A DNA stretch of 64,000 nt, from NCBI GenBank assembly GCA_000002445.1, contig CH464491.1:4000001-4064000 (forward strand). The letters run 5' to 3'. This document shows positions 1 to 64,000 of the stretch, one piece after another (the stretch's first letter is position 1; each line of letters begins with the position of its first letter). The DNA comes from Trypanosoma brucei. Its lineage: Eukaryota. The notes under the pieces are model-generated. The model made no database searches, was not told the origin of the DNA, and was given only the letters and a program-made list of their open reading frames with translations. The position numbers and the translations under genes are program-made.

Positions 1-1488
1 ATCTATTTTGCTTCTAATACTGCTTCCGGTTGCAGACCACAACCTCACCGCTACCACACTCACGCGAGCACAGTGAAGCGGACCACTTAAAGATTACAAA
101 GCAACCGGTGAAGAAGGAGATGTGAAGGCTGAGAAAAAAACCACTCATAGAAAAAAAAAAACGGCAACGCAGGAAGGGGTTAAGTCGCACACATGCTTCG
201 AGCATGAACAAGCAACGACATTTCTTGTTTTTCTTTTGTTTTGAGGGGGAAAAAGAAAAAAGAAAGGAACCGGGCGATCACCCACACACACTGGCAGCAA
301 TAATGGTGCAAAACATAGATTGCACAGTGCATTAACTTCGAGGAAGTTATCATCTACCTCTGGACGCAAACTTACGTCCACACGAGGCTGAACATAAAAG
401 AAAAAATGTTTGTTCGGCCAAATGTCCGTTTACACCCTTATATATATATATACGTATAAGAATCAGGTTTCGCGCGGGTGCAGGTGTGAAGTGGATAAAT
501 ACTTGGTGCACCATTCACAACACTTGAAAAAAATGCGATAAGAAAAAAAGATAAATGTACAACGTAAACAAATAAAGTACGTAATAATTACACACTAAGA
601 AGGAAAAAATAATAGCAACAATAAAAATAATTATTGCAATATACGTAACTCCCCTGAAATGGTAGGGACACAGCACCCCGATAGAATCATGTTCCCCACA
701 CCTTCTTTGCCTTTTGGTATTTTTCATTCCGCTGCCCAATTATCCGTACTCCTGTCGATTGCTCAACTGTTACAGTGAAGAAGGAAAAGATGGAAGCTGT
801 AAAGAGCGAAAAAAAGAAAAAGAAAAAGAAAAAGAAGCCAAGGAAGGCAACCACACGCACGCCCCCCCCCCGCACTGCTATTCCGCATCAGCCATTGGAA
901 TTCACACACACATACATACAAGTACCGTAATACTCTATCCTCATCCACTACACCACGCACAAGAGCAAACCCCCGGCCCGTATCACAACAATTTCTTTCC
1001 TCATGAAACTGGCCGTGCGGAAGGGGATCCCCTTGCGTAGGGGATGGAATAGTGTTGACCGCAACAAAAGAAAAAAAAATCAAAAGAGAGAAAAAAATAA
1101 TGATAAGTATCCCAAGTGCCACGAAACACTCGCATATGGAAATGCACACGGTTCGTGACACGATGGCGCGACAAAGCAACCAACCGGAGACCAGAGAAAC
1201 GAGAGTAACTTCAATGCACGTTGAAGAAGTTAGAGAAATCAGAAAACACTCACGAAATGCCGTAACAACGAAAGCGAAGGGAACATATAGATATAGATAG
1301 TTTTATTTATATCTATTCTTTTTTTAAAAAAAAAAAAGCAGCAAAAACATTCCGGGGACGGCACACACATATCTCGAAAGAAAAAAATAGCATAAGTTAA
1401 GCACTAAAAAATTGGCCGCCAAATGTAATCGAATGTTACTGTCGTGTGTGCACAACTGTGTGCCCGTACCGCGCGGCAAACCACGGAC

Positions 1489-3648
1489 CTAGCTGTTTCC
1501 CTTTGGATTGAGGACGAGCACCGATAAACATTTCTTCTTCAGCACTCCGCTTGCAGGAACCATACCGTTCATTAGCGCCTGTATTTCTTTTTTTAATTCC
1601 AACAAGGTGCTCGGCAGTATTCGGTGGTTTACCGTAGAAATGTAAAAGAGTATTAGAGCAACACGCTCAATGAGGAACGGGTCAACGACCAACTGCTGTC
1701 TAACTAATCGTTTGTAGAGAGTTGCTGACTCTCGCTTCATGACATGATCTCGCTCATCAACAGGGAGTTGAGGTACTTTAACAAGCATAATTCTGTTTAT
1801 GTCCCTGCAGATTGGCACGTATTGATCCCGCAGGGACGCCAATTGTTTCCGGTACTCGGGCCGCAAACAGCGTACCAAACCGATGCTCGGCTCCCAACCC
1901 GGAACAGGCCGACCAAAGAACCCGAATTTCTCTTCTCCCTGCAAAATCTCCCTTTCGTAGTCCCGAAAGTCCTCCAGTAATCTTGCAATCTGCTCGTCCC
2001 TGCACACAGCACCAGATGAAAAAGCAGGGTGATACGAAAAATGCACCTCATGCTGGAATGCGGGAGGCACTAGTCGTCTATACATGTTAAACTTCTCCGC
2101 CTCCATGTGAAAATGACCCACTATGATTTTCACCACCTGCTCATCCTCCTTCGGGTAACCCTCAACTGCACTCCCAAACCCGCTACTTACGCCAGGGCTC
2201 TCTTCTCCCGAAATCCCGGGTTCACGATGAACTTCAATGAAGTTACCTTGCGAAAAAGTATTGTCGGAACCTAATTCGCCGCACGATAAGGCACCACTTC
2301 CCGGGGAGCACGTGCCGCTCACCTTCAGTTTGGGTGTGTGACGTCTATGGGATCTGTCGGCCAACGCTGATGATGCCCTGAGCAACAAAAAATCCGAAAG
2401 GAAAAACTTTCGTAGCTCTCCTGCAGCCTTGAACCGATGATAATCCCCTATCCCGAGCCCAGGACGCACTACACCAAGTTCGGAGAGGTTGTTGTCAACG
2501 AAGAAAACAACGTCCCACAACCCACTCATTGCAAGTGAACGCACGATATCCATCTTTCGAAATATTGCACCATCTAAAAAAGCGGTGTGTGGTGACGGAA
2601 CAACGAGACTAGACAGACTGGAAAGGGAAATCCCCCACAAAGAAGGCCGGAATGCCAACCACCGTACACAACTTTCGTCTTCCTCCATCGTGTATTGCTC
2701 GGTGGCAGTAAAAAGAGCTTCGATACCCATCGACACTTTCCTTGGGGCATGCGCTGTGGCAATTCGTATGATGGGAACGTCACTGCCATCAAGAGGACTT
2801 TTCTTCACGCTAGTAACAACTAACGGTCGTGAGCAACAACTACCATCGACGCGGCCTTTTTTCGCTTTGACACCTCCCGGTGTGTCACCATGAAATTTTG
2901 CATCTCCCGTAAAGAATGAAGTAAATCGCTGAAGTTTTCCGCCCCTGGGCCCTGGAACAAACAAGTCATCCACACTACCCCGTGTCAACAGTAAATGTCT
3001 TGCTGGGCAGCTACCAAATGTATGAAGGAGATTATCAGTCTCAAACAGCACATGCTGACGACTGCCCTCCCGACCAGATGTCACAAACGTATCGTCTACA
3101 TCCCAAACGCATAAAACACTTGGAGAACGCGAGGCATTACCATGGAATTGTCGTGAAATGGAGGGTGATATGACACCGTTATCCTGTCCAGATTCTGCTT
3201 GTCCACCTTCAACGGCTCCGCTGAAGGACATCATAGTTTTCCGGACATCTGCAAATGACCTCAACTGCACGAGTTCGGTACTGATGGTTACGTAAGGTGG
3301 TGCAACTCCCGATGTAACACGCTCAGATTCCGAGGCCGGAGAAGATGCGATCATGAAGATGTCTTCGCTAAAGAGATATAACATAAAAAGAAAATGTAGA
3401 GTATACCCATTTCCCAACAAAGGGTTTGAGTGCTTGTCATCGAAAGATTTAATTGTTGGGTGGCGGGAATATCTTAAGAGACAGGACACAAGTTTCTCCA
3501 ACTTGGAAAGTGGAGGTCGTGCAGTAGCGGCAAAAAAAAAAAGAAAAAAAGCGACCTGCATATCCACCAACAGTAACGACGGAGCTTCACAAGATAAACA
3601 GTTAAACACAACAAAAAGCAACCTCAAAAAAAAAAAAATAAAAAACAA
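1489..3648 (-). CDS. Hypothetical protein (maximal ORF 719 aa); weak metallophosphoesterase-like motif order; true start probably internal (near 3351 or 3383)
   Basis: Long intron-less ORF on the minus strand. Its first ~30 residues (MFFIFFFLRLLF..., ...FFLFFFAATA) are translations of poly-T tracts, i.e. the plus-strand poly-A runs at 3530-3660, and are probably upstream polypyrimidine/splice-acceptor sequence rather than protein. Downstream the motifs occur in the order DVDDT..., GDAKFHGD, VDNN, GHFHME..HEVHF, which loosely resembles the ordered motifs of calcineurin-like metallophosphoesterases. No firm family assignment. Confidence 0.5.
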   Translation of the reverse strand: MFFIFFFLRLLFVVFNCLSCEAPSLLLVDMQVAFFLFFFAATARPPLSKLEKLVSCLLRYSRHPTIKSFDDKHSNPLLGNGYTLHFLFMLYLFSEDIFMIASSPASESERVTSGVAPPYVTISTELVQLRSFADVRKTMMSFSGAVEGGQAESGQDNGVISPSISRQFHGNASRSPSVLCVWDVDDTFVTSGREGSRQHVLFETDNLLHTFGSCPARHLLLTRGSVDDLFVPGPRGGKLQRFTSFFTGDAKFHGDTPGGVKAKKGRVDGSCCSRPLVVTSVKKSPLDGSDVPIIRIATAHAPRKVSMGIEALFTATEQYTMEEDESCVRWLAFRPSLWGISLSSLSSLVVPSPHTAFLDGAIFRKMDIVRSLAMSGLWDVVFFVDNNLSELGVVRPGLGIGDYHRFKAAGELRKFFLSDFLLLRASSALADRSHRRHTPKLKVSGTCSPGSGALSCGELGSDNTFSQGNFIEVHREPGISGEESPGVSSGFGSAVEGYPKEDEQVVKIIVGHFHMEAEKFNMYRRLVPPAFQHEVHFSYHPAFSSGAVCRDEQIARLLEDFRDYEREILQGEEKFGFFGRPVPGWEPSIGLVRCLRPEYRKQLASLRDQYVPICRDINRIMLVKVPQLPVDERDHVMKRESATLYKRLVRQQLVVDPFLIERVALILFYISTVNHRILPSTLLELKKEIQALMNGMVPASGVLKKKCLSVLVLNPKGNS

Positions 3649-3665
3649 AATAAAAAAAAGGCATG
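3525..3665 (-). promoter_or_regulatory. Long polypyrimidine tracts (minus strand) 5' of gene 1489..3648; candidate splice-acceptor / polyadenylation-guiding region
   Basis: Plus-strand A-runs 'gcggcaaaaaaaaaaagaaaaaaagcg' and 'ctcaaaaaaaaaaaaataaaaaacaaaataaaaaaaagg'. Translating these produced the spurious poly-Phe N-terminus in the ORF track. Confidence 0.4.
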
Positions 3666-4786
3666 CGCCAACAAGAAAACAAAGTGAGACTTGTGTGAGA
3701 CGAGCAACTCCTCTTTAGTGAGCACATGGCAGCTGTCCACTTCGTGCAACGCCAAAGGTGGTACAGACTGAAAAAGCGCGGTGGTGAAAACCTGATAGCG
3801 TAGCCACAGGACAACGGCACACAGTTAGTGCCCCTCACACCATTTTAACACATCCGCCAAACACTCATCAAATATTCACATCCTCAACGGGGCCACCGGA
3901 ACCGCCAACGGATTGCACGAAACTCACAGACGACACCGTATGCCGCGCACCACTGGAAAAAAAAAAGGCATATCAAGGTCTCTATCTTCCCTGAAAGCAT
4001 ACGCCCAGTTTAACAATTCACACACTCACTTGCATCACACACAAGCTCCTACTCTTCTTTTTTTTCTTTTTCTTTTTTTTTTTTGCTATCCCCTTCACCC
4101 GCCATACGCATAGAGACAACTTCACACAGTTGATTCAAGTGATTTCAAAGGTTTCATCACAACACAACCACACACGCACGTAACATTTGTTGCGGTGCAT
4201 GAGCGAAAGTGACAAAAAAGCATTACCACTGAGAACCCACATTAAGTGAGAGGAACTATTTGTATTAAAGAGGAAGGAAGGGACTGGCGAGTGGAAACAA
4301 AAAAAGAAAAAAAAAAAGAAGCGCACGACCACTGAATGGAAGGCAAACACAACCCGGAGTGAATAAATGTTATCATCCCTCGCTCATGGTTTAATAGTCC
4401 ATCGAGTATTCTCATATGACACAGAAATACGTCCGACTACAAACCACAAGATAGAGATTTTAAACATACAGTAACAAAATTGCCAGGCTATGAAATGTAA
4501 AAATATACATATGCACTCAGAAGACGCTAGGTCCTCTACCCCTACTGCGGGGAAAGCAAAGAGAGAAAAAAACACTTTGTTACTCCGTACACAAACTCTA
4601 CTGTCAACTTTGTTCGCACTATCTTACTGTGATGTTTCAGACTAAACAACAACATGATGGGTATTCCCTCCTTAACTCTTCGTACATACTCATTTTGCAC
4701 GTTGGAGGTCCGATTTATTCCCAGTTTTTTTCCAAAAAGGAGTACATCGCAACGGTTTTTTTTTTTTTGGTGGGGTAGGAAAAATG

Positions 4787-7700
4787 TCATTTTGTTTGAT
4801 TTCGTGCATCCACGCCGATGGGGTGTAAACTCATAAGCTTATATAACCACTTGAAGCCACGCTCCATAGCTTGTTGGGTCCACTTATGAGTATCATGGGT
4901 AATGTCCTTTAGCCATGTTCGTCCACGTGAATCCTTCACTCGCTTGCAGAAGGTTTCTTTGCAACTTTCTTCCGCAAGGCTCCGCATTAGCGTTAAGTTC
5001 ATCAGCGCTGTCAACTCTCCTATGTGTTTAATTCCGTCGAGCGCATTACGGCGGACAATGTGAGAAAGAAGTTGGTGCATAATGCCCGCGTACGACCGCA
5101 CTTCGAGAAACCAATCAGCAGTTTGTATAATAAATCTCGTACAGGAATCGTCTTGTTCCCCCTCAGTCTGCACTTCCGGCGCGGGTTCTTCTTTCATAAA
5201 GTATTCAATGCAACCCTCGAGGTCAGAGTCGAATCGGACATAGGAAGGTAGGACATGCTCGGCTAACGTCCGTGTTGTTAAAAGCATACCATAATCGATG
5301 TGGAATATAGCACCACTCGGATGAATCATAACATTCTCACGATGTCGATCACCGATTGCAAATATATAATTCAGCAATATGAAAAACTTTGCGGAGCACA
5401 TGAAACACTCACGGGCAAGAGCAGCTGATTTTTGACTATCGAAGTCTTTAACTATCAAACTATTAGGTTGTCCACACTGATGTCCCGCTCCTCGTACCCT
5501 TTCATGAAGTTGAGGTTCCGACACCGAGTCCCCCAGCTGGCCTTGTGTCTTCTCAAGTGACACAAGGTGCTGAAGCAGGCGACCCTCTTTGTCCTTTCCA
5601 ATCACACGGTGAATTGTCTGCCCGTCCTTTACCACCTCTATCAAACCCGAAGACGGCGAAAGCAAAATAACGCGATACGTGGGAAGGACCACGTTGCCTA
5701 TTTGCTTGTAGAGCACCCACCGCAAAAACCGCGAGGTGACACACATCACTTTATCCTTTTCAAGGTTTTCCCTCTTGACAAGAATACCCCGCGTCACACC
5801 TTCTGCATCAACGAGCGGAATCGAAACAGGCCGTTGACTAGATTCCATTATCTTGATACCCCCCAAGTCGATGTGTGTTATAACCACACTACTGTCAAAC
5901 GGAAACAGCATAGGCGATACGGCACACAGCCCATTGCGTTCCTGCGCAATCCTCGATGAAGTTGACAAACAACCAGAGACGGATTCGCCGGTCGTTTCCG
6001 CCAAACCCCCCATTAGCCCACTGTTCGAGAGCTGAGTAACAAGCGCCCTCTGATACTCCCTGGCATCCCCACCCACCGGGACAAGATTCACCTCAGGTGT
6101 GATCAAGTTTAAAAACTTAAGTGTATTGAGAAATTTCTGATGTGATTCCGGGAATGTGTCAGCGTTTCTTTCAATGACGCGCTCCTGTAGTGTGCGGTAG
6201 CTGAATTCATTGACCCTCATTCGCGCTGACGCCTCTTGACAAATAACGATCGCCAACTGTGGATCGAGCTTCGACAAGGAGAGTAGAACGGACACAACAC
6301 GGGGCTGGCAGCTCTCGAGATCAAAGATATCCAACAGGAGCAACACAACACATTCTCGTATGCACGTATCCAGCGACGTAATCCAATCTCGCAGCAGGTG
6401 CTTTGTCACTATTTTCCGTATTTTTTCCGCTGTTGCATGGCCTTGTGGTGCACGGTGCAAACACTCCAGAATTTTGATACCAAAGAACGGTGGTAGCATC
6501 CGACCGCAAGTGCGTGTGCACAACATATACCAGTGGCTCAATGGCGGCTTCCAATAGAAGTCACGAAGCTGTGGTGACATTGGCGGCGGTGCGGCTCCCT
6601 TTGCCGTTTGCTCGATTGCTGCGCAGGCCTTCTCAACAAGTTCATTGTTCTCCCAGTCAATAGATATGAAGAGAAATATGAGAGGCTCGGGGTGGCCAAC
6701 CAAAAGATTAACGCTACTGGCAAGGATCTGTGCTGTCCGTTTTGGTATCTTCATGTTCCACATGTTCTCGTAGAGAGATGATCTGTAGTCACTGAGGCAC
6801 AACTCGGCTGCAGCCCTCCACTGCTCGTTGACGGTACGTAAGAGTGCGATATCCACGATAGATAGGCCGGCACAAACGAATGTGGTGCAAAGAAATGTGT
6901 GTTTATTTATCATCATTGCTTGATCGTAGCACCTCTTGCATGCGTGACGCATTCTGCCCTCCTCCGGTTGACCAGGCTTACTTAACTTGGCCAATGACTT
7001 GTCTAGCATCCATGACGTGCACTGCTCACACATGCGCCGGCCACAGCAACGGCAGTTACGCGCCCGAACCGCAGCAAACAACAGAGCCGGCCATGAGGAG
7101 AAAGATCTCTTGCACTCTGAGCACGTCTTAGCCGAGTCTTCCCCCTCCCACACAGGGTTCTGGTAAAGGGTGTGGCCTTTTTTTGCGAAGTCCTCCCCAA
7201 GATACGATGCTTCAGTCATAGTCGTCGAACTGGGGTCAATGGATTGCGTCAAATCCCCAACGTGATAAAATTCGGGATAGAAATAGCGATCCTTCTTCAA
7301 CCATGCCACACATGGGAGCTGATGGTTGGATTTGTCAGCTCCCGTGGCTATTAGCACATCTTTTGATGGCTGGAGCGACCGTGGCTGGGGCGAACCCGGT
7401 TCAGCACTGCCACCACCGATTCTAAATGCAGTCATGACCTTCTCCCGGAAAGCTAAGACTTCACATAACTTCTCTTTGCTGTTTAATGACGCAAGCGAAC
7501 GGATATCAGTGTCACAAAACACTTCCTCCTTGTATATTCGACCAAATTCACCACAAAGGACGGCAAACGTTTTTTCCATTTCTAGACGCGCACTTAACTC
7601 TAAAACCTCCATAAATAATTCCCTGTTGCGTGTCAATTCGCACGCATTGTAGCACGATACGGTTCCGTTCCGGGACAATGTTGTCTCGGAAAAAAAAACA

Positions 7701-8269
7701 CAAGCCTGGCTGTCTTCTCTATGTGGTGCCGCGCTCGTGGAAAAAGAAGACAAAACTTCGTCATCTGCTTCCGACATTCTCGACTTAACATCAGCGCGGG
7801 TCTGACGCCGAGCACGGGAGAGTTTTGAACCTCTCAGATCTAACGCTACTATCCTTTTTAACTCCTCTATGGCAACTTGAGAGCCAAATTCAAGCTGTAC
7901 TGGTTGCTTCTGAGATATCAGTCGCTTGAGATAAGCGCTCTCAGCGAAGTCCAGTGCGCAGTGGGTCCCGTCTCCAAGAATCACATCTACCGCAAGCATG
8001 TCGAACTCCTGTGTGGAATCCCGTACTCCATCTGCGTCCCGAGGTAAATCGGCGCCCACACCATCAGTCGGACGGCCCGGCAGTGGCTGCTCATACGAAG
8101 TCACGGAAACTTCCGCCGACTGGGTCATCAAATCTCGGCTGCCTCCACACACCGCGACGAAATTATAGTAAACAGGGGAAAAGAAAAAACAAACGGGGGA
8201 AAAGTAGTTAAACACAGAAAGTATCGCTAGTGATGGGACTCGAATTATCGACAGGGGATATATACACAT
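4787..8269 (-). CDS. FYVE zinc-finger-containing phosphatidylinositol 3-/4-kinase family protein (1160 aa)
   Basis: C-terminal lipid-kinase catalytic signature 'AIGDRHRENVMI...GAIFHIDYGMLL' (the DRH..N catalytic loop and DFG-like activation loop of the PI3K/PI4K fold). Mid-protein Cys cluster 'CSECKRSF...ARNCRCCGRRMCEQC' consistent with a FYVE/zinc-finger. Long unbroken ORF. Confidence 0.8.
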   Translation of the reverse strand: MCIYPLSIIRVPSLAILSVFNYFSPVCFFFSPVYYNFVAVCGGSRDLMTQSAEVSVTSYEQPLPGRPTDGVGADLPRDADGVRDSTQEFDMLAVDVILGDGTHCALDFAESAYLKRLISQKQPVQLEFGSQVAIEELKRIVALDLRGSKLSRARRQTRADVKSRMSEADDEVLSSFSTSAAPHREDSQACVFFSETTLSRNGTVSCYNACELTRNRELFMEVLELSARLEMEKTFAVLCGEFGRIYKEEVFCDTDIRSLASLNSKEKLCEVLAFREKVMTAFRIGGGSAEPGSPQPRSLQPSKDVLIATGADKSNHQLPCVAWLKKDRYFYPEFYHVGDLTQSIDPSSTTMTEASYLGEDFAKKGHTLYQNPVWEGEDSAKTCSECKRSFSSWPALLFAAVRARNCRCCGRRMCEQCTSWMLDKSLAKLSKPGQPEEGRMRHACKRCYDQAMMINKHTFLCTTFVCAGLSIVDIALLRTVNEQWRAAAELCLSDYRSSLYENMWNMKIPKRTAQILASSVNLLVGHPEPLIFLFISIDWENNELVEKACAAIEQTAKGAAPPPMSPQLRDFYWKPPLSHWYMLCTRTCGRMLPPFFGIKILECLHRAPQGHATAEKIRKIVTKHLLRDWITSLDTCIRECVVLLLLDIFDLESCQPRVVSVLLSLSKLDPQLAIVICQEASARMRVNEFSYRTLQERVIERNADTFPESHQKFLNTLKFLNLITPEVNLVPVGGDAREYQRALVTQLSNSGLMGGLAETTGESVSGCLSTSSRIAQERNGLCAVSPMLFPFDSSVVITHIDLGGIKIMESSQRPVSIPLVDAEGVTRGILVKRENLEKDKVMCVTSRFLRWVLYKQIGNVVLPTYRVILLSPSSGLIEVVKDGQTIHRVIGKDKEGRLLQHLVSLEKTQGQLGDSVSEPQLHERVRGAGHQCGQPNSLIVKDFDSQKSAALARECFMCSAKFFILLNYIFAIGDRHRENVMIHPSGAIFHIDYGMLLTTRTLAEHVLPSYVRFDSDLEGCIEYFMKEEPAPEVQTEGEQDDSCTRFIIQTADWFLEVRSYAGIMHQLLSHIVRRNALDGIKHIGELTALMNLTLMRSLAEESCKETFCKRVKDSRGRTWLKDITHDTHKWTQQAMERGFKWLYKLMSLHPIGVDARNQTK

Positions 8270-8285
8270 GTATGAGTTCTAACAT

Positions 8286-8350
8286 GGAGTATGAAAAAAG
8301 AAAAATAACATAGTCCGTGAACGTCAATGGAAAAAAAAAAAGGAAAAAGT
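8286..8350 (-). promoter_or_regulatory. Polypyrimidine tract (minus strand) in the spacer immediately 5' of the PI-kinase gene; candidate trans-splice acceptor region
   Basis: Plus strand reads 'gaaaaaagaaaaataacat...ggaaaaaaaaaaaggaaaaag', so the coding (minus) strand is T/C-rich just upstream of the ATG at 8269. Confidence 0.4.
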
Positions 8351-8574
8351 CTGGTCCCTTATGCAAACACGTGCCGACGCAAGTCAACCCCCCACCACTC
8401 AACTACAACTCACCGTACGATGTAACAACGCGACCACCTCACAGAAATGCTACAAGAACCAGATTAACTGGGCAGACAACAACTGGAGGTCGGAATCAAC
8501 TTAGGCGAGAACTCCGCTTCGTATGATTTATATTGTTTGCGGGCACCCACTGTATTTCACTGTCAACCACCCCT

Positions 8575-10452
8575 TCACCTTCGCATCGACCAGAAGTAAT
8601 AACTGTCCCACATGACCTCACGGCCTCCAGTTACCTTGTCGTAGATGAAAACCCCAATTCCTGCCAAAATGGAGAGACACAAAAACCCAAAAGTAACGTA
8701 TGTTAAAATTGGAACTGAAGAAGATGTTAATGAAAAAAACGAACACCCCAGTGGATCATCCATCAACTTTCCGCTGTAGATGTAAACAATGGTGAAGACT
8801 ACTTGCACAGCCGCGGCTGGCCAACAAGCAGCCCAGATAACCCTGTGTGCATCGAACACGAGAACTACAACTAACAACACGAAACCAACCACAGTGGCGA
8901 AGGAAGCGGTTGATACAAAGACGACGGTCTCTGTGTGGCACTGACCGATTACCGGAAACGTTAACAGAACGGCGAATAAGCAGCACTCCAAATAACAAGA
9001 AGTAGTTGCAATGAGTATACGGTTCGTGACACTCCTCGGCCTCAGCGAAACCTGCTTCGTGGCTACAACCGCAAAACCGAAGCGGTTACAAGAGAAGTTG
9101 CATATCGCGTTCCGGAGAAACAGGTACGTGGATACACCATACGAGGTATAGTTTGTGATGGCTAAGATTGTGTGCCCAATGAAAGAATCACCGTACGCAT
9201 AGAAAGCTGCGAGGTAATACTGTAAAAGCAGCTGGGGTATGGAAAACAAACAGGTGTGAAGAAGCAAAACATTCGTCAGACCGTTGTATAAATCATACCG
9301 TATAACGAAATACTTAGCCTTGTTCTTTAACAATTCGTACCTTAGCGTGACGTACACGAGCCAGACCTCGAACACGGGGACACACGGAACCACTTTTGTT
9401 GTGTTGTCCGGGTAGTCCCACACGCGATCCTCATAGTCACGTATTCGCCCCTCCTCAGATGTCATCACCGCCACAATACTCACAACGTACCCAACCACAT
9501 AACACACAATTGTCCAACTACTGCATTCAATGTGTCCCACCACCCGCCAATGATAGATAACCCATCCCACACACGCAAGATGCAAAAACACAGCGATCAA
9601 ACCCACCCATGTTAGCGCCATATCCAACACAAAACAAATATGTAAAAAGAACCCCAACAGCCAATTGGGGGGTGGTAGGTTCCGCAAGAGGTGTGGGTTG
9701 TCGTACAGCATTTTCACAAACTCGAGACCCGCGTAGCGGCACGAAAGTGCCTGCTCTTTTGTAAAGGTAGCACTGGGAGCATTGCACAGCACTTTTAGAT
9801 AATCAATGTTTCCTGGGTTAATACGGCCCCCGAAGTTTTCGTCGCCCACCATCAGAGAATCAATCTCCTCTTGGATAATTTGCTGTACACCGACATCATT
9901 CACATCAACACGTCCGGACTTCAATAGCGTCTTCGTAAGATGGCGATCCCCTACTGCAGCCTGCAAAATATCCCCGTTGATTCTGAAATTTTCAGCGTGA
10001 AGCGATGCCTGTATAATACCCATATATGAATCATTTGGTGTCCGCCGATACTGAAGAATTACTTCGCGGAGGTCGACACCTACGTCGTCCGAAGAGCACA
10101 AGGAATTGTCATTGCACAGTAAGGGGGGCCGGGCAGGACCAAATGGATCATGGACCGCTCTATCGTCCCACTGTTCATCGTTAGACGTGGAATCATGGGG
10201 AACTTGCGCAACATTGAAGGGTTCGCTACTCCCCAGGTCCCGCCTTCCAATCAGCGCGGACATTATATAAGATCCTGCGGTGTCAAACAGTCTTCGAAGC
10301 TGTGAGGGACTCCCCGCTTGATCACCAAACGATGGTTGAAGTGGGATAGTGGTCTGACTGTCCTCCATAACCGGCTCCACCCTCGCGATGTGTGAATTCT
10401 GTTCATCGTCAGATGAGTCATAGAAAGCCACATTAAACGGATCCCGTGGCAT
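8575..10452 (-). CDS. Polytopic membrane protein of unknown function (625 aa): ~250-aa hydrophilic N-terminal domain followed by about 8-10 predicted TM helices
   Basis: Long ORF with an acidic, Ser-rich N-terminus (DSSDDEQN...), then multiple 20-residue hydrophobic segments (e.g. LIAVFLHLACVGWVIYHW, FAVLLTFPVIGQ, VGFVLLVVVLVF, FLCLSILAGIGVFIY). No recognisable catalytic motif. Confidence 0.6.
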   Translation of the reverse strand: MPRDPFNVAFYDSSDDEQNSHIARVEPVMEDSQTTIPLQPSFGDQAGSPSQLRRLFDTAGSYIMSALIGRRDLGSSEPFNVAQVPHDSTSNDEQWDDRAVHDPFGPARPPLLCNDNSLCSSDDVGVDLREVILQYRRTPNDSYMGIIQASLHAENFRINGDILQAAVGDRHLTKTLLKSGRVDVNDVGVQQIIQEEIDSLMVGDENFGGRINPGNIDYLKVLCNAPSATFTKEQALSCRYAGLEFVKMLYDNPHLLRNLPPPNWLLGFFLHICFVLDMALTWVGLIAVFLHLACVGWVIYHWRVVGHIECSSWTIVCYVVGYVVSIVAVMTSEEGRIRDYEDRVWDYPDNTTKVVPCVPVFEVWLVYVTLRYELLKNKAKYFVIRYDLYNGLTNVLLLHTCLFSIPQLLLQYYLAAFYAYGDSFIGHTILAITNYTSYGVSTYLFLRNAICNFSCNRFGFAVVATKQVSLRPRSVTNRILIATTSCYLECCLFAVLLTFPVIGQCHTETVVFVSTASFATVVGFVLLVVVLVFDAHRVIWAACWPAAAVQVVFTIVYIYSGKLMDDPLGCSFFSLTSSSVPILTYVTFGFLCLSILAGIGVFIYDKVTGGREVMWDSYYFWSMRR

Positions 10453-10938
10453 CTACATCCAGGTGGTTGATGCAGTCGCTGCTCCCCCTACCCTAAAATC
10501 GGTACCTAGACGGTAATTTCTTGTCAACGACAGGACCCCACTAAACACCTTCCTCCTCTCTTGGCCCTCTTCTTGTGACAAAAGATTGGAAGAAAGCCTT
10601 CTAACCACAAGCATGACACGAAGTGGGAGAACAAGCAGGAAACGACAACTCTATCGCACATGCAACGGGTACAAAGAATGATGCAACAGGGTGAACGCAA
10701 TAACACGCTCGAGAATGGATGGGCTCCCGAGGTAAACAGAGTAAATTGAAAACAATACGAACATAGTAACAACTGGAAGGAACCCCATATGCACCTCGTG
10801 TTAGAAGTCACAAAAAGCCATGTGACACACAAAAATGAAACTTTACAACTGTGAGCAGTCGCATCGATATCGCCGTCCCATCATCGGAGACGCAGATTAC
10901 AGTCCACGAGGAAAATTATGTGGCACTCAGAAGGGTTC

Positions 10939-11760
10939 CTACTCAAGGTCTGCCGCAAGCTCCAGCAACCGTTCTCTCAGTACACCTATTTGTTGACGTT
11001 GCGAAACGTCGGGAATACGATTGAGATCCTCGTCCGTCATGCTCACGATGCGCTCTACTTCTTCCTCGCTCAGCTTCGATAGGATTTCTATTATCTCATC
11101 ATTCTGCTCCCGCGGTGGCTCTACCTTCTCGCCCTCCCCCTCGGCTGGAGCCGCTGGAACCGGTGCATCCACTCTAATCCCTCCGTGCTGAATGGCCTCT
11201 GGTGGCAACGGTCCGAAAGGAAGCCGACCGGCATGCTGTAAAATCATAACAACAGCCAGTCGCAACGCAGGATTATTTTCCAGCAACTTGCGAGCCTCAT
11301 TCTTACGCTCCAACACCAGAACCCGTAACTGCTCCACGGCCTCATAGGCATCTGACTGTTGCATTCCCTGCAAGCACTCAAAAATGCTAGTATCATCGCG
11401 ACCGAGAACCGGATCGGTGTATCCACGAGGAAATGTCATCCCCCCGCGCGGGGCTGGTTGCTGTTGATGGGAAGCGTTCTGTTGACGTTGCCTCTTGCGG
11501 CCCCGCGTGGCCGCTGCGGACATAACTTTCATTGGTCGACCACCAAAGGATGTCCCGTTGAGGCGAGCAATGGCTTCCTCTGCACTAGTAGAATCCAAGT
11601 ACTCGGCAAAGCCGTAGCGAAAATCTTTCCCCACGGGCGGACCAAGCAACCGGAAGTCCGTTATGTGGCCCACACTTTCAAAGTGCTTACGCAAACTTCG
11701 CTCCTCCACAAAAAGCGGAACATCCGTGAAGAACACACTCGTCGTCTGTGTGGAGGACAT
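10939..11760 (-). CDS. RRM-domain RNA-binding protein (273 aa), possibly CstF-64-like
   Basis: N-terminal RRM with an RNP-1-like 'FRYGFAEYLD' and an RNP-2-like 'VFFTDVP'. Gly/Arg-rich linker. The C-terminal helical segment 'EEVERIVSMTDEDLNRIPDVSQRQQIGVLRERL' is reminiscent of the CstF-64 C-terminal domain; the family call beyond RRM is inference. Confidence 0.7.
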   Translation of the reverse strand: MSSTQTTSVFFTDVPLFVEERSLRKHFESVGHITDFRLLGPPVGKDFRYGFAEYLDSTSAEEAIARLNGTSFGGRPMKVMSAAATRGRKRQRQQNASHQQQPAPRGGMTFPRGYTDPVLGRDDTSIFECLQGMQQSDAYEAVEQLRVLVLERKNEARKLLENNPALRLAVVMILQHAGRLPFGPLPPEAIQHGGIRVDAPVPAAPAEGEGEKVEPPREQNDEIIEILSKLSEEEVERIVSMTDEDLNRIPDVSQRQQIGVLRERLLELAADLE

Positions 11761-12149
11761 GCTCGACAGTTAAAGCACGAAAATATATATATGTATACAA
11801 TCCTCACCCCTGTGCCTTCCTCTTCCTTTTTCTCGGTACTACCTAGTACGGACAACGCGAAACAGAAAAGTCGGTGGAAGGATAGAGCAATGGCACTGAA
11901 GTGGGGGGAAAGTGTAGTGGAAAGCGCAAATGAAAACAGAGCGAAAGAAGTGGCACATTATTTATCAAACAACACTACATACTATGCGTTACGGAAAGCT
12001 CACCACACGTTTTTCACTTACGAAGCGGTATTCCCGCAGTGTGTAACAACGTGGCAGCAAAACAGAAGAAGCCGCGCCGCTTTACCCTCTCACTGACACA
12101 TCTTTATTGACCTTTGTTACCCACACAAGCACCTATGTGCACAAATAAA

Positions 12150-12545
12150 TTATTCGGCCACCTCGTCTTCCATCGCATCCTCCCAAGCGTGCACCTCAGA
12201 ATACCATTGTAAGGAATGATACGCGATGTACACCGACCCAATGCCGTATCGCACGTAATCTGGGAACAAACGTTGCAGATAAATGAGCCGCAGATTAGGC
12301 CCAAATGTGAACCCCAACGCCGCCGCGATACCAACCTTCGCTCCCCAAATTGGTTGCTGCATGACTGTGGAAAGTCCTGTCGAGAAGCCTAACGCGTATA
12401 TAAGAATGAGGTTGTTAAAAACATTGGACGAACGCAGCGTTCTGCCCTGGACACTGTTAAACATTATCGACGCTAAACAGATACCCATGAGGGGGGTGTT
12501 AACAGCGTAGGGGTTCATCATTTCACGACTCGAACTACCCCCCAT
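12150..12545 (-). CDS. Small membrane protein (131 aa) with an N-terminal MGxxxS myristoylation-type motif and a glycine-zipper TM helix
   Basis: ORF begins MGGSSSR (consensus for N-myristoylation). 'GAKVGIAAALGFTFG' is a GxxxG-type glycine-zipper helix. 2-3 hydrophobic segments in total. Plausible small gene between two supported genes; family unknown. Confidence 0.4.
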   Translation of the reverse strand: MGGSSSREMMNPYAVNTPLMGICLASIMFNSVQGRTLRSSNVFNNLILIYALGFSTGLSTVMQQPIWGAKVGIAAALGFTFGPNLRLIYLQRLFPDYVRYGIGSVYIAYHSLQWYSEVHAWEDAMEDEVAE

Positions 12546-14061
12546 GGTGGTCCCGACACACCCCTAATCAATACCGCCTCACTGTGATCACAGAAATTGC
12601 TGATACAACAAAGGTGTCACCTTTAGTTCAACACCAATTGCTGCACGTATGCTTCCCTGATCTCCGGCGCTGTCGCTCCCTACGCGACGGCGCAAATGGA
12701 CACGGAAACTAACGCAACTGAGTTTGACAAGAGTTTCCTGCTCCTTCAGTGGTCCTCCACGAGCGGAGAAAGGCACCGAAGAACCGCTGAAGGCAAACGG
12801 AAGGTGGCTACAAAGCGAGTATATATCCCAGCAAGCGCATGCAATTGCCCCTATGCGTTGGGTCAAAAAGAAGAGCTAAACCCAAAACAACAAGCGGAAG
12901 AAAATGAAAAAGGTGCACTGTGACATTGCAAAGTACGAAAAAAATTATCCGTGACTGATCTTCGAGCTAGCAAAGCACACAGTGTAGTTTAAAGATAAAA
13001 TTATATTTAAAAGCTCATGGCGGCATCTGCCCTTCCTACGTGCCGCAGTTGCTCTCTCCCCCTCTACCTTACGTTATTGGCGGTACTACGCAAGGGGGGG
13101 CACACCGCTCCACATTTTTCCTTTTGGTTGCTATGTAATCCCCAACCTCAGCCTCCCTTCTTCATTTCCTCTCCTACACTAAATCCCCTCACCACCACAA
13201 CCGAGTCCTTTTCAACACTCCTTGTTTTAATTATATTTTCTTCCATCCCCCGACTCCGATACAACGGCACGATTGTCCTCCTGGACGGGCTCTCAAGGTC
13301 ATGGATGCCGCACTCACACAGGTAAGACCTTCGAACGTGGACGCCATGGAAGAAAGAAAAAAGGTTATTAAATAAATTGATTCATCTACCCACATATACA
13401 AATATACTTATATGTATATATGTATAGTGTTCAAATTATTGTGTTCGCTTTGCTTATTCGAAATATCGCATGCCATTGGTTGATTCCTTAAAGGGAAGAA
13501 ACGGAATGGCGTGGTAAATGCCGACGAATGTGTGTCCAACACCCAAATAACTGACCCTCCTATCACAAGTTGCTGCGCGAAATGTATTTACTTTACTACG
13601 ACCGAGGTATCACCACTTCTTCTCCGCCCTTGCTTCCTCGCTCTCATTACTGCTTTTATCTCTCCAAATAACCCTTCTGCCCACGAAGTACACAGCCCGT
13701 CCTACGAATCTCAGAGTTTTAAACGACATACTTTTAACGATTTGAAGACCGTGGTTCACAGCCGTAAAGTACCACCGCTAGTGACATAGACAGAGGAATC
13801 AGTAACTGCAGGTGAAACAGCCAACGTGGCAAAAGGGTATTAGGGGTACTTCCGTTGCTCGCCACCTCAAAAAAAAAAATCTGATACTATTTTCCCCTCG
13901 CTCCTCCTTCCGTCGCATAAGGTTAAGAAATTTCCAGAGTCTTACGGGACCAATCTCATTCTACAACCAACCTGTATACGACCTCTTGCCACGCTGCACT
14001 GACGACTCGCGCCTTGTTATCCATCTCCCAGGCAATACCACCGCGCTTCTCATTGAGATCC

Positions 14062-17000
14062 TCACATCGCTGCAAGTTGATTTTTTGTTACTTCGTTCAA
14101 CACATCCTGGTCGGCCGCCTTCATGCGCGCCACGATTTCGCCCGCGTGCCTACCTCGGCCCTGAATCACGGGGTGCTGCTGCACGACCCACATTAACACC
14201 TTCTCGTGCACGCGGCGGGCCTCTACGTCATCGCCTCGAACGGGAAGGTTGCTGACGACTAGTGTAAGAACCTCCACCAGTCCCTGCTCCGGAAGAGTGG
14301 AGTGAAACAAGGAAAGAAGCGTGGTCGCTGCACTTACCGCGTTGCACGTAGTAGACTCATAGTCTCCTGTGCGCTGAACAGCAATGAAGCGAGTGAAGAG
14401 AGAACTTACCCGATGCACGAACTCCGGTGTACTCGGGTCGGGGTTACGGCCAAAGTACTGCAACAACAAGTTCATGAGGTAAAAAGCAGACTGCAAGAGA
14501 TCACAGTCTTCACGGCTCTGCGCGAAGTCCAAACAACTCTCGACAATTGTCGGGATGAAGCTTCCAATATGATTCGGCGCATGCTCCACTAATCCGCAAA
14601 GCAGCGCGAGACCGCAAGTAACCACGGAATCCTTCTCATTCTTCTGCAGCAGTTTCTCTAGAACGGGTGCGAACATGACCAAGAAGACAGGGGCAAATAC
14701 GTCACCCGCCCGCTCAAGCATTTTATCGAGGACATTGCAGGTGTCCGAAATGAGTGTGTCGGCCTCTTCCTCCTCACCCTGAAGCCTATCCAGCTCGTCC
14801 TCGTCGTTCTCACCAACCTGGCTCTCCAAACTTTGCACCCGATTCTCCATGGCCCGTTCTAGCACAGCGAGAACCTTTTCACCAATAACGGTAACCGTAT
14901 CTTGTGAGACAAGGCCTGGGGCACTGTCAATGCAACGGCTAATCACCACCGACATCGCACTTGACGCATCCAACTCATCCTCGTCGGCGAACTGGTTCAA
15001 CAACGGATCCATGATGGCAACAGCCAAGTGAGCCCGCTCATCAACTTCATAAGCGTTTAGAACCTCATCCAAAATCGCCGCCCCACTCTCGCGAATAGAT
15101 GAGTTTGACTGGAAACTGAGCAACTTCACTGCGGATTCTGCGATTGCCGGGAGGTGCGGCCCTAGGTGCTTTCCTAAGTACGTGAGCATGGCGCTGAGTA
15201 CACTAGCCGCAAGGTCCTTCTCCTCAATAAGACCGGTGTGCAGCTTAATCTTTTTCACACCCACGCCAGGGACAACAACCCGCATTGTTGCCACTTCTCC
15301 CCCACTCTTTCTTCCTTGCTCATCCTCGTCATCTTCCTCCCCCACCTCAGCGTTTTCCACCTCCATATCGCACTCCATATTCACCATCGAAAGAAGCACA
15401 GGCAGGACGACCTGCAGATAAGGGACCACATCCTCCCTCAGGCAGTCCGTCATGCAAGTCCACCCGCGCATGACATAACGCAACCGCATGTCGTCCTTGC
15501 ATTCTTCTTGCGACAGATGTTGTAGAAGATCACGCAAGTAGTTGCACATATGCTCCGCATACGGCCCGAACCCTTCTCTTCCAACACCACAGGCGAGAAG
15601 CGTTGTGCACTCGATGGCTTTGCACTTCATTTGAATAACATCCGGGGAGTCAGGAACTGCCAGTACCTCTTGAAACACGGGGACAAGGTTATTAACATAC
15701 GGTTTTAGCATGTCTTTGCAGGTTGATATGATAGAGGAAAGCGCCCCCAGGCAATCTTCACGGAGAAACTGATGCGGCGTTTGCCTCAGAAGAGACACTA
15801 GAGAAGCACATAGCCCCTCGACATAGCGTTCAAATTCTTTAACGAAGTGTGGGCTATCCTCTTCATCCTCTTCACATCGATCAAAGAAAGAGTCTAGGCA
15901 GCGTGCTGCCCTCGTTGCTACGGCAGGTATGGGGTCCTCGAGGCACTGAACGACAGCAGGTAAGATCATGTGGCATAGATTCTCCTGGAGTTGAGGGGCA
16001 AAGTCGGTAGACATCTGGGTAAGGCAATCCAACGCACTCGCACGGACATACTTCATATCATCCCGAAGAGCTGGTAGCACCATGCAAACAATGGACTTCA
16101 GGTGCTTTTCAAGCACAGAAGACATCCCTTCAGCGACATAAGTAATTAGAAGTAATGCCGCATTACGTTGCTTCCAGTCGGGGGACTGGATGTTTTCCGA
16201 GAAAAGCTGTTGAGCGAGAGCTTCCAGCTTTCTACCCCCGAGGGCGGAGGCTAATCGGTCGATACCACTGCTGCCGACGGTCTCGTCAAGGTCTTCATCA
16301 AGATCGTCCTCGTCAGTGTTCACACCTTTGACATCCCAGTCGTCAGGAATCGCGGGGTTAACGGTGTATTCGAAGAGCAAACGCAAAAATGATGTTGAAA
16401 AGTCTGGTACCTTCCGCGCTGTTTTTGGTTCACTCTCACAGTAGGTTAAGAGGGCCTCAATAGCCATGTGTCGAGCACCTGGTGCCACAGATGGTGCGGA
16501 AGCCACCTCCATCAGCCCTTGCAGCAATGGAGCAGTGTGCCGCTCAAAAAGCGTTGCAGAGTGAGACACACCCTCCGCCAACTTGCCAGTTAAAGCTTCC
16601 GCGTCCCCCCAATTCGATGCGTTGAGGGCATCTTGCACAGCCTGCAGTATCAGCGGAACCAAATCGGCAAGCTCACGAGACGGTCTGCACATGGTGAGAT
16701 TAAAAATCGCATCCAAAGCTGCTTTTCGCGAATCCACGGACGGGTCGAGAAGGCAGTTCTTCAGGCCTGCCGCTACCCGAACCACATTCGCCTCAAAATG
16801 CTCCGTTAAGGAAGGACCCGTCGCAGCAATAATCTCACAGCAGATTGTTTTCAGCTGATGCGCGGATTCTAAATCTTCAATTATCTGAAAGATAGACTTC
16901 CAAAGCTCATCCCATTCCTTTTCTATGTTTTTCAACTTAACAACAAGGGCACTCACACAGGCAGCAGCCAATGCACGCTGTGCACCAAATGCTGCTTTCC

Positions 17001-17280
17001 CCAGCACCTGTAGCATCAAACCCTTTACAGCGTTCTGCGTCTCAGCGTCTGCTGTGTCAAAACAGTCAGATTTATTTCCAAAAAGTTTTTTTAACAAGAC
17101 AAGGCCCATTTGCATAGTGGAGGTGTTTTCCGTTGACGCGCATAGCTCTGACAAGCAGCACATCATCCAAGTAGCATTCCCGTGAACAAGGGAATCATAC
17201 TGAGCCTCTGCGGATTTTCGAACCTCATTGTCCGCGGAGAGCAGGTTGGTGACAAGCTGGTTCAGCTGCTCTTGGTTCAT
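14062..17280 (-). CDS. Importin-beta family nuclear transport receptor (1072 aa; importin-5/Kap-beta3-like)
   Basis: N-terminal importin-beta N-terminal-like segment 'LLSADNEVRKSAEAQYDSL', followed by ~1000 aa of repetitive helical HEAT/ARM-like units rich in L/A/E. An acidic insert (DEDDLDEDLDE) is typical of karyopherins. Uninterrupted ORF. Confidence 0.8.
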   Translation of the reverse strand: MNQEQLNQLVTNLLSADNEVRKSAEAQYDSLVHGNATWMMCCLSELCASTENTSTMQMGLVLLKKLFGNKSDCFDTADAETQNAVKGLMLQVLGKAAFGAQRALAAACVSALVVKLKNIEKEWDELWKSIFQIIEDLESAHQLKTICCEIIAATGPSLTEHFEANVVRVAAGLKNCLLDPSVDSRKAALDAIFNLTMCRPSRELADLVPLILQAVQDALNASNWGDAEALTGKLAEGVSHSATLFERHTAPLLQGLMEVASAPSVAPGARHMAIEALLTYCESEPKTARKVPDFSTSFLRLLFEYTVNPAIPDDWDVKGVNTDEDDLDEDLDETVGSSGIDRLASALGGRKLEALAQQLFSENIQSPDWKQRNAALLLITYVAEGMSSVLEKHLKSIVCMVLPALRDDMKYVRASALDCLTQMSTDFAPQLQENLCHMILPAVVQCLEDPIPAVATRAARCLDSFFDRCEEDEEDSPHFVKEFERYVEGLCASLVSLLRQTPHQFLREDCLGALSSIISTCKDMLKPYVNNLVPVFQEVLAVPDSPDVIQMKCKAIECTTLLACGVGREGFGPYAEHMCNYLRDLLQHLSQEECKDDMRLRYVMRGWTCMTDCLREDVVPYLQVVLPVLLSMVNMECDMEVENAEVGEEDDEDEQGRKSGGEVATMRVVVPGVGVKKIKLHTGLIEEKDLAASVLSAMLTYLGKHLGPHLPAIAESAVKLLSFQSNSSIRESGAAILDEVLNAYEVDERAHLAVAIMDPLLNQFADEDELDASSAMSVVISRCIDSAPGLVSQDTVTVIGEKVLAVLERAMENRVQSLESQVGENDEDELDRLQGEEEEADTLISDTCNVLDKMLERAGDVFAPVFLVMFAPVLEKLLQKNEKDSVVTCGLALLCGLVEHAPNHIGSFIPTIVESCLDFAQSREDCDLLQSAFYLMNLLLQYFGRNPDPSTPEFVHRVSSLFTRFIAVQRTGDYESTTCNAVSAATTLLSLFHSTLPEQGLVEVLTLVVSNLPVRGDDVEARRVHEKVLMWVVQQHPVIQGRGRHAGEIVARMKAADQDVLNEVTKNQLAAM

Positions 17281-19330
17281 GGGATGTAGATACTTTTGAT
17301 CTTAAGAAATCTTTTTACAAGAAAAGGGAAAGACTCTCCCGTTCTGTCCCTTTGATCGTTCCCCTGGACGTTCACAAGGTCGATGTTTATTTCGTTAAAG
17401 ATAACCAATTGTTTCTTTCTTATTTCCTTCTTACTCCTTAATTTCTCTTCCGGTTTACAGCTGTCTCCCTTTGTTCACACCTTACGTTTGCAATCGTACT
17501 CGTGGCTATACCACGCGGTAAACCCAAGTGGAGAAAAAGTGTTTCAGAGAAAATTTGATTGGTGTGCTGTTGGGGGGGGGGGAGAGTTGCGCACCAATTC
17601 ATATTGAAGCGAAAACGGTAGCAGAAGTAACAGCAACAATTTGTTTTAAAAGGGAAGCAATGCCCCAGAAGCATTACCCAAAATAAACTACTGTGTAAAT
17701 ACAGGGGGTTCATAATTATGCAGTCGATAAATAAACTAAGAGGACGTGGAATCGCCGTAGAAACCAAACCAACACACGAAAAAAAAAAGAGACTGTGTAA
17801 AAACACGAACTAATAACAAAAGCAGGACAGGCAGTAGAAAATATGCTGTTATTTGTTTCATAGTAGCATATATTACTTCCATGCTAAAACAAAAAGATGG
17901 TTGATGTGTCCGTGGTCGTAGACAAACCCCCGGCGTAGCAACTTGCAAAACGGAAAAAACAGGCAACATGGTAAGTGTTTCACGCACGTTAGAACACAGT
18001 TTACATAGAGGGAGAGCAGGCCACATGCAATTAATTTCGAAATAAAAAAAACTGTTATCCGAGAAAAATTGGTGGGAGAGTAGCTATCCTGTGAGTTGCA
18101 CCAGTTCAGTTACAGTCAAAGGATATGTCACACTGCGCCTGTAAGTTGTTCAAAATGCTCTGACCGCTCCATCTGAGGGTCAGATAAACCACTTACGAAG
18201 AGCCCATCTTTGCTTTGTCGTCTACGTGGGTTCAGTCATACAACAGCATATGGTACGTCCGTGACCCACCGCGGAAAACGAAAACTGTCACTGCACAGAA
18301 CATCGCATAACTTCGGCAACCGAGGTCACTGGAAGTGCGTATGATAGTGGAACAAGTATAGATACAAGTGTGCACCGGGTAACGTCACTTGTGGTGCCGA
18401 AACCGAGACGACTGTATTCGGTAGCAACATCATTTCTCGCATCACTGCGTGATCAAGAATGCACAACAGCCATTTTATTGTATAAATGCGAGCGTACACA
18501 CAACAGTACGAACTTTTTTAAAATTTAAGCTGCAGAGTTTAGTACACAGAATGTGAGGAGGCTAATCCCTTGGGACCGTTACCTAACAAGATTCCAGAAA
18601 ATTTAACTTTCTAGAAACGATTGTACAATGTAGTCTCCACCCTTAACCCTGTAGCAGTAAAAGCTGCAGGTACTCGAGAGGTAGGTCACTATTCTGTCAA
18701 GCTGTCCCCTGCTCGAACCATAATAGAAGATCGGGTGTGCAAATGCGTGAGAGAAGTAAATTTCTTCATCCGCTGGCCTGGGGCGAGGGTCTCGGAAGCC
18801 GTGACAGCATACGACAAACGTATGACACATTGTAGCGCCCTTCTTTATCACCTGTATCCATGATAATCCCGTTTAGTCATACTGTATAAACTAGTCCAGC
18901 AAAATTACGCAATCACACCTTCAATAACCTACAGCGGTACTCTGCAGTGGGCAGGCTCCGGCGTTAGCGTGGGTTCCAACGGCATGAACGAGTGATAGAA
19001 ACCCTCCCTCGCTACGTAGAAAAGAACACAGTTTTGCGCATGCAAACTACACACAATATTCAACAACGAGAAAAAAACTAACACTTGGTCGCGGCGCAAT
19101 GTCCTTTGGAAAAGCTGTATATATGGCAAAAGCAGGGTCACAAATTTTTGAAAGCAAGGTCGTCCCATTTGTTGCAGGTTGTAATTTTGGCATTATCACA
19201 TGAGAAGATAGTGCGTGAAGAGGCGACACTTCTAGTAGAGCCCGGTTACCCAAGAAAAAAACAAGGAACACAAAATAAGAGAGTACCTTCTTAGCCAAAG
19301 AAGTGGAAGAAACGACATAAAATACATATA

Positions 19331-19741
19331 TCACGATTCTTTCGTTCTTGTTCCTTTTTCCTTCCTAAGCAACTCGTTGTTGACCATAACATAAGGATGT
19401 CCACATATTTTTTTGCTGTGCCGCGTATTGTTTCTAAGAAGGTACTGGGATAGCCAAGATATAGGGTGCGTATTTCCAGTAGGTCCGTAGCGATGGGAAA
19501 CCTCGTCGGGTTCCAAAGCGCACTGCTGCTGACGCTTTACTAATTCGTACAGGGCTGGAACGAGTGTTGGGAAGACGTTTTCACGCAAATATGTGACATT
19601 TTCTCCCTCACACGATGCATTGACAGCTGTCTCGACATCCTCATATCCGCACCAAATCTGCTCTTCAATCAGCCGAATCATCATAGCCTCACTAAGAGCC
19701 TGTGTATCCGCCGATACCTCCATTGTAGTTACGTCTATCAA
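19331..19741 (-). CDS. Dpy-30 motif-containing protein (136 aa)
   Basis: 'YLRENVFPTLVPALYELVKRQ...' followed by '...HPISWLSQYLLRNN' matches the Dpy-30 dimerisation/docking motif pattern (YL..V.P.L..GL..L......P.DP...L..YLL.N). Confidence 0.6.
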   Translation of the reverse strand: MIDVTTMEVSADTQALSEAMMIRLIEEQIWCGYEDVETAVNASCEGENVTYLRENVFPTLVPALYELVKRQQQCALEPDEVSHRYGPTGNTHPISWLSQYLLRNNTRHSKKICGHPYVMVNNELLRKEKGTRTKES

Positions 19742-22700
19742 CCCCTAAAAAGAATCAAAAAGTAAGAGGTTGTTATGTTTAAGAATTGATGTGCGTGCAA
19801 GTAGGGGCAAACATCCATAGGTACATTGTGTTTAAGCGGTCGCATCACAGCTCAGCTTCAAAAAAAACGATCCCATTATTATAAATAACTGGCAGTTAAG
19901 CACCCCCAGGTTATGTGTATATGTGTACGTGCGTTTGTGCATATGAATGTGCGTACTTATATAGTGGGTAAATTGGAAACGCAAGGAAACGTGTTGACAA
20001 AAAATTAAACGCATCAGCAACGACGAAGAGAAAAATCCAAATAAACAACAGGGAAGTCTTTTGTAAACCACGCACGTTCCTCCACGTACTATGCGACAGA
20101 AATTTTTATTTATCGATACACCAAGACAGTATTTGCTAAGGAATTGCCACGCAGGTTGATGTGAAGGATAAGATATATCCATTTATTAACTAAATGGACG
20201 AAAGCGGATGGAAGTGTCAAACAATCAAGGAAAAATTAAATGCGCCCAGAAAATCAACGATTTTCACTGGTCGTACGAATAGCAACTTCCATTATACCTC
20301 AATAAAGAAAAAATAGCCCTGGGAAAGTGAGGTAGCTAGAACTGTTACTACTTGCATAGTACGCCTTTTCAAGCAAGCAACTTCAGGCGGTATACCTACC
20401 AACTTATCAAGTCACCTGAGATCAGTGGGGAAATCAAGATATCTAGTAACAGAAAACATGTCCACAATGCAGAGAGAGTGAATTAGATCCACAACATGAA
20501 GAAAAGGATGATTGAGTCAGGAAAAAAAAATCACGGCAAACGTGAGTTTAGTTTTGACATAGCGGTGGAGCGGTACATCAATCCCGAAAAAATACGAAGC
20601 GCAACTCCGTGTGTCCGATGATCAAACGACACTTCTTCACCACGGCACAAATCATAGGAAGGGCACCAAACGACGATGCTACAAAACCTTCAGACCATTG
20701 CATAAGTTCATTACCCCATAGCTCACCGTCGGAAACAAGTTTGCAGAGATATGAGTTACTCAGCCCTGCTTACCGGTAATTTCCGTGATGTCAAAAACGT
20801 CGAAGGTGAAAGAAGGACGAAAACCCCACCCTCGGCAGCTGTCGCTTCCCATTACACGCACCTTGCAGATAATCTTCCAGTTTGTCGCAAACAGGGCAAC
20901 AGCTGCGCCAACAGCACACAAATACAAAGCCACGAAACCGCCTCCTCCTCTGCCTCCCCCCCCCCCAAATATCACACACAATACACTCAAAGGTGTGTGG
21001 TAACGTCAAAATTCTGACGTCTTTTTCGGTGATGCAGCATGCCAAGCCTGAGACTCCTGATGAAATACTGAAGAAGAAAATTAACATTAGCAGGTCAAAT
21101 TTTCGTAGGTTTAATCTCGAGTTTTCCTACAAACTTCAGGAAACCAAGGTTCATAAAGATCATTAGCAACATTTGTTACATAAGCCAAACAGATGCATTA
21201 CTTCAAATAACGAGGACATATACAACCAAAGGCACTGTGCACCGATGGGTGGCACCGTCGTGCAACGACACAAACGCTTTCTGCCGGATGACATATGTCG
21301 GGAAATGCATTTTATCTACTGAAGAGGGAGATAGTGCAACCCTCTTTGATGAGACTGGCCCCTTCGTATATACGCCCTTCCTCCTTACCACCTGAAACGG
21401 TACGACATCGTAACTGTTGCGTCGTTATTATTCCACTCTCATACGTCGACTTCTTCTCATCACAAAACTGGCGCCACGGAACCATTACACAGGGGTGGTA
21501 CAACCCGTGAGCAACAAATAACATACGCAACATCAGTTTTAGAGGGACGTTACAAATTATTTTGGATCATTTCCGGGAAGAGTGAATTTTGACTCAACAA
21601 ACTAAGCGTTGCGCAGCCAATAAATGAGAAATAAGACCCCCTGGCCAACTCGCAGACAAGTGCTCACCACACAAAAGGTTGGTTGTGCAGGGGGGAACGT
21701 GTGAAGACATGAAAATAACGTGGTGACGTCAATACTGGAGTTGTGGTGTCACATATGACTTCCGCTTCACCATATACTTTGCCAACCCACATATCGCTCT
21801 TATACCTAATGGAAAGTAGTGGAGCGCCCAAGAAATACGAAAACTCGCCAACAAGCAACTTCCAAGACATTACAATCACTGTCTACATGTGCTCGAACGG
21901 TCTTCAAACGAACCTCTTCTTGAGGTAGATAGGCTACATTCAGACATAAGCGCATGTTCTTCGAGTAATGAAAGGATGCAAGTTGTATGACAGCACGACT
22001 CTTGTGACCACCAAAGGGTGGCACCCGTTCAAAAGTAAAAAAAAGATTGACGCGTCCACCCAAGATATTTGTCCGCTGCATTATTGCATGGAGACAGGAA
22101 ACGGCAATCGGTTCTTTCGACCGCGCTAGGTGAAAATGCCAACTTCCCGAAGTCTCAGCTCTATCGCCTTTAGTGGAGCCGTTTTCCCCTTCATGCGCTT
22201 TACGACCACAAAGGGCACACAGATCTGTATACCGAATAGCAAGTTCTACCACGTTTGAATAAAGGTGCACAGATGATTGTACAGAGGGGAATGTCATTGC
22301 ACAACCTTTCTACCCTTTAAGCCCCTTGTCCCTGCTGCCCCTCAGCACCCAGTTAATTGACCGTTCAGCCAGGTTCATCCTATTTTTCCAATGGAAACAA
22401 CACTGCCGGATGCAAAAGAGTCAAAACAGGGGAGCAGAAACCAGATTCCTCCCCCTCCTTCCCCCTGAGAATTAATAGCGATACATGAGCTCCCATGTTG
22501 CCCCTAAAGGCATACAAGAAACTAGGCCAAAGGTGAACCACATGGGAAGCGGCCGGAGTAGCAGAAAAACAAATCGATTCTGACCACTTCAACACAGAGC
22601 CAGGGCTCCGCACCTCCCCAAGGTAAGGCGAGACAACTACTCACAACCACCTCACCATAATTATCCTGTGGAGGAAAGACCGAGGTCTTGGTCCGCCGCG

Positions 22701-23354
22701 GGCGGCGCAGCACATCCACAGAGGGACAAATATCGCAGCTAGCGGCTTCGCGGGAGCGGAGTCACCAACAACAACACCAACGGCACCGAATTACCACCTA
22801 CACACCCCTGGAAGAACGCCACTGGGCTCGTGGCGGGGACGGCGCCTAACCATCCTCTCGCCCACTGTTTCCATCACTTTTCTTCAGGGCCTCTCCCTCC
22901 CATTCTCATTTCTCTTGCCCTTAGGCGTCGGCGGCCCTTCGTTTGCGACCATTGTGGGATGCGCCTGTGTTTCCAAACCCCACATGGGGCTAAGCAAACG
23001 CGACGCAAGTGGGGGACGGGCGCGGCACTCGGCGGCACCGTTCCACTGCGGGGGGAGAGACCATGCAGACTTTCTCGAACCCGCATAAATCGTACGATCG
23101 GGCCCTTTACAAAACATTGTTCACGACGAGAACGTTCCAACCAGCAGCGGTTCAGTAAGTGCGACAACGTTTCCCCCCAGTCGTTGCGCTGGCTTATGCC
23201 TTCGAGTGTCGCATGGAAGTGCTGGCCCCCCTCTTATCAAGTGTACGGCTCATCCGATTGCACGCTGTAGCGCGCGCATTGAGCACACCGCCGCCGCGGC
23301 GCGCGTCTGACTAGCAAGTGAAGTCCACCGGCGCCAACTTAATGCACTAGAACC

Positions 23355-23434
23355 CCCTGGCGATGCCGGCCACCTCAACGTGGTGCCAGGGTCCAGTCTC
23401 CCGTATCATCGGGGGAAGCCAAGAGCCAGCAGCG
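23355..23434 (+). mobile_element. Pr77-like 5' signature (~79 nt) of trypanosomatid non-LTR retroposons (ingi/RIME/L1Tc/NARTc/DIRE family)
   Basis: Sequence 'CCCTGGCGATGCCGGCCACCTCAACGTGGTGCCAGGGTCCAGTCTCCCGTATCATCGGGGGAAGCCAAGAGCCAGCAGCG' closely matches, from memory, the conserved first ~79 residues shared by ingi, RIME, L1Tc, NARTc and DIRE elements. In L1Tc this region is reported to act as an internal promoter and an HDV-like ribozyme. Confidence 0.6.
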
Positions 23435-26400
23435 TTCCTTTCATGGGGAACACTGCTGTGCTCCGGCTACAGCGTCATACAGCACGGGGATCAGAAGCGT
23501 CTTGCTGGGACACCGTTTTTCATTTGTCGGTCCCTGGGCACGTGACAGCGTTGCCATCGACGGTATCCGGAGTTTTCCCTATGACGTTGTGTACGTTTGG
23601 AAAACATCCAGTGACATTCTCGCACCCTTTTCTATTGTCAGGGATTCTGTTGGGTTACTGCGGGCCGATGGGGCTGCATTTGCCCGCTTCACGAATATCA
23701 GTCTGTTGCCGTTGCATGTTGTCGAAGCGACCACATATTTCTTTCCAAACAATACAGATTTCTCGGTTCATAATCCGTGGCATCCACCAGGCGGTGATTG
23801 TACACTGTTTCCACTGAATCGTTGTGCAACCTGCCTGTCCCACACTTCCATTTTCATATCTTTGTAATCTTCCGCACGTATGAGTCTTATTCAAGCGTGG
23901 GAGAGGGGTTTACAGCCGCATCGGAGGTTTGCGCAACGTCGACAGCCCTCATGGACATACGCGATGGCGGTAAGATCCGACTAAGGGCTGCTAGCAATTG
24001 TTGAAGCCGTATTGCTGTGCGGCAACTTTGTTGAAGTTCCAAATGCTGTGTTGTAAGCCGAACCTTAACGGTTCTTTCCACCGATCTTCATAGGCACCTC
24101 GTGAGCGTCAGTAGTTCGTATGAGTTTTCATATTTCATTTTCTTACAAGCTGCTAGGGCATGGATGTTCAGACGACACATGATTCTGTTTTGATGTTTCG
24201 ATTCTCTTCTACGGACTCATATCAAACAGTTAAAGCAAGAGCGTAAATTATTTGTTTCTGGGATGTTACTGTGTTTCGCTGCCCAGATAAGGGGAGGCAG
24301 CCGCCGAGACACGTGGTAGCTGATGCGGTGATATCATGAGTTGAAAAAGTGTTATCGTTCGGAGCTATATCATTTTTGTGTTTATAAACACTAACTATTG
24401 TGAGTAGCTATGCCGCTTGAGAGACGAAGGGCATAGGTCAGGGAAGTGCCTCACCCGTTACCGGCCACTGGCAGAAACTTCGTCCGCCATAGCCAGCGGA
24501 GTGCTGTGAAACATTGGAGTATATATACATATACATATGCTGGTGATGCATCACCCATATGGGTCTTAAACCTTTAGTCGTCACAAAAGTGCACACCACC
24601 TCTTCAATGCCACAGGATCCAGCGGTTGCTTCCGCATAGCACTCAGCCCTTCCTCAATTTAGTGAGATCAAGCTCTTAGTAGCGTTTATCTACAGGGTTA
24701 AGAAAGTTCGTGTTCCCAGTGTTGTATTGTACTGTGGTGTTCCCCTACTCACTCGTGGGGCAGCTCCAGCAGGTTGAAATAAGATCGTGGGGTAGAAGTC
24801 AATCGTTTGCCCAACCCACATAAACTCCGCCATTTCTGCCCTTTTTTTCCTTGTACGTTCCCTCGGTCTCCCTTCCGAATTCACCCCACTTAAGTTTTGT
24901 TCATACATGAAAAAGAGGTATCCGACACTGGAGGTTCAGGTTATCCATTGTGTTTTTCCGCTAAATTACACAGGATAAGATAGGGTGATGGTACATATTT
25001 GCTGAAGTGTAGTGATATCCATGCGTACACCCCGCGCCATCTTTACAGGGGATGCATCATGTTCGGGCTTCGCCGCTCAGTGCGGGCACTTGGTGCCATG
25101 GCCAGTTTTTGGTTGACTCGAAAATGGTTGTTGATGCAGCGCCGCATTAAAGTTTCTCCTTTGGTATGTGGTTGGATGGTGCGGCATCAGGAAAGCGCGT
25201 TGGCAAGAGCACCGGCACCAATGAGTTACGCAAGTCAGGTTACGCGCATTGGCTTATTTACCCCTAGCATTAAAGTGTGGCGTGACAGAGTTACTAGTGA
25301 AAGCGGCAATTTGCATCCTATCTTGTAGATGGGCGATGGCCCGCGTATCTTAGACGTGTGAAATGACTTCTATTCATGGCTCTGCTAGAAGGTCTTCCAT
25401 AATGAGTATACGAGCATGCCGCTACCTTCTTACACATGTAAGTTGTCCTGTGATGTGTTGGTAAAAGGTAGAGCTTATGGACCTTGATTATGCAGTTGTT
25501 ATACTAGTTCTATTCACGGCACAGAAGGTTGAAAATGCATCAACGAGCGTTTTATAGAATATACTGGGATTACTTTCCTCTAGAACGTGGTGCAACTCTA
25601 TTGATGTTCCAATGCCAGAACTTTTATAGACCCCCCTTTACGTGAATGGACAGAGGTGTTCTTTGTAGTGGGAAATCGTCGGATAATGCGTTCCCAGGGA
25701 TCGAAGAGTGCATAGTTGTATTCCAGAAAGATGCAACCCTCAAGTATTCCGTGTTTTGTGTAATTCCGTAGCCGTATTATAGTGGTGTTTTCTAGGTGAG
25801 AAACGCTGCCTGCTTTTGGCTTCTTCTGAACACCGTAAAGTACAGGAAAGCGTGCCAAGGCGCTCAGGCAGCCGGCGCCGAGAGGGTGTAACGAAGCAAA
25901 TACTGTGGAAGTGAGTGGTAAAGCTGTGCCACATTGATGTGGAAGGAGAGGGGGAAATACTGTGCGGCGCCCTTCCTTGTTTCGATGGATGCAAATTTTC
26001 AGAACCCGCAACCATTGATACTCGCAAAGTGCGCATTTACACAAAGGCGAAGAGTGACAACACTTTGACTAGTGATTGAAACGTTACAAAAAAGGTGCCC
26101 CCAACATGGGTATGAAAGATATTTAGAAACTCTAAGAAGGTCAGTGCCAGCCACGCCATCGTGATGCCAGGGGTTGCTGCAAGAAGGGGAAGGCCAAGCA
26201 TTTACACGCATCCCTGCTTGTATGAATTGCGGCAGCAGGCGGCAGTCCAGCACACACGACACAACCCTCCTGAAAAAAATTACGGATGGAGGCGCAAAGA
26301 AGTGGAACCTGGTAACGGAAAGTCCCTAGTGTCCGGAGGCAATTTTTCAGAAAGGCTGCCCTGGCACGACACCAAAAAATAGTAGCACATGATTGTGAGG

Positions 26401-28500
26401 GAAAGAAAGGCCACAACGAACCAATAGCCTAGTACCAGGAGATATTCGCTTATTTATTCTGATACCCAAAGCTTGTAAGTGCGATGAAATAAATGGAGCC
26501 AATGGGCACAGTGGAACATGAAGGAGGCCAATCCGAGGAGCCGGAGCAACCCCTTCTGAAACTTTTCAAACTTCCAGATTAAAGCAAGAAAAATCCCATC
26601 GTGAAGAACAACTACGTGGCCGCAGAAGAGAGCCTCGGAATCCCTTACTACAGTTTTGTGGCTCGCCACCAACTCTCTGAGCCCAAACAAAATGTTGCGC
26701 TGCTAAAAGGGGCCGAAAGGATTACCAAATCCTGAAATGAGCACGCAGGGAAACGAGAGCGCACCCTACCTACACAGTTTTCATGCAGAGAAAAAGTTCT
26801 AGGGAACCGCTCGATCCTTCTGTAAGCAAGCGAATGAAAATCAAGCGGCAATGGGGCACGTTCCGGTTGAACGGACGGGGAAGGAAAAGTGCTGTGCACT
26901 ATGCATTCGCAAGTGTGTGAATCTTCTTGCCTTCATCTTGAGCATTCACTCGCGGGCCCCCTATGGGAGGCACATTTGTGCAGAGCCTCTTAGTGAAATC
27001 CAAGGTACCTGATTTATGAGGCGCATCCCAACCACTGGAGCACCATCCCCCCACAAAACTCAGTCGTTGGTGTATTGGGTGATTGTGAAAATGAAGTCAA
27101 CCTCTTATGCCTACGAAATGCTCTCCTGTATCCCTCGATGTCAGGTAGTATCCCACAGCCATTTCATATGCAACTTTATCAACGCATCCCAGTCCCGCCT
27201 CTTTGGGCGTGTGCACTCTCTCCATCCACCGGAAGGTGAGGCTGAGAACCACTAGGCGATGACACCCTAGCACACCCTTGCTTGGGTGATTCCAAAGTAG
27301 GAGGTTCTAGGCGTTTCATTCTCGGGAATTCCACTCTGACGACGCTACTGCTCCGAGTTCTATGAATATTTTTCCCTTCTGACTTTACTGTTTATTGAAC
27401 GTGCTCTAACACTCCCCCTTGGCGGCTTCAACGCGAGTGCCGAAAGCGTTTGGTACCTTTACATTATCAATTTCCCTTCACATAGCAGTGAGATGCAACA
27501 AATCACGAGTACGTACAACACCCGACCGACACTCTGTTGTTCACCATGGTGACCCACGGTGCAGGTTAAACGCACCACGCACTGCCGTACCCTTGAAGTG
27601 ACAGCCTCCGCACCTTTTACTTCTTAGAAGATACCACAAACAGAATTGCCATCCTCCTCCAATTTCCAACCTAGTCCCTCTTTTTCTAACCTCGGACTCA
27701 GCGTTAAAGGGAGAAATAACATTGGGTGCAAAGGGAAAACTTGTACACGCGTTGATTCAGATGCAAGCCCATCCAACTGACTAATGAAAACTAGGGCTTG
27801 AGGGGGGGGGGCACATTTTTATGCAATACACGACAAGCTAATTCCACAGAAGCTGAAGAATTACGGCAAAAAGTGGCATCAACCCCAGCACACTATGCGG
27901 TTAACCTGCAAAATGGAGGCTGTGCCTATTATCACAGTGGAATAAAATCTCTGGTTGGACGTGATTCTGCTTCTTTGCCCCCCTTTTTGGCCATATGCAC
28001 GCCCTCTCCCGTTTTTTATTCTACACTGCGAATATTTACTTCCAACAATGTAGAGCATCAGCAAGCAAAACGCACATATTATCACCAAGCATTGTGACCC
28101 TTCACCCATGCTGTTACTTTCCTCGTCAACGCCATAATGACCCATATGCACTCTTTTTTTTTCTGTCTCAAGAAATTCGTTCGCTTCACCTAGTTAAGCA
28201 TAAATTTCACGACAAAATTTCATCGCCACCACCACCTCCTCCCTATTGAAGTATTGCACTTCTTTATTGACCCGGATACTGCATGTTACGGTGGATGAAC
28301 CCCCGCTTTTGTTTGGGATTTTCGTGAAACGAAGGAGTACAGCTCCACCCTCGCTTCCTTCCCCCGTGCACTTCGATGATGCAACATCCTTGCGTGTTCC
28401 AACAGATAATGCAAACTGGTATTCCACATTCATTTGACAGCGACCAAAAAGAAATCGACAGCGCGTTAAATCACCATTAACCCGATCTGAATCCGATTCC
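23355..28500 (+). mobile_element. Putative degenerate retroposon body (DIRE/ingi-like relic) downstream of the Pr77-like signature; 3' boundary not determined
   Basis: The ~5 kb downstream of the signature has only short, fragmented ORFs in all frames (max ~150 aa) and no terminal poly(A) that I can find. It lies inside a ~10-kb gene-poor interval, which is unusual for this otherwise gene-dense unit. The extent is inferred from the typical 5-5.5 kb size of ingi/DIRE. Confidence 0.3.
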
Positions 28501-28778
28501 GAGACTCCCGATTCGCAACTTCCCGTTACGTTATGATGCCACGGCAACAACCGTAAGAAGGCCTCCTCCCGTACCGGCATCCGTTTAAGGTCCTCTGAAC
28601 GAGATCGCTTCTTAAGCCTAAAATAACGGTTGTTAAATTCATTTAGCAATCTTCCTAAGCTCACACTGTAAACGGTAATATTTGTCTTTAACGCCTTCAT
28701 ATATTCCCTCACCCGTCGTCTCCCCTTTATCTTCAGCTCACTCGTGGGATCAATTACTCCCTTAATGTGCTGTTCCAA
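28194..28778 (-). CDS. Orphan ORF (194 aa) inside the gene-poor / retroposon-relic interval; coding status doubtful
   Basis: Longest ORF in the 19.8-29.9 kb interval, same strand as the flanking genes. No recognisable motifs. Could be chance, or a fragment of degenerated element sequence. Confidence 0.2.
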   Translation of the reverse strand: MEQHIKGVIDPTSELKIKGRRRVREYMKALKTNITVYSVSLGRLLNEFNNRYFRLKKRSRSEDLKRMPVREEAFLRLLPWHHNVTGSCESGVSESDSDRVNGDLTRCRFLFGRCQMNVEYQFALSVGTRKDVASSKCTGEGSEGGAVLLRFTKIPNKSGGSSTVTCSIRVNKEVQYFNREEVVVAMKFCREIYA

Positions 28779-29970
28779 CCAATAGGAATGCTACTCAAAG
28801 AGAGTGATATTGGCTAATAGTTGCCTCTTTATCTGTGCCTTGCGATAGAAGACTTCGTAACCGAAAACCCCCGGATTGTTCATATCTATCTGTGTAGCCC
28901 ATCCTGTATTTTTTTCCGTTGCTCCACAACTGTAAAATATGTGTAACACGAAATAACAAGCATATACCCTTTTCATTCCAGGAATTATCTGCCTCTTCCG
29001 CTTGATTTCGGTGTTACACGTCCAAACCTACTTTGTCCCACCCACCCCCTACGCACACACTGAATAAGTAAATAACCTAATCAATTGACGTCAAGGCTTA
29101 AACCCCCCCTAAAACTGGCGAAGGCGCGAAACCAAGGGGAGAACGAGGTCACATATGTGTTGGGTGGAAAGTAATAACTGGCGCGGGAGCTGTTACATTA
29201 TTTGACATGCGTATGTTTGTTTGGTAGGGCACCGGAAAGAACTGCAGCCCCAGGGCCAAGAACTTTATCCGTGGAATTGGTGATAAGGGCATCCTGTTTG
29301 TTGAAGCATTGCTTTTCTAGCCGTTGCAACTCCCATCATAACCCGCACAAATTGCCCTAATATCCTGAATGTAATTCTACCTACCAAATATCGGAACGTT
29401 GGGGGTGCTTTCGCTAGGCGGGTGAGAAAAAATACTTCACACAATGTAGTAGCACCCGCATCAGATGAATGCTTGATCCTGCTTAATCTTTGCTGTGCGC
29501 ACCAAACATCCAAACTCCACTAGCATCGATATTCTTCCCGCGACAAACGAGGTTCACGTTGTCATCAGAGTCAAATAACTGTGGGAGAGGAAGCCGCCAC
29601 CGCAATCGGACCCATCATGCCGCGCAAATTCTACTCAATAAGAGGCATGTGAGGGGGCGGTGGCGACGTGACGGGTAAAAGTTACGACGAAAAGAGTGTT
29701 ATGTGTGTCTTTGAAAGTGTGGCGAGCGTTGAAGCGACAGCTCTTTAAGTTGTTCCCCAAGTTTGTTTGAGGGGACTGTCGGTGCGGGAATGAAAGCAGA
29801 CAGTTCACGCGGAGAATGGTAAAGACGAAAAGTTGTAATCTTCTTTTAGAAGCACTACACAAATGAAAGCTAACGTGTGCAGGTGGTGACGCATGCGCTT
29901 GGATACTCAGTTCTCCGGGAGACGACGCTTTGCGTACACGAGAATACGCAAGAGCCTGTGAGTGGAAGGG

Positions 29971-32900
29971 TTAGAACCAGCTATTTTTTTGCTTCTGATT
30001 TAACTTCCGGGCCAATGCCTCAAACGTGGTCGCTTCCTGCGCCAACTCACGCGATTTACTTTCAATTTGGGAAATTTTTTCACCTCGCTCATGCACCTTG
30101 ACTTCGTTCTCCCTCATCATCTGCAGCGCCTCGGTCACACTGACGTTCTCCCGCGCGGCGACAGCCTTGAGCTCGCTGTACCGGCTTCCTCTCCTTTCCT
30201 CGCTTCCCTCCCTTTCAGATCTCCTTTGGGACAGGACCGCTCCGTCTCTCCCTCTCTCAACAATGGAATCGGGCCGAGGGTGCTGTGGTGCAGCCCCCTC
30301 CATCTTTTTCACCAAGACATTTGTTTCAATCTTCGTAGCTGCCTCCTCCCAGGACTGTGTGGTCAACCGTTTCAGCAGCCCCTGCTCTTGCTTTACTGCC
30401 GGCGGGGGTGGCAAAAACTGCAAGTAAGACCGGAAGGTTGGTGGTGCGGGTACGTGGCGGATGCCTTCCAAAGGTTCCGCAGTCAAACGAAGCTGGTCAC
30501 TAACATTGCTTTCAGCTGAAACGATAAGATGTCCAAGTGCTCCCGACACTCCTACCACGTAGATGTGAAGCCCACTTCCTTCTATGTAGTGTGTGTGGAG
30601 GCGGAGGTCGTTTTCATCACAAAGACAGAGCATCGTATGCTCCGCCAGTCGCTGACCACTCTCGAGGTCTAATACGTTGAACCATCGCCATCCATTTGCG
30701 TCCCGACTCATCACGACCACCACGCGGAGAGACATGCAAACCCCCACATGCTCAACGGAGCGTCCCCGCCCCACCACAGGGGGTTGCATGCGGTTCGATG
30801 GAGCTTCTCCCGACAAAAGCCGCTCAGCAAGATATAAGTGAACCTTGCGTCCATTCCAAAGAACAACCGTTGTGTCAGGCGGGGAGTCTTCACCCAGTAC
30901 GTTTCTCAGGCGGCTTCTTTCCTCTTCCTGTTTTTCCTGCTCGTCTTCTGCATGAAGATCACACTGCAAGGCATCATAGGGCCATCCGGGATTCACTTCC
31001 ACCGCGACAATTCGACTACCTGGTGTGACAACTCCTCTCAAGGTGTACTCGCCGTCTGCACTCACAACCACTTCCCCACCAGAGACAACAACACTCAGGC
31101 GAAGGTCTTTTGAATTAGACGAGGGGAGCAATGTCCACTCCGTATCGGTCCCACCAACTCTCCCGTACCATAAACCTCCGGGGGGTTCTGCACACCACCG
31201 TAGCTCAACAGCAAAAATGACGCGGCCGAATACATCGCGGAAACTGACGGTGCCTCGAAAATCAGAATTTTTCTCGGCACTGGGGTCGCTTTTACCATCT
31301 GAAACATCGGCATGGGGAGCTCTAACCACAAGGCTGGCGGCCCCTGCCGATACCGAAAACCGTGGAGTTGAACTGCACAACATGACTTTGTCGTAGCTCC
31401 ACCTACCATCATCCTCCCGGTGATAGCCGAGCATCTGCATGTCGGACATGTTCCAGATTATTAGCCCTCGATCGTTTGAGAGAGTACAAAACAAGGCCAA
31501 AAAGCTGTTCTTACCCTCACAAACAGGGCCAGTACTGCCGGCTGAACAACTTCGACCCATCCAAACTGTGTCAAAAGATGTTACAGATGCGCCCGCTGGA
31601 AATAGGCCTCCCGGATAATGAACCATGGCGGGCGCATTCCCTTCCCCAGTGACCCCGCCGCTTAGGTCAACGATGACCAAGTTCCCATTACGCAGTTGCA
31701 GAAGGATGCTCATCCCACCACGCACCAACTGGAAGGCTTGCGGTGTAAGTTCCCGCTGTTCAATTCGGCAGTCTGCCAACTTTGCGGTCCGCGCGATAAT
31801 CTCAGCTTCTCCATCTTGTCCATCGTCCCCGACACTAGCTCCGCCAAATATGAGTTGCTCTTTTGAGAGGGTCATAATATGTTCCACATGTGGTGGTGAG
31901 AATCGCACGGCATTTACTGATACCCCCATTTCGTCAGCCAAAACGCGTAGTATAAACTCAGTCCTGCAAGGATGCTTTGGAAGGGCTTCCTCGAGTATGA
32001 CGACCGCCGAGCCCGTAGGCAATGACGCGCGGGCGTTAGCAGCGGTATTCTGTTCGATTACAGTAGCCGGTACTGGGAGACACTCATTGGTTAGGGGAAG
32101 GAAGCATACAGCCCCAGTAGCCGAATACGGAACCATACCCAGAAGTATTTCTTTCTGTAGTCCCTTTCCTTCCACATCGCCTTCGCACTCCAAGCAGGCT
32201 AGGACAGTAGCCCATGGATCTTCCGGGTCTGGTTGTAAAGAAGCGCCATGCCAAATGGCTCTGGTAACCTCCGCGGGGGGGGACACCAGCAACATTTCAT
32301 CCCACGGAAAGGGTTCGGGCATGACGTTTCTTAACGGGACAGCGGACTCCACATTTCGTTGATATCGTGAGCGCCGTACCAAAAGAGGGCCCAGGTCTTC
32401 AGATAGCACAAGAAGTGTGTCCAAGTCCGAGTCCTTCCATTCGCTCAACCAGTAACCCGGCCCAACGCATGGAATGACACGGCAGAGGTCAAGTGATGAT
32501 GATTCATCGCCTTCACACTGCAGCGGCAGGATTTTCGCCTTTATGTGTGACAAAATGTCCTCCCGCTGAATTAATCGCTTCTCTTCCAAGTTAATCACAA
32601 GTTCCACAATATCACAAGTGGAGTGCAGCAAAAAATGCAGGGGCGACTTCTTCTCGGACCGCGCACCATGTGGTGGGTCGCTGGAGTGCGCGATGTACAT
32701 GCCGGTAGACGACACCACTTCGTCGTCTGGTCCCCCGACCGGGGAGCAAGGACGGCATCCGGTTTGTACACTCCACATGAGTGCCACTGACCTTTCCTTG
32801 TCTTTCTTGCCGTTTTCCGCCCATATGTAAAGGGCGGAAGCGTCAAACGCCGCGGCAACAACGAAGGAAGCTCCAGGGGTATACCTGCATGCCGTAATAC

Positions 32901-33642
32901 CACACCCCGTTTGGGGTTCTGGCAGGGAAAAGAAACGACTGAGACGATTTTCGTCCAAATACCACTTGCACACTCCAGCCGCACCGGCGACAACCGCAAT
33001 AAATGTATTCGGATTACTCGGGCAGCTATTCATAGAAAGCACGTAGCCTCGTGGTGCCCACTCACTTGAAGCTGCTGAGAAAAAGGGGCGGCAAAGATTC
33101 ATTGTGCTCGTTGTTAGTGCCGCCCACACCAACTGCTGAGTTGAACCACTTTCCTGTAGCCTCCAGTACATAACCGTACCATCCTCACAGCCTACTGCGC
33201 CCCACGTCACACCCTGCGGTACGTGAAGACTGGTAAACAGCACCCCCCTTTTCCCGCATGGGGACAACGCAGAAGAGATCCCATGAAATGCGTAGTCGAG
33301 AAGCACCAGCCGCTCCGGGGAGAGCAGCAGCACACTTGAAGTTCCAGAAAAGATGCTACAGTCAATCCAACGGACGCAGTTTGGGACCTGCAGCAGCATC
33401 TGCCGCCTACCACGCGCAACAAGCAGTGCAGGCACGTTATTGCCGACGCATAGGACAACTTGGCGAACCGGGTCATGGGCACAAAGATGATATGAAGTGT
33501 AATCCACCGTTTCATCCACGCACTGCATTTGGGCCCGCTTCAGGGTCGCTGCTTCGGGGTCACCTGCCTCGGTCTTGAACGCCGTTACGTCCGAAGGATT
33601 CAGCCATCGCATCAAATTTTCGAACATCTCCAAGTTACCCAC
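29971..33642 (-). CDS. Tomosyn / Lgl (lethal giant larvae) family protein with C-terminal R-SNARE-like motif (1223 aa)
   Basis: C-terminus 'ALQMMRENEVKVHERGEKISQIESKSRELAQEATTFEALARKLNQKQKNSWF' aligns with the VAMP/synaptobrevin R-SNARE layer pattern (..[33 protein letters not shown].WW), with the central Arg in 'HERGEK'. The long N-terminal region has repeated GxxDG/WD-like beta-propeller character, as in tomosyn/Sro7/Lgl. Confidence 0.7.
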   Translation of the reverse strand: MGNLEMFENLMRWLNPSDVTAFKTEAGDPEAATLKRAQMQCVDETVDYTSYHLCAHDPVRQVVLCVGNNVPALLVARGRRQMLLQVPNCVRWIDCSIFSGTSSVLLLSPERLVLLDYAFHGISSALSPCGKRGVLFTSLHVPQGVTWGAVGCEDGTVMYWRLQESGSTQQLVWAALTTSTMNLCRPFFSAASSEWAPRGYVLSMNSCPSNPNTFIAVVAGAAGVCKWYLDENRLSRFFSLPEPQTGCGITACRYTPGASFVVAAAFDASALYIWAENGKKDKERSVALMWSVQTGCRPCSPVGGPDDEVVSSTGMYIAHSSDPPHGARSEKKSPLHFLLHSTCDIVELVINLEEKRLIQREDILSHIKAKILPLQCEGDESSSLDLCRVIPCVGPGYWLSEWKDSDLDTLLVLSEDLGPLLVRRSRYQRNVESAVPLRNVMPEPFPWDEMLLVSPPAEVTRAIWHGASLQPDPEDPWATVLACLECEGDVEGKGLQKEILLGMVPYSATGAVCFLPLTNECLPVPATVIEQNTAANARASLPTGSAVVILEEALPKHPCRTEFILRVLADEMGVSVNAVRFSPPHVEHIMTLSKEQLIFGGASVGDDGQDGEAEIIARTAKLADCRIEQRELTPQAFQLVRGGMSILLQLRNGNLVIVDLSGGVTGEGNAPAMVHYPGGLFPAGASVTSFDTVWMGRSCSAGSTGPVCEGKNSFLALFCTLSNDRGLIIWNMSDMQMLGYHREDDGRWSYDKVMLCSSTPRFSVSAGAASLVVRAPHADVSDGKSDPSAEKNSDFRGTVSFRDVFGRVIFAVELRWCAEPPGGLWYGRVGGTDTEWTLLPSSNSKDLRLSVVVSGGEVVVSADGEYTLRGVVTPGSRIVAVEVNPGWPYDALQCDLHAEDEQEKQEEERSRLRNVLGEDSPPDTTVVLWNGRKVHLYLAERLLSGEAPSNRMQPPVVGRGRSVEHVGVCMSLRVVVVMSRDANGWRWFNVLDLESGQRLAEHTMLCLCDENDLRLHTHYIEGSGLHIYVVGVSGALGHLIVSAESNVSDQLRLTAEPLEGIRHVPAPPTFRSYLQFLPPPPAVKQEQGLLKRLTTQSWEEAATKIETNVLVKKMEGAAPQHPRPDSIVERGRDGAVLSQRRSEREGSEERRGSRYSELKAVAARENVSVTEALQMMRENEVKVHERGEKISQIESKSRELAQEATTFEALARKLNQKQKNSWF

Positions 33643-33649
33643 AGCTACA

Positions 33650-33700
33650 GAGTCAAATAATCAAAAAAAAAGTATGAACAACAATAGGTAGTGCAAATCT
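33650..33700 (-). promoter_or_regulatory. Polypyrimidine tract (minus strand) 5' of the tomosyn-like gene
   Basis: Plus strand 'caaataatcaaaaaaaaagtatgaacaacaat' immediately upstream (coordinates >33642) of the minus-strand ATG. Confidence 0.35.
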
Positions 33701-34742
33701 GGACCTGTGCGCTGGGGAACAGTGTCTACTTCAAACTGCAGCGAAGCATTACCGAAAAAAAATCCACATACAAGTGAAAATACGTGGGTGGGGCGAGACC
33801 GTTGTCAGAAGGGGGGAAACATACGTCACTGTCCGTGAAATGTGATTGGATGGCAGTAGCATGGAAAAATATTTAGCGTTCTCTCGTTTAAACGGAAGGA
33901 ATATAACAACTGGAAGGAAAAAATAAATACTCATCCGCAGCCGCGCCGGGCACCCTAGAAAAAGTTTCTAGTTTTTACAAGGTAAGTTAGTCTCGGTCCT
34001 TAACTCAACTCATCGTGGCACGGAATGTAACTCAGAGCACCGTTCCGTGGCCTTTTTCTAATCCCGCTGCTGTGGCGCAAGTCGAAATCGTACGTGTGCG
34101 CATAAGATTTATTCGTGGGCACCGAAAATATATTGGTAGTTCATATGAGCTTTATGGTTTGGGCTAGTGGTTGATTCCAAGAGAGAGAGAGAGCAGAGAT
34201 GCAATGAAAGGCGTAATATACGGAAGCTCACCGATCCAATTTCCCCTTCCCCGGTTATCAAACGGAGTGGAATGTCTTGGTCCACTTGATCCGAACTCCA
34301 CGTAAACAGCGGAGGCATTCGTGCAGACGCTTATGGGTCGAGCAAAAAATAAATAAAAGATAAACAACTAAATTAATGAAACACGGCATAAATAATAATA
34401 ATAATAGTAAATGAGCAACGGCGGCATAAAACAAAACTTTTTAATGACGAATAAAAACTATGACAACGTGGAGGAACGTCTCAGCCTTGTATATATCAAT
34501 ACGAACTTCGCCACTAGAAACAACCAGCGCGTATGAAATAAAACAAAAGCGTAAGTGACTGAGTTCTGAATTCAATACAACCAAGTCACAATCCATCCCC
34601 ACGCCCTGTTACGCCCGTTTGCCGCGTTCCCCTATTTTTTCGTTTAACGATATTGAAAATTAAGGCGAAAGGAAAGGGAGGTATTCAAAATAAAAATAAG
34701 AATAAAAAATACGGGTGCAAAAACAACATAGAATAAAAATCT

Positions 34743-35831
34743 TTATGCACCACTCCGTCCGACCACAAGAAAGGGCGGCAAATGTGCGTACTGTGAGGGA
34801 ACGAACGGCCTGAAGGGAGGTAGCGGCTCGACCTCAACACCCACAAGGTGTTCACCCACCTCGACCGGATGTAGATCATTAAAGTACAATACAACTGTCA
34901 GCCTACGACGTTGCTGCGTTTCCTTCGCACAGGAAGGAAACCTGCGCCCATCAAACCATGCCGCAGCATCCTCCGTGGGGTGGCACTCCCCTGTATTAAG
35001 CAACTTCCTTGTGGTACCGAGCAACTTGGAGGCTACAGGGCGGCAGAGGAAAATGTTCACAGCGCCGTAGCCCGTCATATAAGTCACACACGTTTTGGAC
35101 AGCTCCTGTTGCTCTCGCTCCAATATAACACGGATGGGCGGCATGACACTACGCGGCGTCACGCGGTCACTTCTTGGCTCCCACCACAGTCGAATACTCA
35201 TGGAGCGGTGGGCCGCGCATATCTGCAGTTCAGAGTCCAGCCGTGTCAACTTGTGGGTGCCGGAGAGCGTTGTGATCGCCTTCCGAATACGTGGGTCACG
35301 CGTGTCGCCTTGTGTTACGATCCCAACTGTAAAGTAGTTGGCGGACGTTCGTGTGATGTAAACACCCATAACAAGGGCCCTCCGTCGCGGAGTGCAACGG
35401 TCCGTGCCAAATATACTTGCGGCAGCGCGATGTGCTGCATGTTTCCACAGGAGTTCGGCGCTTTTCTCTGAAAGATCCTCCGCTATATGGCTGCGAGTTT
35501 GAACTGTGTACCCGGCATACGAGGCCATCATGGAGAGTGATTCCTGGTGGGCAAGAGCGGAAAGATGCCGGTGCAAAACCGACATATTATCATCGTCGGC
35601 ATTAGAAGTTGGTACCGCGGCTGCCCCCTTTCCAACGTGGTGCTCGACAGTGTGAAAAACGTCCGAAATTTTCTCACAGACTTTAATAGGCTCGCTCTGC
35701 CCAAGCGTCTCGTGTCTGTAGAACACGCATGCGACATCTGTTGGACGCATATACGCTGTAATACTTGTCATTTCCCTTCCGTTATTACACGGCCACTCCC
35801 ACCGGAGAGGGGTATCTGCGGAGTTCGACAC
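34743..35831 (-). CDS. Hypothetical protein (362 aa)
   Basis: Uninterrupted ORF co-oriented with neighbours, with 5' and 3' spacers of plausible size. No recognisable domain. Confidence 0.5.
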   Translation of the reverse strand: MSNSADTPLRWEWPCNNGREMTSITAYMRPTDVACVFYRHETLGQSEPIKVCEKISDVFHTVEHHVGKGAAAVPTSNADDDNMSVLHRHLSALAHQESLSMMASYAGYTVQTRSHIAEDLSEKSAELLWKHAAHRAAASIFGTDRCTPRRRALVMGVYITRTSANYFTVGIVTQGDTRDPRIRKAITTLSGTHKLTRLDSELQICAAHRSMSIRLWWEPRSDRVTPRSVMPPIRVILEREQQELSKTCVTYMTGYGAVNIFLCRPVASKLLGTTRKLLNTGECHPTEDAAAWFDGRRFPSCAKETQQRRRLTVVLYFNDLHPVEVGEHLVGVEVEPLPPFRPFVPSQYAHLPPFLVVGRSGA

Positions 35832-36093
35832 TTTCCTGGGTTGTGTATTTTTTGATTTTTATTGATTAAAGTCAACAGCTTTTGACCTGGATTGCCTTCA
35901 TCAGGGGAAAATGCATGTTAAGAGAAGCAACCAGTGGTGAGATTGCGCAAACACAGCCAACAGAACTAGGAGGGAAGGGTGATGCACCCGACATCAACCT
36001 GTGGGAAACTTGGGGAAAGTAAGGTTGTGAGGAGGAGAAGGTTTATTCGCACAGATTCCCCTTTTAGTCAACAAGTTGCCTCAACGAGGTATG

Positions 36094-36128
<35 letters not shown>
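36094..36128. repeat. Compound microsatellite (AC)6(AT)11
   Basis: 'cacacacacacatatatatatatatatatatatat' in the intergenic spacer. Confidence 0.9.
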
Positions 36129-36235
36129 GCACTTAAACCCCACGGGCGTCCACTCCTGCACCTCCTCAGGCTGGAAGGCGCGTGAAGCACATGAGCGCCT
36201 TCGGAGGGTGACGAACCGCCAACGCGGCCATACAC

Positions 36236-36853
36236 CTACAACGACACAATGGTGACAGTATCTGAGAACCGCTTTAGCTCTTGATTGGAGTCGCTCTCCG
36301 GGGCATTAAAAACTGATTTCTGAAATACCACCGCCTGCTCATCGGCCCCAACAAGCTGCACTGCGTCACCCGCAATGCGTGCCGCCTCCCTCAGCACCTC
36401 TTCAAGCTTTTCTCCTGACTTCAGACCCAGGTAAACACTGAGGTCTTTGGTTTGAATGTGTCCAAGCGTACAGCCAATCACCGTTAGGATGGCGGCGCGC
36501 ATGTTTGGCTCGAAGCTTGGCCGCGCTGGGAGTGTACCTTCGGACTCTCGCCACACTTGCCAGAACTGAGGGAAGTTACCCGAACTGAGGTAATTCTCCA
36601 GATCGTAAATGAGGATTATATCCTTTTCAATATAAGAGGCGTCCTGCACGTGGCTGGAAATGAGAGAGATACAGGCGGAAAAGTCGCTGGTGTGGAAACG
36701 TGGAAGCGCCTGCAGCAAAATTCCCAGCAAAAGCTGTTTTTCCGGTTGACTGCCCGATACGACGTAGCTCTTAAGGAAACGGAGAAACAGTTGGAGATCA
36801 TACTTATCCTGCTGAAGCGCCTCACGCAGCTCCTTGTCCAAATCTTGGTTCAT
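36236..36853 (-). CDS. Small helical protein (205 aa), possibly PCI-like (CSN8 / eIF3k-like)
   Basis: Size (~200 aa), an all-helical leucine-rich N-terminal part ('LQLFLRFLKSYVVSG...LLLGILLQALPRF') and a C-terminal winged-helix-like segment resemble CSN8/eIF3k-type PCI proteins. The assignment is weak. Confidence 0.45.
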   Translation of the reverse strand: MNQDLDKELREALQQDKYDLQLFLRFLKSYVVSGSQPEKQLLLGILLQALPRFHTSDFSACISLISSHVQDASYIEKDIILIYDLENYLSSGNFPQFWQVWRESEGTLPARPSFEPNMRAAILTVIGCTLGHIQTKDLSVYLGLKSGEKLEEVLREAARIAGDAVQLVGADEQAVVFQKSVFNAPESDSNQELKRFSDTVTIVSL

Positions 36854-37977
36854 ATTCCCTTACCTTATTAACTTGTTGCAGAGTTTCTTCTTTCCCTTAG
36901 TCCGTAAACAAAACTTATCTCCTTGTCTTTCGTTCTCCCTTCCGCACCTGTTTCCTTATTGGTTTCCGTGTGCAAAATCGCGGCACTTCTGGCGTAGATA
37001 GGGAGGGGGAGAAGGCATAAGGATGGAGGAAATCTCGCGTGATAACAAAACAGCGCCAGCGGCAAGCATGGATGGCACTTGCCACAGTTGTGAGAGAGGA
37101 AAAGATGCGCTTCAGGTTAGCAATGAGTTATTTACTCCTCCCCCAAAATTCTCAGGCATCAAACAGACACACATCTTCCCAATGCAGTACTTCGTCGCCC
37201 CATTCAAGTAAATCTTGCTTGTACTCCTTTGTCTCCAAACACTCACCATAGGCACCCCTTCCCAACACCTCCCCCTCCCTGAACATTTGAGCGTTAAAAC
37301 AGGCGTGTTAGCACGCCAGAAAAAATTAAACGAGAACAGTAATGGGTAATGGAGGTGCTTTGGACTGGGATGCGCCAAAGGCAGCATTATGTGATTTGCG
37401 TGTGTACGTAAGCAGCGAATTGTCGGCACTACTCCCACCTTCCGACACATCGTGTCAGTCCAAAAGATTATCAATGATCCCCGCCATCCGATTAGGCGAT
37501 GATGAACCAATCCTGTGAAGGAATATAATTTTTGCCGCGCTAACACCCCATTTGCAGTGTCTTAAATCATTCATTATTGTACGCGAGTTACCAACCACAC
37601 GTTGGCAACCTTACGCCCCTCGATGGTTATTCCTCATATCGATTTATTTTCCCACATTGTCTCTGTCCACATGCTGTGCGCGCGCCTCTCTGACTCTTTG
37701 ACGCTAGTGGTCTCGGCAGCGTGTGAATTGCAAACGCGACAAGGTTATGGGATTATCTGCCGAGAAGGAAACGAAACCAGTGTTTAACTTCACCGTGAAT
37801 CACTCACACTGTATGGTCTCGGAGCACGGGTGTACAACGCCTTCCTGAAGAAGCGCTTAATAGATTGATCAAAACGCACATGCACCAGCCGCAGTGGTCA
37901 CGGACAGCTGGAGAGGGGGTATGTGAACGAAGAACGGGCAATGGAAATTGGTGACCACGATGCAATCCACACTTTCC

Positions 37978-40902
37978 TCACATCTGGAACTCTGCGAGAA
38001 GTGGTGGTAATCCCTTGCGGAAGCGTGTTTTCAACGTGAAATCACGTGCTAGCTGGTACCCCCGCGCCGGTTGCAAGGGCCCAATGTGTACCGTTGTGTC
38101 AAACGGGTCCCCTGGAACTGTGTCCCAGCTGTCGAACGCGAAGAGTGGAAGTGCCTCGCCAAGCGTCACCACTCGCAGCTGTGTTTCCAGGCCGAAGCTG
38201 TCGATTGCCGGTACTAACGCCCGGACGCACACAAATGTAGTTGCTGCTATGGGTTCCTCCGATACAATACTCCCGCGACGCATTTGCAGTACCTCTGCAA
38301 TTTTTTCCACAGACCCTGGGGGGCACATAATGTCAACCTTTAGCACTGGCTCAAGAAGCTGCGGATGCGCACCGAGTAGCGCCTGTTTAGCTGCGGTTCT
38401 CGCACCAGCCATAATCGCCGCGTCTCTGGCATCAGGCTCCAGGTCTGCGAAAATGAGGCGCAGTGCCGCTCCGCGAACGACGTCGCCGATCAGCGGCCCC
38501 GCTGCCACTGCAGAGCGGAACCCAGCGGTAATGGCTTGCAACCGCTGCTCTGTGAGTCGTTCGAACTCCTCGTGCTCCTCGTCAAGCGTATCATTAATGA
38601 GCACACTCGGCCCTTTCGTTGTGTGTGGGCCTGTCGCTATTATGTTCCGCGCGTCAAGAGCGTCCATGTCGTGTTGCTGTAACGTCGTCCATAGCTTAAC
38701 AACACTGTCGGTACCGGGCGAAGGAAACAGATTGATTTGCTCATTTTCGATTTGTTCAGTCAGTTTGGTTGGGAGCGAGCCGGCCGTAAAACCAATATGT
38801 GCCCAGTTTGACGAAGTGACAGCTAAAGCACCATCCTTTTCTAACACAGTCTCCGAAAAGGAAACAAATGGCGGAGATATGCCAAGTTTCACCCCTTTGC
38901 ACAAGGCACACCGCAACTCGTGTAGAGCAGTGTCGAGGTGCAACTCCCCATAGCCACTAATGGTGAACTCCCCCGTTTCCTCTTTGTGCGCGTCTAGGCC
39001 AGGTGTTGTGCGAATCAATATTTGAAGACTTTGCTGTAACTGGTTTGCTTTTGCTGGATTTTTCAGTTCAACTCCAACATGCACAAATGGTTTTCCGCAC
39101 TTAAGGGGTAGTACTCTCACTTCATCGAGCCACGAAGCGCCAGACTCTCTGGCGGAGTCTATAGTGTTTTCCTCTTCCCATAACAAACTCGTGGCAGCGA
39201 CTCCGCCGACCATCACAAGGTGACTTCCTGCTCGTGTATCAAAGCCGGTGACGAGAACAACCTGGCCTGCGTACGCGCAATCCACATCGACAAATCCGTC
39301 CAACATTTTCAGCAACAACTCCTTTACCGTAAACGTATAAAAAGGCTCAGCATCACTGGAATGCTCATCCACCACAACCACCTTTACCCCACGTTTCAGT
39401 ACGCCGTGCAGTACACGAACAACGGCAAAGTTCTCCTCACCATTATTTTGAGATCGTATTATCGGTGCGATGGCTGCTGCTGAGTCTTCTTCCTCTACAT
39501 TCAGCCGGTACTGCGTCTTCAGCCACGCTGAGCGTTTGTCAGTTGCGGGCAATACGTTTAGAAGCGCATCAATACCCTCCAACGCGGGGTCACCGCAGAA
39601 AAGTTGCACTGCCTCGCGTACAGCACTGATGGGCCCTCGCGGCAGTGGATTAAGCTTATTGCTGAGTACCTGCGAGCCTTTTCCAGTAAGTGAATGAGCA
39701 ACAACCTTGTACAGAGGCTCAAGCACAAGTGTAACAAAGGAAGGTTTCTGGCGGAAGTTTGTAATGCGAACGAACCTTCCCTCCTCAAAAGTCACTTGCC
39801 CCCACAATTGCTGCGATAAAGCGATCGCATCCACGGATGGGTACTTGCTGCTGTACTTCAACGCAAACGTCTCCGTGGTGAAAAAACATCCGATGTTGGA
39901 GGAAGCGAAACAAACAGTGCCGTTCAGCGGCGACACCAAGAAGGGAGAGCATCCACTTCCAAAACTAGAAATTTCATTGTTTACCGCATCCACCACCATG
40001 CGCAACTTTCGATACGCATCGAGCGGAGGGAGCTTCAAATCCATTATAAGGCGATCAATTTTCGTTATAACAAGCACAATTGGTATTCCTTCCTGCAATA
40101 CAACCTGGCGCAGGAGCCGAGCGCCGTTACTTGTGAGCGACTCAGCGGCGTCAACGCAAAAAAGCACAGCGTCCGCTAGACGTAGCGCGGCTGCTGTTTC
40201 CGCCGCAAAATCGGGGTGACCGGGAGTGTCGACAAACGTCATTAGGTGTGAGGTCTGTTCATAATGTGCACCCGCGACAACCTCCGTCACGACGCTGCTC
40301 TTCACGGATATGCCTCGCTCAACCTCGTCCTCTCGCTGCCTGTAGGCACGACCGCCTAGAAGCAGTGACAAGAGTGAAGTTTTTCCGTGGTGCAAGTGCC
40401 CCGCAACCGCAACGATACGCTGTCGTGAAGGGACGCCTCGCAGGAGATCCAAGAAGTCCCGCGTCGACGGCTCTTTCGACACCACCTCCCCAATTAGAAG
40501 AGGATGTACCAGACGATCTTCCAACAAAAACTTTCCTCCGGCAGCATCCCTGCGATTTTTCATGGTTGATGATGCAACGTCACGACCAGCCACCAAAGGC
40601 TCATCGATTGACTGGTTGGCAACTTCTCCAATGACAAGCTCAACATCGTCGCCAAAGTCACCACTTGACCCACTCGTCGTGTCGTCGTCGTGCCTTCGCC
40701 GCTCGTGTTCTACAGAGTCGCTACCATCACTGCCTCTGTTACTTTCTGTACCGCTCCCGGCTGACCCTGAAGAATCGTTATCGTTGTCGTCGCTAGTAGA
40801 TCTCACTTCGTGGGTGCCGTCGTACTCCCTGCTGGTGCTGTCGCCACACCCACTTTGGTCACTGGGGACTCTGTTCCCCTCTTCATCATAACCAAAGTTC
40901 AT
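37978..40902 (-). CDS. EF-2/EF-G-family translational-type GTPase with acidic Ser/Asp-rich N-terminal extension (Snu114/U5-116K-like or EFL1-like)
   Basis: G1 'AGHLHHGKTSLLSLL', G3 'VDTPGHPDF', G4 'VITKIDRL', and EF-2-like domains II-V downstream. The acidic N-terminal region (SDDNDNDSSGSAGSG...DGSDS) resembles Snu114. The maximal ORF extends to 41301, but its first 133 codons are Cys/Trp/Phe-rich, non-protein-like, and overlap the upstream gene. I placed the start at the ATG at 40902 (MNFGYDEEG...). Confidence 0.75.
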   Translation of the reverse strand: MNFGYDEEGNRVPSDQSGCGDSTSREYDGTHEVRSTSDDNDNDSSGSAGSGTESNRGSDGSDSVEHERRRHDDDTTSGSSGDFGDDVELVIGEVANQSIDEPLVAGRDVASSTMKNRRDAAGGKFLLEDRLVHPLLIGEVVSKEPSTRDFLDLLRGVPSRQRIVAVAGHLHHGKTSLLSLLLGGRAYRQREDEVERGISVKSSVVTEVVAGAHYEQTSHLMTFVDTPGHPDFAAETAAALRLADAVLFCVDAAESLTSNGARLLRQVVLQEGIPIVLVITKIDRLIMDLKLPPLDAYRKLRMVVDAVNNEISSFGSGCSPFLVSPLNGTVCFASSNIGCFFTTETFALKYSSKYPSVDAIALSQQLWGQVTFEEGRFVRITNFRQKPSFVTLVLEPLYKVVAHSLTGKGSQVLSNKLNPLPRGPISAVREAVQLFCGDPALEGIDALLNVLPATDKRSAWLKTQYRLNVEEEDSAAAIAPIIRSQNNGEENFAVVRVLHGVLKRGVKVVVVDEHSSDAEPFYTFTVKELLLKMLDGFVDVDCAYAGQVVLVTGFDTRAGSHLVMVGGVAATSLLWEEENTIDSARESGASWLDEVRVLPLKCGKPFVHVGVELKNPAKANQLQQSLQILIRTTPGLDAHKEETGEFTISGYGELHLDTALHELRCALCKGVKLGISPPFVSFSETVLEKDGALAVTSSNWAHIGFTAGSLPTKLTEQIENEQINLFPSPGTDSVVKLWTTLQQHDMDALDARNIIATGPHTTKGPSVLINDTLDEEHEEFERLTEQRLQAITAGFRSAVAAGPLIGDVVRGAALRLIFADLEPDARDAAIMAGARTAAKQALLGAHPQLLEPVLKVDIMCPPGSVEKIAEVLQMRRGSIVSEEPIAATTFVCVRALVPAIDSFGLETQLRVVTLGEALPLFAFDSWDTVPGDPFDTTVHIGPLQPARGYQLARDFTLKTRFRKGLPPLLAEFQM

Positions 40903-41290
40903 ATTAGAATCAGACGCGCACTCCGGTCGGAAGAGCAATTCCCAACCGACAGTGGGACCGTTATTGTTACTCTTTTTCTTCCACTGGCGGCAGAAACATA
41001 GCAGGCGGGTAGAAACAAGATTGGGGGAGACACAAGAGCAGAATGTATGCGAGGGGAAAACTCCATGGTGAAGGTTCCACGTGCCAGAATTTGCATGCAC
41101 CACGGGCGCAGGATGAAGAGTAGCGGTTAACTCAGTGCCCGCACAGAGGGAAGAAATTTTTGCACCGACACACCCATCCCAACGCCATTCATTAATGACA
41201 AAGAACAAGCCCAGGACTCGCCCCCTGCTAGCAAGCGTGCAACTTAGTGCACCGCAGGGAAAAGGGTCGATAAAAAAGGGAGAACCCCTT

Positions 41291-41911
41291 TCAACCCTCA
41301 TTAGAAACTATGCCATAGGGATTACGCAGGGATGGCGGTTCCAGCCTCACGCCTGGAGCATCGTGGAACGTGGCGAGAACACGGTGCTCCAGCGACAACC
41401 GGTGTTGCTGTCGTTCGAGCCCAGTGCGAATCTGCCTTTCACGTATTTGCCGCAGCTCCTCTGGGGAATTCGCCTCCAAACGCATAGCCATCGCACCCAC
41501 CATTTCGCTTATGTCTGGGTGACGCACCTCAATGGGTTTTGCATTCATCGCTACCACCGCTATGAGCATAAAGCCCAACATGAGAAAAGCAGCAATGAAG
41601 TTTTGTGATTCTGGGGTGAAATTGTACTCCGTGCGGCGTACTTCCCAGTCAAGACACGAGACGAGGCCCAAACGGTTGATGTATAACGTACGCGAGAGCC
41701 GCTCGTCCTCCAAAACCTGCAGGTCTTTGTGGGCCTGATTGATGAGCTCACGCTGTGCCGACGGGCTTGTGATGCCGCGGTTCCTTCTAAAACCCGAGCG
41801 GATTTGCTGCAGGAGCAGCATCCGGATGGTCACATTTGGGATGCTGTTGGCTGCCTTCAGGTAGCGGCGGTAGAGGAGCGCTACCGCCTCCCTTGGAAGA
41901 AGGGCTGACAT
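41291..41911 (-). CDS. LYR-motif (Complex1_LYR-like) protein with one central TM segment (206 aa)
   Basis: N-terminal 'ALLYRRYLKAANSIPN...' (L-Y-R tripeptide plus downstream basic/aromatic residues, as in LYRM proteins). Hydrophobic segment 'FIAAFLMLGFMLIAVVAM'. Confidence 0.55.
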   Translation of the reverse strand: MSALLPREAVALLYRRYLKAANSIPNVTIRMLLLQQIRSGFRRNRGITSPSAQRELINQAHKDLQVLEDERLSRTLYINRLGLVSCLDWEVRRTEYNFTPESQNFIAAFLMLGFMLIAVVAMNAKPIEVRHPDISEMVGAMAMRLEANSPEELRQIRERQIRTGLERQQHRLSLEHRVLATFHDAPGVRLEPPSLRNPYGIVSNEG

Positions 41912-42413
41912 TCCTTCCTGTTACGTCACCCACCACACTTCCTTGTCTCCCCTGAATCAGTGGGGCGTTCCCTCAGCAACTGTTCCTGTTCCTGTATCCG
42001 TTTTTTTAAAAAGTTAAGATGTGGCATGAACAATCGACAAAGCAACAATGACAACAATATGAAGTACATCTGTGCATGCATGCATGTGTGTGGCATTAAA
42101 TCAAATAATGACATGTAAGCGACCGAGCAGCGTAAAACAACAGTGACACGAACAGTAACAATGCCGAGGTTGCGTGAAGGACCTGGGCGAGTTGAAAAGA
42201 AAAAATAAAGAGAAGGCACAAAAATATTATAATAGTGAGGGAGAACTTTAGTTTTACACCATTCATGGTAACGAATAAAATTACTAAAAATGCAACTGAG
42301 AGGAGCAAACTACAATGTTTTTAACGTACACCTTCCCTTCTTCCTCTGCTTCCTTGACGACGGTTCGTACGCTAGGCGCCATGCATAGGGTTGCATCAAC
42401 CACTAACTCAACT

Positions 42414-45400
42414 TTATCCTATGAATTTAAGTCTCAACTCGCGCCGTTGCTTCTTCTTGAACGGCCCTTGCCGTCCTTCCGCAGCAGCTTCTACAGTGGT
42501 ACCTTCTTCAACGGGGCCAAATTTAGCCCCGCAACCGCTGGGTGTCACGCCAAATGGATTAGTATAGCCATCAAACTTTTCGTCGCTGCGACCATTCACT
42601 GTTGCGTTATCGCGGGACTTAATCGGTGTGGAAACATCTTCCCCATCTCTACTGGATAATAAAAACGGTAGCTGCGGTAAAGTTGCAGCGTCCAACGTAA
42701 CTGGAGGCCTGACTTCTTGCTGTTTACGATATTTACTAAGAAGTACCGAAGAAGCAATGCCAGCCCCACCATCTACTGAACAGGATGAGCTCAATGGAGT
42801 ATCAGCAGTGGCTGTAAGCTTCTGACCGATACCACAAAGCGTCTTCCTTGAGTCGTTCACAAGGAGGAAACACGCCTCAAAAATGGGAGCGTCACAAACG
42901 TTAAGGGGTAACGACCTCAGCAAGCAGTACTGAAGTTTCTGCAAAGCTACAGTTAACTTTGCAACAGTGAAACCCGTCAGTTTCCCCCAAGCATCGAAGC
43001 GTTGGGAATACCACGAGCAAAGAGACGCCACTACCAAGATATTGTGGCGTAGCGCTTCAACGACCTCAACCAGCCGCCTGCTCTCTTCATCCCATACAGC
43101 TGTAAATGAAATCGCTCTTTGAAGTCCAACACCAACAACATCGCAAAGAGCCTTCAAGGGTCCAAAGGAAAACGGCAACTCGGGCGCAGAGCATTTAGAT
43201 TTCGACGTCACGGGAGAATAAAATTTATCATCAACAGATAATTTCGCACCTGGAACAATACCTAACTTTTTTGTAACATTCTGGATAAACAACATACGCT
43301 GCTGAGAAAGCACAACAGCATCCGATACGTCAAATTCAAACGAACGCAACTTGTCAAGCACGTTACGAACACCAACACGCAGTTGCTTCGCAACAGAACC
43401 ACGACGAAAAGACGACACAGCAGGGCAACCAACCAAAGAGAAAACGCCACGATCAGAACAAGAAAACTGACTAAAAACAGTATTCACCAACTGTTCTTCA
43501 TCCGAACAAAAGGATATTTTCATATCATCCACAAATAAACGACGAGACATATCAACAACATCAACATCAACTTCGCAACAGTACTGTTCCTTCCCTATAT
43601 CCACCAAACGCGTTACGCACATTTCAGACGCCTGTACACGTTCACGCTCATTTTGTAATTCAGTACGAAGTGATTCCACCTCATGGGTGTATCGAACACG
43701 CTGTTCCTCCATAGCTATCTCAAGAGTTGAAAGTTGTTCCCGATGCAATTTCTCCATACCTTCATGGTTCTCTTGTACAACTTTCTCAGACGCCTGTACA
43801 CGTTCACGCTCATTTTGTAATTCAGTACGAAGTGATTCCACCTCATGGGTGTATCGAACACGCTGTTCCTCCATAGCTATCTCAAGAGTTAAAAGTTGTT
43901 CCCGATGCAATTTCTCCATACCTTCATGGTTCTCTTGTACAACTTTCTCAGACGCCTGTACACGTTCACGCTCATTTTGTAATTCAGTACGAAGTGATTC
44001 CACCTCATGGGTGTATCGAACACGCTGTTCCTCCATAGCTATTTCAAGAGCTAAAAGTTGTTCCCGATGCAATTTCTCCATACCTTCATGGTTCTCTTGT
44101 GCAACTTTCTCAGACGCCTGTACACGTTCACGCTCATTTTGTAATTCAGTACGAAGTGATTCCACCTCATGGGTGTATCGAACACGCTGTTCCTCCATAG
44201 CTATTTCAAGAGTTGAAAGTTGTTCCCGATGCAATTTCTCCATACCTTCATGGTTCTCTTGTGCAACTTTCTCAGACGCCTGTACACGTTCACGCTCATT
44301 TTGTAATTCAGTACGAAGTGATTCCACCTCATGGGTGTATCGAACACGCTGTTCCTCCATAGCTATTTCAAGAGTTGAAAGTTGTTCCCGATGCAATTTC
44401 TCCATACCTTCATGGTTCTCTTGTGCAACTTTCTCAGACGCCTGTACACGTTCACGCTCATTTTGTAATTCAGTACGAAGTGATTCCACCTCATGGGTGT
44501 ATCGAACACGCTGTTCCTCCATAGCTATTTCAAGAGCTAAAAGTTGTTCCCGATGCAATTTCTCCATACCTTCATGGTTCTCTTGTGCAACTTTCTCAGA
44601 CGCCTGTACACGTTCACGCTCATTTTGTAATTCAGTACGAAGTGATTCCACCTCATGGGTGTATCGAACACGCTGTTCCTCCATAGCTATTTCAAGAGCT
44701 AAAAGTTGTTCCCGATGCAATTTCTCCATACCTTCATGGTTCTCTTGTGCAACTTTCTCAGACGCCTGTACACGTTCACGCTCATTTTGTAATTCAGTAC
44801 GAAGTGATTCCACCTCATGGGTGTATCGAACACGCTGTTCCTCCATAGCTATTTCAAGAGTTGAAAGTTGTTCCCGATGCAATTTCTCCATACCTTCATG
44901 GTTCTCTTGTGCAACTTTCTCAGACGCCTGTACACGTTCACGCTCATTTTGTAATTCAGTACGAAGTGATTCCACCTCATGGGTGTATCGAACACGCTGT
45001 TCCTCCATGGCTATTTCAAGAGCTAAAAGTTGTTCCCGATGCAATTTCTCCATACCTTCATGGTTCTCTTGTGCAACTTTCTCAGACGCCTGTACACGTT
45101 CACGCTCATTTTGTAATTCAGTACGAAGTGATTCCACCTCATGGGTGTATCGAACACGCTGTTCCTCCATAGCTATTTCAAGAGTTGAAAGTTGTTCCCG
45201 ATGCAATTTCTCCATACCTTCATGGTTCTCTTGTGCAACTTTCTCAGACGCCTGTACACGTTCACGCTCATTTTGTAATTCAGTACGAAGTGATTCCACC
45301 TCATGGGTGTATCGAACACGCTGTTCCTCCATAGCTATTTCAAGAGCTAAAAGTTGTTCCCGATGCAATTTCTCCATACCTTCATGGTTCTCTTGTGCAA

Positions 45401-48400
45401 CTTTCTCAGACGCCTGTACACGTTCACGCTCATTTTGTAATTCAGTACGAAGTGATTCCACCTCATGGGTGTATCGAACACGCTGTTCCTCCATAGCTAT
45501 TTCAAGAGCTAAAAGTTGTTCCCGATGCAATTTCTCCATACCTTCATGGTTCTCTTGTGCAACTTTCTCAGACGCCTGTACACGTTCACGCTCATTTTGT
45601 AATTCAGTACGAAGTGATTCCACCTCATGGGTGTATCGAACACGCTGTTCCTCCATAGCTATTTCAAGAGCTAAAAGTTGTTCCCGATGCAATTTCTCCA
45701 TACCTTCATGGTTCTCTTGTGCAACTTTCTCAGACGCCTGTACACGTTCACGCTCATTTTGTAATTCAGTACGAAGTGATTCCACCTCATGGGTGTATCG
45801 AACACGCTGTTCCTCCATAGCTATTTCAAGAGTTGAAAGTTGTTCCCGATGCAATTTCTCCATACCTTCATGGTTCTCTTGTGCAACTTTCTCAGACGCC
45901 TGTACACGTTCACGCTCATTTTGTAATTCAGTACGAAGTGATTCCACCTCATGGGTGTATCGAACACGCTGTTCCTCCATAGCTATTTCAAGAGCTAAAA
46001 GTTGTTCCCGATGCAATTTCTCCATACCTTCATGGTTCTCTTGTGCAACTTTCTCAGACGCCTGTACACGTTCACGCTCATTTTGTAATTCAGTACGAAG
46101 TGATTCCACCTCATGGGTGTATCGAACACGCTGTTCCTCCATAGCTATTTCAAGAGTTGAAAGTTGTTCCCGATGCAATTTCTCCATACCTTCATGGTTC
46201 TCTTGTGCAACTTTCTCAGACGCCTGTACACGTTCACGCTCATTTTGTAATTCAGTACGAAGTGATTCCACCTCATGGGTGTATCGAACACGCTGTTCCT
46301 CCATAGCTATTTCAAGAGCTAAAAGTTGTTCCCGATGCAATTTCTCCATACCTTCATGGTTCTCTTGTGCAACTTTCTCAGACGCCTGTACACGTTCACG
46401 CTCATTTTGTAATTCAGTACGAAGTGATTCCACCTCATGGGTGTATCGAACACGCTGTTCCTCCATAGCTATTTCAAGAGTTGAAAGTTGTTCCCGATGC
46501 AATTTCTCCATACCTTCATGGTTCTCTTGTGCAACTTTCTCAGACGCCTGTACACGTTCACGCTCATTTTGTAATTCAGTACGAAGTGATTCCACCTCAT
46601 GGGTGTATCGAACACGCTGTTCCTCCATAGCTATTTCAAGAGCTAAAAGTTGTTCCCGATGCAATTTCTCCATACCTTCATGGTTCTCTTGTGCAACTTT
46701 CTCAGACGCCTGTACACGTTCACGCTCATTTTGTAATTCAGTACGAAGTGATTCCACCTCATGGGTGTATCGAACACGCTGTTCCTCCATAGCTATTTCA
46801 AGAGCTAAAAGTTGTTCCCGATGCAATTTCTCCATACCTTCATGGTTCTCTTGTACAACTTTCTCAGACGCCTGTACACGTTCACGCTCATTTTGTAATT
46901 CAGTACGAAGTGATTCCACCTCATGGGTGTATCGAACACGCTGTTCCTCCATAGCTATTTCAAGAGCTAAAAGTTGTTCCCGATGCAATTTCTCCATACC
47001 TTCATGGTTCTCTTGTGCAACTTTCTCAGACGCCTGTACACGTTCACGCTCATTTTGTAATTCAGTACGAAGTGATTCCACCTCATGGGTGTATCGAACA
47101 CGCTGTTCCTCCATAGCTATTTCAAGAGCTAAAAGTTGTTCCCGATGCAATTTCTCCATACCTTCATGGTTCTCTTGTGCAACTTTCTCAGACGCCTGTA
47201 CACGTTCACGCTCATTTTGTAATTCAGTACGAAGTGATTCCACCTCATGGGTGTATCGAACACGCTGTTCCTCCATAGCTATTTCAAGAGCTAAAAGTTG
47301 TTCCCGATGCAATTTCTCCATACCTTCATGGTTCTCTTGTGCAACTTTCTCAGACGCCTGTACACGTTCACGCTCATTTTGTAATTCAGTACGAAGTGAT
47401 TCCACCTCATGGGTGTATCGAACACGCTGTTCCTCCATAGCTATTTCAAGAGCTAAAAGTTGTTCCCGATGCAATTTCTCCATACCTTCATGGTTCTCTT
47501 GTGCAACTTTCTCAGACGCCTGTACACGTTCACGCTCATTTTGTAATTCAGTACGAAGTGATTCCACCTCATGGGTGTATCGAACACGCTGTTCCTCCAT
47601 AGCTATTTCAAGAGCTAAAAGTTGTTCCCGATGCAATTTCTCCATACCTTCATGGTTCTCTTGTGCAACTTTCTCAGACGCCTGTACACGTTCACGCTCA
47701 TTTTGTAATTCAGTACGAAGTGATTCCACCTCATGGGTGTATCGAACACGCTGTTCCTCCATAGCTATTTCAAGAGTTGAAAGTTGTTCCCGATGCAATT
47801 TCTCCATACCTTCATGGTTCTCTTGTGCAACTTTCTCAGACGCCTGTACACGTTCACGCTCATTTTGTAATTCAGTACGAAGTGATTCCACCTCATGGGT
47901 GTATCGAACACGCTGTTCCTCCATAGCTATTTCAAGAGCTAAAAGTTGTTCCCGATGCAATTTCTCCATACCTTCATGGTTCTCTTGTGCAACTTTCTCA
48001 GACGCCTGTACACGTTCACGCTCATTTTGTAATTCAGTACGAAGTGATTCCACCTCATGGGTGTATCGAACACGCTGTTCCTCCATAGCTATTTCAAGAG
48101 CTAAAAGTTGTTCCCGATGCAATTTCTCCATACCTTCATGGTTCTCTTGTGCAACTTTCTCAGACGCCTGTACACGTTCACGCTCATTTTGTAATTCAGT
48201 ACGAAGTGATTCCACCTCATGGGTGTATCGAACACGCTGTTCCTCCATAGCTATTTCAAGAGTTGAAAGTTTTTCTTTATATTTTTTTTGTTCATTTTGT
48301 TTTTTCGTATTTAAGTTTTCAATGTGTTTATGGTGTTGCTGCTCTTTTGCCTTAATGATGTTTGAAAGTTCCTGTTCCCTTTCGCACTGTGCCGCTAATG

Positions 48401-49295
48401 TTAGTTTCATTGCTATTATTTGTTCTTGGTGGCTTGTTTGAATATCTGCGAGAGTTAGAGTGCCTTGTTTGACTTCTGCGGCTTCCGTATTTTGTATCAT
48501 GTCTCTTAGTGTTTGATGCAGTATCTTTATGTTTTCTCGTAAAGCTGCCTGTTCTTCTTTGTCTATATTATTTTCTTTTATTTTTATTTCTCGTAAACGT
48601 CGTTCGTACTCTTCTTTGGTTTTTGTCATTTCTATTTCCTTTTCTTGTAGTGTGAGTTGAGATTGTTGTAGCTGTGTTGTGGATCGTTGAAGTTTCCTTT
48701 CATGTTCGTGTAGTGCTGCCTTTAATGCACTATTTTCCTGTTGTATTCTTTCGTGTTCATTTTGCAGGATTGCCGTTAGTTGTGAATTTTCTTCATAGTT
48801 TTGAAGCTTTTGTCGGACGCTTTCTAGTTCCTTTACCGTGCTATCGCGCTCACACTTCGTTTTGTGGAATTCTTCTCGCAAGTGTTCAAGGTTAACATCT
48901 GTGTCTTTATAAGTAGTAAAACCCTGCTGCATTGTGTGCGGAGAAAGCGTGTGATCCATTGCGTCTGTCTCGCTAGGTGCTGAGCTGCCAGCGGTGCTCT
49001 CTGGAGCAAGTCCCTCTCGGCGCTTGTAATAATAAATTATGGTACGCCACAGCTTAGCGATGCGGTTTGCCGTTGCAGCTGCTTTGGGTGAGCCGTTAGG
49101 TAACGAAAGGTACGCTGTCAGTGATGTCAGCGCCATGTAAATATCGGCCATGGCTTCTGGTAAGTCATGCGCAGCGCTGCTTGTGAGTTTGTACTGTGCA
49201 TCCCTAAGCGAATTTCCAATTCGCGCTTCTATAGTCCTTCGACTGCCTTCGATATCGCTCGTGTTTTCTATTAACTGAGCGTCCTTGAAACTCAT
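42414..49295 (-). CDS. Giant repetitive protein (2293 aa): K/E-rich coiled-coil N-terminus, ~28.7 tandem 54-aa repeats, ~400-aa non-repetitive C-terminal domain
   Basis: Uninterrupted 6.9-kb ORF. Central array of 162-bp units encodes 'LEIAMEEQRVRYTHEVESLRTELQNERERVQASEKV(A/V)QENHEGMEKLHREQL(LA/ST)'. Units are >99% identical, with only 3-4 variable nucleotide positions. Confidence 0.85.
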   Translation of the reverse strand: MSFKDAQLIENTSDIEGSRRTIEARIGNSLRDAQYKLTSSAAHDLPEAMADIYMALTSLTAYLSLPNGSPKAAATANRIAKLWRTIIYYYKRREGLAPESTAGSSAPSETDAMDHTLSPHTMQQGFTTYKDTDVNLEHLREEFHKTKCERDSTVKELESVRQKLQNYEENSQLTAILQNEHERIQQENSALKAALHEHERKLQRSTTQLQQSQLTLQEKEIEMTKTKEEYERRLREIKIKENNIDKEEQAALRENIKILHQTLRDMIQNTEAAEVKQGTLTLADIQTSHQEQIIAMKLTLAAQCEREQELSNIIKAKEQQHHKHIENLNTKKQNEQKKYKEKLSTLEIAMEEQRVRYTHEVESLRTELQNERERVQASEKVAQENHEGMEKLHREQLLALEIAMEEQRVRYTHEVESLRTELQNERERVQASEKVAQENHEGMEKLHREQLLALEIAMEEQRVRYTHEVESLRTELQNERERVQASEKVAQENHEGMEKLHREQLSTLEIAMEEQRVRYTHEVESLRTELQNERERVQASEKVAQENHEGMEKLHREQLLALEIAMEEQRVRYTHEVESLRTELQNERERVQASEKVAQENHEGMEKLHREQLLALEIAMEEQRVRYTHEVESLRTELQNERERVQASEKVAQENHEGMEKLHREQLLALEIAMEEQRVRYTHEVESLRTELQNERERVQASEKVAQENHEGMEKLHREQLLALEIAMEEQRVRYTHEVESLRTELQNERERVQASEKVAQENHEGMEKLHREQLLALEIAMEEQRVRYTHEVESLRTELQNERERVQASEKVVQENHEGMEKLHREQLLALEIAMEEQRVRYTHEVESLRTELQNERERVQASEKVAQENHEGMEKLHREQLLALEIAMEEQRVRYTHEVESLRTELQNERERVQASEKVAQENHEGMEKLHREQLSTLEIAMEEQRVRYTHEVESLRTELQNERERVQASEKVAQENHEGMEKLHREQLLALEIAMEEQRVRYTHEVESLRTELQNERERVQASEKVAQENHEGMEKLHREQLSTLEIAMEEQRVRYTHEVESLRTELQNERERVQASEKVAQENHEGMEKLHREQLLALEIAMEEQRVRYTHEVESLRTELQNERERVQASEKVAQENHEGMEKLHREQLSTLEIAMEEQRVRYTHEVESLRTELQNERERVQASEKVAQENHEGMEKLHREQLLALEIAMEEQRVRYTHEVESLRTELQNERERVQASEKVAQENHEGMEKLHREQLLALEIAMEEQRVRYTHEVESLRTELQNERERVQASEKVAQENHEGMEKLHREQLLALEIAMEEQRVRYTHEVESLRTELQNERERVQASEKVAQENHEGMEKLHREQLSTLEIAMEEQRVRYTHEVESLRTELQNERERVQASEKVAQENHEGMEKLHREQLLALEIAMEEQRVRYTHEVESLRTELQNERERVQASEKVAQENHEGMEKLHREQLSTLEIAMEEQRVRYTHEVESLRTELQNERERVQASEKVAQENHEGMEKLHREQLLALEIAMEEQRVRYTHEVESLRTELQNERERVQASEKVAQENHEGMEKLHREQLLALEIAMEEQRVRYTHEVESLRTELQNERERVQASEKVAQENHEGMEKLHREQLSTLEIAMEEQRVRYTHEVESLRTELQNERERVQASEKVAQENHEGMEKLHREQLSTLEIAMEEQRVRYTHEVESLRTELQNERERVQASEKVAQENHEGMEKLHREQLLALEIAMEEQRVRYTHEVESLRTELQNERERVQASEKVVQENHEGMEKLHREQLLTLEIAMEEQRVRYTHEVESLRTELQNERERVQASEKVVQENHEGMEKLHREQLSTLEIAMEEQRVRYTHEVESLRTELQNERERVQASEMCVTRLVDIGKEQYCCEVDVDVVDMSRRLFVDDMKISFCSDEEQLVNTVFSQFSCSDRGVFSLVGCPAVSSFRRGSVAKQLRVGVRNVLDKLRSFEFDVSDAVVLSQQRMLFIQNVTKKLGIVPGAKLSVDDKFYSPVTSKSKCSAPELPFSFGPLKALCDVVGVGLQRAISFTAVWDEESRRLVEVVEALRHNILVVASLCSWYSQRFDAWGKLTGFTVAKLTVALQKLQYCLLRSLPLNVCDAPIFEACFLLVNDSRKTLCGIGQKLTATADTPLSSSCSVDGGAGIASSVLLSKYRKQQEVRPPVTLDAATLPQLPFLLSSRDGEDVSTPIKSRDNATVNGRSDEKFDGYTNPFGVTPSGCGAKFGPVEEGTTVEAAAEGRQGPFKKKQRRELRLKFIG
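43627..48270 (-). repeat. Coding tandem repeat: 162-bp unit x ~28.7 copies (54-aa protein repeat), two interspersed variant classes
   Basis: The unit beginning 'gacgcctgtacacgttcacgctcattttgtaattcagtacgaagtgattccacctcatggg...' recurs with exact 162-bp spacing from 43627 to 48163; the last copy is partial. Variants: 'agttgaaag' vs 'agctaaaag'; 'tgtgcaac' vs 'tgtacaac'; 'ctatctc' vs 'ctatttc'. Confidence 0.95.
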
Positions 49296-50112
49296 TTTCC
49301 TTTTTCTGTTTGACGGCGACGATAAGTGTAGGGGGAGGTGGCACCTTGGAGGAACCGCCGCTACGACGCTCTCCTGTCTGCTTCCCCTTCTCGGAGAAAA
49401 GAAAAACGATTACCCAGCTAAGGTGTCCGATACTATTGAGAAAAGTGGTGCAGGGTGAGTTTAAGAAGTCACTTTAAACAACAAACTGTATTGATAACAA
49501 CAACACAAATAAACTAGGATGGTGTCGCACTGGAGGTTAGTCACCGTCACTAATGTGCCAAATACAAATGCCGTAGCAGTCTACTACACTTATTAATGCT
49601 CGTTTCGTTAAGCGTGCCAAATCCATGCGATAACCCCCACCACCTCGCCGAAACAGCCCCTCAATGACCGTTATCCGCCGCTTGAAGCACCGTGGGAGAG
49701 CTCGAACAACCCTCTTCTTCGTTGCTGCTGCCTTGACGACATTCACCAGGGCGACTCTGCATCTCCTTTTGTGCGCCCAACAGAACTTGAGTAAAAGGAC
49801 TCAAGTGACTAATTACTGTGCATGTTTTTCCGGGCCCTGGCGTAGCCGCTTCTGAGGTTTGCAGTTGAGGTGGACATAATCCAAGGCGACACGCCTCCTC
49901 CTCCTTCCCACGACAATCAGAAAAGGGACTGGAAGGGGATGAAACACGTGCCCATCGTGGGGGAGAGGGTGACGACTCAAAAATACCTGCAGCGACCTCC
50001 TTAGGTCACTTAACGCAGAGATATGTGGGAGTCAGGCGACATTTCCAGCGACACCGAATAACGTCTAAATTAGCATGGTGTCTTTAATACGAAAAATGTT
50101 TACGCCCGACTG

Positions 50113-52359
50113 TTAAGACTTCGGAAAAGCCATTCCAACAAATTGCCCATCTTCTGTCCACTGTTTTTTTGTTTTCTGTGCCTCGTAGTACCTCTTCGCC
50201 TCCATCCGACGTTTGTTCAGGGACTTTAACTTCCCCTTAACATACTCCTGCTGCTTCTCTTCCACGGAGCTGCTTGGGAGTGAGACACTCGGCACCGCTG
50301 ATAGGGCAAAGCTCCGCGCCAGTCCCTCCAAGTCTAGCCGGTGAACGTTGAATATGTTTTGAAGGAGGTGACTCTGGTATGCGCCCACGTGAGCTCGGAA
50401 CGCACTTACGGAACTCTTCGCCACGATGGGATCCAACTGCAGTACGTGTTCCAACTTCATCTGGATGGGGGGGAGCTTGGCTGGCATTGGGTACTTTTCA
50501 AGTGAAATACCAAACTTTGAGAGGTAACGCACAAAGCCCGCCTCCTCAGGAGTCAGAAACAGTAACGCATTACCGACATTACCAGCGCGAGCTGTGCGCC
50601 CAATGCGATGCACGTATTCTGTGGGGTCAAGAGGGGGATCGTACTGCAGAATCCACTCCACATCCGGAATATCTAAACCGCGAGCGGCAACGTCGGTACA
50701 AAGCAGCACGCCGGTTGTCCATTCATTGAACGCTTGAAATGCCGCCACGCGCTGGCGGTGCTTCATTTGTCCATGCAGCATTATCACTTCATTATGGAAC
50801 CCAACGGATCCCAACATTTGAAAGTGAAATATAGTGCTGGCCACCGTAGAGCAGAACACCATCGCCTTCGATGTGCGGGCAACGCGCTTGACAAACGCGT
50901 ACAAGCAGAGTAAGCGTTCATGCACAGGGGTAATGTGGCAGAACTGTCGAAGAGTGTCCGGAATGGGTTTGATGTCACCTCCCGCCTCATTGCCACCAGT
51001 GTCTGACGCTCGCCCTCTTTTAAGCTGGTCATCAACATCCGGATCATCATAAGAGCAGTACGGTGGAAAGGTGGCAGATGCAGCATCAACACAACCCGCA
51101 GCTACCGCAGAATCAAAAGCTTCGGTACCTAATTGTACCGGAATCGGGGCACTGCCTGTTGTCGTGATGAAGAGTGGCTTGCGAGAAAGCGAAAGCCGGG
51201 CCAACTCCCCAATAGACTTCGAGTTAGTTGCTGAAAACAAATACGTCTGACGGGAGCGCGGCAGTCGCTGAACAATGGCATCAAGGCTTCTCTGAAAACC
51301 GTCGGCCAGCATTCGGTCTGCTTCGTCCAGAACGAGAGCGCGTAGCCGGGAGAGATCCCACCCCGAGCAATGCTGAACATGGTCATGTATACGTCCCGGC
51401 GTTCCAACCACTATGGAAACGCCTGAGTTAAGTTGCCGCCGTTCCTCTGACACTTTTGTACCCCCAGTAATGAGGTGTACGGAAAACGCAGCAATATCAC
51501 TAGAAATGTGTTGACATATCCCCCTCAGCACATCATGTGTTTGTACGCACAGCTCTTTGGTGGGGGAAAGCATTAAACTGTACGTGACATTCGGCCGCTT
51601 ACTTACGAGACCGATGATGGAATGAAGCACCGGCACACAGAAGGCTAGTGTTTTCCCTGAACCAGTCTGCGCCTGACCGAGGAGATCGTAGCCCTGAAGG
51701 GCATAGGGTATAACTCGCTCCTGAATGGGTGTCATTCGGCAAAATCCCTCCTGCTGAAGTGCTTGAACAACGTTTTCATTAACCCCAATAAGCGGGTGGT
51801 TAAATCGTGCACCAGTCTCAACCTTCTTTCGTACCCTACGAACTCTGGCTTCATCATCCAAAACTTCAGTGATGTTGCTAAGTCTCGTACCTGCCTTCGC
51901 ACCCCCAGTGTTGAAAAGGGTCTGGAAATCCTCTTCATTGTCAAAATGATGCAACAGCAACTTATCCGTCTCAGAAGCAGTGTCTTTCTGTCCTTCCCTG
52001 CTCCTTGTCTTTCGAAGATGTGTTGTGCGGCGATTGGCGTGTTCTTCTGCGAGGCGGTCGAGATACTCCGTGTCTTGCATGTTGTACAATTCTGTTTTCT
52101 TAATAAGCAACTTACCGTGAGGACCTACCGGTGGGCGAAACGGGCCACTTCCCATCACCATTACATCATCGGCGCCGGAGTCGACTTCTTCCTCCCCTTC
52201 TTCCACGTACTCGTTGTCCAATCCTGCCTTGCCATTGGCAGCTTTTGCCTCTCGCTCCCGTTGGCGCTTCCTACGACCCTTGATGCCCATTTGGTTGCGA
52301 CACCCCCGCACTTTACACACGTTTCCCTTGTGTGTTTGATATTTCAATGCGGTATGCAC
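50113..52359 (-). CDS. ATP-dependent DEAD-box RNA helicase (748 aa) with N-terminal extension and basic C-terminal tail
   Basis: Motif I 'AQTGSGKTLAF', Ia 'PTKELCVQT', 'GTPGRIHDHV', II 'VLDEADRML', III 'SAT', VI 'HRIGRTARAG'. C-terminal Lys/Arg-rich tail with a Cys-containing segment (CKVRGCRNQ). Confidence 0.9.
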   Translation of the reverse strand: MHTALKYQTHKGNVCKVRGCRNQMGIKGRRKRQREREAKAANGKAGLDNEYVEEGEEEVDSGADDVMVMGSGPFRPPVGPHGKLLIKKTELYNMQDTEYLDRLAEEHANRRTTHLRKTRSREGQKDTASETDKLLLHHFDNEEDFQTLFNTGGAKAGTRLSNITEVLDDEARVRRVRKKVETGARFNHPLIGVNENVVQALQQEGFCRMTPIQERVIPYALQGYDLLGQAQTGSGKTLAFCVPVLHSIIGLVSKRPNVTYSLMLSPTKELCVQTHDVLRGICQHISSDIAAFSVHLITGGTKVSEERRQLNSGVSIVVGTPGRIHDHVQHCSGWDLSRLRALVLDEADRMLADGFQRSLDAIVQRLPRSRQTYLFSATNSKSIGELARLSLSRKPLFITTTGSAPIPVQLGTEAFDSAVAAGCVDAASATFPPYCSYDDPDVDDQLKRGRASDTGGNEAGGDIKPIPDTLRQFCHITPVHERLLCLYAFVKRVARTSKAMVFCSTVASTIFHFQMLGSVGFHNEVIMLHGQMKHRQRVAAFQAFNEWTTGVLLCTDVAARGLDIPDVEWILQYDPPLDPTEYVHRIGRTARAGNVGNALLFLTPEEAGFVRYLSKFGISLEKYPMPAKLPPIQMKLEHVLQLDPIVAKSSVSAFRAHVGAYQSHLLQNIFNVHRLDLEGLARSFALSAVPSVSLPSSSVEEKQQEYVKGKLKSLNKRRMEAKRYYEAQKTKKQWTEDGQFVGMAFPKS

Positions 52360-52667
52360 TTTACCGCCCTACCTGCCCCAGTAGGCCTAACCTCATTATT
52401 GCGAATGTTGCAAGTGAGTGGATGGATCAAGGGAAAGAAAAATGCACGTAACAACATACAAGTAGAGGTCGTAAAGACTAAATTTATCCAATCACTAATT
52501 ACTACATCCATTTATGCGCCTGTCTGTATGGCTCTCGCGAAACAAGTATCTATGAACACCCCATGTGAAGAAATCAGCAGTATATCCACGCAACCACCAT
52601 CCACACTTCCCGTGGAAAGCACGCAATCCCTACAAGATCTCGTTGTCACACACCAACCCTAACGTAA

Positions 52668-54665
52668 TCAACAGGATGCCAGGTTGCTCCGACACGCAGT
52701 TACCGTAGCGTTTGCGTTAGAAGCGCTACGGCCACCGATATCCCTTGAAGAGCACTTGCCCTTATCATTTGCCTGGACCACGAAGAGGCGCGGATACAGT
52801 ACTCCAGTTTTCATGGCCATTCCTTTCCGCAATAACCCTGCTGACTGCTTGCGTGACCCCTCCAACACAACAGCATTCCATAGGAACCAACCTACACGAC
52901 ACTTGACAGCACATATGTCCTCCGCCGACTTGGGGAAGTAAGCGCTGCCTGCCTCAATAAAGCTTTCCGTGGTGGGGGCGTTTGAGCCACAGTCGCCACA
53001 GTCATGCAAGTTCCGAAAATGCGTGACAGTCCCCTGCTCCAATCGCTGAAGCTCCCATTGGACAGCGCTGGGGGTGCCTTGAGGGTAAACAGCATCCGTG
53101 AAGGTACACCTAACGAGAAGACGGTGGCGGAAATGGTCATGAGACCCAGCATCCTCGGCATCGTCTACTTTTTCTGACGGTTTGCTGCTGGCCACTGTGA
53201 TGTCTTTTCGCTGAACTGCGTTACCTCCCTCGTCCGTCCCACCGCCGCCATGCCCATCTCTCTGCTGTTCCTTCGGAAGTCCCTCATTGCACCTTTCTCC
53301 GCTGAGTTGATCACCGCGGTGCCACACCGTTTGTTTCTCTAGTTCGCATACCGTACGGGACAACAGCCGTTTTATTAGTTGTCCTCGCACGGGGGTCGCA
53401 CCCTTGTCTAACGTGGCGTTGATGGTTGGACTGAAGTACTCACCCCCAACAAACGCTCTCCAGATTCCGTAGGCCTCGTCCGCGGTGACTTTGTGCCAGT
53501 AAATAACGGCTGATTCTCTTTTCAGAAGAGGCGCATGCCACGGATCTTTTGTGAAGTGGAGGTCGTGCCCTTGCTTCCACGCCGCATTCCACAATGCATT
53601 GAATGTCCGTGGCCAATCACAGTAGCCACTGGCTACTGCTGGGCCGAGATGAAGACATCCTGGAGGTGAGCTGAGTGCAGGCGCAACAGGGACCTTACCA
53701 AATAGGCACTCGCAGAGCGCTTCCGCGCCCTGCTCAGTCACGCTGGGAAAGTACTCTCGGATGGTCATCTCCGGTGGTATTGGTATAGTTCGCTGAAGCA
53801 ACACATCTCCGCCATCCATAAACATCCCTCTCGGTGGAAGTTTGATAACGCTAACACCACCCTTGTCGTCCCCCCGAAGCAGCGGAGCAAAGATAGGACT
53901 TGCGCCACGATACCGCGGCAACAAAGAGGGATGCAAATTGACGGTGAATCTCAATTTCTCAAGTAGTTTGTTCGGCAGGAAGTACCGAAACGACACCACG
54001 ACTGCTACATCAAACATCTCCAGGGGTCGCCCCGCGATGTGATCGACTTGCGCCACACCGCTAATGACAGGCGTTGGCAAATGCTTGGGATGCAGCAGGT
54101 ATTCCAGTGTTTTACTTTTCGCCATAGACGTCGGGTGGTCAACAGGCACTAAGGGTATGCCGTGCTCTACACAGTATCGCGCCACGGGGTATTGACGCCT
54201 GTACTGTTTGAACACTGTGAAAGGATCGGCAGGAAGGAAGGGACAAACAACCACAAGTTGGGATTTCTCGCTACCGGTTGCCGCGCTGCACCCTTTTTCC
54301 TGAAGGGGACGAGCATCCATGATTAGCTGAAGGCGGTTGTGAAGAGCCTTCAAAGCTACTAGCGAGACAATATCACCACCGAAGAAAATGATGGAAGGGG
54401 GTTTGGACATTCCGCAAACAGTAAAAGCACAGTTCGGCGTACCCCTCGTTTTATCGCCATTGCCGGTGATCGTGACCTGCTCGACACATCCCACCATAGT
54501 GGAGGGGGCGGGTGGATCGGTGGTGCTGCTTCTCGATCGACGATTTACCAGAAAGGAAGAAATGTGGCTCCAGAAACAAGCTCTTGCCACACTATGTCCA
54601 CACCTCGATATGCACTGCCGCATGCGTGAAGGCACTGATCCGACGCCTGTTGCCGCCTTCCACAC
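52668..54665 (-). CDS. Methionyl-tRNA formyltransferase (Fmt)-like protein with long N- and C-terminal extensions (665 aa maximal ORF)
   Basis: Formyl-transferase N-terminal fold 'PPSIIFFGGDIVSLVALKALH' and active-site region 'NLHPSLLPRYRGASPIFAPLLRGDDKGGVSVIKL' (SLLPxxRGxxPI motif of Fmt / formyl_trans_N). These are followed by a Fmt C-terminal-like domain and ~250 extra residues. The first ~85 codons may be upstream of the real start (MVGCVEQ... or MSKPPS...). Confidence 0.8.
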   Translation of the reverse strand: MWKAATGVGSVPSRMRQCISRCGHSVARACFWSHISSFLVNRRSRSSTTDPPAPSTMVGCVEQVTITGNGDKTRGTPNCAFTVCGMSKPPSIIFFGGDIVSLVALKALHNRLQLIMDARPLQEKGCSAATGSEKSQLVVVCPFLPADPFTVFKQYRRQYPVARYCVEHGIPLVPVDHPTSMAKSKTLEYLLHPKHLPTPVISGVAQVDHIAGRPLEMFDVAVVVSFRYFLPNKLLEKLRFTVNLHPSLLPRYRGASPIFAPLLRGDDKGGVSVIKLPPRGMFMDGGDVLLQRTIPIPPEMTIREYFPSVTEQGAEALCECLFGKVPVAPALSSPPGCLHLGPAVASGYCDWPRTFNALWNAAWKQGHDLHFTKDPWHAPLLKRESAVIYWHKVTADEAYGIWRAFVGGEYFSPTINATLDKGATPVRGQLIKRLLSRTVCELEKQTVWHRGDQLSGERCNEGLPKEQQRDGHGGGGTDEGGNAVQRKDITVASSKPSEKVDDAEDAGSHDHFRHRLLVRCTFTDAVYPQGTPSAVQWELQRLEQGTVTHFRNLHDCGDCGSNAPTTESFIEAGSAYFPKSAEDICAVKCRVGWFLWNAVVLEGSRKQSAGLLRKGMAMKTGVLYPRLFVVQANDKGKCSSRDIGGRSASNANATVTACRSNLASC

Positions 54666-55015
54666 CTTTCTCGGTAGAATTCAGTAGTTAAAAAAACAGC
54701 GCACGGAATTAGGTGGAATTATCATGAAAGTGCGCCACAGCTGCACTGTTTTCCCTCTTCAGATAAGGCTGAAGTGTTGGCCAACCCCTACGCTATAACA
54801 ATAACAACATAAAGCAAGCGGAACGCATTAGGCGAAAAGGTGGTGGTGACCACATTCTCACATTTACCGAACAGCGAGCTTGCTAACAAAGATATAGGGC
54901 CGTCTCGGTTCCGGTGCAAGCGGGACACAACCCACCTTTCGATCACGGCCGCCCGCAGCGGCGATGGAAAAGTGGTTGGTCACTTTCCTACCCACATCAA
55001 CACGAGAAAATGAAA

Positions 55016-55100
55016 TATGATTACTTAATAATAATAATAATATAAAAATAATAATATAATAATATAATAATAATAACGACAATAATGATTGTAATAATTG
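55016..55100. repeat. AAT/ATA-rich low-complexity tract
   Basis: 'aataataataataatataaaaataataatataataatataataataataacgacaataatgattgtaataattgtggtaataaa' in the spacer upstream (5') of the Fmt gene. Confidence 0.85.
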
Positions 55101-55235
55101 TGGTAATAAAATGAAAAGAGGTAGCACAAAATACTCCCTTCTTTGATAATTGAAAAACCTGGGTATGCACAAGAGCACACACCGACGCTCGCGTCCCGAC
55201 GCGAAGAAAGCGAACAGAGAAACAAAACGGAGTTA

Positions 55236-55865
55236 TTAAGCTTTTTCTTCGGCAGCACCGTCCCCCTCGTCCGCTTTGCCCTCGTTTTCTTCATCGGAAT
55301 CGTCTGCATCGGACAACTTGCCATCCTTCTTAGCCAACTCCCACCACGATGTCTCTTCAGCCTTTGCCAGTCGGATCACAATCTGCCCACTCGGGTCCTT
55401 GACTTTGTAGCTGCTTTCTTTGCTCTTTATTGCCTTTGCCAAACAAAGAACAAGTTGTTTCCTTCGCTGCGTTGCGACATCCTTCGAGGTCTGCACATTC
55501 GCAATGTACGACACTGTCAAACGGCGTTTTCCGAATTCCACCTGTAGCGTGTCTTCCACCATTGTTTCTTTTTCATCCAGTTTTGTGTCAATGTATACCG
55601 TAACATTCTTCTTACCGTCACACCAGCTGTGCTTCGTGATCGGATAACTTGCTGTGGAAGCTGGCAACACCGATGGGTCGGACTTCTTCAGCAAAACAGG
55701 TTTCGGCATAGGCGCAACATCGCCTACCTTCGCTCGTTCTTTCTCGTGGTTATGCCAGTAATAATAGGAGTTAGCTTGCTTCTTCTTAGCTGCGGAGTCG
55801 TGCTGCTCATTTTGGGTAGGTGGAATGGCTTCAGTGCCAGCCACTGCCTCCGTATCGGCCATCAC
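55236..55865 (-). CDS. CS-domain (p23/NudC/Sgt1-like HSP20-fold) protein with acidic C-terminal tail (209 aa)
   Basis: 'YPITKHSWCDGKKNVTVYID' and the terminal '...IVIRLAKAEETSWWELAKK' match the CS-domain pattern (Y.W.Q...V.V.I ... K....WW..L). The acidic tail DADDSDEENEGKADEGD is as in p23 co-chaperones. Confidence 0.6.
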   Translation of the reverse strand: MMADTEAVAGTEAIPPTQNEQHDSAAKKKQANSYYYWHNHEKERAKVGDVAPMPKPVLLKKSDPSVLPASTASYPITKHSWCDGKKNVTVYIDTKLDEKETMVEDTLQVEFGKRRLTVSYIANVQTSKDVATQRRKQLVLCLAKAIKSKESSYKVKDPSGQIVIRLAKAEETSWWELAKKDGKLSDADDSDEENEGKADEGDGAAEEKA

Positions 55866-56136
55866 CTACTCAGATTACTTCTTAGACTTCACGCACACAA
55901 CAGCTATACTAAGTACGTTGAAGGTTGCAATGTAAAAGGTGAGGAACTCGGTTTAGAACAATATGATTAGAGAAATTAGGGGCAAAAACTCAACGGGTGT
56001 TCATGCAAACAAAATAACAATGATCATAATCGCAACGTAACACAACTCTCGTCCCGACGGCAAAACCTTAGCAACACCAGTGTGTGCAAAAACTGTTTAC
56101 CCCGCCCAATCACTCCAATTTGGGGAAACAGAAGCA

Positions 56137-58293
56137 CTACCAGTCATCCCACTCCTCCCCCTCATCATCAACTAGTATATCTGCCTTGGCTTTCACAATG
56201 CGTGATTTACCAACAACAGAGCCCGCATCCTGCCTATCAGAAGGAGCAGCTACACTCTCCAAGCGAGCAACAATACTAGGATTTTCGGAGTGGTCACTCT
56301 CGTCTTCATCAACGAAACTAACTGAGGTAGAAACTATATACTTTTGGTAGACAGTAAGATATTCATCTGCTTGCTTCCGGCAAACGATGCTCCTACAAAC
56401 TCCTTCCTCATGCTCAAGAACCGCAAAAAGCTTAGAAAAATGGGGTGAGTGCCCACAGCATGCTTCCTCCTCAGCTCTGAGACGTGCTTCCTCTTCAGCT
56501 CTGAGACGTGCTTCCTCCTCAGCTCTCAGACGTGCTTCCTCCTCAGCTCTGAGACGTGCTTCCTCTTCAGCTCTCAGACGTGCTTCCTCTTCAGCTCTCA
56601 GACGTGCTTCCTCTTCAGCTCTCAGACGTGCTTCCTCTTCAGCTCTCAGACGTGCTTCCTCTTCAGCTCTCAGACGTGCTTCCTCTTCAGCTCTCAGACG
56701 TGCTTCCTCTTCAGCTCTGAGACGTGCTTCCTCCTCAGCTCTGAGACGTGCTTCCTCTTCAGCTCTCAGACGTGCTTCCTCTTCAGCTCTCAGACGTGCT
56801 TCCTCCTCAGCTCTGAGACGTGCTTCCTCTTCAGCTCTGAGACGTGCTTCCTCTTCAGCTCTGAGACGTGCTTCCTCTTCAGCTCTCAGACGTGCTTCCT
56901 CTTCAGCTCTCAGACGTGCTTCCTCTTCAGCTCTGAGACGTGCTTCCTCTTCAGCTCTCAGACGTGCTTCCTCCTCAGCTCTGAGACGTGCTTCCTCTTC
57001 AGCTCTGAGACGTGCTTCCTCTTCAGCTCTCAGACGTGCTTCCTCTTCAGCTCTGAGACGTGCTTCCTCTTCAGCTCTGAGACGTGCTTCCTCCTCAGCT
57101 CTCAGACGTGCTTCCTCTTCAGCTCTCAGACGTGCTTCCTCTTCAGCTCTCAGACGTGCTTCCTCTTCAGCTCTCAGACGTGCTTCCTCTTCAGCTCTCA
57201 GACGTGCTTCCTCTTCAGCTCTGAGACGTGCTTCCTCCTCAGCTCTGAGACGTGCTTCCTCTTCAGCTCTCAGACGTGCTTCCTCTTCAGCTCTCAGACG
57301 TGCTTCCTCTTCAGCTCTCAGGTGTGTCTCTTCCTCGGAGTTATCTGACGTCTTGCAAATCCTAATAAGATGCTCTTTACCATCGTGTTGTCTCATTTTC
57401 CCTTTCTTAGCAGGTGTGTCACTTTCGTTAATTCGAGGATGGAGTTTGCCGCTGCTGGTGCTTATTTTATTTGTGCATTCATTTTGTACGTATTCTCCTG
57501 TGTGAACTCTGCTTTCCTGTGTGCATTGAGCGTGTAGCAAGCTACTGTTTTTGTTTCCTGTGGGTTGAGCCTCTGATCCTATAATGCGATGCTTCGCGGT
57601 CTTATCGTTATTCTGGTCGTGCTGATGTGCGAACTCGCTAGGGATGTCGTTGCCCACTTGGTTAATAAGGTCGTACTTTTCCTCTCTCAACAGCGTTCCA
57701 ATCTTTTTTACAGTTCCCATATCCGCTGTACATGTTTCCCAAATGCTGTTTATGCGCTGTTGAAGATGAACGATGTTCTCTACATTTATCAACCCAGGTT
57801 GCACTTTGTACTCCTCGAAGATCAATTCACACTTGCGGAGACGCTGATCCACGGCATCTTCCCACCAGGTGTAGACGCTGAGAAAGTCACTTGTATGCGT
57901 TATTTTTTCCTCTAGGCTTAATTGAAGGAGGAACTGCGCCTCTCCGTGGATACGTTTGGAAGTGAGAGTTATAAGACTGACAGACTCCGTAATGTATCGA
58001 AACAATTCTTCTGGTTCCAGAGATGTACGCTTTTCTTCCGCAAGACATAAAAGTGGTGGCGGTTTTTCATATTCGCCAGCCAGTTCGGCACTGCCAGCGC
58101 CAGAGTCGAGTACAACAGGGGATGATGTGAGTTTGTTCATCCAACCGACGACGTGCTCCTCGAGGAGGGAAAACCCCGAGCTCATTGCTGCACTTCGTTG
58201 CTGTTTCTGTTCAGGTGCAGCGGCGAGCTCGTCTCGCGTTGGGGCAACCGTGCGCCGAGCCGCGTTCTTTATGTCTATTAAAAAGTTCCACAT
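56137..58293 (-). CDS. Repetitive charged protein (718 aa) with ~36 tandem 8-aa 'EEARLRAE' repeats (predicted ER/K single alpha-helix) flanked by unique N- and C-terminal domains
   Basis: Uninterrupted ORF. Central 24-bp-periodic array encodes (EEARLRAE)n with only synonymous unit variants. Flanking domains are non-repetitive. Confidence 0.8.
56461..57324 (-). repeat. Coding tandem repeat: 24-bp unit 'tgcttcctc(t/c)tcagctct(c/g)agacg' x ~36 (8-aa EEARLRAE)
   Basis: Exact 24-bp periodicity visible over ~860 bp. Only two synonymous polymorphic positions per unit. Confidence 0.95.
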
Positions 58294-58830
58294 GATATAG
58301 AAGTGACGGAAGGAAGTCTCGTGCTAGTGGACGACGGGTAATTTTCTCGTTCTCTAAGCAAACACGAATTCCCTGCCGTAGATGTACGCGAGCGCTCAGC
58401 CCACAACGTTGTGCGGGGAGCGTGTCTTCTTACCCTTTTTTTTTAGCAGAGGACCGAGGGAAAGGAGAGGGGGGGGGGCGAGAAAGCGAATAAAAATTGG
58501 GACAGTATGTGGAATTCATGAATGCTCATGTATACCCCAGAGCACGGAGAATGTAGAACATAGACAAGTGGTCTTTCCGTCTCTCCATCCGTTCGCGGAA
58601 TTTGATACAAATTGGCGTTAAGAATGTAACCTTCAGAAAAGGGTGGTGGTGGTGGTGGTGATGTAAGGAAAAAGCGGCCGCGAGCCCACGCGCTCCATTG
58701 AATTGGATAAACGATATGTGCGAGGCTACACGAAAGGGGAGCTAAAGGGAAACTAATAAAACAGCGACCGCACAACAACTTGTTGTGGAAATGAAAGATT
58801 GGTGGTCTTAAAAAGTTCTCACCACTGCGG

Positions 58831-59682
58831 TTAAGCCGGGTACATATTGTCCTTGAAAAACCCATCTGGTCTGTACAATGGATGAATACGCGTCCCACCA
58901 ACCATCGTACTGAATTTCCCCCATGGGAATTCCCCGGACGGTTGCTCTAGAGTTGTCGGCATAGGCGGACCCGTACGCAAGTGCGGCAGCGCGTAGTATC
59001 GCTCCATTGTTGTTGTTCTTAATATTCCTCGCTCGTGTGCTGCCTTCCTATAGGCTTTCTTTTTATTCTGTAGCACGATATCTTCCGCAAGCATTACGAC
59101 GTGCTGCAACAGGCCGTGTGGAACTACACCCATTTCCTCTTCTCCCCACTCCAACAGTTCCGACGTGGCATCGCAAGCCTGTTGAATAGTGCGCAGTCCC
59201 GTGCGCTCCTCCACCACTTTCAAGTGTCTTTCAATTTCCTTTCGCGACCACGCCCTACTTGTGTACTGATGAATGAAGGGAGCCATGAAGCTTAGCGGAA
59301 AGTGACTGGGTAGGCCGTACTCCTGTCCTACCTCCGCGTAGTAGTTCCAGAGAGGAACACCCTCATTCGCTCCCGTCACAGCAGCCGAAAATGTACGTCT
59401 GCAACTCAACTCCTGATGCTGCCGCACAGGGTCGTCATTCCAACGCGCCCACGGCCAATGACGGTATGCTCCGCGTCGTCGAAGCCGGTGGTACCATTCC
59501 ACTCCAGTACGCGGGTCCCACGTGTTGCCGTACTCATCAGGTGACTTGTTAGCGAGTGGTGAGCGGGCGTGGGCAAGTTTCGGTGGGAGGTACCAAGCGC
59601 GGTGTCGACGGTGGGCGTACACCATAACACGGTTCTCATAGCCCTTTGCACGAGACCCAAGGGCCGGAAAGGTCGGACGCAT
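58831..59682 (-). CDS. Hypothetical basic, Trp/Arg-rich protein (283 aa)
   Basis: Uninterrupted ORF co-oriented with neighbours. No recognisable domain. An overlapping 192-aa ORF (59406..59984) in another frame is judged less likely. Confidence 0.45.
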   Translation of the reverse strand: MRPTFPALGSRAKGYENRVMVYAHRRHRAWYLPPKLAHARSPLANKSPDEYGNTWDPRTGVEWYHRLRRRGAYRHWPWARWNDDPVRQHQELSCRRTFSAAVTGANEGVPLWNYYAEVGQEYGLPSHFPLSFMAPFIHQYTSRAWSRKEIERHLKVVEERTGLRTIQQACDATSELLEWGEEEMGVVPHGLLQHVVMLAEDIVLQNKKKAYRKAAHERGILRTTTMERYYALPHLRTGPPMPTTLEQPSGEFPWGKFSTMVGGTRIHPLYRPDGFFKDNMYPA

Positions 59683-60398
59683 TGCGAAACTGCAATGATG
59701 CTTGCACTATTTACCCTGGCGTGTGGAAAGGTCCAGTTTATTGTATCAGCTGTTGCCACCCGCTGATTCGCTTGCAGTGCAAAAGACAGAACCACATTTA
59801 AGCAAGGAAACGAAAGGAAAGAAGTGATGTTTGAAGTGCAAAAGAGGATATGTTGGCCCGCGAAGGGCACTGCGATAAGATATGCACCACACATATATCT
59901 ATCCAGGTCCGCGTGCGGCCGTATGTCGCGTATCATCCCTTCACCAGGAAGGTTGAATAAAAGTTGATGCATATATTGGACCACATATTTGTTATTGTAA
60001 TTGCCGGTTTGGTAGCTGCATTAACAAGCCGATTCATAGAAAAAAAAACAAAAAAAGTTTTTTTTTTAAAAAAGTAAACCAATAGTGAACAAGACAGGGA
60101 GAAAAAAAAAGCTTCTTGCGGACGTAAGAGGGAAGTGGTTTAGCAACAAAAAAGCCCAAACTAGAATAGCTATGAAAAAAAATAATAATCAGTGAAACAA
60201 AGAAAGCTGACCATGAGAACCTCTTTTCTCTTTTGCCCACTTTTGTGAGACACAGAAGCAAAAAGGCAACGTTGTGACAAGGAAGCGCACCATCAGCAGC
60301 GCCACTGCAATAGATGCAAGGGTTCCATCCCAATGCTGACGCCTCTTCAGCTGCGTAACTGTAAAAATTGAAACGAATGAGGATGGATTAAAATACCT

Positions 60399-61268
60399 TC
60401 AACTCAGCTCGCGTTGCTCTGCACGCCACAAAGTACGGCGTGGAAGCCGCGGCCTGATTATCGTGAGATCACAAGAAATGGACGACGGCCGCGGAGTCGC
60501 TACAGCTGCCGCCGAAGGTCTGAAGGCAGCGGAATGCGCCTCCAGTTGCTCATCGTCGAAAGTGATAACCTTCCGCTTCCGCTTTCCCAATGTGTCATTC
60601 GCATCTTTGCCAACATTAAGCTCTACTCGAGCTGCAGAGACATGTCTCGGCTCTGGAACCGCACCCGCTGCTTCGTCGCCAGTGTTCGACACGGCGGCTT
60701 CAGCGCATTTGAAGTGAACAACAAACGAATGTCTGAACCCTTTCTTGGAGTCTCCCCATCCATCCCCAATGCTTGATGGGCTTTGGTTTTGCTCACAGCA
60801 CAGGTGGTGGTGTTTGATCGCTTCCTCAATTTTCCTTCTTAGGCTCAAGGCAGCGTCTCGGAGCTTCGCTGGGGATATAATTTCGTACGAGGACCGCACT
60901 GTTTTTTTCACGGCAGACACCGCTGGATGAGGCGGCAACTCCGAGCGAAGAATGTCTTCAATTTCTCGGGTTAACGCCTCCCGTGAGCTTGCAAGTGCTT
61001 CTACTGCACCAACACACCGGTGTCGCTGCTCCTCCAATGTGCTTTTCTTCACAGAAACCTCCCTTGAGGCTTCTTCATGCTGCTCCTGTAGCTCGCGCAT
61101 AGATTCCTGTGCTGTTTTTATCTCAACTTCCGCAGTGGCGATAAGAAGGCGAAGAGCCCTAATTTCTTCTTCCTCTGTGTTGGCCTTCAACTGCGCAGCG
61201 CAGAGCATGTCATAAATTCTCTCCACAGAATCAACTGAAGGGGAGGGGGACCGCTTGACCATACTCAC
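60399..61268 (-). CDS. Hypothetical coiled-coil protein (289 aa)
   Basis: ORF with heptad-like helical sequence in the N-terminal half (ALRLLIATAEVEIKTAQESMRELQEQHEEASREV). Co-oriented with neighbours. Confidence 0.5.
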   Translation of the reverse strand: MSMVKRSPSPSVDSVERIYDMLCAAQLKANTEEEEIRALRLLIATAEVEIKTAQESMRELQEQHEEASREVSVKKSTLEEQRHRCVGAVEALASSREALTREIEDILRSELPPHPAVSAVKKTVRSSYEIISPAKLRDAALSLRRKIEEAIKHHHLCCEQNQSPSSIGDGWGDSKKGFRHSFVVHFKCAEAAVSNTGDEAAGAVPEPRHVSAARVELNVGKDANDTLGKRKRKVITFDDEQLEAHSAAFRPSAAAVATPRPSSISCDLTIIRPRLPRRTLWRAEQRELS

Positions 61269-61641
61269 CTCCCTTTGCCTTGTGCAGTGACTTGCGTTTT
61301 GGTGACGATACGTACAAATGTAATAATACGATAAATGGTGCTGTAAAAATGGCAGAAAAAAAGAGAAAGTGGGGTTATGCTCATGTTAGTACTATACAGC
61401 GTCATCGGTCCGGGGGCAGAGTTGTATCAAAATAAAATTCTTGATACACCTTTTTGATGTCAAGTCAATTGTCAATGTCGCTTCCATCAAGAGTTACGCG
61501 CTTTCCTGCACCTTTCAAAACAAGCATCCACAATTCCGCCCACAGTTGTAGTTGACAAAGACGTGCGGGAGATGCTGGGAAGACAGCCACCCTAGATGAG
61601 CAAGGTAACAAATTACGCATTCCCCTCCCCCCCCTGTATAC

Positions 61642-63951
61642 TTAGGAAGTGGCATAGCGCCAAACGTCCTCCAAAATACACGCGGCAGCCTGATGAAAGA
61701 GGGAAAATGACCCACAGCTTCCTTTTGACTGCTGCTGCTGCTGCTGCTGAAGTGCGACCACCTCGGCCTCCCGCCCAACTTCATCACCTTCAAGCAGCAA
61801 CACTTCTTGTACCAGGGAGTCACGCGTGGTGCCTTTAATCAAATGGCGTCTAATGGTGTAGAACGCCGTCATTACGGATGCCTCATCTTCATCGCTATCC
61901 AATGTTGAGCAAGTCGCATCGCAAAAATCATCTCGCAAAACTGAAAGGGGGAAAACCGTCATCCTGGAGGTGAATACTGGTTTATCATCCTTCTGTCTCA
62001 TGTTTATTTGCGGTTTCTTCCGGAACAAAGAACAGCCACCAACCTTCTTTATTTCGTACTTTACCGAAGCACGTGGTCCACCTCCAAGGGAGGTGAGTCC
62101 TTGCAATACCTTGAGACAATCCACATGCACAGAACTGGTACCACCACCATTGTGGAAGTTGTGACTTAACGACGCCGTCTTCCCACGAATGGTACCGCCA
62201 TCAACCTTACCACCCACTTGTCCGCACAATGTGTTGTGCCAGGAATGTTGAAACCAGCCTACGCCATACCGTCTCGAGTTTACCACATCTCCGTCACCGT
62301 CATCATTGCATATCAGCGAGAAGAGGCAGTGGCAGCCCGCCCCACGAATCTTATTCCGCACATGAGCCTCTGCAACAACAATATGGCTTGCTGCCACGCA
62401 CCACATTATGTCAAGCGGAAGAGTAGTGACATCTCTATGCCATACAAACCCTCCAGAGCCAGCTTTCTTATAATTAAATGGCAGGCAGACGGAACAGCCA
62501 CAAGCGCAAGATGAGGGAGGAGCAGTTGCTTTAGTCGGTACCTCATCTTCACCTGCGGGTGCAGCACGGAGGTTCTCCGCTTCAGCGCGATTTATCTCCT
62601 GCAGTAATTCATGAAACCGCGAGGTTGGATGACTAACCTCCACACATAGTGCTAAATGCGATGCGAAAATATCAGTATTCCCTTGGGCTGGTCGGACAGC
62701 CGTGTGAACAGGCGCTAAGGTTTCTGTTTCCGCGCTGCCATGACCGCTGCCTTCCAAATACCTTATTGCGCCACCAGTTCTGACAACCGTCCTTGAAGTG
62801 GCGAGACGTTTCCTCACGAACTGAATAAATCGCTCGTGATCCATTACACCACCACTCCCTTGTGTCTCCACAACAAAACCAAGCACGCAACAGAGAGCGC
62901 TTCCAACGCTTGTAAGAACAACGTTAAAAGGAACGCTACCACCGCAGCACCGGAGAGAGATCTCGCGGACGTGAATAAGTTGCAGGGGATGTGGTGACCC
63001 GCTTTGCGTTTCGTCATATGGCCAACAACTTAGTTGTTCAACAGCCAAAGCAGCGATGAGGAAACGGTCTCTGTGGTCACTTTTGCCAAAGAATGAGGAT
63101 GAGGCACAAAGAAGACCACTTGCAGAGAAAAATGCAACAAAAGGCAGTGCATCACTGTCCGGGGCCCAAAGCTGTTCGCACGACTTCACCTCAATACTGT
63201 ACGTCGCCGCAAGTGATTGAGCAATGACCGCAAACAAACACTGACATGAGCATTGTGCAAGTCCTTCCAACAACCGTAGGCTCTTACGGTCAGCGGTTGG
63301 TAACGAGGATACGGGGGACTTGTATGTGCAGGGGCCCACACGACAAAAAAGGAAACTGATAGGCACAATATCCTGTGAAACGAAAAATAGGAGGGCCTTA
63401 CGCCGTGCCAATAGGCGCCGGCGAGCTACAGACTCTGCTTTGCTTTTTCCTTGTATTTTGCTATCTGTTGCCTCCCAAGCGACGACGCGCCGCTCAAGGC
63501 CATCGGTATCGGGTACATTTCCACCTGCAAGTCCGTCGTACTCCAAAACGTCCTTTCCAGCGTGAGCCATTCCATCACCGCGCGGATTCCCTTTATCAGT
63601 GGGTGACGAAGTCACAGAGAGTGCATCAAGTAGCATCTGCATCCCACTACCACTTGTGCGACAGAGGACGTCCAACACACAGTCAAGTGTGAGTTCCAGC
63701 TCCCCTTCCGTTACGGCTGTTCCACCAACTGCAATTGTCACATCGCCTAATTCACCACCCATTCTCTGCTGGTGTAGGAGAACCAGCATTTCCTCCGCAT
63801 GTTCGTCACTGGTGCTACGGAAACAGTGAAAAACGCGAGATGCGAGCGGCGCCTGAAATAACTGATCTATGTCACTTAAAAAAGGGAGAGGGCCGAGTGA
63901 TGGCGCGAAGAGCCGTCGGCCATCGCTCGACTGAAGGTGAATCCACGGCAT
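61642..63951 (-). CDS. Hypothetical protein (769 aa) with a short polyQ tract and scattered Cys/His clusters
   Basis: Long uninterrupted ORF whose start codon is 49 nt from the window edge. Contains QQQQQQQ and C-x2-C spacing (CSCQC, CACGCSVC). No confident domain call. Confidence 0.55.
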   Translation of the reverse strand: MPWIHLQSSDGRRLFAPSLGPLPFLSDIDQLFQAPLASRVFHCFRSTSDEHAEEMLVLLHQQRMGGELGDVTIAVGGTAVTEGELELTLDCVLDVLCRTSGSGMQMLLDALSVTSSPTDKGNPRGDGMAHAGKDVLEYDGLAGGNVPDTDGLERRVVAWEATDSKIQGKSKAESVARRRLLARRKALLFFVSQDIVPISFLFCRVGPCTYKSPVSSLPTADRKSLRLLEGLAQCSCQCLFAVIAQSLAATYSIEVKSCEQLWAPDSDALPFVAFFSASGLLCASSSFFGKSDHRDRFLIAALAVEQLSCWPYDETQSGSPHPLQLIHVREISLRCCGGSVPFNVVLTSVGSALCCVLGFVVETQGSGGVMDHERFIQFVRKRLATSRTVVRTGGAIRYLEGSGHGSAETETLAPVHTAVRPAQGNTDIFASHLALCVEVSHPTSRFHELLQEINRAEAENLRAAPAGEDEVPTKATAPPSSCACGCSVCLPFNYKKAGSGGFVWHRDVTTLPLDIMWCVAASHIVVAEAHVRNKIRGAGCHCLFSLICNDDGDGDVVNSRRYGVGWFQHSWHNTLCGQVGGKVDGGTIRGKTASLSHNFHNGGGTSSVHVDCLKVLQGLTSLGGGPRASVKYEIKKVGGCSLFRKKPQINMRQKDDKPVFTSRMTVFPLSVLRDDFCDATCSTLDSDEDEASVMTAFYTIRRHLIKGTTRDSLVQEVLLLEGDEVGREAEVVALQQQQQQQSKGSCGSFSLFHQAAACILEDVWRYATS

Positions 63952-64000
63952 GTTAAAAAGTTAAAGCCGTTTTTCCGAGTTGCGGAACTCACCTATACCC

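What the first reader, a model, noticed from the sequence alone, without database searches (positions are those of the whole stretch)
56137..58293. Protein with ~36 tandem 'EEARLRAE' octads: predicted ER/K single alpha-helix (SAH) spacer
The 24-bp unit repeats ~36 times (56461-57324) with only synonymous variation. An 8-residue period is not a heptad, so a classical coiled coil is unlikely. Alternating blocks of Glu and Arg with i to i+4 spacing ([16 protein letters not shown]) are the defining feature of ER/K single alpha-helix domains, known from myosin-10, caldesmon and Kelch-motif proteins. Such a domain forms a rigid ~40-nm spacer between the unique N- and C-terminal domains. The N-terminal domain (57330-58293) and C-terminal domain (56137-56440) are unique and have no recognisable fold.
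Basis: partly seen in the sequence, partly recalled or inferred. Interest (0 to 1): 0.65.

Follow-up and report, generated by a model that had tools for sequence, protein, structure and literature searches.

The report
Known trypanosome Tb-291 octad-repeat protein
This is the already described Trypanosoma brucei membrane-associated protein Tb-291, named in 1994 for this same EARLRAEE repeat; the repeat probably forms one very long charged helix that acts as a flexible spacer, but that reading is plausible rather than proven.

Summary
A 718-aa minus-strand ORF (56137-58293) holds 35 perfect LRAEEEAR octads plus a partial unit (24-bp period, 35.9 copies), and only two synonymous sites vary. It is not new. 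The protein is 100% identical to T. brucei TREU927 "Tb-291 membrane associated protein" (XP_829607.1), described by Lee et al. 1994 (JBC 269:8408) for its "internal EARLRAEE amino acid repeat". Its Leishmania orthologue (Lci8) is a known serodiagnostic repeat antigen.

The single-alpha-helix (SAH) reading is partly supported:
- There is no heptad seam (a/d hydrophobic occupancy 0.25, against 0.88 in real coiled coils).
- Each octad has six opposite-charge i+3/i+4 pairs and no like-charge pairs.
- AlphaFold2 models one continuous 294-residue helix.

Three points weaken it. The segment is only 62.5% charged, has Arg and no Lys (Arg-only designs aggregated experimentally), and scores below validated SAH designs. 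"Rigid 40 nm" is also overstated: the contour is ~44 nm and the rms span ~30 nm.

Orthologues across trypanosomatids keep an E/R/A-rich array at the same position, but with periods of 8, 9, 10 and 11/21/30 residues. They also share an N-terminal three-helix bundle and an acidic C-terminal di-Trp motif, so the flanks are not featureless. Interest is low to moderate.

The parts
56137..58293 (-). Tb-291 coding sequence (718 aa plus stop codon at 56137-56139)
   Evidence: ORF list. 100% identical to XP_829607.1/EAN80495.1/UniProt Q381N6, 'Tb-291 membrane associated protein, putative', T. brucei brucei TREU927.
58243..58293 (-). Conserved N-terminal 17-mer [17 protein letters not shown] (aa 1-17), a candidate amphipathic membrane-binding helix
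   Evidence: M1, W2, R13 and P18 are invariant in 10 orthologues. Hydrophobic moment is 0.37-0.52, at the 74th-99th percentile within each protein. Modelled as helix 2-16 at low pLDDT. The membrane role is inferred, not shown.
57649..58062 (-). Conserved N-terminal core domain (aa 78-215), predicted antiparallel three-helix bundle
57340..57642 (-). Non-conserved, predicted disordered linker (aa 218-318)
   Evidence: pLDDT ~30 and no secondary structure. Not alignable between orthologues.
56458..57339 (-). Predicted continuous alpha-helix (aa 319-612, 294 residues, contour ~44 nm) containing the octad array
   Evidence: One DSSP helix H319-612 in the AF2 model, pLDDT 67-96 with a dip to 51-61 at aa 431-450. 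SAH-type metrics.
56461..57321 (-). 24-bp tandem array: 35 perfect LRAEEEAR units (56482-57321) plus a partial unit
   Evidence: TRF period 24, 35.9 copies, score 1561. Unit census and the two synonymous variable sites.
56314..56427 (-). Post-repeat helix (aa 623-660), weakly conserved (..LE.EE....R....R.Q.....)
   Evidence: AF2 helix 623-660, pLDDT 50-65. Alignment A2, with R30 and R35 invariant.
56140..56313 (-). Disordered acidic C-terminal tail (aa 661-718)
   Evidence: pLDDT 33-41 and no secondary structure.
56140..56166 (-). C-terminal acidic di-tryptophan motif [13 protein letters not shown] (aa 710-718)
   Evidence: All full-length family members end in acidic W-x(2-3)-W: EEWDDW, EEWGDW, KWDDDW, NWDDDW. 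Coordinates checked by translation.

Best explanation
The locus is the known Trypanosoma brucei gene Tb-291. It belongs to a trypanosomatid-specific family annotated as 'membrane associated' or 'vesicular transport-associated repeat' proteins.

Shown here: the protein has no transmembrane segment. From N to C it consists of (i) an invariant MW-initiated amphipathic N-terminal peptide and a conserved three-helix bundle, (ii) a ~100-residue disordered linker, (iii) a ~294-residue uninterrupted helix encoded by 36 EARLRAEE octads, and (iv) a short helix and an acidic disordered tail ending in a di-Trp motif.

Inferred: the octad array forms a largely monomeric, salt-bridge-stabilised single alpha-helix (SAH-like). 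It acts as an extended, semi-flexible spacer (contour ~44 nm, rms span ~30 nm), not a rigid rod, and holds the C-terminal acidic W motif away from the N-terminal module, which sits on or near a membrane. What is selected is the physical character of the segment (long, helical, charged), not its sequence or period. The array turns over by unequal recombination, so unit length and copy number differ between species and strains.
For: Identity:
- 100% match to XP_829607.1.
- Lee et al. 1994 described Tb-291 and Tb-292 as membrane-associated proteins with an internal EARLRAEE repeat (title cited in PMC5619722 ref 33 and PMC1538635 ref B13).
- PMC5619722 calls Tb-291 'possibly involved with vesicular transport'.

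Helix without a seam:
- Zero hydrophobic power at period 3.5; a/d positions hold 12.5% Leu in every register; best 28-residue a/d occupancy is 0.25, against 0.88 for GCN4 and tropomyosin.
- Each octad has 4 i/i+4 and 2 i/i+3 opposite-charge pairs and no like-charge pairs.
- No Pro, Gly or beta-branched residues; mean helix-propensity penalty 0.23 kcal/mol.
- AF2 gives one continuous helix, 319-612, with pLDDT up to 96.
- Published proteome-wide SAH predictions note that kinetoplastid SAH domains are unusually Arg- and Ala-rich, which matches this composition (PMC5812594).

Spacer role:
- Orthologues from T. grayi, T. vivax, T. theileri, T. cruzi, Lotmaria, Porcisia and Leishmania all have an E/R/A-rich array at the same position. 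Periods are 8, 9, 10 and 11/21/30, and lengths range from 128 to 346 residues.
- L. infantum Lci8 has 61 x 10 residues.
- T. b. equiperdum has 37 units against 35 here.
- All four combinations of the two variable sites occur, which implies exchange between units.
- The flanks are conserved: N-domain, terminal di-Trp motif. No TM-grade segment exists (max 19-residue Kyte-Doolittle mean <=1.38).
Against: - The octad is a weaker SAH candidate than the validated cases. It is 62.5% charged against 86-100%, with pair score 0.55 against 0.93-1.15.
- It uses only Arg, and Arg-only AEEERRR polypeptides aggregated instead of forming soluble SAHs (PMC5347031).
- Three of eight positions are apolar (A, A, L). 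[quoted passage not shown]
- Net charge is about -35.
- A rough Zimm-Bragg estimate puts it below AEEEKKK under every assumption, and between 0.04 and 0.91 helicity at 37 C (parameters recalled from memory).
- Leishmania-clade arrays score lower still (0.16-0.29) and have 11/21-residue periods that a coiled coil could accommodate.
- A monomer AF2 model cannot distinguish an SAH from a helix that needs a partner.
- No localisation, interaction or biophysical data could be retrieved. Lee et al. 1994 is not held in the library.
Confidence: 0.55

Rival explanations
1. The array is helical but not monomeric. The helices self-associate laterally into staggered dimers or bundles, or bind another protein, driven by Arg-Glu cross-bridges and the Ala/Leu positions. 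The repeat would then be an oligomerisation or scaffold element rather than a free single helix.
For: Arg-only designed E/R repeats aggregated (PMC5347031). The Waggawagga-CLI paper reports that AEEEXXX peptides aggregated with three or more Ala positions per heptad, and three of eight positions here are apolar. A 4-residue stagger would put EEE blocks opposite R-L-R blocks (inference from the sequence). Porcisia, Lotmaria and Leptomonas arrays have 11/21/30-residue periods, with a/d occupancy up to 0.5, or 0.67 counting Ala. Isolated-helix stability is marginal in the helix-coil estimate.
Against: T. brucei has no continuous hydrophobic stripe: power 0.0 at 3.5 and <=0.04 at 3.43-3.75 residues per turn, and Leu rotates 80 degrees per octad. 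An 8-residue period would need 4.0 residues per turn, outside coiled-coil geometry (established coiled-coil theory). A net charge of about -35 per chain opposes in-register pairing.
Confidence: 0.22
2. The array is a fast-evolving, largely neutral low-complexity expansion: a polyampholyte that is only partly helical or disordered in vivo. It has no specific mechanical role and is tolerated between two functional ends.
For: Near-identical DNA units indicate recent expansion or homogenisation. Copy number and unit sequence differ between T. brucei subspecies. Period and sequence are not conserved between species. The helix-coil estimate allows low helicity at 37 C if salt bridges contribute little. 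Tandem-repeat proteins are common in trypanosomatids; another 28 x 54-aa array lies in the same window.
Against: An E/R/A(L/Q)-rich array sits at the same position in every orthologue recovered, across Trypanosoma and the Leishmaniinae, despite complete turnover of the unit. This argues that composition and presence are under selection. The array has no Pro, Gly or Ser-rich content, unlike the truly disordered linker at 218-318. AF2 confidence in the helix reaches 96.
Confidence: 0.15
3. The selected function of the repeat is immunological: a repetitive, immunodominant B-cell epitope acting as a decoy or 'smokescreen' antigen.
For: The L. infantum orthologue Lci8 and the Tb-292 orthologue Lci12 were isolated by screening an expression library with sera from visceral leishmaniasis patients, and they consist mostly of these repeats (PMC5619722).
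Against: The protein has no signal peptide or TM segment, and the literature describes it as associated with intracellular membranes, so exposure to antibody would follow parasite lysis. The family is also present in the monoxenous insect parasites Lotmaria and Leptomonas, which never meet antibody (host range from general knowledge). Antigenicity is more likely a by-product of repetitiveness.
Confidence: 0.05

Closest known systems
Tb-291 / Tb-292 of Trypanosoma brucei (Lee, Russell, D'Alesandro & Van der Ploeg 1994, J Biol Chem 269:8408-8415)
   Same: It is this protein: 100% identity to the TREU927 entry annotated Tb-291. The paper's title names the same internal EARLRAEE octad.
   Different: Nothing at the sequence level. 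The single-helix reading, the three-helix-bundle N-domain and the conserved di-Trp C-terminus were not found in any text I could search. The 1994 paper itself could not be read.
Leishmania infantum Lci8 (LinJ.32.2420) and other 'membrane associated protein-like' or 'vesicular transport-associated repeat' orthologues
   Same: Same architecture: conserved N-domain, then an E/R/A-rich tandem array, then a C-terminal region.
   Different: Unit length and copy number differ: 61 x 10 aa in L. infantum, 9 aa in T. cruzi and T. theileri, 21 aa in Porcisia. The Leishmaniinae have a longer C-terminal region (233-287 aa). T. grayi, Porcisia and Leishmania sp. Ghana carry an extra internal GW(G/D)DDxFEEV motif, with a similar GWDDDDDDGFEEV in Lotmaria, that T. 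brucei lacks.
ER/K single alpha-helix (SAH) domains: myosin-6 and myosin-10 (the myosins named from general knowledge), and designed AEEEKKK/AEEEKRK polypeptides (PMC5347031)
   Same: Long helix with no hydrophobic seam, a dense i/i+3 and i/i+4 Glu-to-basic network, and a position between two functional modules.
   Different: Lower charge density (62.5%), Arg only, one Leu and two Ala per unit, net negative charge, and a perfectly periodic octad. At ~294 residues it exceeds the 40-200 residues quoted as typical. Monomeric helicity has not been tested.
Dsl1 'lasso' and ArfGAP tryptophan-based acidic motifs that bind the delta-COP mu-homology domain (ELM LIG_deltaCOP1_diTrp_1); golgin-type long tethers
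   Same: Trp-based motif embedded in acidic residues within a disordered region, presented at a distance from a membrane-associated module. Dsl1 exposes its motif ~20 nm above the membrane (PMC7145657 and PMC4868844).
   Different: This is purely a sequence resemblance, and no binding data exist. Acidic Trp motifs also serve other partners, such as kinesin light chain and AP appendages (from memory). The spacer here would be a single helix rather than a multisubunit complex or a dimeric coiled coil.
Legionella Dot/Icm substrate in PDB 8hcy chain C (octad KLEEEQRI, aa 643-720)
   Same: An 8-residue tandem unit with the same x-h-E-E-E-x-R-h pattern (phmmer E = 5.6e-11) and the same count of charge pairs per octad.
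   Different: Bacterial effector with unrelated flanks, so presumably convergent. I could not establish whether or how the repeat is ordered in that structure.

Membership tests
Tb-291 (T. brucei membrane-associated EARLRAEE-repeat protein) | Sequence identity to the annotated Tb-291 protein | tested here: met
   100% identity over 718 aa to XP_829607.1/EAN80495.1.
Tb-291 (T. brucei membrane-associated EARLRAEE-repeat protein) | Internal tandem EARLRAEE octad repeat | tested here: met
   35 perfect units plus a partial one. The repeat is named in the title of Lee et al. 1994.
Tb-291 (T. brucei membrane-associated EARLRAEE-repeat protein) | Association with intracellular membranes or vesicles | not testable with these tools
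   [quoted passage not shown] No TM segment was found, so any association must be peripheral.
ER/K-type single alpha-helix (SAH) domain | Sequence dominated by Glu plus Lys/Arg | tested here: inconclusive
   62.5% charged (E 37.5%, R 25%, K 0%), against 86% in validated AEEEKKK/AEEEKRK designs and 100% in E4K4. Kinetoplastid predicted SAHs are reported to be Arg- and Ala-rich.
ER/K-type single alpha-helix (SAH) domain | Dense opposite-charge pairs at i/i+3 and i/i+4, few like-charge pairs | tested here: met
   4 (i+4) plus 2 (i+3) attractive pairs and no repulsive pairs per octad. Pair score 0.55, against 0.08-0.12 for coiled coils and 0.93 for designs.
ER/K-type single alpha-helix (SAH) domain | No hydrophobic seam | tested here: met
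   Power 0.0 at period 3.5; a/d occupancy equals bulk composition; Leu rotates 80 degrees per octad.
ER/K-type single alpha-helix (SAH) domain | Monomeric and highly helical in solution, with a weakly cooperative melt | not testable with these tools
   Needs CD and AUC or SEC-MALS. AF2 predicts a continuous helix. The helix-coil estimate is inconclusive. Arg-only designs aggregated.
Canonical alpha-helical coiled coil | Heptad or hendecad periodicity with apolar a/d core positions | tested here: not met
No spectral power at 3.43-3.75 residues per turn.
delta-COP-binding di-Trp motif (ELM LIG_deltaCOP1_diTrp_1) | Trp-based motif flanked by acidic residues in a disordered region | tested here: met
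   [13 protein letters not shown] lies in a tail with pLDDT 33-41 and is conserved as W-x(2-3)-W in all five full-length members. The class is described in PMC7145657. The exact regular expression was recalled, not read.
delta-COP-binding di-Trp motif (ELM LIG_deltaCOP1_diTrp_1) | Physical binding to the delta-COP mu-homology domain | not testable with these tools
   No interaction data were found.
Pfam DUF2345 (PF10106) | Genuine homology across the domain rather than a compositional match | tested here: not met
   The hit (E 1.1e-12, 48.4 bits) lies wholly inside the octad array (best stretch aa 429-488), as three stretches covering profile positions 40-111 of 151. DUF2345 is a bacterial family. 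I treat it as a low-complexity false positive.

The most novel reading that the evidence does not exclude
The Tb-291 family is a kinetoplastid-specific 'single-helix tether'. A peripheral membrane anchor (an invariant MW-initiated amphipathic helix plus a three-helix bundle) carries a monomeric SAH of lineage-tunable length: about 20 nm in T. grayi, 44 nm in T. brucei and about 90 nm in L. infantum. The SAH presents a C-terminal acidic di-Trp motif that captures a vesicle coat, such as the COPI delta-COP mu-homology domain. This would be a functional analogue of the Dsl1 lasso or of golgins, built from a single helix instead of a coiled coil.
Probability: 0.12. Interest if true: 0.6.

Novelty: already known. 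Interest (0 to 1): 0.25.

Why it matters
As it stands, the finding re-discovers a protein that was named for this repeat in 1994 and whose Leishmania orthologue is used as a serodiagnostic antigen. The repeat itself is therefore not news.

What this analysis adds is modest:
- A testable structural hypothesis: at ~294 residues this would be an unusually long, Arg-only, perfectly periodic SAH, and so a clean natural test of whether E/R-only helices can stay monomeric.
- A family-level architecture: a conserved three-helix bundle, a helical array of variable period, and a conserved acidic di-Trp terminus. This suggests a spacer or tether role in trypanosomatid membrane traffic.

If confirmed, the variation in length between species would be a natural experiment on how spacer length is tuned.

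Tried and rejected
1. Pfam scan of the whole protein. The only hits were DUF2345 and Cornifin, both inside the repeat. Rejected as compositional artefacts.
2. Word-indexed protein search with the repeat removed found only the protein itself. The search with the repeat alone found only a 107-aa metagenomic fragment, not even the source protein, and did not recover Tb-292.
3. Literature searches returned nothing for EEARLRAE, for the accessions Q381N6/XP_829607/EAN80495, for 'vesicular transport-associated repeat protein' and for PDB 8hcy. The LinJ.32.2420 search gave no functional data. Lee et al. 1994 and Suckling et al. 2015 are not held. I could not obtain the TriTrypDB gene ID or any TrypTag-type localisation.
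4. Fold search of the N-domain returned only generic three-helix bundles, so no functional assignment. Fold search of the full-length model had no match at E<=0.001. AFDB50 was unavailable.
5. Model coordinates are not exposed, so I could not measure helix straightness or self-contacts.
6. Di-cysteine (ACCG) palmitoylation right after the array, as a membrane anchor. Weakened, because T. b. equiperdum has WC there.
7. The FAZ10 preprint, a T. brucei repetitive protein shown to be a dimeric coiled coil, was read as a cautionary precedent. Its region has canonical heptads, unlike this one.
8. The T. cruzi, T. theileri, Leptomonas and several Leishmania entries are truncated inside the array, so their copy numbers and C-termini are unusable.
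Full report
OBSERVATION. The window is a block of long ORFs, all on the minus strand, at about 48% G+C. This is the look of a trypanosomatid polycistronic unit. The ORF 56137..58293 (-) encodes 718 aa. Tandem Repeats Finder reports one array at 56461-57321 with period 24, 35.9 copies, 96% matches, no indels and score 1561. Read in frame, there are 35 perfect LRAEEEAR units (aa 325-604, window 56482-57321), preceded by a degenerate unit (EEETH) and followed by a partial unit that runs into ...EEEACCGHS. Only two nucleotide positions vary in the whole array: CTG/CTC (Leu) and GAA/GAG (Glu). Both are synonymous. All four combinations of the two sites occur (19, 9, 5 and 2 units) with no higher-order pattern. 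That is what unequal exchange or gene conversion between units would produce. The two long + strand ORFs over the array are antisense read-throughs of the repeat.

IDENTITY. A search with the two unique flanks joined, the repeat removed, returned a single hit at 100% identity. It is 'Tb-291 membrane associated protein, putative [Trypanosoma brucei brucei TREU927]' (XP_829607.1, EAN80495.1, UniProt Q381N6), on a 5.26-Mb chromosome. [quoted passage not shown] I could verify it only through two citing papers (PMC5619722 ref 33, PMC1538635 ref B13), because the paper itself is not held. [quoted passage not shown] It reports that the L. infantum orthologue Lci8 (LinJ.32.2420) has 61 identical 10-residue repeats flanked by 331 and 242 residues. 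It also reports that the related Tb-292 orthologue Lci12 has about 30 octads and C-terminal transmembrane segments. Both were isolated as antigens with sera from visceral leishmaniasis patients.

VARIATION WITHIN THE SPECIES. The same 90% cluster holds the T. b. equiperdum protein (RHW67787.1, 734 aa). It has 37 full octads, 8 of which read LRAEEESR. The residues just after the array are WC instead of CC. Copy number is thus polymorphic but similar in an independent assembly, and conservative non-synonymous change is tolerated.

THE FAMILY. An exhaustive HMMER scan with the N-terminal 324 residues found nine relatives (E from 2e-39 to 2.5e-15) that match over residues 1 to about 220. They come from T. 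grayi, T. theileri, T. cruzi, T. vivax, Lotmaria passim, Porcisia hertigi and Leishmania sp. Ghana. A profile search added L. tarentolae, L. donovani, L. braziliensis, Leptomonas pyrrhocoris and Leptomonas seymouri. Sources name them 'membrane associated protein-like', 'Tb-291 membrane-associated protein-like' or 'vesicular transport-associated repeat protein'.

All have the same layout: a conserved N-domain, a non-conserved linker, and an E/R/A-rich tandem array. The unit is not conserved:
- EEEARRQA (8 residues) in T. grayi.
- EEEARRRA (8) in T. vivax.
- about 9 residues in T. theileri and T. cruzi.
- EEQARLQREA (10) in Leishmania sp. Ghana.
- 21 residues in Porcisia.
- 30/41/11 residues in Lotmaria.

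Many database entries stop inside the array, which is an assembly artefact.

Conserved features are M1, W2, R13 and P18; the motifs FLLSLSLEEQIAHTxDF..CYxWW and GRLLRDERYD (alignment A1); a short helix after the array; and a C-terminus that ends in an acidic W-x(2-3)-W in every full-length member (EEWDDW, EEWGDW, KWDDDW, NWDDDW). A second internal motif, GW(G/D)DDxFEEV, is present in T. grayi, Porcisia and Leishmania sp. Ghana. Lotmaria has a similar GWDDDDDDGFEEV. T. brucei lacks it.

IS THE ARRAY A SINGLE ALPHA-HELIX?

For:
- The composition is E 37.5%, R 25%, A 25% and L 12.5%. All are strong helix formers (mean Pace-Scholtz penalty 0.23 kcal/mol, scale from memory).
- Each octad offers four i/i+4 pairs (R2-E6, E4-R8, E6-R10, R8-E12) and two i/i+3 pairs (R2-E5, E5-R8) of opposite charge, and no like-charge pairs.
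- Because 7 and 8 are coprime, every heptad register samples the bulk composition, so a/d positions are 62.5% charged and 12.5% Leu. Hydrophobic spectral power is 0.0 at 3.5 and 0.04 or less between 3.43 and 3.75 residues per turn. Successive Leu residues rotate 80 degrees around the helix.
- AlphaFold2 models residues 319-612 as one uninterrupted DSSP helix with pLDDT 67-96.
- The Waggawagga-CLI survey notes that predicted kinetoplastid SAH domains are unusually rich in Arg and Ala (PMC5812594), which fits this composition.

Against:
- The segment is a diluted ER/K pattern. It is 62.5% charged with pair score 0.55, compared with 86% and 0.93 for the experimentally validated AEEEKKK/AEEEKRK polypeptides, and 1.15 for E4K4.
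- It contains no Lys, and the Arg-only design AEEERRR aggregated rather than forming a soluble SAH (PMC5347031).
[quoted passage not shown] Here three of eight positions are apolar.
- The array carries a net charge of about -35.
- A rough Zimm-Bragg estimate (parameters recalled, so only a sensitivity test) puts the octad below AEEEKKK under every assumption. Long-chain helicity at 37 C ranges from 0.04 to 0.91 depending on how much of the nominal salt-bridge energy is realised. The T. vivax unit looks stronger and the Leishmania decad weaker.
- A monomer AF2 model cannot tell an SAH from a helix that needs a partner.

My reading is that 'not a canonical coiled coil' is well supported, 'continuous helix' is likely, and 'monomeric SAH' is the best single hypothesis but only moderately probable.

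GEOMETRY. But SAHs have a persistence length of about 15 nm, and 40-200 residues is quoted as their typical length (PMC5347031). A worm-like chain with those numbers has an rms end-to-end distance of about 30 nm. The element would be a semi-flexible spacer, not a rigid rod, and would be unusually long for the class.

FUNCTION (INFERRED). An E/R/A-rich array persists at one position through complete turnover of unit sequence, period (8 to about 30 residues) and length (128-346 residues among the complete entries here, and 610 in L. infantum). This argues that the physical nature of the segment is what matters. It also argues against a sequence-specific binding role. Two conserved ends separated by such a segment suggest a spacer or tether.

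[quoted passage not shown] Dsl1 displays its motif about 20 nm above the ER membrane to catch COPI vesicles (PMC4868844). That parallel fits the literature's 'vesicular transport' label. It remains a resemblance only, because acidic Trp motifs have several other known partners (from memory).

The antigenicity of the Leishmania orthologues is most simply a by-product of repetitiveness. The protein lacks a signal peptide or TM segment, and the family also occurs in the insect-only parasites Lotmaria and Leptomonas.

COMPARISON AND NOVELTY. The protein and its repeat are already known (1994) and annotated. I found no text proposing an SAH for it, so the structural reading may be new, but it is an application of a known concept to a known protein. 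A curious convergent analogue turned up in the PDB: a Legionella Dot/Icm substrate (8hcy chain C) with KLEEEQRI octads of the same x-h-EEE-x-R-h pattern. I could not find how that repeat is structured. The Pfam DUF2345 hit, which is also precomputed in the public collection, lies entirely within the array and is a compositional false positive.

VERDICT. Novelty: already known. Interest 0.25. The most novel reading the evidence does not exclude is a kinetoplastid single-helix vesicle tether with a coat-binding di-Trp tip. I give it about 12% probability, and it would be of moderate to high interest if true.

Noticed in passing
window 42414-49295 (-); repeat DNA 43624-48275: A second, larger tandem-repeat gene. 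It is a 2293-aa ORF with 28 near-identical 54-aa units (162-bp period, 28.7 copies, 99% identity). The unit is HREQLLALEIAMEEQRVRYTHEVESLRTELQNERERVQASEKVAQENHEGMEKL. There is no Pfam family above threshold. A 1584-aa antisense ORF across it is a repeat artefact.
   Followed up: partly
window 56387-57505 (+) and 56449-57348 (+): Long + strand ORFs (372 and 299 aa; SSALRRAS and FSSQTCFL repeats) are antisense read-throughs of the octad array, not genes.
   Followed up: yes
window 56137-58293 (-), aa 429-488: Pfam DUF2345 (PF10106, a bacterial family) scores above its gathering threshold on the octad array (E 1.1e-12). The public collection also carries this assignment precomputed. It is a low-complexity false positive that could mislead automated annotation.
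   Followed up: yes
PDB 8hcy chain C, aa 643-720 (not in the window): A Legionella Dot/Icm secretion substrate carries about 10 KLEEEQRI octads with the same x-h-EEE-x-R-h pattern as the Tb-291 unit (E 5.6e-11). It may be a convergent example of an octad charged helix, in a solved entry. No paper was found.
   Followed up: partly
P0002 (T. b. equiperdum RHW67787.1) versus window aa 611-612: The Cys-Cys pair immediately after the array (EEEACCGHS) is Trp-Cys in T. b. equiperdum. That weakens the idea of a di-cysteine palmitoylation anchor.
   Followed up: partly
window 29971-33642 (-): A 1223-aa protein with an N-terminal DUF7914 (E 6e-199) and a C-terminal synaptobrevin/R-SNARE-like segment. 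It is another membrane-traffic gene in the same transcription unit.
   Followed up: no
window 4787-8269 (-): A 1160-aa protein that combines a FYVE zinc finger with a PI3/PI4-kinase catalytic domain.
   Followed up: no
window 50113-55865 (-): The immediate downstream neighbours of Tb-291 are a small CS-domain protein (55236-55865), a formyltransferase-domain protein (52668-54665) and a DEAD-box/SPB4-like RNA helicase (50113-52359). None has an evident functional link to Tb-291.
   Followed up: no
full-length AF2 model, aa 431-450 (window about 56944-57003): pLDDT drops to 51-61 in the middle of an otherwise perfectly periodic helix. DSSP still calls it helix.
   Followed up: no
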